From: an uncultured Gemmataceae bacterium
Lineage (GTDB): Bacteria > Planctomycetota > Planctomycetia > Gemmatales > Gemmataceae
Direction: 5' to 3'
Assembly (NCBI GenBank): GCA_963750165.1
Contig: CAVVPN010000003.1
Coordinates: forward strand, 416,001-480,000
Length of the DNA stretch: 64,000 nucleotides
Below are positions 1-64,000 of this stretch, piece by piece; position 1 is the stretch's first letter, and each line of letters begins with the position of its first letter. The position numbers were made by a program, and so were the translations under genes. Under the pieces are notes generated by a model. It searched no databases, was not told the origin of the DNA, and saw only the letters and a list, made by a program, of their open reading frames with translations.

Positions 1-2522
1 GCATCGCGGCGGCGGGCTTCGGCCTGGCGGCCGTTGCGCCCGCCGAAAAACCGCCCGCCCCGCGCCTGGAGCCGGTCGCGCCTGCGCCCCAGGACGGAAA
101 GCAGCCGGCACGCGTGGACGCGCTGGGCGACCCGCTGCCGCCCGGGGCGCTGTTGCGCCTGGGGACGGTGCGGCTGCGGCCGGGCAACGCCGTGGCCGGC
201 GCCCTGTTCACGCCCGACGGGAAGGTGATTGCGACCGGCGGCACTAACGGCGTCGTGCGCTTCTGGGACCCGGCCACCGGCAAGCAGGTGCGCGAGCTGG
301 CGGTGGGCGCGGGCCTTTATTTCGAATCCCTGGCCTTCGCGCCCGACGGCGGCCGGGTCGCGGCGCAGGACTACCGCGCGATCTACGTGCTGGACCTGGC
401 GACCGGCAAGACATTGCATCGGCTGGCGGTGCCGCCGGAGGCGCGGCTGTCCGCGGTGGCGTTCTCCCCCAAGGGCGACCTGATCGCAGCGTCCGGCTCG
501 GGCATCGTGCGCGTCTGGGGCGCGGACGGCGCCGAGCGCTGGACGTTCGCCGACAAGGGCGACTACTTCGGCTGCCTGGCGTTCTCCCCCGACGGCCGCA
601 CCCTGCTCGGGGGGGAGGGCAGCCACAACTCGGCGCTGTGCCTGTGGGACGCGGCGACCGGCAAGCTGCACTACCGCCGCAAGGGCCACACCGGCCCGAT
701 CGCCTCGGTCGCCTTCAGCCGCGACGGCAAAACCATCGTGGCCGCCGGCTACCAGGAGACGCGGCTGTGGGACGCGGCGACGGGCCAGAAGGGGGCGGTC
801 TTCGGCGGGGTGAAGGGCCGCGGCACCCGCGTCGCGTTCACGCCGGACGGCAAACTGCTGGCCATCGGCGGCAATGACAACGTTTTGCGGCTGTACTCCT
901 GGCCGGACGGCAAGGAGGTGCGGGCGCTGCCGCGACTGCCCGACCACGTCCGCTCGCCGTCGTTCACGCCCGACGGCAAGACGCTGGTGACGATGGGCGA
1001 CACGGGAGCGATTCACCTGTGGGACGTGGCCACGGGCCGGCCGAAGCTGAAGCTGCCGGGCCACGCCGAGCGGCTGAACGGGGTGGCGTACCTGCCCGAC
1101 GGCAAGACGATCGTGACCGCCGCCTGGGACGGCACGGTGCGGCTGTGGGACGCCGCCACGGGCAAGGAGCTGCGCCGCCTGGAGGTCAACCCGAACAACG
1201 AGAAGGCGGACGTGGCCAACCCGAACACCATCGGCCACATCGCGGTGGCGCCGGACGGCCGGCAACTGGCGGCGACGCGCGGCGACGAGGTGACAGTGAT
1301 CCTGGACGTGGCGACCGGCAAGGAGGTGGGCCGCTACCGGGCGGGCAGCGTGGCGTTCTCGCCGGACGGCAAGCTGCTCGCCTGCGGCCAGCGCGGCACG
1401 CAGGTAGAGGACTGCAACCGGGGGATCATTCACGTCTACGACCGGGCCACGGGCAAGGAACTGCGAAAGATACTCGGCCACCTGACCACGATCGGCTCGC
1501 TGACGTTCACGCCGGATAGCCGGACGATCATCTCGCGCGGCATGATGCCGCTCGGCTCCTTCGGCGGCGACCGGGGCGAGAGGGAGACGAAGTTCGTGCG
1601 CGTCTGGGACGTGGCGAGCGGGCGCGAGCTGCGGGCGCTGCCGGCCGGCGGCCGGGTACACGGTGCGGTGCTGTCGCCGGACGGGCGGACGATGGCGGAC
1701 TTCAACCTCCTGGGCAATAGCGTCGGCCTGGTGGAGACGCTGACGGGCGGCACCCGCGGCACGCTGCAGGGCCACATCGACATTGACGACGTGGCGTTTT
1801 CGCCGGACGGCAGGACGATCGCCACGGCGAGCATGGACGGCACGGTGCGGCTGTGGGACGCGCACGCCGGCAAGGAGATCGGCCGGCTGGAGGGCCACCG
1901 CAGCTGGGTGCTGTCGGTCGCGTTCGCGCCGGACGGCAAGACGCTGACCACGGGCAGCCTGGACACGTCGGCGCTGGTCTGGGACGTGCGCCGCTACACG
2001 CAACGACCCGCCCCGGCGGCGCCGACCGCGGCGGAGCTGGCGGACTGGTACTCGGACCTGGGCCAGGACGCGCTGACGGCGTACCGCGCCATCGGCCGGC
2101 TGGTGGCGGTGCCGCAGGCGGCAGTGCCGTTCCTGGCGGAGCGGCTGAAGCCGGCGGCGGCGGTCGCGGACGCGCGGATCGTGAAGCTCGTGGCCGACCT
2201 GCAGAGCAAGCAGTTCAAGGTCCGCGACCAGGCGTCGAAAGAGCTGGAGAAGCTGGGCGAGCAGGCCGACGCGGCGCTGCGGCAGGCGCTGAACAAGGAA
2301 CTGCCGCTGGAGGCGAAACGACGACTGGAGGGACTGCTGGAGAAGCTGGAGGGCGCAACGCTGTCGGCCCAGACGCTGCGGCAGGTGCGGGCGGTGGAAG
2401 TGCTGGAGACGGTCGGCACGGCGGAGGCGCGGGCGCTGCTCGCGCGGCTGGCGGAGGGGGTGCCGGAGGTGCGTCAGACGCGCGCGGCGCGGGCGGCGCT
2501 GGCGCGGTTCAAGGGGCGGTGA
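1..2522 (+). CDS. WD40-repeat beta-propeller protein, 5'-truncated by the window (possibly the C-terminal part of a Planctomycete ECF-sigma/WD40 fusion)
   Basis: Many 'AFSPDGK...lWD' WD40 repeats, the 'DALGDPLPPGALLRLG' motif and a helical C-terminal 'LRQVRAVEVLE' tail. The frame is open back to position 3 (IAAAGFGLAAV..., the end of a hydrophobic segment), so the true start lies upstream. Confidence 0.9.
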   Translation, partial: IAAAGFGLAAVAPAEKPPAPRLEPVAPAPQDGKQPARVDALGDPLPPGALLRLGTVRLRPGNAVAGALFTPDGKVIATGGTNGVVRFWDPATGKQVRELAVGAGLYFESLAFAPDGGRVAAQDYRAIYVLDLATGKTLHRLAVPPEARLSAVAFSPKGDLIAASGSGIVRVWGADGAERWTFADKGDYFGCLAFSPDGRTLLGGEGSHNSALCLWDAATGKLHYRRKGHTGPIASVAFSRDGKTIVAAGYQETRLWDAATGQKGAVFGGVKGRGTRVAFTPDGKLLAIGGNDNVLRLYSWPDGKEVRALPRLPDHVRSPSFTPDGKTLVTMGDTGAIHLWDVATGRPKLKLPGHAERLNGVAYLPDGKTIVTAAWDGTVRLWDAATGKELRRLEVNPNNEKADVANPNTIGHIAVAPDGRQLAATRGDEVTVILDVATGKEVGRYRAGSVAFSPDGKLLACGQRGTQVEDCNRGIIHVYDRATGKELRKILGHLTTIGSLTFTPDSRTIISRGMMPLGSFGGDRGERETKFVRVWDVASGRELRALPAGGRVHGAVLSPDGRTMADFNLLGNSVGLVETLTGGTRGTLQGHIDIDDVAFSPDGRTIATASMDGTVRLWDAHAGKEIGRLEGHRSWVLSVAFAPDGKTLTTGSLDTSALVWDVRRYTQRPAPAAPTAAELADWYSDLGQDALTAYRAIGRLVAVPQAAVPFLAERLKPAAAVADARIVKLVADLQSKQFKVRDQASKELEKLGEQADAALRQALNKELPLEAKRRLEGLLEKLEGATLSAQTLRQVRAVEVLETVGTAEARALLARLAEGVPEVRQTRAARAALARFKGR

Positions 2523-2670
2523 GCAATGCGGTTTGCAGGGCAAGATCGAAGTCGAGGTTGGAGTCCCGGCAAGGTGAAATCGCGAAAACGCATGAACGTT
2601 CCCAGGTTCGTTACCGCCTGCCAGGGATCACAACCTTGCCGCGTTCACGCACATTGCAGCAGCAATGCAC

Positions 2671-3225
2671 TCACCCCTCGGAAAGCCAGTCCGGTATCCG
2701 AGCCAAAGAAGTCGTGACTTCCTCATCCGAAACCGACCCGTCAACGACATCACGCAGCACCACCAGGGTGGCCTGCTCCACGAGTCCCCGCCACGCTTCG
2801 ATGGCCTCCTGCAGCCGTTGAATGAACCAGTCGGTTTCCGGCCATTGTTGCGGGCCGGCCGCCGCGAGGTATCGGCCCAACCGTCCCTCATCCGGGAGGC
2901 TGTACCCGTACACCACGAACCGATTCGCAAAAACGAGCAGCGGCGGCGAGCCCTCGGGAGGGGTGAGCCAGCGGTCGAACAGATCGCCCATCGACCACCG
3001 ATCCACCCACTCCACGAAGTGAAGCACCGGCAGTGCCAGCGCGTTCGCCCGCATCCGGCCGGCAAACTCGTCTGCCTCGTCACGCACCGACTGGGGCCAC
3101 TGCGTACTCCCCCACTCATTCGGATTGACGGCCTGCCGCGCCGCGGACCACGTCTGAAGCCGCTGCCGGACGGCAGCGCCGGCCGCTCCGACTATTTTTG
3201 CGACCGTGATTCGCTGGGTTGCCAA
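2671..3225 (-). CDS. hypothetical protein (~184 aa)
   Basis: Protein-like ORF (MATQRITVAKIVG...). TTG start with GAGAGG upstream, just downstream of the PQQ gene. No family recognised. Confidence 0.6.
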   Translation of the reverse strand: MATQRITVAKIVGAAGAAVRQRLQTWSAARQAVNPNEWGSTQWPQSVRDEADEFAGRMRANALALPVLHFVEWVDRWSMGDLFDRWLTPPEGSPPLLVFANRFVVYGYSLPDEGRLGRYLAAAGPQQWPETDWFIQRLQEAIEAWRGLVEQATLVVLRDVVDGSVSDEEVTTSLARIPDWLSEG

Positions 3226-3238
3226 CTGCCACCGCCTC

Positions 3239-4567
3239 TCACGGCGCCTCGATGCAATACAGGTACTTGTGCCCGCGCAGGAACAACTGCCGCCCGACCA
3301 CCACCGGCGGGGCGTCAATGTTGTCGTCCAGCGCGTTGGTCGCCAGCACCTCCAGCTTCGTACTCTGTTTCAGCACCAGCGTCACGCCGTCCTGGTCCAC
3401 CAGGTAAATCCGCCCGGCCGCCGCCGTCGGCGACGCATAGAAACTGCCCATCCCCGGCAGCCGCACGTGCTCGAAATACGGCTTGCCCGTCTTCGCGTCC
3501 AGGCAAGTCAGCAGTGGGTCATTGCTCTGCGTGAAGTACAGCTTGCCGTCCACCAGCAGCGGCGACGGCACATACGGCGTGCCCTTGTTGTAGCGCCAGC
3601 GCAGCTTGTCGGACTTCGTCAAATCGCCGCGCAGCTCGAGCGGTACGGCCACCGCGGCAGCACCCTTGTAGCCGCTCATGACGTAGGCGACGCCGTCCGC
3701 CGCCACCGGCGACGGAATCGCGTTCAGCGTGCCGCCGCCACACTCCCACAGCAGCTTGCCGGTCGCCAGGTCGTAACTGCGCATCTTGTTCGTGCCGTTG
3801 ACGATCACCTGCGTCATGCCGTTGTGCGTCACCACCAGGGGAGTGTTCCAGGTCGTTGGCTCGTCGCGCGGCACCTGCCAGCGCGTCTTGCCGGTGGCGG
3901 CGTCCAGCACGATCAACTTCGAATTGACTTCCTGGTCCCAATTCAGGATGAGATGATCGCCGTGCAGCACCGGAGTGCTGGCCTCGCCCCAGCCGAGGCG
4001 CGTGAACAGCAGCCCGAGGTCGCGCTCCCAGACGCGCTTGCCTTGGGCGTCGAAGCAGTGGACGCCCCAGGAGCCGAACGACACCCAGACATGCTTGCCA
4101 TCGGTCGTCGGCGAACCAGCGGCGTAGCTGTGGCTGGGGTGATGGCCCTCATGCGGCACACGCTCGGCGGCAATCTGTCGCCACAGTTCCTTGCCCGTCT
4201 TGCGGTCGTAGCAGATCAGCAGGAACTGATGATACGTACTGGGGGCCTTGGTCTTCTTCTCCAGTTCGGGCGGCACCTTCGGCAGGTCCGCCGGTTTGGC
4301 GGCGCGGCCGGTATCGACGGCGGTGGCAACGAACACGCGGTCGCCCCAGACCACGGGCGTGGAACTGCCGCGGCCAGGCACGGCGGCCTTCCACTTGACG
4401 TTGGTCTTTTCGTCCCAGGTGGTCGGCGGGTCGCCGTGCGGTGCGACGCCACAGGCCAGCGGGCCGCGCCAGTGGCCCCATTGATACGCTGCGGTTTTGT
4501 CGCCGCCGGCGAGCGCCGCCACCGACAGCCAGGGCCAGATCAAAACACCCAGAATGAGTTGTCGCAA
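3239..4567 (-). CDS. secreted PQQ-binding-like (BamB-like) beta-propeller protein
   Basis: Signal peptide MRQLILGVLIWPWLSVAALA followed by 'WGHWRGP', 'GRGSSTPVVWGDRVF' and 'YASP' motifs. TTG start with an AGGAG RBS. Confidence 0.85.
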   Translation of the reverse strand: MRQLILGVLIWPWLSVAALAGGDKTAAYQWGHWRGPLACGVAPHGDPPTTWDEKTNVKWKAAVPGRGSSTPVVWGDRVFVATAVDTGRAAKPADLPKVPPELEKKTKAPSTYHQFLLICYDRKTGKELWRQIAAERVPHEGHHPSHSYAAGSPTTDGKHVWVSFGSWGVHCFDAQGKRVWERDLGLLFTRLGWGEASTPVLHGDHLILNWDQEVNSKLIVLDAATGKTRWQVPRDEPTTWNTPLVVTHNGMTQVIVNGTNKMRSYDLATGKLLWECGGGTLNAIPSPVAADGVAYVMSGYKGAAAVAVPLELRGDLTKSDKLRWRYNKGTPYVPSPLLVDGKLYFTQSNDPLLTCLDAKTGKPYFEHVRLPGMGSFYASPTAAAGRIYLVDQDGVTLVLKQSTKLEVLATNALDDNIDAPPVVVGRQLFLRGHKYLYCIEAP

Positions 4568-4706
4568 AAGGAATCTCCTTGAAAGGCGAAGGTTGGGGCC
4601 TGGGCCATTATGACAACCGCGGCGCCGTCGGCCAAGCCCTTGTCCGGTCGCTGCGATCTTCGCACAATGACGCAGACTACCCATTTTCACTCGGCAAGGG
4701 ATCACC

Positions 4707-5876
4707 ATGACTAACCCATTGGTTGCCCAGGCGGGCCACAAGCACGCCCCGCCGCGCCAGCGCTTGTCGGCGCCGCGCATGTGGGAGGGCTGTGACTTCT
4801 TCGCCTGGCTGCGCTTGCTCTGGCGCGGCCGCTTCGCCGTCCACAGGACTTGCTGGTATCTCGTCCCCGTCATCACCGTCGTCAGCTTCGGCCATACGCT
4901 GCTACGGCTGCTGCAGGAAGCGATCTACGGCCGCCGCATCCGCCAGACCGTGTTGCAGCACCCGCCGATTTTCATCCTTGGTCACTGGCGAACCGGCACC
5001 ACGCTGCTGCACGAGTTGCTGGTGCAGGACGAGCGCTTCGCCTTCCCAACAACCTACGAGTGCATGAACCCGAATCACTTCCTGCTCTCGGAGAACATCT
5101 TCACGCGCTGGCTGTACTGGCTGATGCCGACACGGCGGCCAATGGACAACATGGCCGCGGGCTTCGACCGGCCGCAGGAGGACGAGTTCGCCCTGTGCAT
5201 GCTCGGCGAACCGTCGCCGTATCTGACGGTCGCCTTCCCCAACCGCGGACCGCAGTACAATGAATACCTCGACCTCGAAGGACTGTCGCCGCGCGCTCTT
5301 GGCAGCTGGAAGCGCACCCTGTACCAGTTCCTGCAAAAGATCACATTCCGCAGTCCGAAACGGCTGGTGCTCAAGTCGCCGCCGCACACCGCCCGCCTCA
5401 AGGTGCTGCGCGACCTGTTTCCGGGGGCGCTGTTCATTCACATCGTCCGCGACCCTTATGTCGTATTCCCGTCCACGGTCAACCTGTGGAAGTCGCTCTA
5501 TCAGCGGCACGGCTTGCAGAAGCCGAATTATGTTGGGTTGGAAGAATATGTTTATACGACGTTCCTGCGTATGTTTGACTGCCTCGAAGCGGGCCGCAAG
5601 CTCATTGAACCAGAGCGCTTCTATGAATTGAAATATGAGGATCTGGTGCGCGACCCAGAGGAGCAAATGCGGCGGCTGTATAAACACCTGCACCTGGGCG
5701 GCCTTGATGAGATGTTGCCGCGGCTGCGGAAGTACCTGGAGAGCATCGCGGGGTATGAGACGAACAAGTATCAGATGACGCCGGAGCAGCGGACGGAGGT
5801 CGGGCGGCGCTGGGGACGGGTGATCGAGCGCTACGGCTATGGGGAAGCGGTCGCGAGTGGTGTGGCGGCCGGTTAA
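4707..5876 (+). CDS. sulfotransferase family protein
   Basis: PAPS-binding motif 'IFILGHWRTGTT', plus 'LKSPPHTAR' and 'IHIVRDP'. Confidence 0.9.
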   Translation: MTNPLVAQAGHKHAPPRQRLSAPRMWEGCDFFAWLRLLWRGRFAVHRTCWYLVPVITVVSFGHTLLRLLQEAIYGRRIRQTVLQHPPIFILGHWRTGTTLLHELLVQDERFAFPTTYECMNPNHFLLSENIFTRWLYWLMPTRRPMDNMAAGFDRPQEDEFALCMLGEPSPYLTVAFPNRGPQYNEYLDLEGLSPRALGSWKRTLYQFLQKITFRSPKRLVLKSPPHTARLKVLRDLFPGALFIHIVRDPYVVFPSTVNLWKSLYQRHGLQKPNYVGLEEYVYTTFLRMFDCLEAGRKLIEPERFYELKYEDLVRDPEEQMRRLYKHLHLGGLDEMLPRLRKYLESIAGYETNKYQMTPEQRTEVGRRWGRVIERYGYGEAVASGVAAG

Positions 5877-5880
5877 GGGC

Positions 5881-5961
5881 CTGTGCGAAAAGTAGGTGCC
5901 GCGAGCCGAGCGGCACCCGCTGCGGGTGCCGCTCGGCTCGCGGCGCCTACTTTTCGCACAG
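5881..5961. repeat. REPIN-like palindrome (40-bp arms) between convergent genes
   Basis: ctgtgcgaaaaGTAGgtgccgcgagccgagcggcacccgc, a 1-nt centre, then the reverse complement with one mismatch. Confidence 0.9.
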
Positions 5962-5964
5962 CCA

Positions 5965-6903
5965 CTAACCCTTCAGCAGTTGTTCGCTGAGCGTCTTGAC
6001 GCGCTCGACGCTGTGCCGCAAATTTTGCTGGGCGGACTGCATGTTGCTCATGCCACTCTCAAACTTCTCGACGCACTGATCCAGTTCGTTGACGCTGTGG
6101 TCGGGCTGCAGCAGCACGTTCGACAGTTCCTTGATCGCCGGCTCGATCTCGCTGAGGAGGACTTTGAGGAGGTTGCGGCCCTGGTTCTCGGATTCGATGG
6201 TGACGTTGTGCAGCGAGTTCAGCACCGCCCCGTGCTCCATCGGATCGACCATGCGCTCCGGGTCGAACTTACGGCCGGCGCGCTGGGCCTGCTCAGCCTC
6301 TTGCTGGGCCTGAGTGCTGCCCTGGCGCTGGGCCTTGTCGGTGGCCTCGGCCTGTTCGAGGCTGTTGCTCGCCTTCTCCCAGTTGGGCCGCAGTTCCAAC
6401 GCATGGCGGTAGTGGGCGATGGCCAGCGGATACTGCTGCCGCTCGAAGTAGAGGTTGGCGAGGTTGTAGTGGGCGTCGGCCATGCGCGGGTTGACGCGCG
6501 TGGCCTCGCGGTAAGCCTGGATGGCCAGGTCGGTCTGGCCCTTGCGGCGGTAGACCAGGCCGAGATTGTAGTAGCCCTCGCCGCGGTTCAGGTCGAGCTG
6601 AATGCCGCGGCGCAGCACCAGCACCGCGTCATCGAGCAGGTCCATGCGGTTGTAGACCGCGCCCAGGTTGATGAAGGCGCCGGCGTGCAGCGGGTCGAGG
6701 CGCGTGACTTCCTTGAAGTGGTGGGCGGCGCTGACGTAATCGTGCAGCAGGAAGCACACCGTCGCCAGGCCGTAGTGGACGTCCGGCAGGTCGGCGCGCT
6801 GCCCCAGCGCTTGCAGATAGAACTGCCGCGCCTGTTCGGCCTGGCCCTGCTTGAGGCAGGCCTTCGCCTTTTGACAGATGCCTTCGATGCTTTCTTTGGC
6901 CAT
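5965..6903 (-). CDS. tetratricopeptide-repeat protein with coiled-coil C-terminus
   Basis: Consecutive TPR motifs (AFINLGAVY, GYYNLGLVY, AHYNLANLY). Confidence 0.9.
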   Translation of the reverse strand: MAKESIEGICQKAKACLKQGQAEQARQFYLQALGQRADLPDVHYGLATVCFLLHDYVSAAHHFKEVTRLDPLHAGAFINLGAVYNRMDLLDDAVLVLRRGIQLDLNRGEGYYNLGLVYRRKGQTDLAIQAYREATRVNPRMADAHYNLANLYFERQQYPLAIAHYRHALELRPNWEKASNSLEQAEATDKAQRQGSTQAQQEAEQAQRAGRKFDPERMVDPMEHGAVLNSLHNVTIESENQGRNLLKVLLSEIEPAIKELSNVLLQPDHSVNELDQCVEKFESGMSNMQSAQQNLRHSVERVKTLSEQLLKG

Positions 6904-7095
6904 GAGAGCGCTCCCGGCGTGGTTGGCGATGCCGACGGAACGGATGGCAGCGTATTGGGGAATTATAACGCGACGGTCAAGGTCGCCTCAACCACAAAAC
7001 TACCCCCGCTCACCCGAGCGCCGGAGTTTTCGCCGTCCGCCTGGCCGCCTTTGCCGGGCGTGCTGCTGGCGCCGCGTGGCGATGGACAAACCAAC

Positions 7096-7677
7096 TCACC
7101 GCCCCTTGAGGGAGACCGAGAGTTGAAACTGGGAATAAATCGCACCCGCGCTTTTCACCTTCGCCCGTGCGTCGAGCAGACTGACCAGGCAATCGTCGTG
7201 GGTAAAGGACCAGCCGTCGCCGAAACGATCGCGTGCAAACTTCTTCCCGGTCGTCAGGCGGTTGAAGTCCTTGATCGGGGTTCGGCTGGTGAGCCGGGCG
7301 CCGTCCACGGTGAATGTGCCCGAAAAGGACCGCTTCGGCCAGAAGTCCGGAGTGTCCCGGTCCAGGGCGACCGCGAAGGCATGAATCAGTGTACCGTTGG
7401 ACTGCTGGAACGCAAAGACGCCGTGATCGTCCCACGTCAGGAGTCGATTGCCCAGATCCAGTTCACGCGTCGGCGGGCCGAGGACTTTCAGGAGGCGTTT
7501 GCGGTCGAAGGGCAACTCGAACCGCTCGCCGTTGATGATGAACGCCTGCTCGTGGACCTGCACCTGGAGTTTGGACGGGGCCGGTGGGCCCGCCTGCCCC
7601 TGGGTCGGGGTGGCTGGCGCCGGCAACAGGGCGGCGCACGCCAGCACCGCGGCCAGGAGGGTTGCGTGACGGATCAT
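7096..7677 (-). CDS. secreted hypothetical protein
   Basis: Signal peptide MIRHATLLAAVLACAALLPA, then a globular domain (KVLGPPTRELDLGNRLLTWDDHGV). Confidence 0.7.
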   Translation of the reverse strand: MIRHATLLAAVLACAALLPAPATPTQGQAGPPAPSKLQVQVHEQAFIINGERFELPFDRKRLLKVLGPPTRELDLGNRLLTWDDHGVFAFQQSNGTLIHAFAVALDRDTPDFWPKRSFSGTFTVDGARLTSRTPIKDFNRLTTGKKFARDRFGDGWSFTHDDCLVSLLDARAKVKSAGAIYSQFQLSVSLKGR

Positions 7678-7724
7678 GCTTCGGGCCTTTCCATGAGGAG
7701 ATTGAGGGTACTCGGCGGCACGAG

Positions 7725-8374
7725 TTACCCGTCCTGGCGAGGGGCACCACCGCCCGGCGGCGGATTCTTCATGGCCTCGGTGACGATCCTGGACACGACG
7801 CCGCCAACCGTGTCGCTGACCTGTTTGCCGATGTCCGCCGCGGTGTCGGCGATCTGCTCGACGATCTGGTCGGCCTTTTTGGCGCCGGTGACCCTGCCGA
7901 GGGCCGCCTTGCCGGCCGCCTTGAGCATGTTGCCGACCACCTTGCCGCTGGCCGCGGTGGCGTTGGCGACCGTGGCGGCAGCGGCGTCCGCGACGGCCTT
8001 CTGAGCGGCCTTCGCGGCGGCGCCGGCCACGGCAGCGCCCGCCGCGGCGACCACCGCCCCGGCCGCCGGCGCAACTGGCCGAGCACACCGCTCAGGAACC
8101 GCGGCAGCGGACGCGGCTGGGCCGGGTCGGCCTTCGGCGCCGGCGCCGCGGGCAGCGGTTCGTCGTCGGCCACGGCGTAGGCGGCCTCTTTTTGCGAGCG
8201 GTCGCAGATGACGAAGCCATCGTGGACCAGGCCGTCCACGGTGCGCTGCACCGCCTTCTGCGGCTGCGGGTGCAGCGCCTCGACCACCTGGCCGAGGGTG
8301 GCCCGGCCCTGCGTCCACAGGAACCGCAGCACCCGCAACTCGGCGTCGTTGAACTCCCGCTGACTGTGGGCCAT
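7725..8374 (-). CDS. BlaI/MecI/CopY-like winged-helix regulator with an Ala-rich tail (frameshift near 8072)
   Basis: The N-terminus 'FNDAELRVLRFLWTQGRAT' is BlaI-like. After a 1-nt shift it continues into the AAKAAQKAVADAAAA-rich frame ending at 7725. Confidence 0.65.
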
Positions 8375-8528
8375 GTCGTGTCTCCTCGGCTCGTTCGTAA
8401 TTCCCGTTTACGTTTCGCCATCTTGAAAGCGCGCGAAGCGTAAACAGGAGCGATCCAACTTGAAGCGTCCTCACCAACATTCTACCCGACGGCGGCGCCG
8501 CGTGCCGAGGTGATCCTGGCCCTTGCAA

Positions 8529-8556
8529 TTGACACAACCCGCCGACCGACTAAAAT
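8529..8556 (+). promoter_or_regulatory. sigma70-type promoter of the lysS operon
   Basis: TTGACA (8529-8534), 16-nt spacer, TAAAAT (8551-8556), about 60 nt before the lysS GTG. Confidence 0.7.
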
Positions 8557-8616
8557 CCACATCTCATCTGTGACGCACCCGCCGCGCCCGGCCCTTACCC
8601 AGAAAGCCAGGCTACC

Positions 8617-10155
8617 GTGTCCGCGCCGCACGACAACTTTGAAGCGAGCCGCCAGGAGAAGCTGCACGCCATCGCGCAATTGGGCCTCGATCCGTGGGGC
8701 TGTCGCTTCGACGGCCACCAGTCCATCGCCGACGTGCTGAAGTTGCCCACGGAGTTGCCGCCAGAGCAACGGCCGCACGTGCGCATCGCCGGCCGCATCG
8801 TCAGCCGGCGACCCGGCGGCAAGGCCCACTTCCTCGACCTGAAGGACTGGTCCGGCGTGCCGACGCTGCGCGAGATCAAGGGCGAGCGCGAGGGCACTGT
8901 CGATCAGGTGCCCGACCTGTCCAGCCGCATCCAGGTGATGATCGGTCAGAAGGAGGTCGGCGAGCTGGGCTGGGGCCTGACGCAGCACCTGGACCTGGGC
9001 GACCTGCTGGGCGTGGACGGCACCTTCGGCAAGACACGCCGCGGCGAGCCGACGGTGTTCGCGGAGCAGCTGACGTACCTGGGCAAGTCACTGCTGCCGC
9101 ACCCGGACAAGTGGGGCGGCATGCAGGAGATGGAGTACCGGCTGCGGCACCGTTACCTGGACCTGACGTATAACCCGGAGACGCTGGACCGCGCCCGCAA
9201 GCGCGTGCTGATTGTGCGGACCATCCGCCGTCACCTGGACGACCAGGGTTATTTCGAGGTGGAGACGCCGACGCTGCACGCCATCGCTGGCGGCGCCGCG
9301 GCCAAGCCGTTCATCACGCACCACAACGCACTGGAGATCGACCTGTACCTGCGTATCGCCCTGGAGCTGCACCTGAAGCGACTGCTGGTCGGCGGCATCG
9401 AAAAGGTGTACGAGATCGGCCGCGTCTTCCGCAACGAGGGCATCAGTCCGAAGCACAACCCTGAATTCACGATGCTGGAGCTGTACCAGGCGTACGGCAA
9501 CTACGAGACGATGATGGACCTGACCGAGGCCATGATCGTGGCGTGTGTGCGGACACTGGGCGAAGCGCTGGTGCTGCCCTACGGCGACCGCCAGCTGGAC
9601 TTCACGCCGCCGTTCAGGCGGGCGAAGTACGCGGACCTGTTCCACGAGCACACCGGCGTGGCGATGGAGGACGCGGCGGCTGTGGCGGCGCTGGCGCAGC
9701 GGCACGACCTCCCGACGGCGAACACCGACCCCGACGTATTGGTTCACAAGCTGTTCGAGTTGATCGTGGAGCCGAAGCTGGAAGCGCTCGACCAACCGGT
9801 GTTCGTGTATGACTACCCGGCGGCGCTGTGCCCACTGACGAAGCGCAAGCGCGACAACCCGGCCATTGCGGAGCGTTTCGAGTTGTACGTGCATGGCATG
9901 GAGTTGGCGAACGCCTACACGGAGCTGAACGACCCGATCATGCAGGAGGCGACCTTCCGCCGGCAGCTGGCCGGGCTGAAGGAAGAGGACTCGATGGCGA
10001 AGATGGACGACGATTTCGTGCGGGCGTTGAAGCACGGTATGCCGCCGGCCGGCGGCATGGGCATCGGCATCGACCGGCTGACGATGCTGCTGACCAACAC
10101 GCAGACCATCCGTGACGTGATTCTGTTCCCGCTGCTGCGGCCGGAGAAGAAGTAA
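8617..10155 (+). CDS. lysS: lysine--tRNA ligase (class II)
   Basis: OB-fold N-terminus, 'EVETP', 'YLRIALELHLKRL', motif 2 'FRNEG..HNPEF', motif 3 'GMGIGIDRL'. Confidence 0.97.
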   Translation: MSAPHDNFEASRQEKLHAIAQLGLDPWGCRFDGHQSIADVLKLPTELPPEQRPHVRIAGRIVSRRPGGKAHFLDLKDWSGVPTLREIKGEREGTVDQVPDLSSRIQVMIGQKEVGELGWGLTQHLDLGDLLGVDGTFGKTRRGEPTVFAEQLTYLGKSLLPHPDKWGGMQEMEYRLRHRYLDLTYNPETLDRARKRVLIVRTIRRHLDDQGYFEVETPTLHAIAGGAAAKPFITHHNALEIDLYLRIALELHLKRLLVGGIEKVYEIGRVFRNEGISPKHNPEFTMLELYQAYGNYETMMDLTEAMIVACVRTLGEALVLPYGDRQLDFTPPFRRAKYADLFHEHTGVAMEDAAAVAALAQRHDLPTANTDPDVLVHKLFELIVEPKLEALDQPVFVYDYPAALCPLTKRKRDNPAIAERFELYVHGMELANAYTELNDPIMQEATFRRQLAGLKEEDSMAKMDDDFVRALKHGMPPAGGMGIGIDRLTMLLTNTQTIRDVILFPLLRPEKK

Positions 10156-10160
10156 AACAA

Positions 10161-10300
10161 ATCACGAAAACACGAAAGGTTGAAAACACGAAAAAAAGAA
10201 AATGGATAATTGAGCAAGGCGCCTGGTTCTGGACTACGACTCAGGGCAACTCATTTTTCTGGTCTTTTTCGTGTATTTCATTGTTTCGTGTTTTCGTGAT
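10161..10300. repeat. inverted pair of short tandem repeats (ACACGAAA ... TTTCGTGT)
   Basis: atcacgaaaacacgaaa...aacacgaaaaa is mirrored by tttttcgtgt...tttcgtgttttcgtgat between lysS and the permease gene. Confidence 0.75.
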
Positions 10301-10332
10301 GGAATTTCTCGGCGAGATCCAGGGAGGGATCG

Positions 10333-11742
10333 GTGTACAAAGTGCTCCTCTGCTGGCGTTATCTCAAGACGAGATATCTGGCGCTGGCGTGTATCATCAG
10401 CGTGATGCTCGGCGTGGCCACGCTGATCGTTGTCAACAGCGTCATGAGCGGCTTCAGTACGAAGCTGCGCGACCGGTTGCACGGCCTGCTGTCTGACGTG
10501 GTCATCGAGTCGCCGAGCATGGACGGCTTCGCCGACCCCGACGGCAAGATGGCCCGCATCAAGGCGGACCCCTTCCTGGCGGAAAAAATCGAGGCGCTGA
10601 CCCCGACCATGGAGGTCGCCGCCATGCTGCAGTTCCGGCTGCCCAACGGCGAGATGTTCACCAAGCCGGTGCGCGTCATCGGCATTGACGCCGAGTCGCG
10701 CGGCAGGATCGGCGGCTTCAAGGAGCACCTCTGCGAACCGAAAAACCAGGTCAACCCCTCGTTCGAGGTGAGCGGCAGGGCCCTGAAGCGCTACCAGGAA
10801 CGCACACGCTTCGCCGTGGCGCCGCCGCCGGTCCAGGTGCCGGGCGAACCGCCACCGCCGGCGCCGCCGGACGTGGAAGTCAAGACCCCGCGCGGCGTCA
10901 TCGTCGGCAACCTGATCGCCAACTTCCGCTACAAGGAGAGTGCCGCGCCCAGCAGCCCCGTCAAGGAAATCTGCGTCCTGAAGAAGGGCGACCCCATTGT
11001 CCTGACGACGGTTAGCGGCCAGCGCATGAGCCCGGTCTACGACCAGTTCCTGGTGGTGGATTACTTCAAGTCGGAGATGAGCGAGTACGACAGCAATTAC
11101 GTCTTCGTACCGCTCGACCACCTGCAGCATCTGCGGACCATGCACGGCCGCGTCACCAGCATCCAGCTCAAGTTGAAGGACTATCGGGAAGCGCCTGCGG
11201 TGGTAGAGGCGTTACGAAAAATCTTCCCCGACCCGCGGCAGTACCGCGTCGAGACGTGGGAGCAGAAGCAGAGCCCGCTGCTGCAGGCCATCGCCATCGA
11301 GAAGGGCATTTTGAACGTGCTGCTGTTCCTGATTGTCGGCGTGGCGGGTTTTGGCATTCTGGCGATCTTCAGCATGATCGTCGCGGAGAAGACGCGCGAC
11401 ATCGGCATTCTCAAGGCGCTGGGGGCCTCGAATGGCGGCGTGATGAACATCTTTCTCAGTTACGGCCTGCTGCTCGGCCTGGTCGGCACCACGCTGGGCA
11501 CCGGGCTGGGGCTGTGGCTGACGTACAACATCAACGGTGTCGAGCACTTCCTGTCGCAGGTCACGGGGCAGGAGATTTTCGACCGCAGCGTGTATTACTT
11601 CAATGAGATTCCGACGGACGTGCAGCCGATGAGCCTGCTGATTGTGAACGTCGGGGCGGTGCTGATCGCGGTGCTGTTCAGCGTGCTGCCGGCGCTGCGG
11701 GCGGCGTGGCTGCACCCGGTGCGGGCGCTGCGGTATGAGTAA
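10333..11742 (+). CDS. LolC/E-family (FtsX-like) ABC permease
   Basis: 'GVATLIVVNSVMSGF', 'KTRDIGILKALGAS' and C-terminal 'PVRALRYE'. Confidence 0.9.
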   Translation: MYKVLLCWRYLKTRYLALACIISVMLGVATLIVVNSVMSGFSTKLRDRLHGLLSDVVIESPSMDGFADPDGKMARIKADPFLAEKIEALTPTMEVAAMLQFRLPNGEMFTKPVRVIGIDAESRGRIGGFKEHLCEPKNQVNPSFEVSGRALKRYQERTRFAVAPPPVQVPGEPPPPAPPDVEVKTPRGVIVGNLIANFRYKESAAPSSPVKEICVLKKGDPIVLTTVSGQRMSPVYDQFLVVDYFKSEMSEYDSNYVFVPLDHLQHLRTMHGRVTSIQLKLKDYREAPAVVEALRKIFPDPRQYRVETWEQKQSPLLQAIAIEKGILNVLLFLIVGVAGFGILAIFSMIVAEKTRDIGILKALGASNGGVMNIFLSYGLLLGLVGTTLGTGLGLWLTYNINGVEHFLSQVTGQEIFDRSVYYFNEIPTDVQPMSLLIVNVGAVLIAVLFSVLPALRAAWLHPVRALRYE

Positions 11743-11750
11743 CGTCTTGC

Positions 11751-11880
11751 TCCCCTCGCCCCTTCAGGATTTCAGAATATGAGGGGGTGAGAGGGTGAGG
11801 GGTGACATGACCACGGTTGTCCTGTCGTCCCTCACCCCCTCACCCTCTCACCCCTCACCAGCTTCTGGGGCGAGAGGGGT
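11751..11880. repeat. nested inverted repeats (GGGTGA/TCACCC units inside CCCCTCGCCCC/GGGGCGAGAGGGG)
   Basis: Seen directly between the permease and ATPase genes. Confidence 0.7.
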
Positions 11881-11902
11881 CAGACACAAGGAGGTCCCGT
11901 TC

Positions 11903-12673
11903 ATGCCGGAAGCGTATCCGCTGCTCCGCGCCGTCAATCTGCACAAGACGTATCGCAAAAACGTGGAACAGGTGCAGGTGCTGCGCGGCCTGGACCTGGA
12001 CGTGCTCCAGGGCGAGTTCGTCAGTGTCCTCGGCGCCAGCGGCTCGGGCAAGAGCACGATGCTGCACCTGCTCGGCCTGCTCGACCAGCCGGATCACGGC
12101 TGCGTCCGCCTGGAGGGCAACCGCATCGACGATCTGCCGATCCGCGCCCGCGACCGGCTCCGCAACCGCACCTTCGGCCTAATTTTTCAGTTCTACCACC
12201 TGCTGCCGGAGCTAAACACGCTGGAGAACGTGCTGATGCCGCAGATGATCGGCAAGTCAGTCTGGCAGTGGCTTGGCTGCCGGCGCGAGCTGAAGCGGCG
12301 GGCGACGGAGTTGCTGGAGCGCGTCGGCCTGGGCCATCGGCTGCGGCACCGGCCGTGCGAGCTGTCCGGGGGCGAGATGCAGCGCGCGGCCATTGCCCGG
12401 GCGCTCATCAATCGGCCACGGATTTTGCTGGCGGACGAGCCGACCGGCAACCTCGACGCCGAGACTGGCGGCCACATCGTGGGGCTGTTGCGCGACTTGA
12501 ACCGCGAGGAAGGGCTTACTATCATCATGGTGACCCACAACCTGGACATCGTCGCCGCGACGGATCGCGTCGTGCGGCTGATGAAGGGCCGCGTTGAGAT
12601 CGCGGCCGAGCGGGGCGACGAACCACTTCCCGGGCCGCACTTCGCCCCGTCGCTAATCCAGGAGGCGTGCTGA
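11903..12673 (+). CDS. lolD: LolD-family ABC ATP-binding protein
   Basis: Walker A GASGSGKST, signature LSGGEMQR, Walker B LLADEPTGNLD. AAGGAGG RBS before ATG 11903. Confidence 0.85.
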   Translation: MPEAYPLLRAVNLHKTYRKNVEQVQVLRGLDLDVLQGEFVSVLGASGSGKSTMLHLLGLLDQPDHGCVRLEGNRIDDLPIRARDRLRNRTFGLIFQFYHLLPELNTLENVLMPQMIGKSVWQWLGCRRELKRRATELLERVGLGHRLRHRPCELSGGEMQRAAIARALINRPRILLADEPTGNLDAETGGHIVGLLRDLNREEGLTIIMVTHNLDIVAATDRVVRLMKGRVEIAAERGDEPLPGPHFAPSLIQEAC

Positions 12674-12679
12674 TTGGAA

Positions 12680-12740
12680 CAGAGGTCAGAAGTCAGAAAG
12701 ACGACTGGCTGACCTCTGACCTCTGACCTCTGACTTCTGA
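12680..12740. repeat. heptamer tandem repeat and inverted copy (TCAGAGG/CCTCTGA family)
   Basis: cagaggtcagaagtcaga ... ctgacctctgacctctgacctctgacttctga. The same family occurs at 34719-34811 and 50102-50222. Confidence 0.85.
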
Positions 12741-12749
12741 GGTTCTCCC

Positions 12750-13610
12750 ATGTCTCCCAAGGTCTACATCAACGGCAAGCTCTTCGACAAAGCGGACGCG
12801 AAGATCAGCGTCTACGACCATTGCCTGCTCTACGGCGACGGTGTTTTCGAGGGCATCCGCATTTACGACGGCAAGATTTTTCGGCTGCGCGAGCACGTCG
12901 AGCGACTGTTCGAGAGCGCCCGCCACATCAAGCTGGAAATCCCGCTGACGCGCGAGCAGCTGATGGAGGCGATCAGCAGCACGGTCAAGGCGAACAACAA
13001 GGTGAACGGCTACATCCGGCCGCTGGTGACGCGCGGCGCCGGTTATCTTGGCCTCGACCCGCGCAAGACCAGCGATCCGCAGGTCATCATCATTGTCGAT
13101 GACATCAGCCTGTACCCGGCGGAGGTTTATGAGAGCGGCATGAAGCTGGCGACCGTCTCGACCATCCGCAACCATCCGAACGCGCTGAACCCGCGCATCA
13201 AGTCGTGCAATTATCTCAATAATATCCTGGCCAAGATCGAGGCGGTGCAGGCCGGCTGTCTGGAAGCGCTGATGCTCAACCACAAGGGCGAGATCGCGGA
13301 GTGCTCCGGCGACAACATCTTCCTGGTCAAGCATGGCATCCTGCGCACCCCAGGCATCGACGCCGGCATCCTGGAGGGCGTGACGCGTAACGCCGTCATT
13401 GAGCTGGCGAAGGCGGCGCAGATTCCGGTGCAGGAACTGGCGCTGACGCGGCACGACGTTTATGCCGCGGACGAGTGCTTCCTGACCGGCACTGCCGCGG
13501 AGGTGATCCCGGTGGTGGAGTGCGACGGCCGGCCCATCGGCAGCGGCAAGCCCGGCCCCGTCACGCGCCAGCTGCGCGAGCGCTTCCACCAACTGGTCCG
13601 CGCTTCGTGA
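12750..13610 (+). CDS. ilvE: branched-chain amino-acid aminotransferase
   Basis: Class IV PLP motifs 'YGDGVFEG', 'IKSCNYLNN', 'ECSGDNIF', 'ILEGVTR', 'FLTGTAAEV'. Confidence 0.93.
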   Translation: MSPKVYINGKLFDKADAKISVYDHCLLYGDGVFEGIRIYDGKIFRLREHVERLFESARHIKLEIPLTREQLMEAISSTVKANNKVNGYIRPLVTRGAGYLGLDPRKTSDPQVIIIVDDISLYPAEVYESGMKLATVSTIRNHPNALNPRIKSCNYLNNILAKIEAVQAGCLEALMLNHKGEIAECSGDNIFLVKHGILRTPGIDAGILEGVTRNAVIELAKAAQIPVQELALTRHDVYAADECFLTGTAAEVIPVVECDGRPIGSGKPGPVTRQLRERFHQLVRAS

Positions 13611-13652
13611 ACCATTTTCCGCTGTTTGCGGCAGACATACCGGAGAACCGCC

Positions 13653-14108
13653 ATGATCGACCTCAAGACCATTCTGGTGCCGACGGACTTCAGCAAACAT
13701 TCGCAAACTGCCCTGAACTACGCCGTTGCCTTCGCGCGGAAGTTCGGTGCGCAACTGCACCTCATGCACATCCTGCAGGATCTGGCCGTGTTCTTTCCGG
13801 ACGCGGTGAGCGTGGTGCCGCCGACGGACCAGCTCAACACGGCCGTGCAGGCGGCCCTGGAGCGCCTCGTCCATGAAAACCACCTGGAGGCGCAGAACGT
13901 CCAGCTGGTGGTGCGGGTCGGCAGCCCCTTCCATGAGATTGCGGAGTACGCTCGGGACACGGGCATCGACCTGATCGTCATGGGCACGCACGGCCGCGGC
14001 GGGCTGATGCACCTGCTGATGGGCAGCGTCGCCGAGAAGGTCGTCCGCAAAGCCCCGTGCCCGGTGCTGACCGTGCGCGACCCCGAGCACGAGTTCGTTC
14101 ACGATTAA
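13653..14108 (+). CDS. universal stress protein
   Basis: 'ILVPTDFS', 'DLIVMGTHGRGG', 'GSVAEKVVRKAPCPVLTV'. Confidence 0.95.
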   Translation: MIDLKTILVPTDFSKHSQTALNYAVAFARKFGAQLHLMHILQDLAVFFPDAVSVVPPTDQLNTAVQAALERLVHENHLEAQNVQLVVRVGSPFHEIAEYARDTGIDLIVMGTHGRGGLMHLLMGSVAEKVVRKAPCPVLTVRDPEHEFVHD

Positions 14109-14248
14109 GCGAGAAACCACGGAAACCACGGAAACCACGGAAAAAAGACAGCAGAATTGAATGGACCGAGACCAACGGCCTGGTCTCGGTCCTGGTCACA
14201 ATTTGTCTGTATTTTTCCGTGTTTTCCGTGTGTTCCGTGGTTTCTCGC
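14109..14248. repeat. 9-mer tandem repeat (AACCACGGA x3) with an inverted copy and an internal hairpin
   Basis: gagaaaccacggaaaccacggaaaccacgg ... ttccgtgttttccgtgtgttccgtggtttctc, enclosing ggaccgagacca/tggtctcggtcc. Confidence 0.8.
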
Positions 14249-14263
14249 TGAGGGCCGTCTTCC

Positions 14264-16932
14264 ATGATGCACTCGCTCGATCCGCTCTTCCGCCCCGGCA
14301 CGGTCGCCGTCATCGGGGCCAGTGCCACGACCGGCAGCGTCGGCAGTATCCTGATGCGCAACCTCATGGCGAACCCCTTCGGCGGTGTCGTCTTCCCGGT
14401 CAATCCCAAGCGCCGGTCGGTCCACGGCGTCTACTGCTACCCCGGCCTGGGGAGCATCCCCGAGCGCGTCGATCTGGCGGTGATCGCCACGCCGGCGGCG
14501 ACGGTGCCGGCCGCCATCCGCGATTGCCTCGACCATCACGTCAAGGCGGCCATCATCATCTCGGCCGGCTTCTCCGAGCTGGGGCCGCAGGGCAAGGCGC
14601 TGGAGGCCGAAATCCGCACGCTGGTGCAAGGCCGCATGCGCGTCATCGGCCCGAACTGCCTGGGCGTCATCCACCCGCCGAGCAACCTCAACGCCAGCTT
14701 CGCGTCCACGATGGCCCGCAACGGTAAGGTCGCGCTGCTCAGCCAGAGCGGTGCCATTTGCACGTCCATCCTCGACTGGGCCCGCGAGACGCTGGTCGGC
14801 TTCAGCAGCTTCGTCAGCGTCGGCGCCATGATGGACGTGGACTTCGCCGACCTGATCGACTACTTCGGCGACGACCCGCAGACGCGCAGCATCATCCTCT
14901 ACATGGAATCCATTGGCGACGTGCGCAAGTTCCTGAGCGCCGCGCGGGCGGTGGGGCGGACCAAGCAGATCATTGTCGTCAAGGCAGGCCGGCACGAGGC
15001 GGGGCGCGGGCGGCGGCGTCGCACACCGGAGCGCTGGCCGGCTCCGACAAGGTCTTCGACGCCGCCCTGCGCCGCGCCGGTGTGCTGCGCGTCACCACCA
15101 TCCCCGACCTGTTCCACATGTCCGAAATCCTGGCGATGCAACCGCCGCCGCGCGGCCCCGCCCTGGCCATCGTCACCAACGCGGGCGGCCCCGGCGTCAT
15201 GGCCACTGACGCCCTCATGACCAGCGGCGGTCAGCTCGCCACGCTCGGCCCTGAATCCCTGGCGGCGCTCAACGCGGCGCTGCCGCCGTTCTGGAGCCAC
15301 GCCAACCCCATCGACGTGCTCGGCGACGCCACGCCGCAGCGCTACCGCCAGGCCGTCGAGGTCTGCGCCAAAGATGCCGGCGTGCAGGGCTTGCTGATCC
15401 TGCTGACGCCGCAGGCGATGACCGACCCGACCGAGACCGCCCGCCAGCTGGCGCCGTTCGCGCACGTCGAGGGCAAGCCGGTGCTGGCGTGCTGGATGGG
15501 CGGCGCCGACGTGCGCCCTGGCAAGACCGTCCTCAGTGAGGCCGGCATGCCGACCTTCGATGCGCCCGAGGCGGCCATCCGGGCGTTCCTGCACATGAAC
15601 CAGTACCGCCGCAGCCAGGAACTGCTCTACGAGGCGCCCGAGGCGCTGCCCGAGGACTGGCGGCCGGATCAGGAGCGCGTCCGCACGATGTTCGGGCTGG
15701 CCCGCGCCGCCGGCCGGAAACTGCTCACCGAGGCCGAGGCCAAGTCGGTGCTGGAAGCCTACGGCATCCCGGTGACGCGCACGGTGGTCGCGGTCAGCGC
15801 GGACGCTGCCGTCGCGGCGGCGCAGCAGGTCGGCTACCCGGTCGTGCTGAAGCTGTACTCGCAAACCATCACGCACAAAAGCGATGCCGGCGGTGTGCAG
15901 CTCAACCTCACTGACGCCGCCGCCGTCCGCCAGGCGTTTCAGTTGATCGCCAGCAACCTGCAGCGCTACGACCCGAAGGCGGCCTTCGAGGGCGTGACGG
16001 TGCAGCCGATGGTGAAGGCGAAGGGTTACGAGCTGATCGTCGGCAGTTCGGTGGACGTGCAGTTCGGCCCGGTGATCCTGTTCGGCGCCGGCGGCGTGCT
16101 GGTCGAGGTGACGCAGGACAGCGCCCTGGCGCTGCCGCCGCTCAACCGCACCCTGGCCCGCCGGCTGATCGAACGCACGCAGATCGCGCAGGCGCTGCAC
16201 GGCGTCCGCGGTCAGCGGTCCATCGACTTCGAGCAGCTCGAAACCCTGCTCGTGCGCTTCAGCTACCTGCTCTGTGATTTCCTGGAGATCGCGGAGATCG
16301 ACATCAACCCGCTGCTGGCCAGCCCAGACGGCATCATCGCCCTGGACGCGCGCGTGGTGCTGGGCGCGCCGGACCAGCGGCCGCAGCTGGCCATCCACCC
16401 GCATCCGAACCAGTACACCACCCCGTTCCGCCTGCCCGACGGCACCGAGTTGCTGCTGCGGGCGGTCCGCCCCGAGGACGAGCCGCTCATCATCGAGTTC
16501 CACGGCACCCACTCCGAGCACACGCTGCGCATGCGCTTCTTCAGTCTGGTCAAAACGCTGTCGCGGGAAAGCCTGATCCGGCTGTGCCACCTGGATTACG
16601 ACCGCGAAATGGCCCTGGTGGCGCTGTCCCATGACGCGGACGGCAAGCCACACATCGCGGGTGTGTCGCGCTACTACGCGCACCCCGAGACGCGCGTCGC
16701 CGAGTTCGCGGTGGTGGTCGGCGATGCCTGGCAGGGTCGCGGCCTGGGGTTGCATCTGATGCGCAAACTGATCGAGGTGGCCCGCGAGCGCGGCGTGCGG
16801 CGGTTGGTCGGCGACGTGCTGCGCGAGAACACACCCATGCTGAATTTGGCCGAGGAACTTGGGTTCACGCGGCAGGACACGGCGGATGTGAACGTCGCGC
16901 GGGTGGTGCGCGACCTGGAACCCGGGGACTGA
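14264..16932 (+). CDS. bifunctional NDP-forming acyl-CoA synthetase-like / GNAT protein lysine acetyltransferase (Pat family); frameshift near 15003
   Basis: CoA-binding domain 'IGPNCLG' and 'SQSGA', '[10 protein letters not shown]', an ATP-grasp region and a C-terminal GNAT 'WQGRGLG'. The two ORFs join by one missing G in a G-run. Confidence 0.9.
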
Positions 16933-16965
16933 AACCCTGGCTGATGCTTGGCGAGCAACATTTTC

Positions 16966-17835
16966 TCACTTCTTCAGCGCCTCCCGCGTGAACTGCCAGT
17001 CGGGAAAGTCCGGGTTGAGCCGCACGTCGCGGAAGTAATATTCGCCCATCAAATGCCCCTTGCTGTCGCGCAGCACCGAACCGAGTTGTAGCAAGGTGTC
17101 GCGGTCAATGTACAGCGTCAGGTCGGTGACGCCGTCCTCCGGCACCCGGGCGTAGCGCGTGCGGTGCAGCACGTGGCACCAACGGTCGCCCGTCTCCGGC
17201 ACCTGTTGCAGCCCCAGGTACTCCACGAATAGCGTGCCCTCCGCCTGGGCCTCCTTCCAGGTGCGATACACGCGCTCGGTCGCAATCTTGAAGCCAAACT
17301 CCGTGATCGGGTAGCGGCTCGAACTCATCGCCGTCGAACCGTTCGGGTCGAACTCCTTGAGGTTGCCGAGGAACGTCTTCACCACCATCTGGTTGTCGTT
17401 CTCGCCTTCGACATAGAGCGCCCGCCGGGCCAGGCCGATCCCGTGCTTCCAGTCAAAATAGACGCTGTACGGCTTCTCGCGGAAGTGGACCAGAATGATC
17501 TCCGTGCGCCGCAACTCGCCCCCGACCCGTTCGGTCTTGCGCATCGTCAGGGTGTAACCGCGGACCTCACGGTCGTAGCGCTCCAGGCACTTGGCCAGGA
17601 ACTTCACCGGGTCGGTGTACGGCGGTTTGCGGAACTGAACGGCGTACGCCAGGCTCGCCCAGGGGACAGCGCCGGGAAAGGCCGTCTGCGGCTGGGCCGC
17701 GTAGACCACGAGCATATCCGCCGCAATGGGGTGATCGCGGAGGCCGGGTGGGCCTTCTTCGGGGTACTGATCCAGGTCGGGGATGCGCGGCGCGAACAGC
17801 AGGCATATCGGCAGACAAATCACTAGCCGCTTCAT
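16966..17835 (-). CDS. DUF1571-like Planctomycete protein
   Basis: 'YTLTMRKTERVGG', 'FREKPYSVY', 'SRYPITEFGF', 'LMGEYYFRDVRLNP'. Confidence 0.7.
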   Translation of the reverse strand: MKRLVICLPICLLFAPRIPDLDQYPEEGPPGLRDHPIAADMLVVYAAQPQTAFPGAVPWASLAYAVQFRKPPYTDPVKFLAKCLERYDREVRGYTLTMRKTERVGGELRRTEIILVHFREKPYSVYFDWKHGIGLARRALYVEGENDNQMVVKTFLGNLKEFDPNGSTAMSSSRYPITEFGFKIATERVYRTWKEAQAEGTLFVEYLGLQQVPETGDRWCHVLHRTRYARVPEDGVTDLTLYIDRDTLLQLGSVLRDSKGHLMGEYYFRDVRLNPDFPDWQFTREALKK

Positions 17836-17851
17836 GACTCGTCCTCCTACT

Positions 17852-17897
17852 TTCTTCGTTCGTAGTACCGCCTTCAGGCGGTACTACGAACGAAGAA
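17852..17897. repeat. GTAG-type REP palindrome (22-bp arms)
   Basis: ttcttcgttcGTAGtaccgcct-tc-aggcggtaCTACgaacgaagaa. Confidence 0.85.
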
Positions 17898-17933
17898 CCC
17901 TCACCGATTTGTCAGCAAAAAGCTCGCCCGCCG

Positions 17934-20900
17934 TCACTTCTGCTCCGGGTGCAGACTCAGGCGCAACCCCGTGCCGGCGAAGCGCAGGTACAGCCCCCGC
18001 CCCGCGCCGCTGTGGACGACGCGCACCAGCACGCGGTTCCAGCCGGCGTTGAGCGGCACGGCCTTGACCAGATCCTGTTCCGCTGCGGGCGCGGGCTTGC
18101 CGTCAAAATCCGCCACCCGCTTGCCGTTCACCCAGAGGCGCAACGGCACCGGCCCACCCGGGTACAACTGCACCGTCTGCGGCTCCGGCGAGTATACGAA
18201 GGTCTGCGCGTACAGCGAGGCGTTCGGCGGCTTCACGTCGGCCCCGCCGAACAGCGGCCCCAGCTTCAGGTGGCCCGTGCCGTCGGTCTGTAGCTCTTGC
18301 CAGGCGAGCTTCTTGCCCTTGCCGGCCTCGTACTCCGCCTTGACGCTCGGGTCCTTCTCCGGTGGCCCAGGCTGGTCGAACGCTCCCTTCTTCGTGAAAT
18401 CGCCCGGGAACGGGCCAACCACCCAGTAGTCCAGCGCCATGCCGCGCAGTGCCTCCTGGGACTTGCGGTCCTTCAAAAACGCCACCAGGTCCAGGAACTG
18501 ACCGAACGTCAGATGCTTGACCACGTCGTCCGGCATCAGCGACTTCTTCGACACCACCAACGTGTCCAGATCCTTGGCGGCGATGCGCACGTCCTTGCCG
18601 TTGGCCTCGCGGATCACCACCGCGTCGGCGTTCTGCGACACCTTCAGGCCCGTGTAGACCTGGCCGCCTGTCGTGGTGGCAGTGTAGCTCTGATAACCCT
18701 CCTTGATCTCCTTGCTCGGTTCCAGAATCGCCTCCATGACCTTATCGACGGAATGCGTGTCCCAGACGCGCGTCAGGTCCGGGCCGACGTTGCCGCCGAC
18801 GCCCTCCAGTTGGTGGCACGTCCGGCACGCCAGCGCCTTGTGGCTGAGGTACAGTTCGCGGCCGCGCAGGACGTTCCCCTGACTGCGGACCAGCTCGCGC
18901 AACCGCGGCATGGCCGCGGGCGTCAGCGATACGCTCAGGCCGCCCTTCGTGACCTCCGTGAGCAGCTGGGCCAGCCTGGCGTTCTTGCCCGCGTGCTTGC
19001 GCAGCGCGTCCGCCACCTGGGCCAGCATTGCCGGCGGCAGCTTCTTCGCCAGGAACTTTTCCGCGACAATCTGTGCGCCCTGCGGCGTCGCGCCGAGCAC
19101 CAGCACCGCCTGTTCCTGCAACGCGGCCTCCCGATCCTCCAGCAGTGGCGCCGCGATTTTTTGCGCGAGCGATGCGTCGGTCGCGGCCAGTGCCCGCAGC
19201 GCTTCCTGCCGCAGCGTGGCGGTTTTTCCTTTATCTTCAACCAGCGCCTTCAGCGCCGGCAGGGCCGCCTTGCTCTTCAGCGCCCCCAGCGCCGCCACGA
19301 TGGCCAACCGCTCCTCCGCGGACCGCTCCCCGTCCGCCAGCCGCTGGATCAGCTGCGGCGCCGCCTTGGCGAAGCCGGTGTTGCCGATCACCTTCGTGGC
19401 CCCGATGCGCACCTGCGGCTCGGCGTCGTCGAGCAGTTCCGTCATCAGCGTCTCAACCTTTTCCCTGGCTACGGTGGCCCCCGAGGTCAGCACGGCGAGG
19501 CCGGCCAGCTTGACGGGTATCTGGTCCGCCAGCATCTTCTTTTCCTTGGCCGTTGTCGGCTTTTCCTTGGGCCGCGGCAGCGCCTTCAGGTAGTCGATCA
19601 CCGGCTCAACCGACAGCGGCGGGTCGAGCTGATAGTTGACGTAGGAGTGCAGCAGTTCCGCCCGCTGCCCCGGTGTCAGGTGGTAGCTCTTGAGCAGCGT
19701 CGGCAGCGCCTGCGCGGCGGGCCGCGTCCGCAGCGTCAGGAACGACTCCACCACCTTGTTCAGGTCGCGCTCGTCGCCGGTGTCGGTCAGTGTTAGCAAC
19801 TTGTCCATGCCGGCCTTGCCCAGGTTCTCGATGGCCCGCACCAGGCCGTCGCGCAGGTAAGCGTCCTTGCCGTCGTCGAAGGTCAGGGCGTTCACCAGCG
19901 CGTCGGCGGCGCCCGTCGCGCCGACATGGCCGATGGCCAGGAACACCGCCCGCCGGGCCGCCTTATCCGTGTCGTTGAGGTTCTGCACCAGCGCCTCATG
20001 CACGTCCTTGTCGCCGCGCCGGGCGTTCAGCGCCAGCGCGTCGGCGGCCAGCCGGCGCATGTCCGGCCCCGGGTCGCGCAGCAGCTTCGTCACCACCTTG
20101 GACACGTTCTCGTCCCACATCGACTGCAGCGCGCCCAGCGCCGCGAACCGGGCCACGTCGAGCTGCTTCTCGTCTTTCAGCAGCCTGAGCAGGGCAGGCC
20201 GTAGCTTTTCGCCGCGCTTCACTGCTTCAGTAGCCGCCCGCTGGCGATCCGAAAAATCCGCGCGGGCGAATGCCTTGAGCAGATCGTCGTCCGTCAGCTT
20301 CGTGATCTTCTCCCAGCTGTCCAGGTCACGCCGCTCCAGCTTCGGGGACTGCTCGGTGCCCTCCCAGGTGAGGCGGTAAATGCGGCCGTGCTGGCCGTCG
20401 CCCCACAGCTTGCCTGCCCCGCCGGAGTCCGTGCGCCAGTCGCAGACGTACATGGCGCCGTCCGGCCCCAGCACCATCTGGCACGGCCGGAACAGCGGAT
20501 CGTCGCTCTTGATGAACTCGAACTCGTGCGTCACCACGAAGCTCGCGCCCCTGGGCGTCACCTGGTAAGCGCGGACCACCCGGCGGAACACATCCGGGTA
20601 GTAGAGCAGGCCGCGGAACGCCTCGGGGAAGCGCGTGTCGTTGTAGATGAGCAGACCGGCGGGCGAACCGCGGCCGGTCTTGAGCAGCGGCGCCATCTTG
20701 CCGGGCAGTTCGCCGGCGACGGCGCTGCGCACGAAATCCGGCTTGCAGCAGCGCGCCCCGATGAACAGCCGCCAGCCGAAGTCCGCCCCCTCCGGCACGT
20801 GCATCAGCCGGCAGCCCGTCCACTTGGAGCCGTCCTCGTTGTCGTTATCGACGTGGAACATGTTGAACGCGGTGTCGAACGCCACGTCGCGGTACGGATT

Positions 20901-21671
20901 GCGGAAGCCGAGCGCGTAGGTGTGCAGCTTCGAGCCGTCCGGCCGGCAGCGGAAGATGGCGCCGGTGCGCAGCACGTTGGCCCGGCTGCCATCGGAGCCC
21001 TCGACGAAGTTGTCGTCGTCGCCGCTGGTGACGTACAGCCAACCGTCGTTGCCGATCGTCAGGCCGGACACCTGATGATGATGGAAGCCGCAAAAACCCT
21101 GGGCGATGACCTCCTTCTTGCCGACGGGGCCGTCCGGTTTGGGCAGCGCGTAGCGGCGCACGGTCCCCTGGCCGGTCAGGTACAGCCAGCCGTTGTGGAT
21201 GAGGATGCTGGACGGCAGCTCATCTTCAAGGATCACCCTGGCCTTGTCATAGACGCCCTTGGCGGCGTTGTACTCCAGGATTTTGACGTGGTCCTTGACG
21301 GGCTTTTTCATGATGGCGACCTTTTTCTTGGTGCCATCCTTGTAGGTGAAAATGACGTAGGACTCGGGGAAGTTGACGCCCTGCGCGGGCAGCCATTCGA
21401 GGACGTACAGGGTGCCGTCGGGGCCGAAGGTCATGCCGACCGGGTTGGTCACGATAGGGTGGTCAGCGACGATCTCCATCTTGACGCCCGCGGGCGTGCG
21501 GTAGCCCTTGAGTCGTGGGTCGTATTTGCCCTGGTCGATGAATCGCAAACCCTCGGGCTGTGGCCTGGGCGGCGATTGTTGATAATTGAGATCGATTTTT
21601 TGCTGACCGGCGAGCGGCGCCAGGGTCAGGGCGAACAGTGCGGCCGTCAGGCCGGGAATGAACCACTTCAC
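17934..21671 (-). CDS. PVC-type membrane-bound-dehydrogenase-like protein (propeller + HEAT repeats + cytochrome c)
   Basis: Signal peptide, 'GFRNPY' and 'FRPCQMVLGPDGAMYVCDW' propeller motifs, HEAT repeats, haem motif CRTCH followed by 'VGPDL' and 'SLMP'. Confidence 0.9.
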   Translation of the reverse strand: MKWFIPGLTAALFALTLAPLAGQQKIDLNYQQSPPRPQPEGLRFIDQGKYDPRLKGYRTPAGVKMEIVADHPIVTNPVGMTFGPDGTLYVLEWLPAQGVNFPESYVIFTYKDGTKKKVAIMKKPVKDHVKILEYNAAKGVYDKARVILEDELPSSILIHNGWLYLTGQGTVRRYALPKPDGPVGKKEVIAQGFCGFHHHQVSGLTIGNDGWLYVTSGDDDNFVEGSDGSRANVLRTGAIFRCRPDGSKLHTYALGFRNPYRDVAFDTAFNMFHVDNDNEDGSKWTGCRLMHVPEGADFGWRLFIGARCCKPDFVRSAVAGELPGKMAPLLKTGRGSPAGLLIYNDTRFPEAFRGLLYYPDVFRRVVRAYQVTPRGASFVVTHEFEFIKSDDPLFRPCQMVLGPDGAMYVCDWRTDSGGAGKLWGDGQHGRIYRLTWEGTEQSPKLERRDLDSWEKITKLTDDDLLKAFARADFSDRQRAATEAVKRGEKLRPALLRLLKDEKQLDVARFAALGALQSMWDENVSKVVTKLLRDPGPDMRRLAADALALNARRGDKDVHEALVQNLNDTDKAARRAVFLAIGHVGATGAADALVNALTFDDGKDAYLRDGLVRAIENLGKAGMDKLLTLTDTGDERDLNKVVESFLTLRTRPAAQALPTLLKSYHLTPGQRAELLHSYVNYQLDPPLSVEPVIDYLKALPRPKEKPTTAKEKKMLADQIPVKLAGLAVLTSGATVAREKVETLMTELLDDAEPQVRIGATKVIGNTGFAKAAPQLIQRLADGERSAEERLAIVAALGALKSKAALPALKALVEDKGKTATLRQEALRALAATDASLAQKIAAPLLEDREAALQEQAVLVLGATPQGAQIVAEKFLAKKLPPAMLAQVADALRKHAGKNARLAQLLTEVTKGGLSVSLTPAAMPRLRELVRSQGNVLRGRELYLSHKALACRTCHQLEGVGGNVGPDLTRVWDTHSVDKVMEAILEPSKEIKEGYQSYTATTTGGQVYTGLKVSQNADAVVIREANGKDVRIAAKDLDTLVVSKKSLMPDDVVKHLTFGQFLDLVAFLKDRKSQEALRGMALDYWVVGPFPGDFTKKGAFDQPGPPEKDPSVKAEYEAGKGKKLAWQELQTDGTGHLKLGPLFGGADVKPPNASLYAQTFVYSPEPQTVQLYPGGPVPLRLWVNGKRVADFDGKPAPAAEQDLVKAVPLNAGWNRVLVRVVHSGAGRGLYLRFAGTGLRLSLHPEQK

Positions 21672-21909
21672 GCGCAGAACCTCCTTCGTTCGGGATCGCG
21701 GGCGGGGGTACTCTCAAGGGTAGCGTGCGGCATGGCGAGAGGGGAGGGGAAATCGCCGCGGATCTGCGCGGCGCAGCCGTTACATCCGGGCCGCCGCGCA
21801 CTGATCGGGACGGTTCCGGTCGAAGAGGACTCATTGCCGTGGGGCACCGCGGCCGAAAAGAGAGAAGCACGACCATTCTGCCTTGATCCGACCACCTGGA
21901 GAGACACCC

Positions 21910-22964
21910 ATGCTGCGGACGGCCTGCCTCGGGGCCCTGTTGCTGCTCACCCTGTCCGCCGGGCCGGCGGCGGCGAGCTGGCCCAGCGTCAACCTGAACC
22001 GGTTGAACAACCGTCTGGCCGGCCGGGTCATCGATCACACCAACAACCACGGCGCCGACCGCCGCATCTGGTCGCTCACGTTGCAGGATCGCCGCGCCCT
22101 GTATGTTTACCTGCCGCCCGGCTACGACCCCTGCAAGCGCTACCCGGCGCTGCTGTGGCTGCACGGCATCAACCAGGACGAGCAGGACTTCCTGCAGCGC
22201 GGCTGGATGGAGGCCTTCGACTCGGCCATCGCCTGCGGCCGGCTGCCGCCGACGATCATTGTCGTGCCGGACGGCTCCAAGCGCGGCCGCGGCACCCTGT
22301 TCGGCCCCAATCCGCTGTTCCTCAACAGCGACGTGGGGCCGTTTGAAGACTACCTCATCCGCGACATCTGGTGTTTCGTGCGCAGCCAGTACCCGATCCG
22401 GCCGGAGCGCGGGCGCACGTGGTCGGCGGGTTCTCCGGCGGCGGCGGGGCGGCATTCCGCATCGGCATCAAGTACCGGCCGGAGTTCGGCGTCGCCTTCG
22501 GCATGCTGCCGCCGCTCAACATCCGCTGGGTGGATTGCCACGGCCGCTACAGGGCACCTTTTGACCCGAACTGCTGGGGCTGGCGCACGGAACTCCGCAG
22601 CGGTCTGGAGCCGGTGGGGCGGTTTTACGGCATCGTGACCGTCCGGGTCAGGTCGTTGATCTTGCCGTTGTACGGCCGCGGGCCGGAGGCGATTGAGCAG
22701 CTGAGCCGCGAGAACCCCATCGAGATGCTGGACATGTACCGCGTGCGGCCGGGCGAGTTGGCGATGTACGCCGCCTACGGCGGCCGCGATCAATTCAATA
22801 TCAAGGCCCAGGTGGAGAGTTTTCTGTACCGGGCGCACGAACGCGGGCTGGCGGTGGGCGTCGGCTACGACCCGCGCGGCCGGCACGACTCCCCGACGGC
22901 ACTGCGGTTGCTGCCGGGGCTGATCGACTGGCTGGCGCCGCAGCTGGCGCCGTTCCGAGAATAA
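21910..22964 (+). CDS. secreted esterase (alpha/beta hydrolase); frameshift near 22412
   Basis: 'YVYLPPGY', 'LLWLHG'. The nucleophile elbow GFSGGG and 'GRHD' appear after a 1-nt shift in a G-run. Confidence 0.8.
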
Positions 22965-23064
22965 GGAGGCGCCGAACAACAACTTCCAAGAGTAGGACGG
23001 CTCTCCAGAGCCGTCGGGACGGCTCTGGAGAGCCGTCCTACGAAGTTGTTGTTCGGCGCCTCCT
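22964..23064. repeat. REPIN-like element: two inverted GTAGGACGGCTCTCCAGAGCCGTC REPs inside 23-bp outer arms
   Basis: Outer arms 22964-22986 and 23042-23064; REP copies 22992-23015 and 23018-23041. A second copy of the core lies at 48959-49017. Confidence 0.9.
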
Positions 23065-23067
23065 AAG

Positions 23068-23148
23068 AATCCACAGATGGCACAGATAACACAGATAAAG
23101 ATAAATAAAGCAATTTGAATTTATCTTTATCTGTGCCATCTGTGGATT
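23068..23148. repeat. CACAGAT-unit inverted repeat
   Basis: aatccacagatggcacagat...atctgtgccatctgtggatt. The same family occurs at 61789-61885. Confidence 0.85.
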
Positions 23149-23150
23149 GA

Positions 23151-25027
23151 TTATTTGATGGGTCGCCACACCGGCAGGCTGACGTGCGACGGGAACTGCG
23201 GCGCCCGGAAGACGCGCTGCCGGGCTGGCTGGAAGTCGGTGTCGCGCCCGCGAAGATGTTGGGCACGTACTTCTGCGGGTTGCGGTCGATCAACGGGAAC
23301 CAGGTACTGCACACCTGCACCATGATCCGGTGCCCCTTGCGGAAGCAGTGATGGCTCCAGTGCAGGTCAATCGTGTACTCGGTCACCTGGTTGGGCACCA
23401 CCGGCTCGGGCTTTTCGAAGCTCTTGCGGAACCGTGCCCGGAACACCTCGTTGCTGACCATTAATTGATAGCCGCTCATCGTCGGATCCTTCGCGTACTG
23501 CTCCGGGTACACGTCGATGACCTTGACGATCCAGTCGCAATCGCTGCCCGTGGTCGCGGCGAACAGGTGCGCGACGATGGGGCCGGCGACCGTCACGTCC
23601 TCCGCGAGCGGCTCCGTCTCCCAGCTGAGCACGTCCGGCCGGTTGTGGGCGAAGCGCTGGTCCTGCACCAGCCAGTCCGACCAGCCGGGGCCCTGGTAAG
23701 TCGCGATGATCGGCCGCGGGCGATACGGCACCGGTTTGGCCGGGTCCGAGATGTACGTGTCGAAGTTTTTCACCGGGCCGCCCGGCGGCGGGTCGAAGCC
23801 GGCCTTGCCGTCCGCCTGGAAATAGAGCTTGCGCGGCGTCAGACCCTGGCGCGGCGGCCAGCTGTCGTGGGCGACCCAGCGGTTGCTGCCGGTCTGGAAC
23901 ATCAGCGCCTCGGGCTGCTTCAACTCGCCCTTGTCCTTCAGGTAGTGCGCGAACCACTTCGCCTGCACCTGGTCGCGGAAGTAGGTGCCGGTGTCGCTGT
24001 CGAAGGCGATGCGGCCCAGGAAGCGGCCGGGGCCGCCTGACCAGCCGCCGTGATTCCACGGGCCGACCACCAGGAAATTCTTGTTCGGTTTGTCGTGCTT
24101 CTCCAGCGTCTCGTAGACCTTCAACGGCCCGTAAAAATCCTCCTGGTCCCACCAGCCCGCGACGTTCAGCGTCGGCACCGTCACCTTCGTCAGATACGGG
24201 GCCGCCGCCTGCTTTTGCCAGAATCGGTCGTAGTTCGGGTGGGCCACGTAGTCATTCCACGTCGGCAGTTTGCCCTTGAGCACCCGGGCGTTGACGTTGG
24301 CCAGCGAACCGAGTCGCAGATACCACTCGTAGGTGTCACGGCGGTCGAACTTGAACAGGGTGCTAACCTTGTTGGTCTCCATCATGGCGGCGTACTCGAA
24401 GCCGTAGCTCAGGCGGAAGGCGCCGTTGTGGTGGAAGTCGTCGCCGAGGAACATGTCGGCAGGCGGCGCCTGCGGCGAGACGGCCTTGAGCGCCGGGTGC
24501 GGCTCCAGCGCCGCCATCACCGTCAGCCAGCCGGGGTACGAGATGCCGAGCATGCCGGCGCGGCCGTTGTTGTTCGGCACATTCTTCACCACCCATTCCA
24601 GCGTGTCGTAAGCGTCGGTGCCCTCGTCGATGGCCTTCGGGTTCTTCCTGTCCGCGCACGGCGCCCGCATCATGACGAACTGACCCTCCGACTTGTAGCG
24701 GCCGCGGATGTCCTGGAAGACGAAGACGTAACCCTCCGTCGCCAGGGCTTTCAGGTAGGAGAGCAGTTGCCCGGCGCTACCGTCCGCGCTGTAGGGCGTG
24801 CGCTCCAGGATGATCGGCAACGGCTCCTTGGCGTCCTTGGGCGTCCAGACGGTCGTGTACAGCTTGACGCCGTCGCGCATGGGCACCATTGCGGAGGTCA
24901 CGGTGTAGCCCGCGAGGGTTTTGCCGGGCTGGGCGGCGGCGGGCACGGCGGGGGCCGGCGGCAGGCAGGGCACGACCGCGGCGAGGAGCAGGAACGACCA
25001 GATGGCGACGCGGGGGCTCGGTTTCAC
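23151..25027 (-). CDS. CocE/NonD-family (S15) serine hydrolase, alpha-amino-acid ester hydrolase / glutaryl-7-ACA acylase-like; frameshift near 23250
   Basis: 'PMRDGVKL', 'RTPY', 'QDIRGRYKSEG', GISYPG nucleophile, 'DDFHHNGAF', 'WWDQED', 'GPWNHG'. The corrected tail ...PSHVSLPVWRPIK stops at 23151. Confidence 0.88.
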
Positions 25028-25269
25028 GGTGGACTCCGGGGGTCGGGTAATTCGGTGAGCCAGGGCGGCCAGGGGAGAGCGGGCATTCGCCAGCGTAGCG
25101 GCGGGAGAGCGGAAGTCAATCGGCAAGCGCGATTCCACCTCGACCACGCCGCCGCCTGGCCTTGTGCGGGCACTCCCGATTCCGTAAGGAGATCGCGGCG
25201 CTAGCGGGGTCCACAGCCCAGACTGCCATGGTGGCGGCGGGCGCCCCGGCTCTGGCAGGAGGTTCGGCC

Positions 25270-26352
25270 ATGGGGTTCGCGCAGGTCAAGATGACGGCGG
25301 CAGTGTTGCTGCTGGTGGGGATCGGCGGCGGCAGGTTGGTCAGCTACCCGGCACTGGGACAGGGCATGACGGACGCCGGCGCGATGCCGGTGGTGAAGGA
25401 CGAATTATCCCGGAACATCACGCCGCTGCTCCCCGAGGATTATGAACCCTCGGAGCGCGATTATCCGGATCGGGCCGCCATGCTGCGGGCGCTGCCTCGC
25501 AATGACCCCGGCATTCCCGGGGTCTACGAAGTTTTGCGCGATGATTTCGAGTTCAGCGTGGAGTGCATCGTCAACAAACTGCACCCGCCGCGCTTCTACC
25601 CGCTGGTCGGCCCGGCGCGGCTGCGCAACCTGCACTACAAGTGCGTCGTCTGCTACACCGAAACTATCACGTACAGCTTCTTGTTCCCGTTCGAGGTCAA
25701 GCGGCGCCGCGCCGAGACGCTATACATCGACCGCGACTGCCTGCACCTCGTCGCCAACCCGCCAGCGCCGACCGAGACTCCGAAGGTCACACTGCCGCCT
25801 TACACCGTCGCCCCGCCGGACATTTTGCAGATTAACGCAACGGTCTGCCTGAAGAAGCATCCCGTCTTCGGGCCGCATCTGGTGCGGCCGGACGGCACCG
25901 TGAGCATCGGGGCCTACGGCGCGGCCTACGTCGCTGGGCTCACCCTGGACGAGGCCAAGCAGGCCATCGCCCGCGTCATTTACGCCCGGCTCAACCAGAA
26001 GAAAAAGACTCTGGAGGACGTGATTGCGGGCTTGAGCGTGGACGTGGCAGCCTACAACAGCAGCGTCTATTACGTCATCACGGATCGGGTCGGCTTCGGC
26101 GAGATCGTGGTGCGGTTGCCGATCACCGACGACGAGACGGTTTTGGACGCGGTCAGCAAGATCGACGGTGTGCCGGCGGTAGCGTCGAAGTGCCGCATCT
26201 GGGTGGCGCGGCGCGACCCCGACAATCACAAGGAAATCGTCCTGCCGGTGGACTGGCGGGCCATCACGCAGCGCGGCGTGACGGCCACCAACTACCAGCT
26301 GCTCCCCGGCGACCGGGTCTATCTGAAGATCGACAAGGCGACGGGAAGGTGA
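25270..26352 (+). CDS. polysaccharide export (Wza/Poly_export-like) protein with an extra N-terminal domain
   Basis: 'LPPYTVAPPDILQI', 'HLVRPDGTVSIG.YG', 'VAGLT', 'ETVLDA', 'TNYQLLPGDRVY'. Start uncertain (25228, 25270 or 25291). Confidence 0.8.
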   Translation: MGFAQVKMTAAVLLLVGIGGGRLVSYPALGQGMTDAGAMPVVKDELSRNITPLLPEDYEPSERDYPDRAAMLRALPRNDPGIPGVYEVLRDDFEFSVECIVNKLHPPRFYPLVGPARLRNLHYKCVVCYTETITYSFLFPFEVKRRRAETLYIDRDCLHLVANPPAPTETPKVTLPPYTVAPPDILQINATVCLKKHPVFGPHLVRPDGTVSIGAYGAAYVAGLTLDEAKQAIARVIYARLNQKKKTLEDVIAGLSVDVAAYNSSVYYVITDRVGFGEIVVRLPITDDETVLDAVSKIDGVPAVASKCRIWVARRDPDNHKEIVLPVDWRAITQRGVTATNYQLLPGDRVYLKIDKATGR

Positions 26353-26362
26353 AGCGCTAAGG

Positions 26363-26552
26363 GCGTTCGGAAGCAATGAACGCCGCCGAGCCGCGCACGG
26401 AGCGTACTCGCGGAGTAAGCGACCGCCCGCTTACTGCGCGAGTACGCTCCGTGCGCGGCTCGGACGAATCGTCTTGGTTTCCGAACGCACGAAGCCGCAA
26501 GCGGCAGAACAGCAATGAGGGCGCGTCATCCCCGTTCTGCCGCTTGCGGCTT
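26363..26552. repeat. two adjacent palindromic repeat elements between convergent genes
   Basis: ccgagccgcgcacggagcgtactcgcg...cgcgagtacgctccgtgcgcggctcgg (26386-26463) and aagccgcaagcggcagaac...gttctgccgcttgcggctt (26492-26552). Confidence 0.85.
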
Positions 26553-26575
26553 GGCGTTCTACCGCTCGCGAACGC

Positions 26576-27835
26576 TCAGGAGCCCGGGCCAGTGACGTTG
26601 AGCAATTCGAGGAAGTCGAAGTCCGTGTACGTTCCGCCCGACGCCACGTGGACGTTGGAGATGGTGCCGGTGTCCGCCTCGGCCTGGGTCGCCGTGGCCT
26701 CGGCCGCCGGCACGGACGACTGTTCGTTGACGTAACCGAACACCGACACGGTCACCGTGTAGGTGCCCGGCAGCACGTTGGCGAAGCTGTAATTGCCCGA
26801 ACCGTCCGTGATGGTCGAAACGTTCACCGTGTGGCCCGTGGAGTCCATACCCACCAGCGTCACGGTCGCCGAATCCACCCCGGACTCGTTGGCGTTGATG
26901 GTGTCGCTGCCATCGTCCTGGAAGACGTTGCCGGACAGCGTGGCCGGCACGACCGGCGGCGGCGCCTGGCCGCCGATGTCCTGGCTCAGCAGCCGGTCCT
27001 GGGCGGTGTAATTGAGGTCGCTGGGCGCCGGGCTGAGATTGGTGATCGGCGCGCCGACGACGAAGTCCACCTGGTAGAAGTTGTTCGGCATCTGGATCGA
27101 CAGCGTGTGCTGGCCCGGGCCGAACGTGTCGGTCGCGACCGTGGTGAGGACCGGGTTGTTCGCGTAGGGGCCGACGGCCCTGGGGTTCGCCGGGGGGGAA
27201 GTTGTGTAGGCGACCAGCGACAGCGTCACGTTGGCCCCATGGGCCACTGTGAAGTGGGCCGTCACCGTGTCGCCGGCCTTGGTGTTGCCCCTGAGGTTGC
27301 CGTAGGTGTGCGTGCCACTGGCGTCCGTGACCGTGAAGCTCACCCTGGTCACGGCCTGGCGATTCAGCAGGTTGAAGTTGGCAAAATCATTGCCGGTGAC
27401 GCTCTGGCCCTGGGTCAGGTTGTCGGCGTAGCCCGGCGTCGAGGCGGGCATGGTGCGCACGGAGTTGAACGACGCGAACTCACGCACGAAATACGTGCCC
27501 GGGGCCAGGCCGTTGAAACTGTAGGCGCCGGTGGCGTCGGTAGTCTTCGCGGCCATCAGGCGGTCGCCGCCGTCCAGCACGCCGTCATGGTTGGTGTCCG
27601 CGACCAGGAACACCGGGACGCCACTCTCGCCGGCGCCCAGCGAGGCGGCGCCGTTGCCCGTCGTATCGACGAACACGTGGCCGCTGATGCTGCCGGTGGC
27701 CGGCGCGACGATGTTGGCCGGCACGCGCCGCTCCTCCAGGTTTTCCACGACCGGGCGGAAGGCGGACTTTTTGCTCACCGGGGCGTCAGTCTTTCCCCAC
27801 AGGCGGGCCAGAAGGGTTCCGAAAACGCGAGACAT
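26576..27835 (-). CDS. extracellular SdrD-B/Cna-like repeat protein, paralogue 1
   Basis: Leader 'FRPVVENLEERRVPA', SdrD-B-like motifs 'ISGHVFVD..GNG...GESGV.V.L' and 'TTDATGAYSFNGLAPGTY'. Ends FLE...TGPGS. Confidence 0.85.
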   Translation of the reverse strand: MSRVFGTLLARLWGKTDAPVSKKSAFRPVVENLEERRVPANIVAPATGSISGHVFVDTTGNGAASLGAGESGVPVFLVADTNHDGVLDGGDRLMAAKTTDATGAYSFNGLAPGTYFVREFASFNSVRTMPASTPGYADNLTQGQSVTGNDFANFNLLNRQAVTRVSFTVTDASGTHTYGNLRGNTKAGDTVTAHFTVAHGANVTLSLVAYTTSPPANPRAVGPYANNPVLTTVATDTFGPGQHTLSIQMPNNFYQVDFVVGAPITNLSPAPSDLNYTAQDRLLSQDIGGQAPPPVVPATLSGNVFQDDGSDTINANESGVDSATVTLVGMDSTGHTVNVSTITDGSGNYSFANVLPGTYTVTVSVFGYVNEQSSVPAAEATATQAEADTGTISNVHVASGGTYTDFDFLELLNVTGPGS

Positions 27836-27880
27836 GATAAGGGCTCCTCTGTTGGTGATGTGAGGGGGCGGGCCGTTGTT

Positions 27881-27908
27881 AACGTAGCTTACGCATCTTG
27901 TTTGTCAA
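27881..27908 (-). promoter_or_regulatory. promoter TTGACA-N16-TACGTT upstream of paralogue 1
   Basis: Minus strand reads TTGACA aacaagatgcgtaagc TACGTT. Confidence 0.65.
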
Positions 27909-27937
27909 CTAACTTACTTATCCAGTTTGCCAAAATA

Positions 27938-28261
27938 CTAACGGCTTCTTCTGGCAAATGAACCCGGTACCTGCCCCGAGCAGTTACCGAGGTTGGTTCG
28001 GAGCACGGCCCCGAATGTCACGAGCACGGTTGGGCGGCCGACGCCAGCAAGTAGCGGCTGACGGTGACCGGGTGCGCCGCTTGGGGTAGCGGAATGAATG
28101 ATGCCGACAAGGTTCGTGAAATCCCGGTCGCGGCCTCCGTCTGACGGCAACACGCTGCGGTTCGGGCGGTGCGCGCACCGAAAGGCGGGCCGCTTGCCCG
28201 CCAAAGCAGAGAGTTGATCGTTCTGCAGCCGCACCAGCAACGCTCGGACAATTCCGGACAT
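27938..28261 (-). pseudogene. remnant or leader-only fourth paralogue of the SdrD-like array
   Basis: MSGIVRALLVRLQNDQLSALAGKRPAFR matches the leaders of its neighbours (MSELMGTLLHRLQ..KKPAFRP). It has a GGAGAGG RBS and its own promoter; the rest is not homologous. Confidence 0.55.
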
Positions 28262-28344
28262 TGGCCTCTCCATGTGCTCCGCGGCCGGGCCTTAACACAC
28301 CGAACGGGTGGTGCGTTCACGGGGCCCGGTCTTAGGTCGAGGGA

Positions 28345-28372
28345 ATCGTAGCTTAACCTCCGCGCTTGTCAA
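28345..28372 (-). promoter_or_regulatory. promoter TTGACA-N16-TACGAT
   Basis: Minus strand reads tgttaactttt TTGACA agcgcggaggttaagc TACGAT. Confidence 0.65.
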
Positions 28373-28452
28373 AAAAGTTAACATCATGATTTTGCTGCTT
28401 TTATACAGGACCAAAGCGCCAACGTTCGTTTACTTTTTGCACCGAAATGCGA

Positions 28453-28484
28453 CGAACCCGACGCGCTGGCGCGTCGGGTTCGTG
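28453..28484 (-). terminator. probable terminator hairpin after paralogue 2
   Basis: acgaacccgacgcgc-tg-gcgcgtcgggttcgt, followed on the minus strand by a weak U-tract. Confidence 0.55.
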
Positions 28485-28535
28485 AATAGTTTCTCTGTCG
28501 AAATCATGTCGTGAGCGTCCGAGTCCCGCGGACGC

Positions 28536-29762
28536 TCACGAGCCAGGACCGGAGGGCGGCGCTTCCAGGAAATTAAACCCGGTGTCGGTGGCGCCCGCCG
28601 TCACGACGATGTTGGAAATGACGCCGTTGCCCGCCGTGCCGTTGCCCGGTGGCGCGGTCGCCTGCTCGTCGGTGCTGCCGGGCGCGGAGACGGTAAGCGT
28701 GTAGGTGCCCGCCGCCAGGTTGGTGAAACTGTAGCCGCCGTTGGCGTCCGTCGTGACCGTGAGGTTCACCGCATATCCCTGGGAGTCGGTGCCGGTCAAC
28801 GTTACCGTCGCCCCGGCGTATCCTGAGTCCCCGGCGTCCTGCACCCCGGTGCCGTTGCAGTCGTTGGTGACGGTGCCGGACAGCGAGGCCGTGGCCGGCG
28901 GCGCCACTGGCTGAGTGCCGCCGTTGTCCTGGCTCAGCAGCCGCCCCTGCGCGCTGTAGAACAGGTTGCTCCCCGCCGGACCGAACTGGGTGATCGCCGC
29001 GCCCACCACGAAATCCACCTCGTAATAGTTGCCGGGCAGCTGCGCAGTGAGGGTGTGTTGCCCAGGCCCGAACGTCTGCGTCATGGCCTGCGCGGCCACG
29101 TCCTGGCTGGCGGTACTGGTGTCGAAGGTCGGGCCGACGGTGTTGTAAGCGACCAGCGTGACGGTCGCGCTGCCGGCCTGTGCTGGGACGCTAAAGTTGG
29201 CGGTGATCGTGTTGCCCTGCTGGGTCTGGCTGTGCAGGTTGGTAACGGTGGTCTGGGTGCCGCTGGCGTTCGTGATCGTGTAGCTGACGCCGGTGACGGC
29301 GGACGTGTTCGGCTTCCGAAAGTTGGCGAAGTCCTCGCCGGTGACCGCCTGGCCGGCCGCCAGGTTGACCGTGTAGGAGGAATTCAGCAGCGGGACGGTG
29401 CGCACGTAGCCGTTCGGCACGCTCTCCTGGACGACATAGGAACCCGCGGGCAAACCGGCGAAGGTATAGGAACCATCCGTGCCGGTGACCGTTGTGGCCG
29501 CCGGCAGATCGAGGATGTTGAGCAGGCCCAGGACGCCGGTGTGCTCCTGGTAGAGCGACACTTGAGCGCCGGCCTGACCGGCGCCGAGCGCGGCGGCGCC
29601 GTTGCCGGTCGTGTCGAGGAAGACGTGGCCGCTGATGCTCGCCGGCACACGCCGGTCCTCCAAGCACTCCAGGGCAGGGCGGAAGCTGGACGGCTTGCGC
29701 GGCAGGCGGGTGGTAGACTTCCCCCACAGGCGGGTCAACAAACTGTTGACGGGACGGGACAT
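28536..29762 (-). CDS. extracellular SdrD-B/Cna-like repeat protein, paralogue 2
   Basis: Leader 'FRPALECLEDRRVPA' and the same three-domain layout. Ends FLEAPPSGPGS. Confidence 0.85.
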   Translation of the reverse strand: MSRPVNSLLTRLWGKSTTRLPRKPSSFRPALECLEDRRVPASISGHVFLDTTGNGAAALGAGQAGAQVSLYQEHTGVLGLLNILDLPAATTVTGTDGSYTFAGLPAGSYVVQESVPNGYVRTVPLLNSSYTVNLAAGQAVTGEDFANFRKPNTSAVTGVSYTITNASGTQTTVTNLHSQTQQGNTITANFSVPAQAGSATVTLVAYNTVGPTFDTSTASQDVAAQAMTQTFGPGQHTLTAQLPGNYYEVDFVVGAAITQFGPAGSNLFYSAQGRLLSQDNGGTQPVAPPATASLSGTVTNDCNGTGVQDAGDSGYAGATVTLTGTDSQGYAVNLTVTTDANGGYSFTNLAAGTYTLTVSAPGSTDEQATAPPGNGTAGNGVISNIVVTAGATDTGFNFLEAPPSGPGS

Positions 29763-30094
29763 CAAGGACTCCTGGGTTGAAAGAAGGTGAGTGGGTTGAA
29801 CTGAACCAAACAGTAGTGTGGTTGAAGGTGTGTGGCGGGTTGATCCGTTGGGGAACACACCTCGTGCGGTGGTCTCGGGCGGCGGCCCGAAGTTGTGAGA
29901 CCTCGGGGTCGCCCTCCTCAAGTCAAACGGCTTCGGCCGGGCTCACCCGCCAGATGAATTTTGCAGAAATGTGCGGAACGATCAGGCAGAAATGACGCGG
30001 GCCTGGCCGGCGGACACTCGGTTTCCCGAGCGCCCGTCGGCCAGGCCGTGATGCGACCACCAGCGGAGAACTGGTCAGCGCACTCCGCGAGCAC

Positions 30095-31319
30095 TCAGGA
30101 GCCCGGACCGGACATGGTGGGGGGCAGTTCCAGGAAGTTGTAGCCCGTGTCCGTGGCCCCGGAGGTCACGACGATGCTGGTGACGGTGCCGGTGCCCGCG
30201 GTGCCGGTGCCCGGCGGAGCAGTCGCCTGCTCGTCGGTGTAACCCATCTGGCTGGCGGAGACGGTGACCGTGTAGGTGCCCGGCCGCAGCCCGGTGAACA
30301 GGTAATTGCCGTTCGTGTCCGTTGCGACGGACACGTTCACCACCTGGCCCAGGTCGTTGGTGCCCGTCAGCGTCACGGTTGCCCCGGTGAGGCCGGTGTT
30401 CGGCATCATGCTGGCGCTGTTGTCGCTGGTGACGGTGCCGGACAGCGAACTGAGTGCCGGCGCCACGGTGCCGCCGTTGTCGGCGCTGAGCAGCCGGTCC
30501 TGAGCGCTGTAGAACATATTACTCCCGGCCGGCCCGAGTTGTTGAATGGCCGCGCCCATCACGAAATCAATCTGGTAATAGTTCTGCGGCACCTGGACCG
30601 TGAGCGACTGCGGCCCCGGGCCGAACGTGCCGGAGACGATCTCCACGGGCGTCTGCTGACTGGCGGTGTTGGCGTCGAATGATGAGCCCGGGGCGTCATA
30701 AGCGACCAGGCTAACGGTCACGTTCGAGGCGGTCGGGGCGACCGTGAAATTGGCGGTGACCGTGTCGCCCTGCCGGGTCTGGCCGCGCAGGTTGGTGACG
30801 GTGGTCTGCGTGCCGTCAGGGCTCGTGATCGTGAAGCTGATGTTGCTCACGACGCTGGTGTTCAGTTCCTGGAAGTTTGCGAAGTTCTGGCCGCTGACGG
30901 CCTGGCCAGCGGCCAGGGTCTCGGTCAAGTAAGAACTCGCCGTGGTCGGGAGGGTGCGCACATAGTTGCTCGGCACACTCTCCTTGACGAAGTAGGTGCC
31001 CGCGGCCAGGCCGGTAAACGAATAGGAGCCGTCCGTGGCAGTGGTCTTCGTGGCCACCATCGGGTCCGCGGAGTCGAGGACGCCGTTTTGGTTGGTGTCC
31101 GCGTACAGATGCACCTGGACGCTGGCCTGGCCGGCGCCGAGCGAGGCGGCGCCGTTGCCCGCCGTGTCAATGTAGACGTTGCCAGCGATGCTGGCGGTGT
31201 TCGCCGGCACGCGCCGGTCCTCCAGGTACTCCAGGCCAGGGCGGAAGGCCGGCTTCTTGCGCCGGGGTCGTTTGGCGAGTCTGCAGACGATGCAACAACG
31301 TTCCCATCAATTCGGACAT
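30095..31319 (-). CDS. extracellular SdrD-B/Cna-like repeat protein, paralogue 3 (one extra C near 31265)
   Basis: ATG 31319 with an AGGAGG RBS. Removing one C gives MSELMGTLLHRLQTRQTTRRKKPAFRPGLEYLEDRRVPA. Ends FLELPPTMSGPGS. Confidence 0.85.
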
Positions 31320-31412
31320 GGAAAAACCTCCTGAGGTAATGCAACGCCGCCGTGGCCAAATGGTATTGGACGAGTAGTGGCAAGCACGGTGCTCGGGTGG
31401 GGGATTTGCTGA

Positions 31413-31440
31413 AGCGTATCTTGCTCCCGGTGTTTGTCAA
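31413..31440 (-). promoter_or_regulatory. promoter TTGACA-N16-TACGCT upstream of paralogue 3
   Basis: Minus strand reads tgttaacattt TTGACA aacaccgggagcaaga TACGCT. Confidence 0.65.
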
Positions 31441-31633
31441 AAATGTTAACACCTGGCCTGTGTTACCTTGCTTCATCATTTTCATGCGGAGTGCGGCAAC
31501 GAGCGCACGCCGCCAGGCCGGTTCAGATCCGATACCGGCGCACCAATCGACAAAATCCTCAAAGTCAACGCCATCGCGTGCCGATCAAGAAATAGGGCTT
31601 TCTTCGCCCCAACCCCTTCCACGGAGAGAAGCC

Positions 31634-33559
31634 ATGTCCGCTCGCCACCAGGACGTTGGTGCCGGTTCGCCGCCGGCCCAGGCCGTGTGCTACCTGGTGG
31701 TGCCGGCGGGGCCGGACGGGCGCGGGCCGGCGGCTCTCTCCGGCCTCGGCTGGGAACTGCTGGTCCGGCTCCGGCAGCTCGCCGATCACTGTTGCGGCGC
31801 GACGCACCTGGTCGCGGCCGCGCCGTACAGTCCGTTCCTCTGGTCCTTCGACGAGGGCCGGGCCAGCGCCGTGGCGGACCTCGCCCGGGACCGGCCCGTC
31901 GCCCTGCTGGCCAACGCCGCCTTTTTTCTGGAGTCGCAACCGCCCGTGGCCGCGCTGCTGGCCGCGGCCGTCCGGGACGGCCTGGCGGTCCACGCGGGTG
32001 ACGGCAGCGGCGTGGTCTACGCCGTGGCGGTGCGCCACGGCCGCGCCGCCCAGGATGACGTGCAGCGGGCGCTGGCCCAGCTCGTCAGCCGCGCTGGTGC
32101 CGCCGCGCAGCCGCGCTGGGAGGGCCGGCCAGAGGTGGCAGTGCTGCCGTCGCGCGAGGGCGGCGTCGGGCGGCGCCGGCCCACGGCGGGCGCGGCCGTG
32201 TACCTCAACGCCGCCCTGGCCGAGGTGCTGTACGCGCCGGCGGACAGCGCCCCCGTGAACCGCTCGCCCGAGCGGCTGCTGGGTGCGCTGCTGGCCCAGC
32301 GCGACCGCTCCGCCGTGCCCTGGATTTTCAACACGCTGGCCAACGATGTGGAGCACCGCCTCGGCCAACCGGTGCTGGATAGCTTCCCGCCGGAGATGCA
32401 CCTGTCGGTCACCGGCCGCTGCAATATCGAGTGCCGCTTTTGCAGCTACGCCCACGAGAACGCCTACCCGGAGTACGTGGACGTGGGCCGTCTGCGCCGC
32501 CTTGACTTCCTCCGCCACCTGCACACACTGCGGCTCTCCAGCGGCCTGGGCGAACCGACCATCAACCCGCACCTGCCCGCGATGCTTGAGGACGTGACCG
32601 CCCGCCATCCGCAACTGGCCGTCAACTTTTTCACCAACGGTACGACACTGCTGCGGCGCGGCCTGATCGACGCCCTGGTGGACCGGACCGCGTGGGTCAA
32701 CGTGTCGCTGAACGCCGCCACAGCCGCGACCTGGCAGGAGCTGTGCGAGAAGGATTTGTACGACCGGGTGACGGGCGGCCTGCGCGAGTTGCAGCGCGTC
32801 AAGCGCGAGCGCGGCGCGGCGCTGCCGGTGGTGTACGGCTCGATGGTGCTGACGGCGAAGAACCTGCACGAGCTGCCGCGGATGCCCGCGCTGTGCCGGG
32901 CGCTCGGCGTGGACCGCTTCACCGCCATCCCGTTCTTTTCCTACACCTACGAGCACCCGGCGAAGTACGGCGCCGCGGAGTCCTTCCACCACTGCCGGGA
33001 CGAGTACGACGCCCTGTACGCCACGACGCTGCGCGCAGCCGAGGCGCACGGTGTCAGCGTGGAGCTGCCGCTGCCGGCGGACGAGAAGCGCGCAGCGTTC
33101 GGCGTCGAGGTGCGCGGCTTCTACGACTTCGCCGGCGTCCACGAGACATTTCGACCGCTGTACCGGTTGGTGGAGCACCTGGACTACCCGGCGGGGTCGC
33201 ACTGCCCGGCACTGTGGCGCATCGCCCACGTCGGCTCCACCGACCGCGGCCACGCTGCCGCCACGGACACACACTTCCTGTATCCGTGCCTGGGGCCGCT
33301 GGCGATGGTGGACTTCTCGACGCGCACGGCCTTCGACTTCCCGGACGCGGCGCACTTCCTGGAACTGTGGAACAACCCGGTATTCGTGCGGTTGCGCACG
33401 GCCCAGCAGCGCCGCGGCGTGTCCCGGGTGTGCGACGCCTGCCGCGGCATGGACACGCGCGACCCGGACCACTTCGGCGACCTGGACGCGCTGCTGCGCG
33501 AGTGGCGTGCGCCGCCGCCGCGGGTGCGCGATGAGGAACTGACGCTGATGCGGCGCTGA
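31634..33559 (+). CDS. radical SAM protein with an N-terminal extension and a SPASM/twitch-like Cys C-terminus
   Basis: CNIECRFC (CxxxCxxC), 'GLGEPTINP', 'TNG', 'VSLNAAT'; C-terminal HCP...YPC...ELWNN...CDAC. Confidence 0.85.
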   Translation: MSARHQDVGAGSPPAQAVCYLVVPAGPDGRGPAALSGLGWELLVRLRQLADHCCGATHLVAAAPYSPFLWSFDEGRASAVADLARDRPVALLANAAFFLESQPPVAALLAAAVRDGLAVHAGDGSGVVYAVAVRHGRAAQDDVQRALAQLVSRAGAAAQPRWEGRPEVAVLPSREGGVGRRRPTAGAAVYLNAALAEVLYAPADSAPVNRSPERLLGALLAQRDRSAVPWIFNTLANDVEHRLGQPVLDSFPPEMHLSVTGRCNIECRFCSYAHENAYPEYVDVGRLRRLDFLRHLHTLRLSSGLGEPTINPHLPAMLEDVTARHPQLAVNFFTNGTTLLRRGLIDALVDRTAWVNVSLNAATAATWQELCEKDLYDRVTGGLRELQRVKRERGAALPVVYGSMVLTAKNLHELPRMPALCRALGVDRFTAIPFFSYTYEHPAKYGAAESFHHCRDEYDALYATTLRAAEAHGVSVELPLPADEKRAAFGVEVRGFYDFAGVHETFRPLYRLVEHLDYPAGSHCPALWRIAHVGSTDRGHAAATDTHFLYPCLGPLAMVDFSTRTAFDFPDAAHFLELWNNPVFVRLRTAQQRRGVSRVCDACRGMDTRDPDHFGDLDALLREWRAPPPRVRDEELTLMRR

Positions 33560-33560
33560 G

Positions 33561-33590
33561 CGTGGGGCAGACATTCCTGTCTGCCCCACG
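33561..33590. repeat. GTGG-type REP palindrome
   Basis: cGTGGggcagaca-ttcc-tgtctgccCCACg. Confidence 0.8.
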
Positions 33591-33645
33591 TTCCAGGCGG
33601 TCGCTATAGTAGGGGGCAGCCCGTTCCTCACTCCGAGTCACCGCC

Positions 33646-34719
33646 ATGCACCCCGTACGCACCGCACTCATCGGCTGCGGCAAGGTCGGTTCGATCCACG
33701 CCGCGGCGCTGCGCGATCTGTCCGAGTCAGCGTTCGTCGGTGTCTGTGACGCGGACGCCGGCCGCGCCGCCGCCTTCGCGGAGCGCTTCGGCACCCGGGC
33801 GTTCACGGACGTGGGCGACCTGCTCCGCGACGCCCGGCCGCAGGCGGTGCTGGTGTGTACGCCGCATCCGCTGCACGCCGCGCCCGTGATCCAGGCTGCC
33901 GACGCGGGAGTGCATGCGCTGGTGGAGAAGCCGCTGGCGGCCAACCTCACGGACTGCGACGCCATGCTGACGGCGGCGCAGCGCGGCGGCACCAGGCTGG
34001 GCGTCATCAGTCAGCGGCGCTGGTACGAGCCGGTGCGGCGCATGAAGGCGGCCATCGACGCCGGCAAGATCGGCCGGCCGGTGCTGGGCGTTTTCCAGAT
34101 GTATAGCTGGCGCGACGAGGCGTATTACCGTTCCGATCCGTGGCGCGGCCGCTGGGACACCGAGGGCGGCGGCGTTCTGGTCAATCAGTCGCCGCACCAG
34201 CTCGACCTGTTGCGCTGGTTCCTGGGCGAGATTGAAGAAGTGAGCGGTTACTGGGCGAACCTCAATCACCCTTACATCGAAGTCGAGGACACGGCCCTGG
34301 CCATGCTCCGCTTCAAGGGCGGCGGCCTGGGGTCGATTGTCACCAGCCTGTCACAGCGGCCGGGCATTTACACGAAGGTGCATGTCCACGGTTCCAGCGG
34401 CGCCTCGGTGGGCGTGGAGACGGACCGCGGCGCCACGTTCGTGGCGGGCGTGTCGGAGGTGGCCGAGCCGCCGCTGAACGATCTGTGGACGGTGCCGGGC
34501 GAGGAGCATTTGTTGCAGGAATTCCAGGCGGCGGATCGCGCCCGCTTCGGCGAAGTGAACGCCACGAGTCATTATCACGCGCTGCAGATCCAGGATTTTT
34601 TGCAGGCGGTGCGCGACGACCGGCCGCCACTGGTGAGCGGTGCGGACGGCCGCGCCGTGGTGGAGCTGTTCACGGCGATCTACCGCTCGCAGCGTGAACT
34701 GCGGCCGATCCGCCTTTGA
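33646..34719 (+). CDS. Gfo/Idh/MocA oxidoreductase
   Basis: GCGKVG Rossmann motif, 'HALVEKPLA', 'GGGVLVNQSPHQLD'. Confidence 0.93.
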   Translation: MHPVRTALIGCGKVGSIHAAALRDLSESAFVGVCDADAGRAAAFAERFGTRAFTDVGDLLRDARPQAVLVCTPHPLHAAPVIQAADAGVHALVEKPLAANLTDCDAMLTAAQRGGTRLGVISQRRWYEPVRRMKAAIDAGKIGRPVLGVFQMYSWRDEAYYRSDPWRGRWDTEGGGVLVNQSPHQLDLLRWFLGEIEEVSGYWANLNHPYIEVEDTALAMLRFKGGGLGSIVTSLSQRPGIYTKVHVHGSSGASVGVETDRGATFVAGVSEVAEPPLNDLWTVPGEEHLLQEFQAADRARFGEVNATSHYHALQIQDFLQAVRDDRPPLVSGADGRAVVELFTAIYRSQRELRPIRL

Positions 34720-34815
34720 TCAGAAGTCAGCAAACGCGAGAAGGGTTGCGGCACCGGTGGTTACCCTGGCGCCCCAACCCTTCTGTTTTAATCTCTGACT
34801 TCTGACCTCTGCCGC

Positions 34816-35650
34816 TCAACACGCTTCCATGCGTTCGTTGAGCATGGCGAGGGCGTCGCGTTCGATCTGGCGGACGCGCTCGCGGGTCAGGCCGAGGTGT
34901 TCGCCGATTTCCTTGAGGGTCATCGGTTCACGGCCGGTCAGGCCGAAACGCAACCGCAGCACGGTCGCCTCGCGCTGGCCGAGCTTGTCGAGCAGGTCGA
35001 GCACCTGCTGCAGGTCATCGGCCCGCATCATTTCCATGTCCGGCGTGGAGTCGTTCGACTCGATGGCCATGTTGTCCATGGTCCAGCCGGTGTCGCTCTG
35101 GTCGCCCTGCGGGCCGGCGTTGTAAATGCGGATGGCCTTCTTGACGATGGCCATTTTCTTCTTCGGCAGGTTCAACCGGACGGCCACTTCGTCCTCGGTC
35201 GGCGCACGGCCGAGTTCTTCTTGCAGGCGGGTGCTGGCGCGGCGCCATTCGGTCAGCAACTGGACCATGTAGGCCGGCAACCGCACCGTCTTGGCGGTGT
35301 TGACGACGGCCCGCTTCATCGACTGCTTGATCCAGAAGGCGGCGTAAGTGCTGAAGCGCGTGTTCATCGACGGGTCGTAGCCCTCGACGGCACGGAGCAG
35401 ACCAAGGTTGCCCTCGGCGATCAGATCCTGCAGGCTCAGGCCCTTGTTCTGGTAGCCGCGGGCGATGTTGACGACCAGACGTAGGTTGGCGCGGACCAGG
35501 TGGTCGCGGGCTGCGCTGTCGCCCTGTTCGACACGGTAGGCCAGTTCCTTTTCTTCTTGCGCGGAGGAGGGGAGTTTCGTTGATCTCGCGCAGGTAGGTT
35601 TCCAGCGGGGATTGAACGGCCCGGGTGCGCATGCGAACGGTGCGGAGCAT
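34816..35650 (-). CDS. alternative sigma-70 family RNA polymerase sigma factor (RpoD/RpoS-like, no region 1.1); frameshift near 35562
   Basis: Region 1.2 'LETYLREINETPLL', region 2 'NLRLVV..DLIAEGNLGL..RFSTYAAFWIKQ', region 4 'TLKEIGEHLGLTRERVRQIE'. Confidence 0.9.
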
Positions 35651-35909
35651 GGGGGAATCCCTCTTCGCGACGATGTTTTCCTTCAACCGGACCAACTCTA
35701 GGGTACGATTCAGGCGAAGGCAAAAAAAAACGAAACATTTTGCGGATGTTGTCGGGTCTTCCGATTATTCCCCTAGCCCCCTCACGGTTGTGGCCTAGTG
35801 CCGGGCAAGGGGTATGCTGTTCGTGGCACGGCACTCCAGAGTCGTGTCACGATGGCACAACCTGCCGCTTGAGTTGGCACTCGCCCCCGGTTGGGTTGCG
35901 ACGAGGACT

Positions 35910-38900
35910 TCAGCGCCAGGCCGCGTACCAGGTCATGCTCTGGTAGTCGCGCACGAACCCCGCGTTTTCCAGCAATTCCCGCCCCGCCGTCGCCGTCACC
36001 GGCTGGCCGTTCCACGCGGCGACGGTGAGCCGGTGGCGCACGTCGCGGCGCTGGTCGCGACTCAGGATGCTCGGCAGACACGCCACCGCCGCGGCCAGTT
36101 CCTCGCGGCTGGCGCTGGCCAGGGCAGTCAGGCGTTCGCCACGTTGCTCGATCAGCAGCACCGGCCGGCCGGCGCACTGCACCAGCCAGTTGCCGGGCCG
36201 CCGGCTCAGCGACCGACTGCCGCCGTCCAGCAGCGCCACGTCGAAGGGGGCGCCGGCGCCGTAGAGGTTGGCCGGGTCCAGGCTGTGCAGCAGCAGTACC
36301 GGGGCGGCGACGCTGGACGGCAGCGCGACCTCCTGCAGCAGCTGGGCCGCCTCCGGCAGCGCGAACTGCGCCCCGCTCAGGCCCTCGGCGAAGTAGCCGC
36401 GGCGCACCGCCCCTGCCAGTTCCATGCGGTTGAGCACCTCGTACAGGACGCGCCACGGCAGCAGCCACGGGTCCATCTGCGCCAGCTCGCGCGCGGCGAC
36501 GCCGTAGCGGTGCAGCAGCAGCGTCGCCTGGTACACGGCCAGCGCCTCGGTGTCGGGACTGCCCCACGGTAGCAGGGACCAGCGGCCCTCCGGTCGGAAC
36601 TGCGTCCGCCGCGGCGCCGCCCGCCAGCGGCCCACGGCGGTGGTGGTCGCCGCAGCCGGCGCCGGCGCCGCGTTGCCGGTGCGGATCACGTCGAAGCGGT
36701 CGTTGCTGACCAGGCCGCGGCGCAGCAGGTCCGCCAGCGCCGCCCGCACAGCGCTCGGCGCCAGCGTGGTCTGCTGGGCCAGGTCGGTCACGAACAGCGC
36801 CCCGCGCTGCCTCAGACATTCGCGCATGCGCTCCGCCGCCTCGTCGAGCGGCGTCTCGGTGGCCGCGGCCGGCGCCGGCAACTCCGCCAGACGGTCGCGC
36901 GGCAGGAACGCCAGTGACCCCAGGCTGTCACTGCCGCCCTGGCACGCCCACGTCCAGGCGCCGCCGGCCAGGCACTCATCCAGCCAGCGCGGCTCAAAAT
37001 CGCTGACGCGCGCCGGCAGCAGCGTCTGCTCCCACAATTCCGCGGGGGCCAGCACGCCCTGCAACCGCAGCAGCACATCGTTCAATCCGTCCACGCCAGC
37101 GGTGCGTGTCGCAGGGTGGACGGCCTGCCAGCGGGCGACGAAGTCCGCGAACTGTGTCGGTGGCACCGTGACGATCTCGCGGCGCAGCAGGGCCAGTGTG
37201 CTGCGCTGCAACTGCTCCAGGTTGCCGGGGGCCGCCCACTGCGCCGGCTCCGCCGTGGTCGCGGCCGGCACCGGCACCAGACGGCCGCTCTGCGTCCACT
37301 CCTCCAGTTTGTGCTTCGCCCAGCCCGGATCGAACGGATAGCGGCCCAGCACGTCCGCCAGCGCCACCAGGGCGTGCGTCTCCAGAAAGCGGAACAGAAT
37401 CACCTGCGCCGCCGCGTTCGCCGCGCCGGGGTCCGATCCGAACGCCGCGTCGTACAGCTCGCGTTCCTCGGCCAGAATCCAGCGCTGCGGCTCGCGGACG
37501 CGTGGCAGTTCGATGGTCGTGACGACACCGCCTGCCTCCAGTTCGCCGAGGAACGCCACCATCGGGCCGTGCAGATCGCTCGCGGCCAGGTCGCCGAGCC
37601 GCCGCAGCCATTCCGCCATTTCCACAGCGGTGCGCGGCGGCTGGCCCAGGCCGCGCAACCGGCCCTCGACCTGCCGCACTGCCCGCGGGTCCAGCAAGGG
37701 GCCGTGCTTGCCCGGCGACAGGATTTGATCGAGCAACTGCTGATCCAGCTGTGGCGCCGGGCCGCGTTCGGGCTCGGTGCCGTCGTACTGATACATATAA
37801 GCCATCGTGAATGCGAACAGCAGGCTCGCGGCGAACGGCGACGGGCTATCGAGCTGCTGTGTCACCACCTCGACACTGCCGGCGCGCACGTCCGCCAGCA
37901 ATTGTTGCAGCCGGGACAGGTCGAGGTGATCGTGCAGACATTCGCGGAACGTCTCGGCGATGACCGGGAAGTCGGCATGCTTGCGGGCCACCTGCAACAG
38001 ATCGCGACCGCGCAGGCGCTGCAACCACAGCGGAGCGCGACGGCCGGCGGTACGCGGCATCAGCAGCGCCCGCGCCGCGTTCTGGCGGAAGCGCAGCGCG
38101 AACAGCGGACTGTCGGCCAGCTCCGGCAGGATGAGTTCTTGCAGGTTCTCGGGCGTCAGGCCGTCGAGCAGGTCGAGCACGGGTTCGGTGGAATCGGTCA
38201 GGCGGAGGAGGATACCGTTGTCATGGTGCAGACACTGCGGCGCGTAGCCGAGCCGCTGCCGCAGCCGTGCCTCCAGCGCCAACCGCAACGCCAGGTGCAG
38301 CCGGGCGCCGAACGGGCTCAGCAAGACCACCTGCCAGTCGCCGAGCTGATCGCGGCTGGCCTCGATGACGATGGTTTTATCGGTCGGTAGACAGTTGCAG
38401 CGGTCCAGCTGGCGGTGGATGTGCATCCGCAGACTCTTCGCGGCGGGCAGGTCCATCAGGTACTCGCGCTGCAGCCAGTCGAGGGTGGATTCCTTTTGCG
38501 GAATGTCGCCCTCCGGCGAGCGGCGCGGCGTCAGCCCGCCGGTGCTTGGAAGTACCGGCGGGCTGACGCCGCGCCGCTCGCCGCAGAAAGAGGCATCTTC
38601 GGAGCGCAACCGCTCCGCCAACTCGCGCAGGAAGCGCCCGATCGCCAGGCCCAGGTCGAAACTGCGTCCCACCTGCTCGCCGCGCCAGAACGGAATCAGC
38701 GCCGGCGCCCCCTCCGCCGGCGTCACAATGACGCGATCCGCCTCGATCTGCTGCACGCGCCAGCTGTTCGTGCCCAGCAAAAAAGCGTCGCCGATGCGGC
38801 GCTCGTAGATGAACTCCTCGTCCAGTTCGCCGAGGCGCGTGCCGTCCGGCGTCAGCACCGCGTACTGGCCGGTGTCCGGGATGGTGCCGCCGCCCTGCAG

Positions 38901-40470
38901 CGCCAGGGATTGACTGCCCGGCAGCGGCAGCAGCCGGTTGTGAACGCGGTCCCAGCTGACGCGCGGTTGCAGCGCCACCAGCGTCGAGGTCGCCAGGGCC
39001 GGCCCCTCCTCGGCGCGGGGCGAAGCGGTAGCGGCCCGAGATCATCTCCAGCACCGCCTCGAACGCCGCCGGCGCCAGGTCGCGGAACGGATACGCCCGC
39101 CGCACCAACGTGTACAGCGCCGGTACGTCCCACGGCTCCACCGCCACCATTGCCACAACCTGCTGCGCCAGCACGTCCAGGCAATTCTCCGGCACGTGCA
39201 GCGCCTCGACGCGGCCGGCGGCCATCTCGCGCGCCAGCACCGCCTGTTCGAGCAGGTCCATCAGCGTCTTGGCGATCAACCGGCCCTTGCTCTTCTGGCC
39301 GACGAGGTGCCCCGCCCGGCCGACGCGCTGCAGGCCGCGCGCGACGTTGCCCGGCGACTCCACCTGACACACCAGGTCCACCGGCCCCATGTCGATGCCG
39401 AGTTCCAGCGACGCGGTCGCGACCACCGCCTGCAAAACGCCGTCCTTCAGCGCCTGCTCAATCTGCTGCCGCACCTCCAGCGCCACGCTGCCGTGGTGCG
39501 CCTGCGCCCGCGGTGTCTCCGGCTCGTCGTAGGCGGCCAGCACGTTCGGGTTGCCGGAATGGGCCGGGTCGCCCTCCTGGTTCAAATGGGCGGTGATGCG
39601 CTCGACACCGCGGCGGTTGTTGGCGAACACGATGGTCGAACGGTGCTGGGCGATCAACTCCGCCAGCAGCCGGTAGATCGACGGCCAGACCGTCTTTTCC
39701 GGCAGCGGCCCGAAGTGCTCGACGGGGCTGAGCACACGCAGATCGAGGTCTTTCCGCAGCCCGGCGTCCACGACGGCGACCGGCCGCGGCGTCACGGTGC
39801 CGTCCGCGGCAATGTCGCGGCCGCCAAGGTAGTCGGCGACCATTTCCAGCGGCCGCTGCGTCGCGGACAGGCCGATGCGCACGAAGCCGCGCGGGTTCAG
39901 CGCCTGCAACCGCTCCAGCAGCAGCGCCAGGAAAACGCCGCGCTTGTTCGGACACAGGGCGTGAATCTCATCGACGATGACGTGCGTCACGCCCGTCAGT
40001 GTTTCACGGGCGCGCGCGGTCAGCAGCAGGTGCAGCGATTCCGGCGTGGTGATGAGCACGTGCGGCGGCCGGCGCAGCAGCCGCTGTCGCTCCGCGGCGG
40101 GCGTGTCGCCGGTGCGCACGGCCACGTCAATCGGCGGCAACTCCTGACCGAGTTCCTGCGCCGCCGCGGCGACGCCGGCCAGCGGCACCTGCAAATTGCG
40201 GTAAATGTCGTTGTTCAGTGCCTTCAGCGGCGAGACGTACAGGACGCGGACGCCGCGCGGCAGTTCGGGTTGACGCCAGAGGTGATCGAGGCAGGCGAGG
40301 AACGCGGCCAGCGTTTTGCCGGAGCCGGTCGGGGCGAGGATGAGCGTGTTCTGCCCGGCGGCAATGAGCGGCCAGCCCTGACGCTGCGGCGGCGTTGGTT
40401 CGCCGAGCGCGGTACGGAACCAGTGCCGGACGGGCGGCAGAAACAGATCGAGCGGGTCAGCGTTACTCAT
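35910..40470 (-). CDS. lhr: Lhr-like DEAD/DEAH-box helicase (long form with C-terminal winged-helix domains); frameshift near 39015
   Basis: 'PTGSGKT', 'SPLKALNND', 'TTPESL', DEIH, 'GLSAT', 'HHGS', 'SLELGIDMG', 'QRVGRAGH', 'GGTIPDTGQY', 'PSPFA'. Confidence 0.9.
38514..38583. repeat. perfect 30-bp-arm palindrome inserted in-frame in lhr
   Basis: cggcgagcggcgcggcgtcagcccgccggt, a 10-nt loop, then the exact reverse complement. Encodes GERRGVSPPV...TGGLTPRRSP on both strands. Confidence 0.9.
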
Positions 40471-41329
40471 GCGGATCGCCCTTGCCGTCGAAAATGGCGG
40501 CGACGGATTGTGCGACGGTGACGCAGTAGCGGTCCAGGTCCAGGTCGTCCGGGTCGGTGCCGAACGGCTCCTCCACCACGGAATCGACCAGCTCGACGCC
40601 GAGTATCGGCGCGAAGATCAGCAGCAGCATCGGCACGCCCCAGAAACCCAGCTCGGGCAGGCTGAGCCAGGGCGCCAGCAGGATGTTCGCCGCCAGGCCG
40701 GCGCGGATCAGCGCCTTGTACGATGGCGAAATGGCGGTGTTGCGGATGCGCTCGCAGGCGCCGCACACGTCCAGCAGCGCCCGGGCGTGAACGTCGAGCA
40801 CCAGTACGGTGCTGCCGTCGATCAGGCCGCGCTGGTGCCAGTCGGCCAGGCCCGTCAGCAGCCGGCCGGCCAGGTACAGCGGCACGTGGGCCGGCGTCTC
40901 CGGTTCGTGCTCGAAGCCGGCGATGTCCTGCAGCCGCGCCCCGCCGCGCAGGTGCTGCTCGAGCGCCTCCGCGAAACCCGTCAGCACCGCCGGCAACCTG
41001 GCCTCGGTCACGACCGCCGCGGGCAGGTAGCCGCGAAGCTTCCAGGCCAGGTTGCGCAGCTCGTTGATGAGCTGGCCCCAGAGCTGGCGACCTTCCCACC
41101 AGCGGTCGTAGGACGCCCGGTTGCGGAACGCCAGCAGCAGGCCGAGAATGAAGCCCTCGGCCACCGCCCCTTGCAGACCCAGTTCGACACGCGGCAGTCC
41201 GTACCAGTTAACAACGAAGGCCACCGCGAAACAGTACACGGCGATGGCGGCCAGCCAGAAGCGCAGTCGCCGGTAGACCCACACCAGGGTGTCCAGCAAC
41301 GGGTGCTCGTTCGTCGGGCCGCCCCCCAC
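40467..41329 (-). CDS. bestrophin-family anion channel (YneE-like)
   Basis: 'LGLLLAFRNRASYDRWWEGRQLWG', 'GACERIRNT', 'EEPFGTDPDDLDLD'. Confidence 0.9.
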
Positions 41330-41333
41330 GGTG

Positions 41334-42197
41334 TCACTCCCCTGTCAGTAGCCGGCGGACGAGGGCGCTGCCGGCCACCTGCGCCGCCAGTTGCTGCTGG
41401 CCTTCCCGGTCGCGCGGCGGCTCGATCAGCCCGACATCCCGCAGGCCGTCGGCGCGCTGCAGCGGCACGCCCACCAGGCGCTTCGCCAGGTCATAGATGC
41501 CGAAGACCACGCGCAGGCCGTGCTTCTCCGCCTCGGGAACCTCCTGGCGCAACATCGCCGCGGTCAGCGCCGCGTTGAACACGACCGCGACCTCGATCAG
41601 CGCTGCCCGGTAGCCGGGCTGCTTCTCGACGCCGTCGCCGTGCAGGTGCGCCAGCGCCACGGCGGCGCCGCGCACGGCCGGCCACAGGTGGTTGACGACC
41701 GCCCGCAGCGGGTGGCTGGAGGCGACGCTCAGGTATTCCGTCGGGCGCAGGAACACGTCCACCGCAGCGGTCACGGCGCCACAGCCGGTGTGACCCAGCA
41801 CCACCAGCAGCCGCAGGCTCTCGCCCAGGTATTCGAGCGCGTAGTCGATGCTGCCGAGCCCCTCCGGGCCGATGAGGTTGCCGGCGGCGCGCACGACGAA
41901 GAGTTCGTTGCATGCCCGGTTGAAGATCAGCTCGATCGGCACGCGGGCGTCGGAGCAGCCGACGACCACCGCGAAGGGCCGCTGCTGCGGGGTGCTGCCG
42001 TCGGCGCCGATGCCGATGTCCTCCAGGTCGAACAGCCTCACGCGCGACCCGGACGGCACCGTGCCGGGCGCCGTGCCGAGCAACTGGGCGAACTCGCGGT
42101 TGCCGTCTTCGAGGCGCCGCCGGGCTTCCTCGGCGTCCGCGGGCGACTTGCGCTCGCCGCCCTGCGCTGGGTCATAGCGATAGATGAGTTCAAACAT
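41334..42197 (-). CDS. beta-class carbonic anhydrase
   Basis: 'LEDGNREF', Zn ligands in 'GCSDARV' and 'GHTGCGAV', 'LFVVRAAGN', 'GSIDYA'. Confidence 0.9.
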   Translation of the reverse strand: MFELIYRYDPAQGGERKSPADAEEARRRLEDGNREFAQLLGTAPGTVPSGSRVRLFDLEDIGIGADGSTPQQRPFAVVVGCSDARVPIELIFNRACNELFVVRAAGNLIGPEGLGSIDYALEYLGESLRLLVVLGHTGCGAVTAAVDVFLRPTEYLSVASSHPLRAVVNHLWPAVRGAAVALAHLHGDGVEKQPGYRAALIEVAVVFNAALTAAMLRQEVPEAEKHGLRVVFGIYDLAKRLVGVPLQRADGLRDVGLIEPPRDREGQQQLAAQVAGSALVRRLLTGE

Positions 42198-42280
42198 CAG
42201 TGCCCCGTGTTTTCGTGGTGCAGGCGTCCCGTCTGCATTGGGGTCCCGCAGGCGGGACGCCTGCACCACGACGAGTTATT

Positions 42281-43683
42281 TTACGTGTTCGGTAAAGGGG
42301 CGCCGCGGAACAGCCGCCGGCCCACGCGCGGCACCAGACACGCCACCGCGAACGCCGCGAAGCAGAGCATGACGCCGTCGAGCGGCAGCCGCGGCCCGCT
42401 CAGCAACTCGGCGTGGCTGAGCACATACGGCAGCGGTATCCAGATCAGCGCCAGCGTCGCCACGCGCGTCTGGCGGCGCCAGCCGTAGGTCCAGCGCCAG
42501 CCGAGCAGATGCAACAGCAGCAGCGCCAGCAGCGCCGCCTGCAGGGCGAGGGAGTGATACCGCCGGACCAGTTCCGGCAGCGACTCGGTCTGTTCGGCAC
42601 GGCACAGGCTGCGGTTGCTCAACCACTGCCGGCCGAACACGAAACAGAGTGCGGCGCGGATGCGCAGCGCCACGCAGCGTTCGGCCTCGTGCTCACCGTG
42701 GTGGTTGTAGACCAGTTCGTCGCTCAACAGGCGGTAGCGCTTGACCTGGTCCGGTTCGTCGAGCAGGCGTCCGGTCTCCGTCTCCCCGAGGACGCACCGC
42801 ATCAACTCCTCGTCCTGCGGGCCGCCGGTGGCCGCGCGATTGTTCCCCATCCACAAATGCAAATACGTTGCGTCGCTGACGGGCAGCACGTCGCGGAACG
42901 CCTGGTAATTGCGCAGCCCCCACGGCGTCAGGCCGTTGGCCAGGCCGAGCACCGCCACCAGGCCGCACAGCCAGCCGCGCGGCACCCGGCGGCAGCGCAG
43001 CAGGAACCACAGGCACGCCACCAGCGCGAACGGCAACAGGGTGGCCCGCAGCAGCGCCAGCCCCGCCAGCGCCAACCCGAACAGCAGGCTCGCGAACGCC
43101 CCGCCCTCCTGCGCCAGCGACGCCAGTACCAGCACCGCCGCCAGCGTGCACGCCGTCAGCGTGCCGTCCTCGACCTCCGCGACGTTGATGATCCAGAACG
43201 GCCACAGCGCACAGAACAGGCCGGTCAGCAGTGCCACCGTGTTGCTGCGGAACGCTCGCCAGGCGAACAGAAAGTACAGCCCCGCCGTCAACGCCCCCAG
43301 CGCCGCCTGCGTCCAGCGCAGCACTTGCAGGGCGTCGCCACGGTCGGGGACCGCGCGCGTCAGCTGGGCCAGCAGCCAGATGTAGCCGGGGGCGCGGTGG
43401 CGCTCAGTTCCTCGTGGTCCGCCAGCGGCGCCTGCGTGCCGAACCAGCGGTATTCGCGGACGTGGTACACCAGGTCGTCGATTTCGTTCGGCGTCGGGTA
43501 AAACGTGTTCTCGGCGGCCCTGGGTTGCGGGATGGGCCGTGGCGCATCCTGCACAGCCAGCGGCGTTGGACCGCGGCCGTCCTCGACGCAGGCGATGAGA
43601 TACCAGGCACGGACGCCGCCCGCGAGAGCCAGCACCAGCAGCAGCCAGAGCAGGGTTTTCCAGCCGAACGGCCGATCCATCAT
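42281..43683 (-). CDS. polytopic membrane protein, GT-C (ArnT/PMT-like) glycosyltransferase family; frameshift near 43400
   Basis: 'HRAPGY', multiple TM helices, 'PWGLRNYQAF', 'LWMGNN', late 'PRLPLD'. Confidence 0.65.
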
Positions 43684-43862
43684 GCGTCATCCTCCGCCGC
43701 CGCCCGCGCCGCGGCCGCCGCGGCCCCGGCTGGTCGTCGTGACCTCAATGCCGTCATCATAGGGCGTCGCCGTCGGGCGTGCCACACCTGCTTGCTCCCG
43801 ACAGGACCGGTCATTACACTTGGTTGAAGTTCAGGGACCGATTCTCGGAAAAGGAACCTCCA

Positions 43863-45795
43863 ATGCGTCGATCTGTCCGCTTTTTCGTACTCCTCGCCCT
43901 GTTCGGGATCTTCATGAGCGGCGGCCTCGTGACGGCCGGCGACCCGCCGCGGCTGCCGCGCGACAACCTGCTCGTCTACCGCGGCCCGGACGGCAAACCC
44001 GCCCCCGTGAAAAGCGTCGCGGACTGGGCGAAGCGTCGGGCCGAGGTGGTCCGCGGCATGGCGGCAGTGATGGGCAAACTGCCCGGCGCCGACAAGCGCT
44101 GCCCGCTCGACCTGAAGGTACTACGCGGAGGTCGAGGACGGCCCGGTCGTGCGCCGGCTCATCACCTACGCCGCGGAGCCCGGCGGCCGGGTGCCGGCGT
44201 ACCTGCTCATTCCCAGGGACGTGCTCGCCGGCAAGAAAAAGGCGGCGGCCATCCTCTGCCTGCACGGCACGGACAACGTGGTCGGGCACGGGACCGTGGT
44301 CGGCCTCGGCAAGAACGCGAACCGAGCCTACGCCCTGGAGCTGGCCAAACGCGGCTACGTCACGCTGGCCCCGAATTATCCGCTGCTGGCGAAGTATCAG
44401 CCGGACCTGAAAAGGCTCGGCTGGGAGAGCGGGACGTTGAAGGCCGTGTGGGACAACCTGCGCGGCCTTGACCTGCTGGCGGCGCTGCCGTTCGTGGACG
44501 CTGCGAAGGGGTTTGGGGCCATCGGCCATTCGCTCGGCGGCCACAATGCCGTTTACACCGCCGTGTTCGACGACCGCATCAAGGCTGTCGTGTCGAGTTG
44601 CGGGCTGGACTCGTACCTCGACTACTTCAACGGCGACCAGAAGAACTGGGATCCGGAGCGTGGCTGGTGCCAGACGCGCTACATGCGCAAGCTCGCCGAC
44701 TACAAGGGCCGGCTCGCGGACATCCCCTTCGACTTCCACGAGATGATCGGCGCCCTGGCACCGCGGCACGTGTTCCTCATCGCCCCGAAAAAGGACTCCA
44801 ACTTTCGCGCCGATAGTGTGGACCGCATCGCCGCCGCCGCCCGGCCGATCTTCAAGCTATACGGCCATGAGGACCGGCTACGCATCGAGCACCCCGACGG
44901 CGGCCACGATTTCCCGCCGGAGATGCGTGACGCAGCGTATCGGTTGTTCGACGCGGTGCTCAAGGGCGACGGCCCGCGACGGAAAAAGGCGTTGATCATC
45001 GGCATCGACGGTTGCCGGCCGGACGCCCTGCTCGTGGCGAAGGCGCCGCAGCTGCACGGCCTCATCAAGCAGGGCGCCTTCAGTGACAAGGCGCAGACCG
45101 GCGACATGACGGCCAGCGGCAGCGGTTGGGGCAGTCTGTTGACCGGCGTCTGGCGTGAGAAACACGGCGTCCGCGGCAACGACTTCAAGCTCGCCAATTT
45201 CGGCGAGTTTCCTGACCTGCTCACGCGCATCAAGAAGGCCCGGCCCGTCAGCTTCGTCGCCTCGGTCGTCCACTGGGACCCCATTCAAAAACTCATCATC
45301 AAGAAGGCGGACGTGAACGCCGCTTACAAGACGGACGCCCAGGTCGCCACGGCCGCCTGCAAGCTGCTGGGCGAGAACAAGCTGGATCTGCTGTTCATTC
45401 ACTTCGATGATGTCGATGGCGCGGGCCACAAGTACGGTTTCGACCCCATGCAGCCCAGATATCTCGCGGCGATTGCGCAGACCGATGATTACGTGGGAGC
45501 GCTGTTACACGCGCTGGCACAGCGGCCGTCCTACGCACAGGAAGACTGGCTCATCGTGGTCAGCACCGATCACGGCGGGTCGGGAAAGGGGCACGGGCTG
45601 AACATCCCCGCGCACCGGACCATCTTTCTGATCGTGAGCGGACCGTCGGCTGCCCGGGGAACCATCGAGCCGGTGCCGGGCATCGTGGACGTGGCCCCGA
45701 CGGTCTTGCAGCACCTGGGGGTGAGCATCGATGCCCGGTGGCGCCTCGACGGCAAGGCCGTCGGCCTCAAGGCGGTCGCCCAGCGCGCTCCGTGA
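43863..45795 (+). CDS. secreted alpha/beta hydrolase fused to an alkaline-phosphatase/NPP-superfamily domain; frameshift near 44124
   Basis: Signal peptide; GHSLGG and 'GHDF' in domain 1; 'IGIDGCRPD', 'TASGSGWGSLLTG', 'DDVDGAGH' and 'STDHGG' in domain 2. Confidence 0.8.
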
Positions 45796-45852
45796 GGCGG
45801 CCGGCTGGAAATAACTTGAATCCGCGCCGGGCCTGGCGCAATGGCCAACCGG

Positions 45853-46189
45853 TTAGGCGTCCGTCAGCGAAACCACGAGACGCTTGCCCACGGCCTCGGC
45901 GTAGCGCACCAGCGTCTCCACGGTGGGGTTGGCGCTGGCCGGTTTCGAGCTTCGAGAGCGCTGAGCGGTCCATGCCGGTCAGGTCCGTCAAGTCGGCCAG
46001 GCTCAGCCCTTTCGCTTCGCGCGCGGCCTTCAGCTGCTGGAGCAGTTCTTGCAACTGGTCCAGGGTGGCCATGCGTTCCTGGTGGCGGGCGACCAGGTCG
46101 GGCAATTCCTCGGCGACCTGCTCTCGGATCGCTTGATACTTGGCGGCTTCTTCAGGTGTTAACTGTCGGTTGCGGGTAATGCGTTTCAT
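45853..46189 (-). CDS. XRE-family HTH protein (antitoxin-like); frameshift near 45932
   Basis: 'LKAAREAKGLSLADL..TGMDRSALSKLETG', then 'NPTVETLVRYAEAVGK' after a shift. ATGA overlap with purN. Confidence 0.8.
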
Positions 46190-46827
46190 GGTGCTTGCCT
46201 CCTTACCACCCGTCCCTCGATCCGCAGCCGCCCCGCCGCGAAGAGCCGCACCGCCTCCGGATACGCCTCGCACTCCTGCGCGAACACCCGCGCCGCCAGC
46301 GTCTCCGGCGTGTCCTCGTCGCGCACCTCGACCGCCCGCTGCAAAATGATCGGCCCGTGGTCGTACTCGTTGTCGGCGAAGTGGACGGTGCAGCCGCTGA
46401 TTTTCGCGCCGTACGCCAGCACCGCTTCGTGGACGTGGTGGCCGTAATAGCCCTTGCCGCAGAACGCCGGGATCAGCGCCGGATGCACATTCATGACCCG
46501 GCCCAGAAAATCCGCCGGCACCTCAATCAGTTGCAGGAACCCCGCCAGACACACCAGCTCCGCCCGCGCTTGCCGGCAGGCGTCGAACAGTTTCGCGCTG
46601 AACTCCGCCCGCGACGCACACGCCTTGCGCTCGACCACCACCGTCGGCACGCCCGCCCGCCGCGCCCGCTCCAGCCCCTGGGCGTCCGCCTTGCTGCTGC
46701 CCACGATCACCACTTCAGCGCGCAGCCGGCCGTCGCGGATGCGGTCGAGGAAGTTTTGCAGCGTCGTGCCGCCGCCGCTCAGCAGCACGCCCAGCCGGAT
46801 TGGCGGCCTGTCCTCGTTCATGCTCAT
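46186..46827 (-). CDS. purN: phosphoribosylglycinamide formyltransferase
   Basis: 'LLSGGGTTLQ', 'LAGF', 'NVHPALIP.F.G', 'SGCTVHF..DHGPII.Q'. Confidence 0.95.
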   Translation of the reverse strand: MSMNEDRPPIRLGVLLSGGGTTLQNFLDRIRDGRLRAEVVIVGSSKADAQGLERARRAGVPTVVVERKACASRAEFSAKLFDACRQARAELVCLAGFLQLIEVPADFLGRVMNVHPALIPAFCGKGYYGHHVHEAVLAYGAKISGCTVHFADNEYDHGPIILQRAVEVRDEDTPETLAARVFAQECEAYPEAVRLFAAGRLRIEGRVVRRQAP

Positions 46828-48116
46828 TTGACGTGGAAAATGCGCACCGCGTTCTCGCGCAGCAGCAGCCGGGCCACGTCCAGCGCCTGCGCCTCGGTGT
46901 AGACCTTGCGCCGCACGTAATCGTCCGCCAGCACCTCCGCCAGAATGCGGCGGTACATGTTGTACTTGGGCAGGATGAACTCCAGCTTGTAGGCGTCGCT
47001 GTAGTAGCCGAGCTGCTTGGTTTTCGGCACCGCGTGCAGGCGGGCGCGCAGATCCTGCTCGACGTAGGCCGGCACGTTCGAGTACCACCAGTGGCCGCTG
47101 GTGACCACGTTCGGGAAGATCCAGCTGTAGCTGACCAGCTCCTGATTCTGGCCGCTCGATAGCACCGAGACGCAGAACGTCACGTTCGGGAAGTCGTTGA
47201 ACAACTCGGCGTACTGGATCAGCGACGTGCGCTGGTCAAACAGGTCCTGACCCTGGTGGACGCCCTCGCGGAAGACGCGGCGGTTGACGCCGATCATCAG
47301 GTCGAACGGCAGCTTGTACGCCCGGCAGAACTCCGCGAGCATCCAGAAGACGCCGAGGCCGCAGGTGCGCAGGTCAGCCGGGTCGTGTGTCTTCTCGGAG
47401 GTGCTCTGCCGCAGCCGGCCGAGGCTGGCGGACACGTCGGCCAGAGCGACCGGTCGCGGCGAAAAGTCCGGCGGCAGCGAGATGGCGCACGCCTTGGCCC
47501 CGTGCCGCGTGAAATGATCGAACAGCACCGTCAGCGCCTGCCGCAGCCCCGCGGCGTCGCCGACCTCCACGTTGGTCGCCTTCGCCAGACGCTGCCGCAC
47601 TTCCGGCCGGTGCAGGTGGAACACCAGATCGTCGGTGCGCAGGCACGGCACATACTTGCCGGTATCGAAGCCCTTGAGCGGGTCGTCGAAGTCGTTGGTC
47701 AAAAACACCTTCTCGACGTTGGAGCGGCGCAGCACCTGCTCGGCCCAGTCCGGCTGCGCCATGACGCGCTCGGCGCTGCTGATCAGGGCGTCGGCGTCCT
47801 TCGCGGTGAGGCGGTCGCCGCGGAAGTTCAGGAAAGTGCGAGCGATTTCGAGGAACCAGCTGTACTGGGCGGTGTTGTCAAAGCGGTTCATGTGGGCGAG
47901 GATGCTGCGGACGCGCTGCCGCGGCTCGACGTTCGCAGCCAGCGGCCCCCTGTCCATGCCGGCAGAGTGGGCCAGTTCGGTGTAGTAGTGGTAGCCCAGG
48001 ATGTCGTCGAGCGTGCGCGACGCCGGCCGGTGGGGGTCGATGTGCGAGTGTGGGTCGATCAGCGGGATGTCGCAGATGGCGGCGTACAGATCCTGTATGA
48101 GCTGGTCGTCAGCCAT
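46824..48116 (-). CDS. uxaC: uronate (glucuronate) isomerase, amidohydrolase fold
   Basis: 'IDPHSH', 'YHYYTEL', 'SGHWWY', 'YSDAYKLE', 'RRILAEVLA'. Confidence 0.8.
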   Translation of the reverse strand: MADDQLIQDLYAAICDIPLIDPHSHIDPHRPASRTLDDILGYHYYTELAHSAGMDRGPLAANVEPRQRVRSILAHMNRFDNTAQYSWFLEIARTFLNFRGDRLTAKDADALISSAERVMAQPDWAEQVLRRSNVEKVFLTNDFDDPLKGFDTGKYVPCLRTDDLVFHLHRPEVRQRLAKATNVEVGDAAGLRQALTVLFDHFTRHGAKACAISLPPDFSPRPVALADVSASLGRLRQSTSEKTHDPADLRTCGLGVFWMLAEFCRAYKLPFDLMIGVNRRVFREGVHQGQDLFDQRTSLIQYAELFNDFPNVTFCVSVLSSGQNQELVSYSWIFPNVVTSGHWWYSNVPAYVEQDLRARLHAVPKTKQLGYYSDAYKLEFILPKYNMYRRILAEVLADDYVRRKVYTEAQALDVARLLLRENAVRIFHVK

Positions 48117-48536
48117 GGTGAACTCGTCGCGTTTGCGATCTTGCCCTCGTTGCTGGAAAAGCCCTTCTTTTACTATATCAGGACGGCGGTCGGAAGCACT
48201 TTTTACAAGTTTTGTTGAAGTTTACAAAGGCGCCGCCGCCGCCGCCACCAGGACGGCCGTCGGCGCTGACACGATCGGCCCTTTCTTTTTTTCTGCAATC
48301 GCCCGAGAGGTAACCGGTTACGGAAGCGTCGAGGCGGTGGGTCCGCGACAACGGCATCGTAGTTGCCAACCTGTTCGATGTCACCGCGGACGGCGGCTGC
48401 ATCTCCCCAGCAGTCCCGTCCCGAGAGCGATACACGGTTGTCCCCCGGTTGGCCGTCGCCTCGGCCAGCCTTTAGAACCGTGGCCCCCGTTGTCCCCAAA
48501 TGATGGAGCGACCTGACCAGCCGCACCCCGTCAGTG

Positions 48537-48579
48537 GGCCACCCTCCGTCCCCCCGGAGGGTGGCCTCATTTCGTTTTT
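48537..48579 (+). terminator. intrinsic terminator
   Basis: 12-bp stem ggccaccctccg/cggagggtggcc followed by tcatttcgttttt. Confidence 0.7.
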
Positions 48580-48857
48580 CCCGCTATGGCGTAGGCGGCT
48601 TCATGGGGCAGCAGTTCGAAAATCCCCATGATCGACCTGGCGAGTTCCCGAGCCTTGATCAGGGCTATCCGGCACTCTCCTCCCATGGCGCACCTCCTCG
48701 AAGAAAACGGGGGCGTCCGTTCTCCCGCGCCGGATGAATATTCGCCCTTGAGCAGTTTGCTCCAGCCTCCCGATTTTTTTGCGGCGTGCCGGCTGATCCA
48801 GAGCACGCCCAGCATCAACCCCAGCAACACCAGACTGCCCCACGGAAATGCGTTCAT
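48567..48857 (-). CDS. small putative membrane protein
   Basis: MNAFPWGSLVLLGLMLGVLWISRH...; a single TM segment. The C-terminal part is uncertain. Confidence 0.35.
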   Translation of the reverse strand: MNAFPWGSLVLLGLMLGVLWISRHAAKKSGGWSKLLKGEYSSGAGERTPPFSSRRCAMGGECRIALIKARELARSIMGIFELLPHEAAYAIAGKTK

Positions 48858-48958
48858 GAAAATGGCCCGTATGGACACGGGCCGAGAATTGGCGCATTGC
48901 CTTAACCCATGCGCTGCAATCGCATTAGAGCGGTTCACAGCCGCGTGGATCACGCCCC

Positions 48959-49017
48959 GTAGGACGGCTCTCCAGAGCCGTCTCCGAGACAAGGACGGCT
49001 CTGGAGAGCCGTCCCAC
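48959..49017. repeat. second copy of the GTAGGACGGCTCTCCAGAGCCGTC REP pair
   Basis: GTAGgacggctctccagagccgtc-tccgagacaag-gacggctctggagagccgtcCCAC. Confidence 0.9.
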
Positions 49018-49172
49018 AGGCTGTGCGCAAACCAAGTGTGAACCGCTCTAGGCAATTGAACGCCGGTCGGCGGGGTCATCGGCAGCGGCCGCGGGGTGGT
49101 CCACGTCCAGTTCGCTGCCGACCGGCGGCCGTTGTGCTGGGCGCCTGAAACCCATCTCGGTCGTCCCGCCAA

Positions 49173-50084
49173 TCACGCCAGCAGCCAGCGCAGCAGCGCC
49201 TTCTGCGCGTGCAGCCGGTTGCCGGCCTGCTGGAAGACAATACTGCGGTCGCCATCGATCACCTCGCCGGTGACCTCTTCGCCGCGGTGCGCCGGCAGAC
49301 AATGCATCACCCGTGCGTGCGGCGGCGCCAGCGCCAGCAACTCCGCGTTCACCTGATACTGCTGGAACTCGCGCAGTCGCCGCTCGCGCTCCGCTTCCTG
49401 GCCCATGCTCGTCCACACGTCCGTGTAGATCACGTCCGCGGCGCCGACCGCGTGCCGGGGGTCGCCGTTCTCGATCAACTCGCCCCTGGGCACATGGCGG
49501 TGGTACATCTCCAGGAAGGGCGCGTCAAAATGGTAGCCGTCCGGCGCCGCCAGAATGAAGCGCATCCCCAGTTTGCCGCAGCAGACTGCCACGGAGCGGG
49601 CCACGTTATTGCCGTCGCCCACGAACACCAGCGTCCGGCCAACCACCGAGCCGAACACCTCGTGCACCGTGTACAGGTCCGCCAGCGCCTGGCAGGGGTG
49701 CGCGTAGTCCGACAGGCCGTTGATGACGGGGCAGCAGGCATGCTGCGCGAACTGCTCGACCGTGGCGTGCTGGAAGGTGCGCAGCACCACCGCATCGACG
49801 TATTCGCCGAGGGTGCGGGCCACATCCGCGACGCTCTCGCGCGCCCCGAGGCCCACCTCGCCGCCGGACAGGAAAATGCTGGAGCCGCCCAGCTGAGCGA
49901 TGGCGGACTGGAAACTGACGCGCGTCCGCAGCGACGGTTTCTCGAAGATCATCCCGAGCACGCGACCCTGCAAGACCGGCGTCACCTCGCGCCGCCGCTG
50001 GGCCTCCTTCAGCCGCTGCGTTTCGCGCAGCAGCAGGCCAATCTCTTCGCCGTCCACCTCAAGCAAGTCAAGGAAGTGACGCAT
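49173..50084 (-). CDS. argF: ornithine carbamoyltransferase
   Basis: 'FEKPSLRTR', 'HPCQALAD', 'GDGNNV', 'YTDVWTSMG', 'HCLPAHRG'. Confidence 0.95.
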   Translation of the reverse strand: MRHFLDLLEVDGEEIGLLLRETQRLKEAQRRREVTPVLQGRVLGMIFEKPSLRTRVSFQSAIAQLGGSSIFLSGGEVGLGARESVADVARTLGEYVDAVVLRTFQHATVEQFAQHACCPVINGLSDYAHPCQALADLYTVHEVFGSVVGRTLVFVGDGNNVARSVAVCCGKLGMRFILAAPDGYHFDAPFLEMYHRHVPRGELIENGDPRHAVGAADVIYTDVWTSMGQEAERERRLREFQQYQVNAELLALAPPHARVMHCLPAHRGEEVTGEVIDGDRSIVFQQAGNRLHAQKALLRWLLA

Positions 50085-50101
50085 GGTGCGTGGTCCGTGA
50101 C

Positions 50102-50222
50102 CAGAGGTCAGAAGTCAGAGGTCAGAAGTCACAGGTCAGAGGTCAGCGTTGGTATTTCTGCCGCTTGCGGCTTAGCGCTGACTTCTGACCTCTGACCTCT
50201 GACTTCTGACCTCTGACTTCTG
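50102..50222. repeat. TCAGAGG/TCAGAAG heptamer array with an inverted array, enclosing a GCCGCTTGCGGC element
   Basis: About 6 units on each side; internal ctgccgcttgcggcttagc matches the 26492-26552 family. Confidence 0.9.
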
Positions 50223-50230
50223 GGATCTGG

Positions 50231-51430
50231 TTACGTCTTGGAAGTCAACACCTCATCAAGAATGTCGCAGCCCTGGTGCAACTGCTCGTCCGTGAGGGTC
50301 AGGGCCGGCAGCAAGCGCAGCACCGTCCCGTGCGTGCAGTTGACGAGCAGCTGGCGGCGCAGACACCGCTCCACAAACGGCGTGCCCTCGACCGCCAGCT
50401 CCACCCCGATCATCGCGCCTTTGATGCGGATGTCGGTGATGAGCGGGCACCGGGCCCGCAGTGCCTCGAAGCGCTGACGGAACGCCGTGCCGATCTGCTC
50501 CGCCCGGGCCAGCAGGCCCTCCGCCTCGATCGTTTCAATGGTCGCCAGGGCCGCCCGGCAGGCAATCGGATTGCCGCCGAACGTCGCCGCGTGCGTGCCC
50601 GGCTTCAGATACTCCGCGACCTGCGGCCGCGCCACCAGGCCGCCGCAGGCGATGCCGCCCGCCACCGCCTTGGCCAGCGTCATCACGTCCGGCAGCACGC
50701 CCCAGTGCTGGTGCGCGTACCACCGGCCCGTGCGGCCCATGCCGCTCTGCACCTCGTCAAACATCAACAAAAGCTTATGTTGGTCCGCCAACTCCCGCAA
50801 ACCTTCCAGGTAGCCCCGCGGCGGCAGATGGATGCCGCCCTCGCCCTGGATCGGCTCCAGCAGAATGGCGCAGGTCTCGTCGTCGATCAGTTGCGTCGCC
50901 GCGTCCAGATCGCCGTAGGGGGCGTAGCTGAAGCCGGCCAGCAGCGGCTCCAGGCCCTGATGGTACTTCGGCTGGCCGGTGGCACTGAGTGCCCCGAGAG
51001 TGCGGCCGTGGAAGCTGTTCAACATGGAAATGATCTTGTAGCGACCCGGCTTGCCGTACAGCCGCGCCAGCTTGATCGCCGCCTCGACCGCCTCGGTGCC
51101 GCTGTTGCAGAAGAAGCAGCGGCCGTCGAAATCGGTGCGTTCGCTCAGCGCCTGCGCCAGCCGGCCCTGCGCCTCGGTGTACCAGGTGTTCGGCACGTGG
51201 ATCAGCTCGGCCACCTGCTCACGCACCGCCTCGACCACGCGCGGCGGACAGTGGCCCAGCAGGTCGCAGCCCCAGCCGGGGAAGAAGTCAAGGTAGCGCT
51301 TGCCCTCGGCGTCCCAGACCCAGGAACCTTCGCCGTGCGTCAGCGCCACCGGGTAGCGCGTGTAGTTGCCGATGACGTACCGCTTGAAAAGGTCGATGAT
51401 CTCGGCGGAAGTAGTCGTTTTCGTGCTCAT
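50231..51430 (-). CDS. argD: acetylornithine aminotransferase
   Basis: 'NSGTEA', 'FHGRT', 'EPIQGEGG', 'FDEVQSGMGRTG', 'TLAKA', 'TFGGNP'; arg operon context. Confidence 0.92.
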   Translation of the reverse strand: MSTKTTTSAEIIDLFKRYVIGNYTRYPVALTHGEGSWVWDAEGKRYLDFFPGWGCDLLGHCPPRVVEAVREQVAELIHVPNTWYTEAQGRLAQALSERTDFDGRCFFCNSGTEAVEAAIKLARLYGKPGRYKIISMLNSFHGRTLGALSATGQPKYHQGLEPLLAGFSYAPYGDLDAATQLIDDETCAILLEPIQGEGGIHLPPRGYLEGLRELADQHKLLLMFDEVQSGMGRTGRWYAHQHWGVLPDVMTLAKAVAGGIACGGLVARPQVAEYLKPGTHAATFGGNPIACRAALATIETIEAEGLLARAEQIGTAFRQRFEALRARCPLITDIRIKGAMIGVELAVEGTPFVERCLRRQLLVNCTHGTVLRLLPALTLTDEQLHQGCDILDEVLTSKT

Positions 51431-51444
51431 GGTTCAGTTCCGGA

Positions 51445-51505
51445 AAGATGAAGGATGAAGGATGAATGGAAGCCATTCATCCTTCATCCTTCATCCTTCA
51501 TCCTT
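51445..51505. repeat. GATGAAG heptamer array with an inverted array
   Basis: gatgaaggatgaaggatgaa ... ttcatccttcatccttcatccttcatcctt. The same family occurs at 62768-62830. Confidence 0.9.
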
Positions 51506-52382
51506 TTTGAAGGACGATCTCGGTGCCGACGCCGCGGTCGGTGTAGATTTCGAGCAGCAGCGAGTGGCGCACGCGGCCGTCGATGATGTGCGTCTTGCGG
51601 ACGCCGCCGCGCAGGCTGTCCAGGCACGCCTCCACCTTGGGGATCATGCCTTCGTCGATGACCCGGCGGGCGATCAGGTCCTGACACTCCGCGGCGTCGA
51701 GACCGCGGACCAGCGAGTCGGGGTCGCGGCGGTCGCGCAGGATGCCGGGCGTGTCGGTGAGCAGCACGAGCTTTTCGGCGCCGAGGTGGGTGGCGACCGC
51801 GGCGGCAGCGGTGTCGGCGTTGACGTTCAGCCAGCCGCCGGCCTCGTCCTGGGCCACGGACGCGATCACCGGCACCACACCGGCAGCGCAGAAGTCGCGG
51901 AGCAGGTCCGTCTCGACGCGCGTGACGCCGCCGACCCGGCCAAGGTCGATCGGCTCGCCGCCAGGGTTGGGCAGCGTCAGGCGTTCGCCGTGCAGGTACT
52001 GGAAGGAGCCGAGGTGGGCGCCGACAGCGCGGCCGCCGAGTTGACGAATCTGGGCCTCGATGGCAGCGTTGGTTTCCTTGAGCAGCACGCGAACCACGAT
52101 GTCGAGCGTGGCGTCGTCGGTGTAGCGCCGGCCCTGGACCTTGCGCGGTTGCAGACCGGCGTCAGCCATGGCGCGGTCGATGGCCTTGCCGCCGCCATGC
52201 ACCAGGATCGGCCGCATGCCAACCGTTTCCATGAAGACGACATCTTGCAGTGTGGCGCGCAGCGCTTCGGGCTCTTCCATGGCGCTGCCGCCGAGTTTGA
52301 TCACCGTCAGCCGATCGCGGAAGTTGCGAATGTAGCTGAGCGCTTCGATCAGGGTTTCCGCTTTGCGGATGGCGTTGTCCAT
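51498..52382 (-). CDS. argB: acetylglutamate kinase
   Basis: 'VIKLGGSAM', 'VHGGG', 'GRRYTD', 'NVNADTAA', 'GMIPKV', 'IIDGR'. Confidence 0.96.
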   Translation of the reverse strand: MDNAIRKAETLIEALSYIRNFRDRLTVIKLGGSAMEEPEALRATLQDVVFMETVGMRPILVHGGGKAIDRAMADAGLQPRKVQGRRYTDDATLDIVVRVLLKETNAAIEAQIRQLGGRAVGAHLGSFQYLHGERLTLPNPGGEPIDLGRVGGVTRVETDLLRDFCAAGVVPVIASVAQDEAGGWLNVNADTAAAAVATHLGAEKLVLLTDTPGILRDRRDPDSLVRGLDAAECQDLIARRVIDEGMIPKVEACLDSLRGGVRKTHIIDGRVRHSLLLEIYTDRGVGTEIVLQKG

Positions 52383-52588
52383 GAGCCCACGTCGCGGGAG
52401 GGCATGCGGCCTGGGCGGCCGTGGATTAAAAGATTGATTGTAGATGGTGCCACGTCGCTGTCAATCTTCCAGTCGTTTTTTCACGCGCTTGCTTGTCGCC
52501 GCGTGCGGCCCCTGGTACGCTGGCGGAAGATCGTGCCCCGCGCTTGCGCGTCGGGCAGCCTGGATCTGCAGAAGAAAGGTGGTGAACC

Positions 52589-52969
52589 GTGGACTGGTGG
52601 TTCTGGCCTGTTGTCGCTTTCTTGATCGGCATGCTGTTCACCGCTGTGCTGAACGTCGTCCTTGTTTCCCTCAAGCGAAAATCCTTGATCCGCAAGAGCC
52701 TGCACGCCCAACTGTTACTCGGGTTACTTACCGACTTCAAACCAGAACTCCGGGAGCAACTCGACCTGGATCCACCCCCAGATGACGTTGACGCCACGTT
52801 TGCTCGGGAAGCACCGGACGACGAGCCGCGCTTAATCGTGACGGTGCGTCGCGGTGATGCCACCCAGAAAGCGGCTGCGGTGGTCAGTAAGGGGGAGCTG
52901 GAAACTCTCTCAAACCTCATTCTTGGATTGGGTGACAAGCGGCCGAAACAGGAGACCACCCGTGTCTGA
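52589..52969 (+). CDS. small membrane-anchored hypothetical protein
   Basis: N-terminal TM (WWFWPVVAFLIGMLFTAVLNVVLV); GGTGG RBS-like sequence; lower-GC segment. Confidence 0.55.
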   Translation: MDWWFWPVVAFLIGMLFTAVLNVVLVSLKRKSLIRKSLHAQLLLGLLTDFKPELREQLDLDPPPDDVDATFAREAPDDEPRLIVTVRRGDATQKAAAVVSKGELETLSNLILGLGDKRPKQETTRV

Positions 52970-53426
52970 CCCCGACCTCGCCCCGGGGGCCTCTGGGCCG
53001 CAACAGACTCCGCGAAGATCTCGCTCCCCTGCCCAGTCGAAGTCGCGAACGCCCTCCGCCTTACCTACGCGGGACGAAACCGGCGCCGGGGCGGGGGTGG
53101 CTGGCCTCAGTATCGGATCCTTGATCGCCGTGGTCGCGAGTGCGTTGCCGGAAGGCGTATAGAAGTCCGTGTTGATCTGGTTCGCCCCGGCGTCCACGAT
53201 GGCGTTCTGGACCGCCTGGAATTGGGCGGCGCAGCGGTTGCGAATTTACCTGGAAGCCAGGGCCATTGAAACAGCCTTTCGGAAGGCCAAAGCGGCCATC
53301 GAAGATGCTCTGAAAGCTCCGCTCACCCCGGCGCAGCACGCCCTGTTCACCCAACGGCTCGCTGACCTGCACCGGGACATTACCGAGTTTCGTCTATCGC
53401 GGCTTTCGTCGCACATCAAGAAATGA
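52962..53426 (+). pseudogene. two-TM hypothetical protein interrupted by an in-frame TAG (53160-53162)
   Basis: GTG 52962 with an AGGAG RBS. ...ALPEGV*KSVLIWFAP... continues in the same frame to 53426. Confidence 0.5.
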
Positions 53427-53584
53427 AACGGCGGAGTTTTTGTGCAGGATGTGGGCGGAAAAGCATCAACCAGCGCCGTCGCCCCAGCGTAGAATGCTCG
53501 GCGGATCGAGAATCACAGTTATCGGCAAACGGGAAGAGCGGTTTCTGGTACACGTCCTTCGGAGCGTTCAGCGGAGGTCCACGT

Positions 53585-54834
53585 ATGCAAGTCCCCGATC
53601 CTGTGCCGTCGCGCAGCCCCTGGTCGCCGATGGGCTACCGCGTCGTGACCGTCGCGGAGGAGACCGGTCCCCCGCAGCCGTGTCCGCAGCCGCCGGCCTC
53701 CCTGAGCTACCGGGTCAACCCGGTGGGCGAGGAAGACGTGCCTCCCCGGCCGCGCGCGGCGGAGCGCTTCCCAGGACCGCCGCGCCGGCTGCTGCGGAAA
53801 CCGCTTCCAGAGAAGTCGCAGTCCAAACCCCTGTGGTGGGCGGTTGTCCTGTTCGGCTCGTTCATGGCCCTGTGCCTGATTGCGCTGTTGATCGGCTCGT
53901 CTGACCGCCGATCCGCCCCGCCGCCGGTCGGATTCGAACCTGAGGTGGTGATAAACGATGTCCGCGGCCCCGAGGTGCGCATCCCCCATGTGCCCCCCGA
54001 GAAGGATGACAAGCCTGTCGCCCAGGTGCCCTTCCCGGACATCCAGGCCGCTGCCGAGAAGAAGGCCGGGCCGCAATTCTTCGGCTTCCCCGCCGCGGAG
54101 GTGTGCAAGAACGACCCACCGCGGCCAGCGCCCGGCGGCCGTGAGACGTTCGGCACCGCCGTGGAGTTCGCCCGCAACCCGCAGGAGGCGGCCCGGCAGG
54201 CGGCAGCGGCTCGCAAGCTCACCTTCCTGCTGCACGTCTCTGGGAACTTTGAAGACGCCGGCTTCACCTGAAACAACGCCGAGCGCTCCGTGTGAACGCC
54301 CTGACCCAGCCCCAGGTCGGACAGTATCTGAACCGTCATTTCGTGTCGGCCTTCCAGAAGGTCGCCACCTTCCAGATCAACGGCGCCGCCAAGCAGGGCG
54401 GCAACGTCGCCGCGTATTTCTGCACACCCGAGGGCCGCGTCCTGCACGCCATCGCCGGCCCGGTGGACGCCGCGACCTTCCTGCGCGAGGCCCGCTGGGC
54501 CAACGAGACGTATCAACTGGCGCTGCTGGACAACCCTGGGCCGCTGCAAGTGCAAGGCTTTTTCCGCAAGGCCCACCTCGACCGGCTGAAACTGGAGCGG
54601 GGGGAACTGCGCCTGGCTGAGAACAAGCTGCCGGCCACGGACGCCGTCAGTGGCAAATTGCTGGATCAGCTCCTGGTGCAGAACCAGAACCTGGGCCTGA
54701 ACAACTCGGGCAAAGTTCACCTGATGCTGACGGTGGGGCCGCTGGCCCGGATCGATCAGGTGTATCGCGTGGTGTTTGAACGCATCCTGGAGGAGAAGAT
54801 CACGACCAACCCGGTGGCCGTGAACGGCAAGTAA
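53585..54834 (+). CDS. membrane-anchored thioredoxin-like protein, selenoprotein N-like, with putative Sec (TGA 54269-54271) and a 1-nt deletion near 54283
   Basis: ORF 53585-54271 ends KLTFLLHVSGNFEDAGFT-TGA-NNAE; ORF 54292-54834 continues (L)RVNALTQPQVGQYLNRHFVSAF...YFCTPEGRVLHAIAG. TM segment PLWWAVVLFGSFMALCLIALLIG. Confidence 0.65.
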
Positions 54835-54849
54835 GGATGTGAGAAACAA

Positions 54850-54899
54850 CGGCGCCCGCGGCGCCAGCAAGGGCAGCCTTGCTGGCGCCGTGGGCGCCG
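54850..54899. repeat. palindromic repeat / bidirectional terminator between convergent genes
   Basis: cggcgcccgcggcgccagcaagg-gcag-ccttgctggcgccgtgggcgccg. Confidence 0.8.
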
Positions 54900-54903
54900 G
54901 TTT

Positions 54904-56692
54904 TCAGCGCTGTGGTGCAGCGACCGTCCCCAGATCGTAGCAAGCAATCTCCCGGTCGTTGCGCACGTACAGGCGGCCGTGGGCGACCACCGGATGATTC
55001 CAGGTTTTGCTCGTGAAGACCGCCAACCGTCCCCGTTCCTCGTGCCGCTTCGGGTCAGCCGCCAGCAGCACCACCTCCCCCTGTTCCGACTGCACCAGCA
55101 GCAGCCGCTGCTCCGCCAGCAGCGCCACCTGCCCGTAACCGTAGCGCCCCTGTTTCCAGCGCCGCTTGCCCGTCTCCAGATCGACACAGCAGAACAGATG
55201 GCCGTCGAAGCCGAAGGCGCAGCCGTCCTGCACCACCAGGTCGTTGAACGATGGCCGCAGGTGCCGCGACGACCAGCGCCTCCGCCGTCCGCCAGCCGGT
55301 GCCATCGCGGGTCACCTCGATCAGCACGGTGTCCGCTTCCATGCCGCCCAGCACCAGGATCTGCGACGTGCCGACGAGTTGCGGTTGCAACGAGCGCGGG
55401 CTGCCCCCCGGCAGCGCGTGCTCCCAGAGCACCGCGCCGGTGGCTGGCGCGAGGGCGCTCACGCCGCGGTCGCTGATGAACAGCACCTGTTCCTGCCCGT
55501 CAAGGCGGAAGAGCTGTGGCGAGACGTAACTGTGCTTGCCCACGTCGGCCGTCCACGCCGGCTCGCCCGACACCGCCTGATAGGCGAGCAGGTTTTTCGA
55601 TCCGGAGCCGCCGGCAAAGACCACGACCACCCCCTGCACCACCAGCGGCGAACTGGCGAACCCCCAGATGGGAGCGGTGGCGCCGGCCTCGGCGGCGATG
55701 TCGCGCGTCCAGTGCCGGGTGCCGGTGGCGGCGTCGAAGCAGTTCAGGATGCCGGTCGCCCCCAGGGTGTAGAGCCGGCCCTCCGCGAACGTGGGCGTGG
55801 CCCGCGGGCCGGGGCCGCCCTGACCGTCCGAGAACCGCGCCGCGTCGTGGTGCGCCCACATTTCCGCGCCGGTGTCGGCGTCCAGGCACACGACTGCTTC
55901 CTCCTGGCCGCGCTGCTCCTGCGTGAACAACCGGTTCCCGACCACCGCAACCGAGGACCACGCCGGACCGATGCGCTGCTTCCAGAGCAGCCGCGGCGGC
56001 TGGGCGTCCCAGTCGGTGGCAATGCGGACGCCGCGCACCACGCCGTCGCGCTCCGGGCCGCGGAAGCCGGGCCAGTCCTCCGGCCGGAGATTCAGCGCTT
56101 GAGCGCTGTCGGCGGTGTGGGCGTCGCCGGCGACGTACTCTTGCTCGGCGGTGGGGTTCCAGCGCCAGTGGAAGGCGGGCCGGTAGTCGCCGGTGTCGGG
56201 ATCGCCTTCCAGGCCCTCCATGCGGAGCGTCAGGAAGGCCGACCAGGTTAGCAGCAGCGCCGTCATCAGCCCATACCGGCGCGTGGTTGGGGACGCCCAG
56301 CGGGTGAGCACCAGGCCCACGGCCCAGGCGGTAAGCGCGTACGGCAGCCCCAGCATCAATATGATGCCCGCCGGCACGCTCGGGTCCGCGAGGAGCCAGG
56401 CCAGCAACCCGCCGGCCGTCGCGGTGCCGAACACCAACAGCCGATCCCGCATGGGGATGCGCCGGCTGAAGAACCAGACGCCCAGGAACAGCAGTGCCAC
56501 CAGGAGGCCGGCGCCCATGCGCATCAGGAAGCGCGTGAACCCCTGCAGTTCCATCCAGCCCGTGACGAAAAAGCACCCCCAGTACACGGCGACCAGCGCC
56601 ACCGCCGGCCAGATGCGCGGGCGCTGCGGCGTGGCGGCGGGCAGCCGTTCGGGTTGCGGGACAGGCGCCAGCGGAGACACGTCAACCGTCAT
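54904..56692 (-). CDS. membrane-anchored PQQ-binding-like beta-propeller protein; frameshift near 55280
   Basis: Several N-terminal TM helices, 'DWPGFRGPERDG', 'GPRATPT', 'WGFASSP', C-terminal 'KTWNHPVVAHGRLYVRN'. Confidence 0.85.
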
Positions 56693-56857
56693 GCGTGGAA
56701 CCTCCAGCGTTCAAGGTGGGGCGACGATTCGATGCGACGGTGACCGCCACTTGGCGGGCATCGTCGCGGCAGGGTATATTGCCCTGGGCTTCCCGGAAAC
56801 GGTAGCCCGGATTTAATTGTACGTGCAGTCTAAACAAATTCCCGTGGGCGTCAAGTG

Positions 56858-57481
56858 ATGTGTGCGCGCCGTTATCAACTCGGACTGCGTCAGGCGGCGG
56901 CGGAACAGACCCGCGCCCGCATTCTGGCGGCGGCGCAGGAGTTTCTCGTGGCCCCGGACGGGATTGCCGGCTTCACCATAGAAGCGGTCGCACGGCAGGC
57001 CGGCGTGGCCCGGATGACGGTCTATTACCAGTTCGGTTCCAAGGCGGGGTTATTGGAGGCGCTGTGCGACCTGTTAGCGGTTCGCGGCGGTATGATGGAG
57101 CTAAAGGCCGGGGCCTTCTGCCAGCCAGACGCCCGGCAGGGGCTGGCGGATCTCATCGCGATCTTCGGCCGATTCTGGAGTTCGGATCGGTTGGTGTTGC
57201 GACGGCTGCTCGCACTGGCGGCCCTGGACCCGGAGGTCGGTCGCGTCCTCGGGGCCCGGCTACAGCGGCGGCGTGAGGGGCTCAGGGTCATGCTCGGTCG
57301 CCTGGCGGCGCAGCACGGCCAGCCACGCCCGGAGGCGCTGGACGAAACGCTCGACGTGCTCATGGCCCTGACGAGCTTCGAGACGTACGACTGCCTGGCC
57401 GGGGAGCGGCGCACGCCGGAAGAGGTGACGCCGCTGGTCCGCCGCCTGGTGTTCGGCGTGCTGGGCCTGAGCGAAGGTTGA
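56858..57481 (+). CDS. TetR/AcrR-family transcriptional regulator
   Basis: 'TRARILAAA..FTIEAVARQAGVARMTVYYQFGSKAGLL'. Confidence 0.93.
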   Translation: MCARRYQLGLRQAAAEQTRARILAAAQEFLVAPDGIAGFTIEAVARQAGVARMTVYYQFGSKAGLLEALCDLLAVRGGMMELKAGAFCQPDARQGLADLIAIFGRFWSSDRLVLRRLLALAALDPEVGRVLGARLQRRREGLRVMLGRLAAQHGQPRPEALDETLDVLMALTSFETYDCLAGERRTPEEVTPLVRRLVFGVLGLSEG

Positions 57482-57535
57482 GCCGGGCAGCCCGGCCAGG
57501 CGGCTTTCTGGTCGTGGGAGATTCGGAGTGACGAG

Positions 57536-57886
57536 TTACAAGGGGAAATACTTCACGACGACCTTGCATTCATCCAGAGACAGGCACTGAATGGCGAGGA
57601 GAAGTTCCTCGATGGCCTGACCCGTCGGTAGGTGGTCGTTGACTGGAAAGACGCCGGGCATGGGCAGCCCCGCAATCGTCCGCTCCTCGACGAACCGTGG
57701 GATCGTTCGCCGATCGTGCGTCAGGAGAATGCGGTCCTGCGCGGCGGCCCACTCGAGGACCGCCGGGTCGGCCGCTTCCGCCAGGCCCACGTCTCGAACA
57801 TGCACCACGTCCAACTCCGGCTCTCGGCGCAACAGGCCGTCCAGGATGTGCCCGTTGAAGTTTTGCTCGACCAGCAAACGCATCAC
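57536..57886 (-). CDS. DUF5615-family PIN-like toxin
   Basis: 'MRLLVEQNF', 'VRDVGL...D..VLEWA...DRILLTHD'. Confidence 0.85.
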   Translation of the reverse strand: MMRLLVEQNFNGHILDGLLRREPELDVVHVRDVGLAEAADPAVLEWAAAQDRILLTHDRRTIPRFVEERTIAGLPMPGVFPVNDHLPTGQAIEELLLAIQCLSLDECKVVVKYFPL

Positions 57887-58233
57887 AGGTTCAACCCCTT
57901 CGCCCGGGCGCGGGCCAGCAGTTCTTCCTTGCTGGGCGGTGGCGGTTGGGACGCCTCGATTTTGCGACGCAGGGCGTCCGCTTCCTCGTCACACTGGCGC
58001 AGATAGTCGTTGATTTCCGCCGAATAGGCGTGGTAGTACGCAAGGACAGCGAGCACGTCGCCGAGTTCCAGGGCGTCATACATGCGCACGATGTCCTGGG
58101 GTGCCGTGCCCCGCTGATAGGCGCGAATGACCAGTTCCAGCAGGACGCGAGTCTTGCCGATGCGCAGGACGCCCGGCGGGTCTTCCCGCAAGGGGACCGA
58201 CAAGGTGAAGGGCTGGCGCTCCAGAACGGTCAT
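57883..58233 (-). CDS. DUF433-family antitoxin
   Basis: 'GVLRIGKTRVLLELVI..YQRG..PQDIVRMY..L.LGDV.AVLAYY'; overlaps the toxin start. Confidence 0.88.
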   Translation of the reverse strand: MTVLERQPFTLSVPLREDPPGVLRIGKTRVLLELVIRAYQRGTAPQDIVRMYDALELGDVLAVLAYYHAYSAEINDYLRQCDEEADALRRKIEASQPPPPSKEELLARARAKGLNL

Positions 58234-58368
58234 GGTTTTTTCTCCAACGGGAATGGCTTACCCTATATTTTACCTGAGTTCCGACGGGAGGCGATGGATC
58301 TGTGCATAACCTGGCAAATAGCTGCGTCCCCCTTGTATTTCCCTGGACAAGCTGGAAGGAAAATAACC

Positions 58369-58938
58369 GTGGCACGCCTGCGCACCTTCATCGCCCTGGA
58401 CCTCGGCCCGCAGATCCAGGGCCGCATCATCGCGTTGCAGGGCCGGCTGGCCCAGACCACCAACGAGGTGAAATGGGTCGAAGCGGACAACATTCACCTG
58501 ACCCTGCTGTTCCTGGGCGAAGTGGACGAGCGCGGCGTGCCGGACGTCTGCAAAACGGTCGCGGAAGCCGCCACCGCAGTCGGCCCGATTGCCCTGACCG
58601 TGGAGGGCGTCGGCTGTTTCCCGAACCTGCGCCGGCCGCGCATCCTCTGGGTGGGCGTTGGCGAGGGCAGTGCGGCGGTGATCGACCTGCACGACCGCCT
58701 GGAAGAACCGCTGTTCCAGCTGGGCTGCTACCGCCGCGAGGAGCGGCAGTACACACCGCACATCACGCTGGGCCGGCTCAAGGGCGATGAGCCAACGGAG
58801 AAGTTGGTCACGGTGATCAACAAGCACCAGGCCTGGAAAGGCGGCGAAACGACCATCGACGAGGTCCACGTCATGAGCAGCGAACTGACCCGCGAGGGGC
58901 CGATTTACACCGTGCTCAGCCGGGCCAAGCTGGGCTAA
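58369..58938 (+). CDS. thpR: RNA 2',3'-cyclic phosphodiesterase (2H superfamily)
   Basis: 'RTFIAL', the two 2H motifs HLTL and HITL, 'PRILWVGV'. Confidence 0.93.
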   Translation: MARLRTFIALDLGPQIQGRIIALQGRLAQTTNEVKWVEADNIHLTLLFLGEVDERGVPDVCKTVAEAATAVGPIALTVEGVGCFPNLRRPRILWVGVGEGSAAVIDLHDRLEEPLFQLGCYRREERQYTPHITLGRLKGDEPTEKLVTVINKHQAWKGGETTIDEVHVMSSELTREGPIYTVLSRAKLG

Positions 58939-59203
58939 CGTTGCCGGGCAAGGGTGCCAAATCTCGACGTATGAAAAAGTTGGCCCCCTTGGCCCCCTTG
59001 GCCCCCTTGCTCGGTCAACGGGCGCCGCTCGCTGCCCGGCCCTGCCAGGTATCATCGGCCTTCTGGACCTGTTAAGCTGGAGGAACCACGGTTGCATTTC
59101 CGGCGATGGGCGATATGCTAATCAGTCAGACAAACGGATTTGTCGGCATCACGGCATGAGAATTGCCAGGTTTGGGGCCCTTCCCCGAGGAGCATTATCA
59201 GCA

Positions 59204-61789
59204 ATGGCTGGTCGCGCGATTCGCACGTTCACCGTCTTACCGCATCTGCCCGGTCGCCTGCAAGCGCTGCAAAAACTGGCATACAACCTGTGGTGGTGCT
59301 GGAACCAGGAGGCCGTCTCGCTCTTCCGCCGCATTGACGACGACCGCTTCGCCGAGCTGGAGAACAGCCCCGTCAAGCTCCTCGGTTCCATCGCCCAGGA
59401 CCGCCTCGAGCAGTTGCAGCGTGACGACGGCTTCCTGGCGCACATGGACCGCGTCGAGGAGGGCCTGCAGCGCTACATGACGGCGCCGACGTGGTTCCAG
59501 GAGACGTACAGCGACCTGTTCAGCGGCGACACGCCGGTGGAGGACCGCTGCCGCATCGCGTACTTCTCGGCGGAGTTCGGCATCCACGAGAGCATCCCGA
59601 TCTACTCCGGCGGTCTCGGTCTGCTGGCCGGCGACCACCTCAAGGCGGCGTCGGACCTCGGCATCCCGCTGGTCGGTGTCAGTCTGATGTACCGCGAGGG
59701 CTACTTCCGCCAGTACCTCAACGTCGATGGCTGGCAGCAGGAGCGCTACCCCGAGAACGACTTCTTCAATCTGCCGCTCATCCCCGAGACGACGAAGGAC
59801 GGCACACCGTTGCTGATCAGTGTGCCGTTCCCGGGCCGCGACGTGTGGGCGCGGATCTGGCGCATCCAGGTCGGCCGGGTGCCGCTCTACCTGCTCGACA
59901 CCAACATCCAGCAAAACAACGCCGAGGACCGCACCATCACCAGCCGGCTGTACGGCGGCGACGTGGACATGCGCGTCCGCCAGGAAATGATCCTGGGCGT
60001 CGGCGGCATCCGGGCGTTGCGGGCCCTGGGCAAGCCGCCAGTGGTCTGCCACATGAACGAGGGCCATTCCGCCTTCTGCGGCCTGGAGCGTATCCGCCTG
60101 ATGATGGAGGAGCACAAGCTCGACTTCACCACGGCGCGCGAGGCGGTGACGGCGGGCACCTGCTTCACCACGCACACACCGGTGCCGGCCGGCAATGACA
60201 TGTTCGCGCCGCAGCTGGTCGAGAGCTACTTCGGCAACCTGTTCCCGCAGTTCCGCATCAGCCGCGAGGAGTTTCTGGGTCTGGGCCGCGTCAACCCGCG
60301 CGACAACAACGAGCCGTTCTGCATGACGGTGCTGGCCATCCGCCTGTCGAACACCAGCAACGGCGTCAGCAAGCTGCACGGCGCCGTGTCGCGCAAGATG
60401 TGGAAGGAAATCTGGCCGACGCTGCCCGAGGCGGAGGTGCCGATCACGTCGATCACCAACGGCGTCCACACGCGCACCTGGCTGGCGCCGGAAATGGCAC
60501 TGATTTACGAGCGCTACATGGGCGTGCAGTGGGAGGAGAAGCCAACCGATCACAGTGTCTGGAAGCGTGTGGAGAACATCCCCAACGCGGAACTGTGGCG
60601 GACGCACGAGCGGCGGCGCGAGCGGCTGGTGGCGTTCGCGCGCAGCCGGCTCAAGATCCAGCTAAATCGCCGCGGCGCCCCACCGGCGGAGGTCGCCCGC
60701 GCCGAGGAGGCGCTGGACCCGGAGGCGCTGACGCTCGGCTTCGCGCGGCGCTTCGCGACGTACAAGCGCGGCACCCTGCTGTTCCGCAACCTGGACCGGC
60801 TGACGGCGATCCTGAACAACAAGGACCGGCCGGTGCAGATCGTCTTCGCCGGCAAGGCGCACCCGCGCGACCACGGCGGCAAGGAGCTGATCGCCGAGAT
60901 CGTCCACATCGCGCGGCGGCCGGAACTGCGGCGGCGCATCGTCTTCATCGAGGACTACGACATCAACGTGGCCCGCTACCTGGTGCAGGGCGTGGACGTG
61001 TGGGTAAACAATCCGCGGCGGCCGCTGGAGGCGTCGGGCACGAGCGGCATGAAGGTGTGCGTCAACGGCGGCATCAACATGTCGGTGCTGGACGGCTGGT
61101 GGTGCGAGGCCTACGCCGGCGACAACGGCTGGGCCATCGGCGCCGGCGAGGAGTACACCGACCTGACCTACCAGGACGACATCGAGAGCCGGGCCATCTA
61201 TGATCTGCTGGAGCAGGAGATTGTGCCGCTGTTCTACAACCGCGCGACCGACGGGCTGCCGCGTGGCTGGCTCAAGGTGATGAAGCGGGCCATGATGACG
61301 GTGAACCCGGTCTTCAACACTGGCCGCATGGTGCAGGAGTACATGGAGAAGAGTTACGTCCCCGCGGCGGAGCGCTACGACAAGCTGACGGCCGCCAACC
61401 TGAAGCGGGCGGCTCAGCTGGCACAGTGGCGGCGCGGCGTGACACAGGGCTGGCCGCAGGTGCGCGTGGAGAACGTCGAGGCCACCGGGGCGGACCCGAT
61501 GCACGTCGGGGCGCAGTTGCAGGTCAAGGCCCGGGTGAACCTGGGGGCGCTGTCGCCGGACGACGTGCAGGTGCAGTTGTTCCACGGCGTGCTGGACAAT
61601 CTCGGCGACATCCCGCAGCCGAGCACGGTGCCGATGAGCCACAACGGCAAGTACGAGGGCAATGCGTGGGTGTTCAGCGGCACCATCGCCTGCCGGGCGA
61701 GCGGCCAGCACGGCTACGCGGTGCGCGTGCTGCCGAAGAACCCCGACCTGGCCAACCCGTTTGAGACGGGGCTGATCACGTGGGGATAA
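59204..61789 (+). CDS. glgP: alpha-glucan phosphorylase
   Basis: 'YSGGLG.LAGD', 'NEGH', 'FTTHT', 'ARRFATYKR', 'GKAHP', PLP motif EASGTSGMK. Confidence 0.96.
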   Translation: MAGRAIRTFTVLPHLPGRLQALQKLAYNLWWCWNQEAVSLFRRIDDDRFAELENSPVKLLGSIAQDRLEQLQRDDGFLAHMDRVEEGLQRYMTAPTWFQETYSDLFSGDTPVEDRCRIAYFSAEFGIHESIPIYSGGLGLLAGDHLKAASDLGIPLVGVSLMYREGYFRQYLNVDGWQQERYPENDFFNLPLIPETTKDGTPLLISVPFPGRDVWARIWRIQVGRVPLYLLDTNIQQNNAEDRTITSRLYGGDVDMRVRQEMILGVGGIRALRALGKPPVVCHMNEGHSAFCGLERIRLMMEEHKLDFTTAREAVTAGTCFTTHTPVPAGNDMFAPQLVESYFGNLFPQFRISREEFLGLGRVNPRDNNEPFCMTVLAIRLSNTSNGVSKLHGAVSRKMWKEIWPTLPEAEVPITSITNGVHTRTWLAPEMALIYERYMGVQWEEKPTDHSVWKRVENIPNAELWRTHERRRERLVAFARSRLKIQLNRRGAPPAEVARAEEALDPEALTLGFARRFATYKRGTLLFRNLDRLTAILNNKDRPVQIVFAGKAHPRDHGGKELIAEIVHIARRPELRRRIVFIEDYDINVARYLVQGVDVWVNNPRRPLEASGTSGMKVCVNGGINMSVLDGWWCEAYAGDNGWAIGAGEEYTDLTYQDDIESRAIYDLLEQEIVPLFYNRATDGLPRGWLKVMKRAMMTVNPVFNTGRMVQEYMEKSYVPAAERYDKLTAANLKRAAQLAQWRRGVTQGWPQVRVENVEATGADPMHVGAQLQVKARVNLGALSPDDVQVQLFHGVLDNLGDIPQPSTVPMSHNGKYEGNAWVFSGTIACRASGQHGYAVRVLPKNPDLANPFETGLITWG

Positions 61790-61885
61790 AGAGATCGATC
61801 CACAGATGACACAGAGGAACTCAGATAAAAACAAAAAAAGGGTCTTTATCTGAGTTCCTCTGTGCCATCTGTGGATCGATCTCTT
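61789..61885. repeat. CACAGAT-family inverted repeat (~41-bp arms) after glgP
   Basis: aagagatcgatccacagatgacacagaggaactcagataaa ... tttatctgagttcctctgtgccatctgtggatcgatctctt. Confidence 0.9.
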
Positions 61886-61925
61886 GACGTTAGACAGGCC
61901 GTGTCCACCCGCACCGTAATTACGC

Positions 61926-62335
61926 ATGAATAACCCCTGGTATCAGGACGGTCTACATTTCCGCTGCACGCAATGCGGCGACTGCTGCACGGGCGCTGCC
62001 GGCTTCGTCTGGGTGGACGACGCCGAGCTGGCCGCCATCGCCGACTTCCGCGGCGAGGACGTGGCCGAGGTGCGCGGTCGGTACACGCGCTCGGCCCACC
62101 GCGGCGCCACCCTGCGCGAGAAGCTCAACGGCGATTGCGTGTTCTACGACCGCGTCGCCGGCTGCACCATTTACCCGGTGCGACCGCGGCAGTGCCGGAC
62201 CTGGCCGTTCTGGGAGAGCAACGTCCGCACGCCAGAGGCCTGGGAGAAGACCTGCCGCAGCTGCCCGGCGCCGGCACCGGCGACCTGATTCCGGCGGAGG
62301 AGATCACGCGCCGGTTGAATGTGATCCCGTTGTGA
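61926..62335 (+). CDS. YkgJ-family Cys-cluster (CxxCxxCC) protein; frameshift near 62266
   Basis: 'FRCTQCGDCC', 'CVF', 'CTIYPVRPRQCRTWPFW', then 'CPG' after a shift. Confidence 0.85.
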
Positions 62336-62781
62336 GCGAGGGCGGTTTCCCCATGATCGAGTCGCCGGAACTGGCCGCGACCGTGCGGCAGCGCGTCCTG
62401 GAGTTGTACCGCGCAGCGGACGCCGCTGTGGCCGCCGCGGGTCCGGTGTGCGTCGCCAGCGGCCGCTGCTGTCGCTTCAAGGAGTATGGTCACACGCTGT
62501 TCCTGAGCAGCCTGGAAGCGGAAGTGCTCCTGGCGGCCGCGCCGCCGTATGACCGACCGGTGACGGCGGACTTCTGCCCGTTCCAGCGCGACCAGCTGTG
62601 TACCGCCCGGGAGCCGCGGCCGCTGGGCTGCCGTGTCTACTTCTGCGACCCGGCGTATCAGGAAACCGGCCAGCACATCAGCGAGGAATTCGTGCAGCGG
62701 CTCAAGCGGCTGGCCGAGGAACTGGGCGTCGCATGGCGTTACGCGCCGCTGCACCATTTCCTGAACAAGGATGAAGGATGA
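62332..62781 (+). CDS. YkgJ-like Cys-rich protein
   Basis: 'CVASGRCC', 'CPF', 'CTAREPRPLGCRVYFC'. Start at 62332 or 62353. Confidence 0.75.
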   Translation: MSEGGFPMIESPELAATVRQRVLELYRAADAAVAAAGPVCVASGRCCRFKEYGHTLFLSSLEAEVLLAAAPPYDRPVTADFCPFQRDQLCTAREPRPLGCRVYFCDPAYQETGQHISEEFVQRLKRLAEELGVAWRYAPLHHFLNKDEG

Positions 62782-62830
62782 AGGATGAAGGATGAATTGT
62801 CTTCCCTTCATCCTTCATCCTTCATCCTTC
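62768..62830. repeat. GATGAAG heptamer array with an inverted array
   Basis: aggatgaaggatgaaggatgaaggatgaa...cttcatccttcatccttcatccttc. Confidence 0.9.
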
Positions 62831-62848
62831 CAAGAAAGGGAGGTTACC

Positions 62849-64000
62849 ATGCGTTGGTTGCGCACCTTGCTCGTCGGCGGTCTGTTCGCCGGCACTGCGG
62901 CGGCCGCGGACTGGCCGCAGTTCCTCGGCCCCAACCGCAACGGCTCGACCTCGGAAAAGGTCGTCCCGTGGAAGGGCGAGCTGAAAATTCTCTGGCGGCA
63001 GCCGGTCGGCGAGGGCCACAGCTCACCGGTGGTCGCCGACGGCGTCGTCTACCTGCACTACAAGTTGCGCGGCGAGGAAGCCGAGGCGCTGCAGGCGTTC
63101 GACGCCACGACGGGCAAGCCGCGCTGGCAGACGTCGTACCCGCGCTTCACGTACAAGGGCCTGTTCGGCAGCGGCCCGCGGGCAACGCCGAGCGTCGCCG
63201 GCGACCAGATCTTCACGCACGGCATCACCGGCCTGGTGACCTGCTTCGACAAGGGTGGCAAAAAAATCTGGCAGGTCGATACGCAGAAGGACCTGAAGGC
63301 GCCCAAGCTGTTCTTCGGCGCGTCATCGTCACCGCTGGTACACGGCGATCAGGTGGTTGTCCTGGTCGGCGCCGAGGGGGCGAGTCTGGTGGCGTTCCAG
63401 CGCCGCGACGGGAAAATCGCCTGGAAAGCCCTGGACGACAGGGCCAGCTATTCGTCGCCGGTGATCCTCGGCACGAAGGAGCAGCCGCAGCTGGTGGCGC
63501 TGACGCAGAAACGGCTGGTGTCGGTCCACCCCACCGATGGCAAGCTGTACTGGGACTTCGCGCTCAAGGACAAGCTCAGCGAAAGCTCCTCGACGCCGGT
63601 CGTGGTCGGCCGCGGTGTGCTCGTCGCCAGTTCGATCACCTACGGCAGCGTCGGCCTGAAAATGGAGTCGAAAGAGAACAAGCCCGCGGTGGAAAAGCTC
63701 TGGTTCAAGGAGGAATTGAACTGCTACTTCTCGACGCCGGTGGGCGTGGGCACCGATCAGCTCTACGTCGTGACCGGCACCAAGCCACCGGCGCTGGCGA
63801 CCTCGGCGACGCTGCGCTGCGTCGATCCGGCCACCGGCAAGGAATACTGGAATCGGCCGAACGTCGGCAAGTATCACGCCTCGCTGCTGCGCACCGGCAA
63901 CAACAAGCTGCTGATGCTGGAGGAGAAGGGCGACCTGGTGCTGTTGGAGCCGGATGTGAAGGCGTACCGGGAACTGGCGCGGGCCAAGGTCTGTGGCGAC
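62849..64000 (+). CDS. secreted PQQ-binding-like beta-propeller protein, 3'-truncated (absent from the ORF track)
   Basis: GGAGG RBS; MRWLRTLLVGGLFAGTAAAADWPQFLGPNRNG, 'GHSSPVV', 'GPRATP'. Open to the window end. Confidence 0.9.
   Translation, partial: MRWLRTLLVGGLFAGTAAAADWPQFLGPNRNGSTSEKVVPWKGELKILWRQPVGEGHSSPVVADGVVYLHYKLRGEEAEALQAFDATTGKPRWQTSYPRFTYKGLFGSGPRATPSVAGDQIFTHGITGLVTCFDKGGKKIWQVDTQKDLKAPKLFFGASSSPLVHGDQVVVLVGAEGASLVAFQRRDGKIAWKALDDRASYSSPVILGTKEQPQLVALTQKRLVSVHPTDGKLYWDFALKDKLSESSSTPVVVGRGVLVASSITYGSVGLKMESKENKPAVEKLWFKEELNCYFSTPVGVGTDQLYVVTGTKPPALATSATLRCVDPATGKEYWNRPNVGKYHASLLRTGNNKLLMLEEKGDLVLLEPDVKAYRELARAKVCGD

Follow-up and report, generated by a model that had tools for sequence, protein, structure and literature searches.

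Does the interval between positions 53585 and 54834 of this DNA hold two neighbouring genes for hypothetical proteins, or one gene whose internal TGA is read as selenocysteine (Sec)? In the following, the window denotes the whole 64-kb stretch of DNA that was analysed. Our data support the second reading: the two neighbouring "genes" appear to be a single gene, split by gene callers, whose product is a membrane-anchored selenoprotein with a thioredoxin fold, since the in-frame TGA is conserved among relatives, a hairpin follows it, homologues with Cys at the corresponding position exist, the genome carries the Sec machinery, and many database proteins of the family start past the TGA. The features of the locus are as follows.

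53585..54834, plus strand: the whole gene, about 416 codons if the TGA is read as Sec and the missing base is restored

53840..53896, plus strand: predicted N-terminal membrane anchor AVVLFGSFMALCLIALLIG, residues 86-104 counted from the start at 53585

54137..54831, plus strand: conserved domain, predicted thioredoxin fold followed by a helical C-terminal part, broken by the Sec codon and the frameshift

54269..54271, plus strand: in-frame TGA, candidate Sec codon, in the motif F-T-U-N-N-A at the predicted N-terminus of helix 1

54283..54284, plus strand: one-base deletion, GAG-CG in the window and GAG-GCG in homologues, a frame shift of -1

54283..54299, plus strand: SECIS-like hairpin, arms GCGCUC and GAACGC, loop CGUGU (54289-54293)

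54286..54834, plus strand: downstream half, with the stop TAA at 54832-54834; taken alone, a hypothetical protein for gene callers

Read from 53585, the upstream frame runs to ...LTFLLHVSGNFEDAGFT and is then closed by the TGA at 54269-54271 (written out, its tail is ...SGNFEDAGFT-TGA, and in a longer form ...KLTFLLHVSGNFEDAGFT). The same frame is also open from an ATG at 53423, which may be the true start. The codons AAC AAC GCC GAG follow the TGA, and the downstream ORF, listed from a GTG at 54292 and open from 54253, reads ..LRVNALTQPQVGQYLNRHFVSAF.. in the -1 frame relative to the upstream ORF. Reading through the TGA in the upstream frame yields nonsense with nine further TGAs, so that joining the two halves requires both decoding of the TGA and one extra base. 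Both halves line up in order along one closely related database protein, the orthologue P0156, in which the caller had put W at the TGA: the match of the upstream half runs to residue 67 of P0156, and that of the downstream half covers residues 74-254 with 69% identity over 182 residues, without stops. Between ACC (54268) and CTC (54286) the window has 17 nt, while P0156 has six residues, corresponding to 18 nt, in this place.

The segment AVVLFGSFMALCLIALLIG is the sole hydrophobic anchor predicted for the protein (mean Kyte-Doolittle hydropathy 2.64) and is preceded by the basic stretch RRLLRKPLPEKSQSK. Since this basic stretch lies before the anchor, the C-terminal domain should face the periplasm if the positive-inside rule is applied to the hydropathy-predicted segment. 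An earlier note on this DNA had described an upstream ORF that stops at a TGA followed by the four codons given above, a gap of 1 nt between the ORFs and a single N-terminal transmembrane anchor; the sequence, the comparison with P0156 and the hydropathy peak at 53840-53896, respectively, bear these descriptions out. Its further proposal, one selenoprotein of some 416 residues that callers would split in two, holds with respect to the single gene and needs amendment with respect to the split, which results from the TGA plus a one-base deletion.

To trace the TGA among relatives, we used the downstream half as a query against 41 related genomes, the window's own among them; 19, again counting that of the window, contain the family. 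It is thus present in 18 of 40 relatives, 39 of which belong to the window's own order; by rank, the counts are 14 of 24 in the same family, four of 15 in the order's second family, and none in the single genome outside the order. Of 200 further genomes drawn from the whole phylum, only two possess it. At all 19 loci from other genomes, tblastn and a printout of the frames placed the two halves in one frame, separated by a single TGA in the same column. With one genome taken for each species, a scan by pattern returned 189 related stretches, of which 80 loci, labelled as planctomycetes or evidently mislabelled metagenome-assembled genomes (MAGs), were kept; the TGA is in frame at the Sec column in 80 of 80, and none shows a frame shift. 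Since nine of the 19 loci found first are present again in the set of 80, the two sets together amount to 90 distinct homologous loci, all in planctomycete genomes other than the window's. Each of the 90 carries an in-frame TGA at this column, which is far beyond chance, and each retains one frame instead of two out-of-frame genes. At the first 19 loci, the junction reads ..HVSGnFEDpgFT-TGA-AAC-AAC-GCN-GAR-GCG-CTC-CGT-GTG..; in protein, the joined halves give FT-U-NNAEALRVNAL. Conservation of the protein reaches up to and across the TGA, with T47-U48-N49-N50-A51 being invariant in the 17 sequences of alignment A2. A second copy of the family, located on contig C12 of the same genome, is intact and has the TGA, the hairpin and a signal peptide.

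The residues that occupy the Sec column in other proteins were inspected in a MAFFT alignment of the 20 database proteins that span it. Five of these (P0040, P0054, P0108, P0137, and P0154) carry Cys and are continuous proteins, and two carry W, which is the gene caller's reading of TGA as Trp. In the remaining spanning homologues, the column is filled by Ser, Ala, Glu or Gly or is deleted, and one of them is a frameshifted miscall. Since many homologues carry Ser, Ala, Glu or Gly at the Sec column, part of the family is not redox-active. A phylum-wide search with a Cys-form query returned TGA forms only, in three of 201 genomes. The components whose presence the earlier note had proposed to look for, selA, selB, selD and tRNA-Sec, are all found in the window's genome: the tRNA-Sec, called by ARAGORN as tRNA-SeC with the anticodon TCA, reaches 71.6 bits (cut-off 47), and selB (390 bits), selA (567.8 bits) and selD (286 bits) exceed their curated cut-offs, with matches free of stops. 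Among the 41 relatives, selA is above its cut-off in 39, i.e., in 19 of 19 with the family and in 20 of 22 that do not contain it.

Beginning 11-12 nt after the TGA, the SECIS-like hairpin is frequently extended in homologues by a further G-C pair, formed by the very base that is missing in the window. The fraction of paired cells amounts to 87.8% on 20 sequences and 85.7% on 82 sequences, and sliding the 3' partner cuts pairing to 26-60%. In the set of 82 sequences, compensatory changes occur at four of the seven pairs, with 37 cells changed on both sides, and the covariation score was reached by none of 500 shuffles. Columns 24 and 36 (third positions of Ala with Asn/Ser) and columns 27 and 33 (Leu with Val) covary between synonymous states; since these pairs join synonymous third positions, their covariation is beyond what protein constraint can explain. 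The G at the second position of the loop is invariant (82 of 82 sequences), and in distant members, which belong to two further families of the phylum, different codons build a perfect hairpin of 7 bp that is shifted in register. The geometry found here, a 5-nt loop, a stem of 6-7 bp and 18 nt from the UGA to the loop, fits the constraints that the accessible part of a 2026 catalogue gives for bacterial SECIS elements: a loop of 3-9 nt, a stem of 4-16 bp, a G in the first two loop positions, and 16-37 nt between the UGA and the loop (PMC13188914).

As a structure of its own, the core hairpin is weak. Folded alone, the 22-nt core has a median minimum free energy of -6.4 kcal/mol (-3.1 kcal/mol for the window copy), and in 46 of the 82 copies one pair is a C.A mismatch. 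Values of -7.5 kcal/mol or lower are attained by 31 of 82 copies, the published threshold applying to the whole predicted element (PMC13188914). An Rfam search (E <= 1) of L001, which contains the window's gene region, and of four homologous loci gave no SECIS family and one chance miRNA row. A lower stem of GCCGA with UCGGC, noticed by eye, was dropped; it involves a variable column that shows no covariation.

How have databases treated this family? A search retrieved 665 cluster representatives at E <= 0.001, and among the 150 matches listed, most start at query residue 84, which is the GTG just past the TGA. Gene callers thus truncate family members at the TGA, and every source name shown for the listed members is "hypothetical protein". 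The Sec codon resembles a stop, and for this reason the annotation of bacterial selenoproteins goes systematically wrong; here, a whole family has been cut in two and labelled in this manner. The same annotations are what one would expect if the TGA were an ordinary stop and a separate downstream protein began at GTG 54292, and among the stops of the window TGA is the most frequent, closing 29 of the 49 open frames of at least 350 codons. We nevertheless regard two separate genes as very improbable: protein conservation spans the single TGA that each of the 90 loci keeps within one frame, and the homologues with Cys in the column are continuous. In addition, the proposed GTG start falls inside the conserved hairpin, the anchor or signal peptide is found on the upstream half only, and the thioredoxin fold, as modelled, needs both strand 1 from upstream of the TGA and helix 1 from downstream of it. 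Since five lines of evidence agree, namely the Sec machinery of the genome, the use of TGA as a normal stop elsewhere, the hairpin, the Cys homologues and the truncation by callers, the internal TGA almost certainly encodes selenocysteine, as judged from comparative sequence data. For the annotation, this means that the region 53585..54834 should be entered as one selenoprotein gene, with the base at 54283/54284 in doubt.

This doubtful base deserves separate consideration. The window has GAG-CG-CTC where homologues have GAG-GCG-CTC, which puts the missing G 12 nt past the TGA; in the DNA alignment A1, the gap at column 21 is found in the window alone and is shared by none of the 90 other loci. 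As a caveat, the earlier note had considered a missing C before the TGA, which would fuse the ORFs in such a way that the TGA is never read and Sec is not needed. As a matter of arithmetic, the frames can be joined by adding one base at any point of 54253-54271, but alignments with 19 and then with 82 homologous sequences locate the gap after the TGA, and the window retains TGA AAC AAC GCC GA identical to the homologues; we consider this route excluded for all practical purposes. Scarcely any more credence can be given to a double programmed recoding, in which Sec insertion at the TGA would be followed by a hairpin-stimulated programmed -1 ribosomal frameshift. A hairpin does lie just downstream of the presumed shift site, but there is no slippery heptamer of the type X XXY YYZ between 54269 and 54286, no shift is needed at any of the 90 homologous loci, and other genes in the window are broken in a similar way.

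The latter became evident from a Pfam scan of the 278 six-frame ORFs of at least 110 residues in the window, which revealed two other genes that are split within a single domain. In the gene for an Lhr helicase, positions 2-70 of the WH_Lhr profile are found in 38380-40617 and positions 77-166 in 35913-39041; in a CoA-ligase/GNAT gene, positions 2-97 of Succ_CoA_lig are found in 14252-15217 and positions 93-138 in 14728-16929. The adjoining PQQ-propeller gene is probably split as well (55058-56710 and 54907-55311), the propeller repeats blurring its BLAST comparison with an intact paralogue. A 176-nt soil-metagenome contig (depth 2.4) equals window positions 54158-54303 (146 nt) except for a G inserted behind 54282; since its last 29 nt diverge from the window, it is derived from a relative or is chimeric. 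Because at least two other genes of the window are split likewise and the near-identical soil contig has the G, we favour an assembly error as the cause of the gap at 54283/54284 and rate it as fairly likely. With an assembly error as the most likely origin of the gap, the organism probably makes the intact protein.

A genuine and recent pseudogene within a true selenoprotein family, with the C12 paralogue carrying the function, is, in our estimate, a rather unlikely account. The deletion stands in the deposited sequence and removes one pair of the hairpin, weakening it to the above-mentioned -3.1 kcal/mol; the genome has the second, intact family member; and no public sequencing run of the strain was found that contradicts the deletion (none of the runs searched holds the strain, the best share being 0.11). 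Speaking against decay of the gene, the lesion is a single one and the rest of the frame is open and well conserved relative to its orthologue, the splits within single domains elsewhere in the same 64 kb suggest an indel-prone assembly, the environmental contig has the G, and none of the 90 other loci is shifted. The stop-free matches of selA, selB and selD argue against an assembly that is error-ridden everywhere. Metatranscriptome contigs of relatives also cross the TGA region, which shows merely that such sequence occurs in an RNA library.

The family comprises two clades. Members of the orthologue clade, to which the window's gene belongs, have a long and variable N-terminus with one hydrophobic anchor; those of the paralogous clade have signal peptides instead of the anchor and a proline-rich insertion, and one of them, P0002, contains a Tat-type motif (NCBIfam, 18.0 bits versus a cut-off of 16.7). 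The domain that both clades share has T-U-N-N-A, R55, Q77, KQGGNVA, YFC, GPV, E121, W124, and H150 as invariants. No conserved neighbour gene accompanies the family or hints at a partner: the best cluster occurs in 10 of 80 loci, and larger clusters represent the gene itself and its shadow frames.

For L002, the nearest orthologue that is intact (234 residues), AlphaFold gave a model with a pLDDT of 90.5 and a pTM of 0.89 from an alignment of 17. In this model, residue 48, the Sec, is placed directly before the helix formed by residues 49-56 and after the strand formed by residues 31-39. As modelled, the domain is a thioredoxin fold of the DsbD-gamma/DsbH/AGR/UAS type with the Sec at the N-terminus of helix 1. 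The same fold subtype is seen in Thioredoxin_7/Thioredox_DsbH-type structures such as 1vrs (DsbD gamma domain), 2ju5 (DsbH), and 3f9u (Bacteroides), and further in 3ira (M. mazei), 7tkv (Brucella), AGR2/AGR3, ERp19, and the UAS domains of UBXD7 and FAF1. At the level of sequence, Pfam and NCBIfam searches with both halves, with full-length orthologues (TGA read as U) and with the Cys homologues gave no domain family; Pfam at E <= 1 on the upstream half and at E <= 10 on the full-length orthologue P0003 likewise gave none, and PDB searches by sequence and by profile returned nothing significant. With a natural Cys homologue as the query, the Protein Atlas gave only bacterial clusters without a name (0.90-0.91) and, lower down, clusters of Thioredoxin_7 (0.77-0.79). 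In comparison with Thioredoxin_7 and Thioredox_DsbH (PF13899, PF03190), to which there is no Pfam match even at E <= 10, the window family has T-U-N-N-A in place of CxxC, a longer loop from strand 1 to the reactive residue and an additional, conserved helical C-terminal part.

The 2026 catalogue counts 119 prokaryotic selenoprotein families (PMC13188914). As in the thioredoxin-fold selenoproteins of its table, the Sec of the window family is at the redox position, a hairpin lies behind the UGA, and Cys homologues exist; unlike in them, the motif offers no second redox cysteine (PMC13188914). No row of this table, in the accessible part of the catalogue, has a T-U-N-N-A or UxxA motif, and none of the Pfam and NCBIfam models named there matches the window protein (PMC13188914). 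As far as these searches reach, the thioredoxin-fold selenoprotein family described here is thus uncatalogued, being absent from Pfam, from NCBIfam and from the accessible part of the 119-family catalogue (PMC13188914). One "hypothetical" planctomycete selenoprotein candidate, which may or may not belong to the window family, is listed in Table S9 of another study (PMC4807772). To the bacterial selenoproteome, the family would add an exported or membrane-anchored thioredoxin fold with one selenol and the unusual site T-U-N-N-A.

What might such a protein do? The gene product of about 416 residues would consist of a cytoplasmic N-terminus, one anchor, a variable linker, the periplasm-facing thioredoxin-fold domain and the helical part. 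During translation, the hairpin would recruit SelB carrying Sec-tRNA(Sec), both SelB and tRNA(Sec) being encoded in the window's genome, and the TGA at 54269-54271 would be decoded as Sec. At the N-terminal end of helix 1, this residue would occupy the position that belongs to the first cysteine in a CxxC motif. Since T-U-N-N-A has no second cysteine, we propose a one-selenol oxidoreductase that would act on periplasmic substrates: the Sec would attack a disulfide, a sulfenic acid or a peroxide, leaving a selenenyl-sulfide or a selenenic intermediate for an external thiol to resolve. The data show the conserved TGA, the covarying hairpin, the Cys homologues, the Sec machinery and, by modelling, the fold; topology, chemistry and substrates are what we infer. 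Cys99 of the YFC motif was considered as a resolving cysteine and is unlikely to serve as such; it is retained in homologues whose active site has Ser, Ala or Glu, and P0137, a Cys form, lacks it. Taken together, one gene with a Sec-decoded TGA, a one-selenol oxidoreductase as its product and a missing G that is probably an artefact form, as read from the sequence, the best joint explanation of the locus, and we consider it very likely.

The earlier note had also likened the protein to human selenoprotein N (SELENON). The residues around the Sec of SELENON presumably align with the window family by blocks and gaplessly, including an L-R pair six to seven residues past the Sec and an LNExF block. 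The lumen of the endoplasmic reticulum (ER) is topologically like the periplasm. EF-hands, size and N-terminal region set SELENON apart, the EF-hand being absent from the window protein in the Pfam searches of its upstream half (E <= 1) and of P0003 (E <= 10). A "longer" protein search returned one protein, P0154, which is weak evidence either way. According to the accessible part of a recent account, SELENON is a single-pass type II membrane protein whose Sec-bearing thioredoxin-like domain faces the ER lumen (PMC12839072), and an N-terminal anchor with an extracytoplasmic thioredoxin-like Sec domain is what we predict for the window protein. The redox motif given there for SELENON is SCUG, in contrast to F-T-U-N-N-A in 17 of 17 sequences of the window family (PMC12839072). 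A literature search found nothing that links SelenoN to planctomycetes, selenoproteins to Gemmata, or selenoprotein N to the UAS domain. The selenoproteins that the 2026 catalogue, in its accessible part, describes as shared by bacteria and eukaryotes are SelD, GPX, deiodinase-like proteins, SELENOW-like proteins, and MsrA; SELENON is not named in that part (PMC13188914).

By analogy, the planctomycete family could be a bacterial homologue of the catalytic thioredoxin-like domain of SELENON, with the Sec at the homologous position; we put this forward tentatively, as a possibility to which we give somewhat less than even weight. If the homology were true, SELENON would join the short list of families shared by bacteria and eukaryotes and would gain a prokaryotic relative, and with it a tractable model for a protein of unclear chemistry. 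Should the resemblance around the Sec hold, the family described here would provide a bacterial handle on a human disease protein whose mechanism is unknown.

The genome from which the window derives possesses a second, intact member of the planctomycete thioredoxin-fold selenoprotein family (locus L123; contig C12, 939.7-940.8 kb, minus strand), in which both the TGA and the SECIS-like hairpin are present and the coding region ends with a TAA stop. This copy was assigned to the signal-peptide clade of the family. The N-terminus of a member of this clade, encoded at locus L009 (1270-1350), reads MRRRHFLKACGG... and matches the Tat signal model TIGR01409 with 18.0 bits (cut-off 16.7). Since this match exceeds the cut-off, one or more of the family's selenoproteins may be exported in a folded state.

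Distant members from two further planctomycete families (L126, L128, L130, and L131) were found in genomes G144 and G165, each of which contains three family copies. At the Sec site, these loci share the motif GKT-U-(A/N)NAQA(L/F)RVGAL. Their hairpin, GCGCUCC-GGGUC-GGAGCGC, pairs perfectly over 7 bp, and its register is shifted. In the metagenome protein P0154 (589 aa), an N-terminal caspase-like Peptidase_C14 domain (PF00656) is fused to the thioredoxin-like domain of the family, and the Sec column is occupied by Cys. A third architecture is represented by P0029 and about 20 similar proteins, each of roughly 455 aa; the C-terminal extension of about 270 residues in the P0029-type ORFs downstream of the TGA had no Pfam match.

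Other genes in the window that are split, or look split, bear on the reading of the one-base deletion in the window gene (54283/54284) as a probable assembly error; they are listed here together with one intact paralogue:

35913-40617, minus strand: Lhr-type large helicase, two overlapping ORFs in differing frames (38380-40617 and 35913-39041), WH_Lhr domain broken at profile position 70/77
14252-16929, plus strand: CoA-binding/succinyl-CoA-ligase-like/ATP-grasp/GNAT protein (acetyltransferase type), two ORFs in differing frames (14252-15217 and 14728-16929), Succ_CoA_lig domain broken at about profile position 95
54907-56710, minus strand: membrane-anchored PQQ/BamB-like propeller gene of split appearance, convergent with and downstream of the selenoprotein gene
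3242-4924: intact paralogue of the propeller gene, with propeller repeats confounding BLAST of the two pieces against it

Because the WH_Lhr domain is cut across the two helicase ORFs, the frameshift was placed within 38380-39041. The propeller gene looks split in two: the tail of ORF 55058-56710 is rich in Ala, Gly, and Arg, and a typical propeller C-terminus was found in ORF 54907-55311, in a different frame. In MAG G004, an assembly other than that of the window, the C-terminal part of the L016 copy reads ...NQGESNTCWRALAGEDRGEG..., versus NQGRVHxLLAAH... in its relatives, which looks like another frameshift.

Upstream of the selenoprotein gene lies an arginine-biosynthesis cluster (49176-52460, minus strand):

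49176-50114, minus strand: ornithine carbamoyltransferase
50234-51433, minus strand: class III aminotransferase
51501-52460, minus strand: amino-acid kinase

Elsewhere in the window, three consecutive genes (26579-31306, minus strand) encode products with SdrD_B, SpaA, and CarboxypepD_reg repeats.
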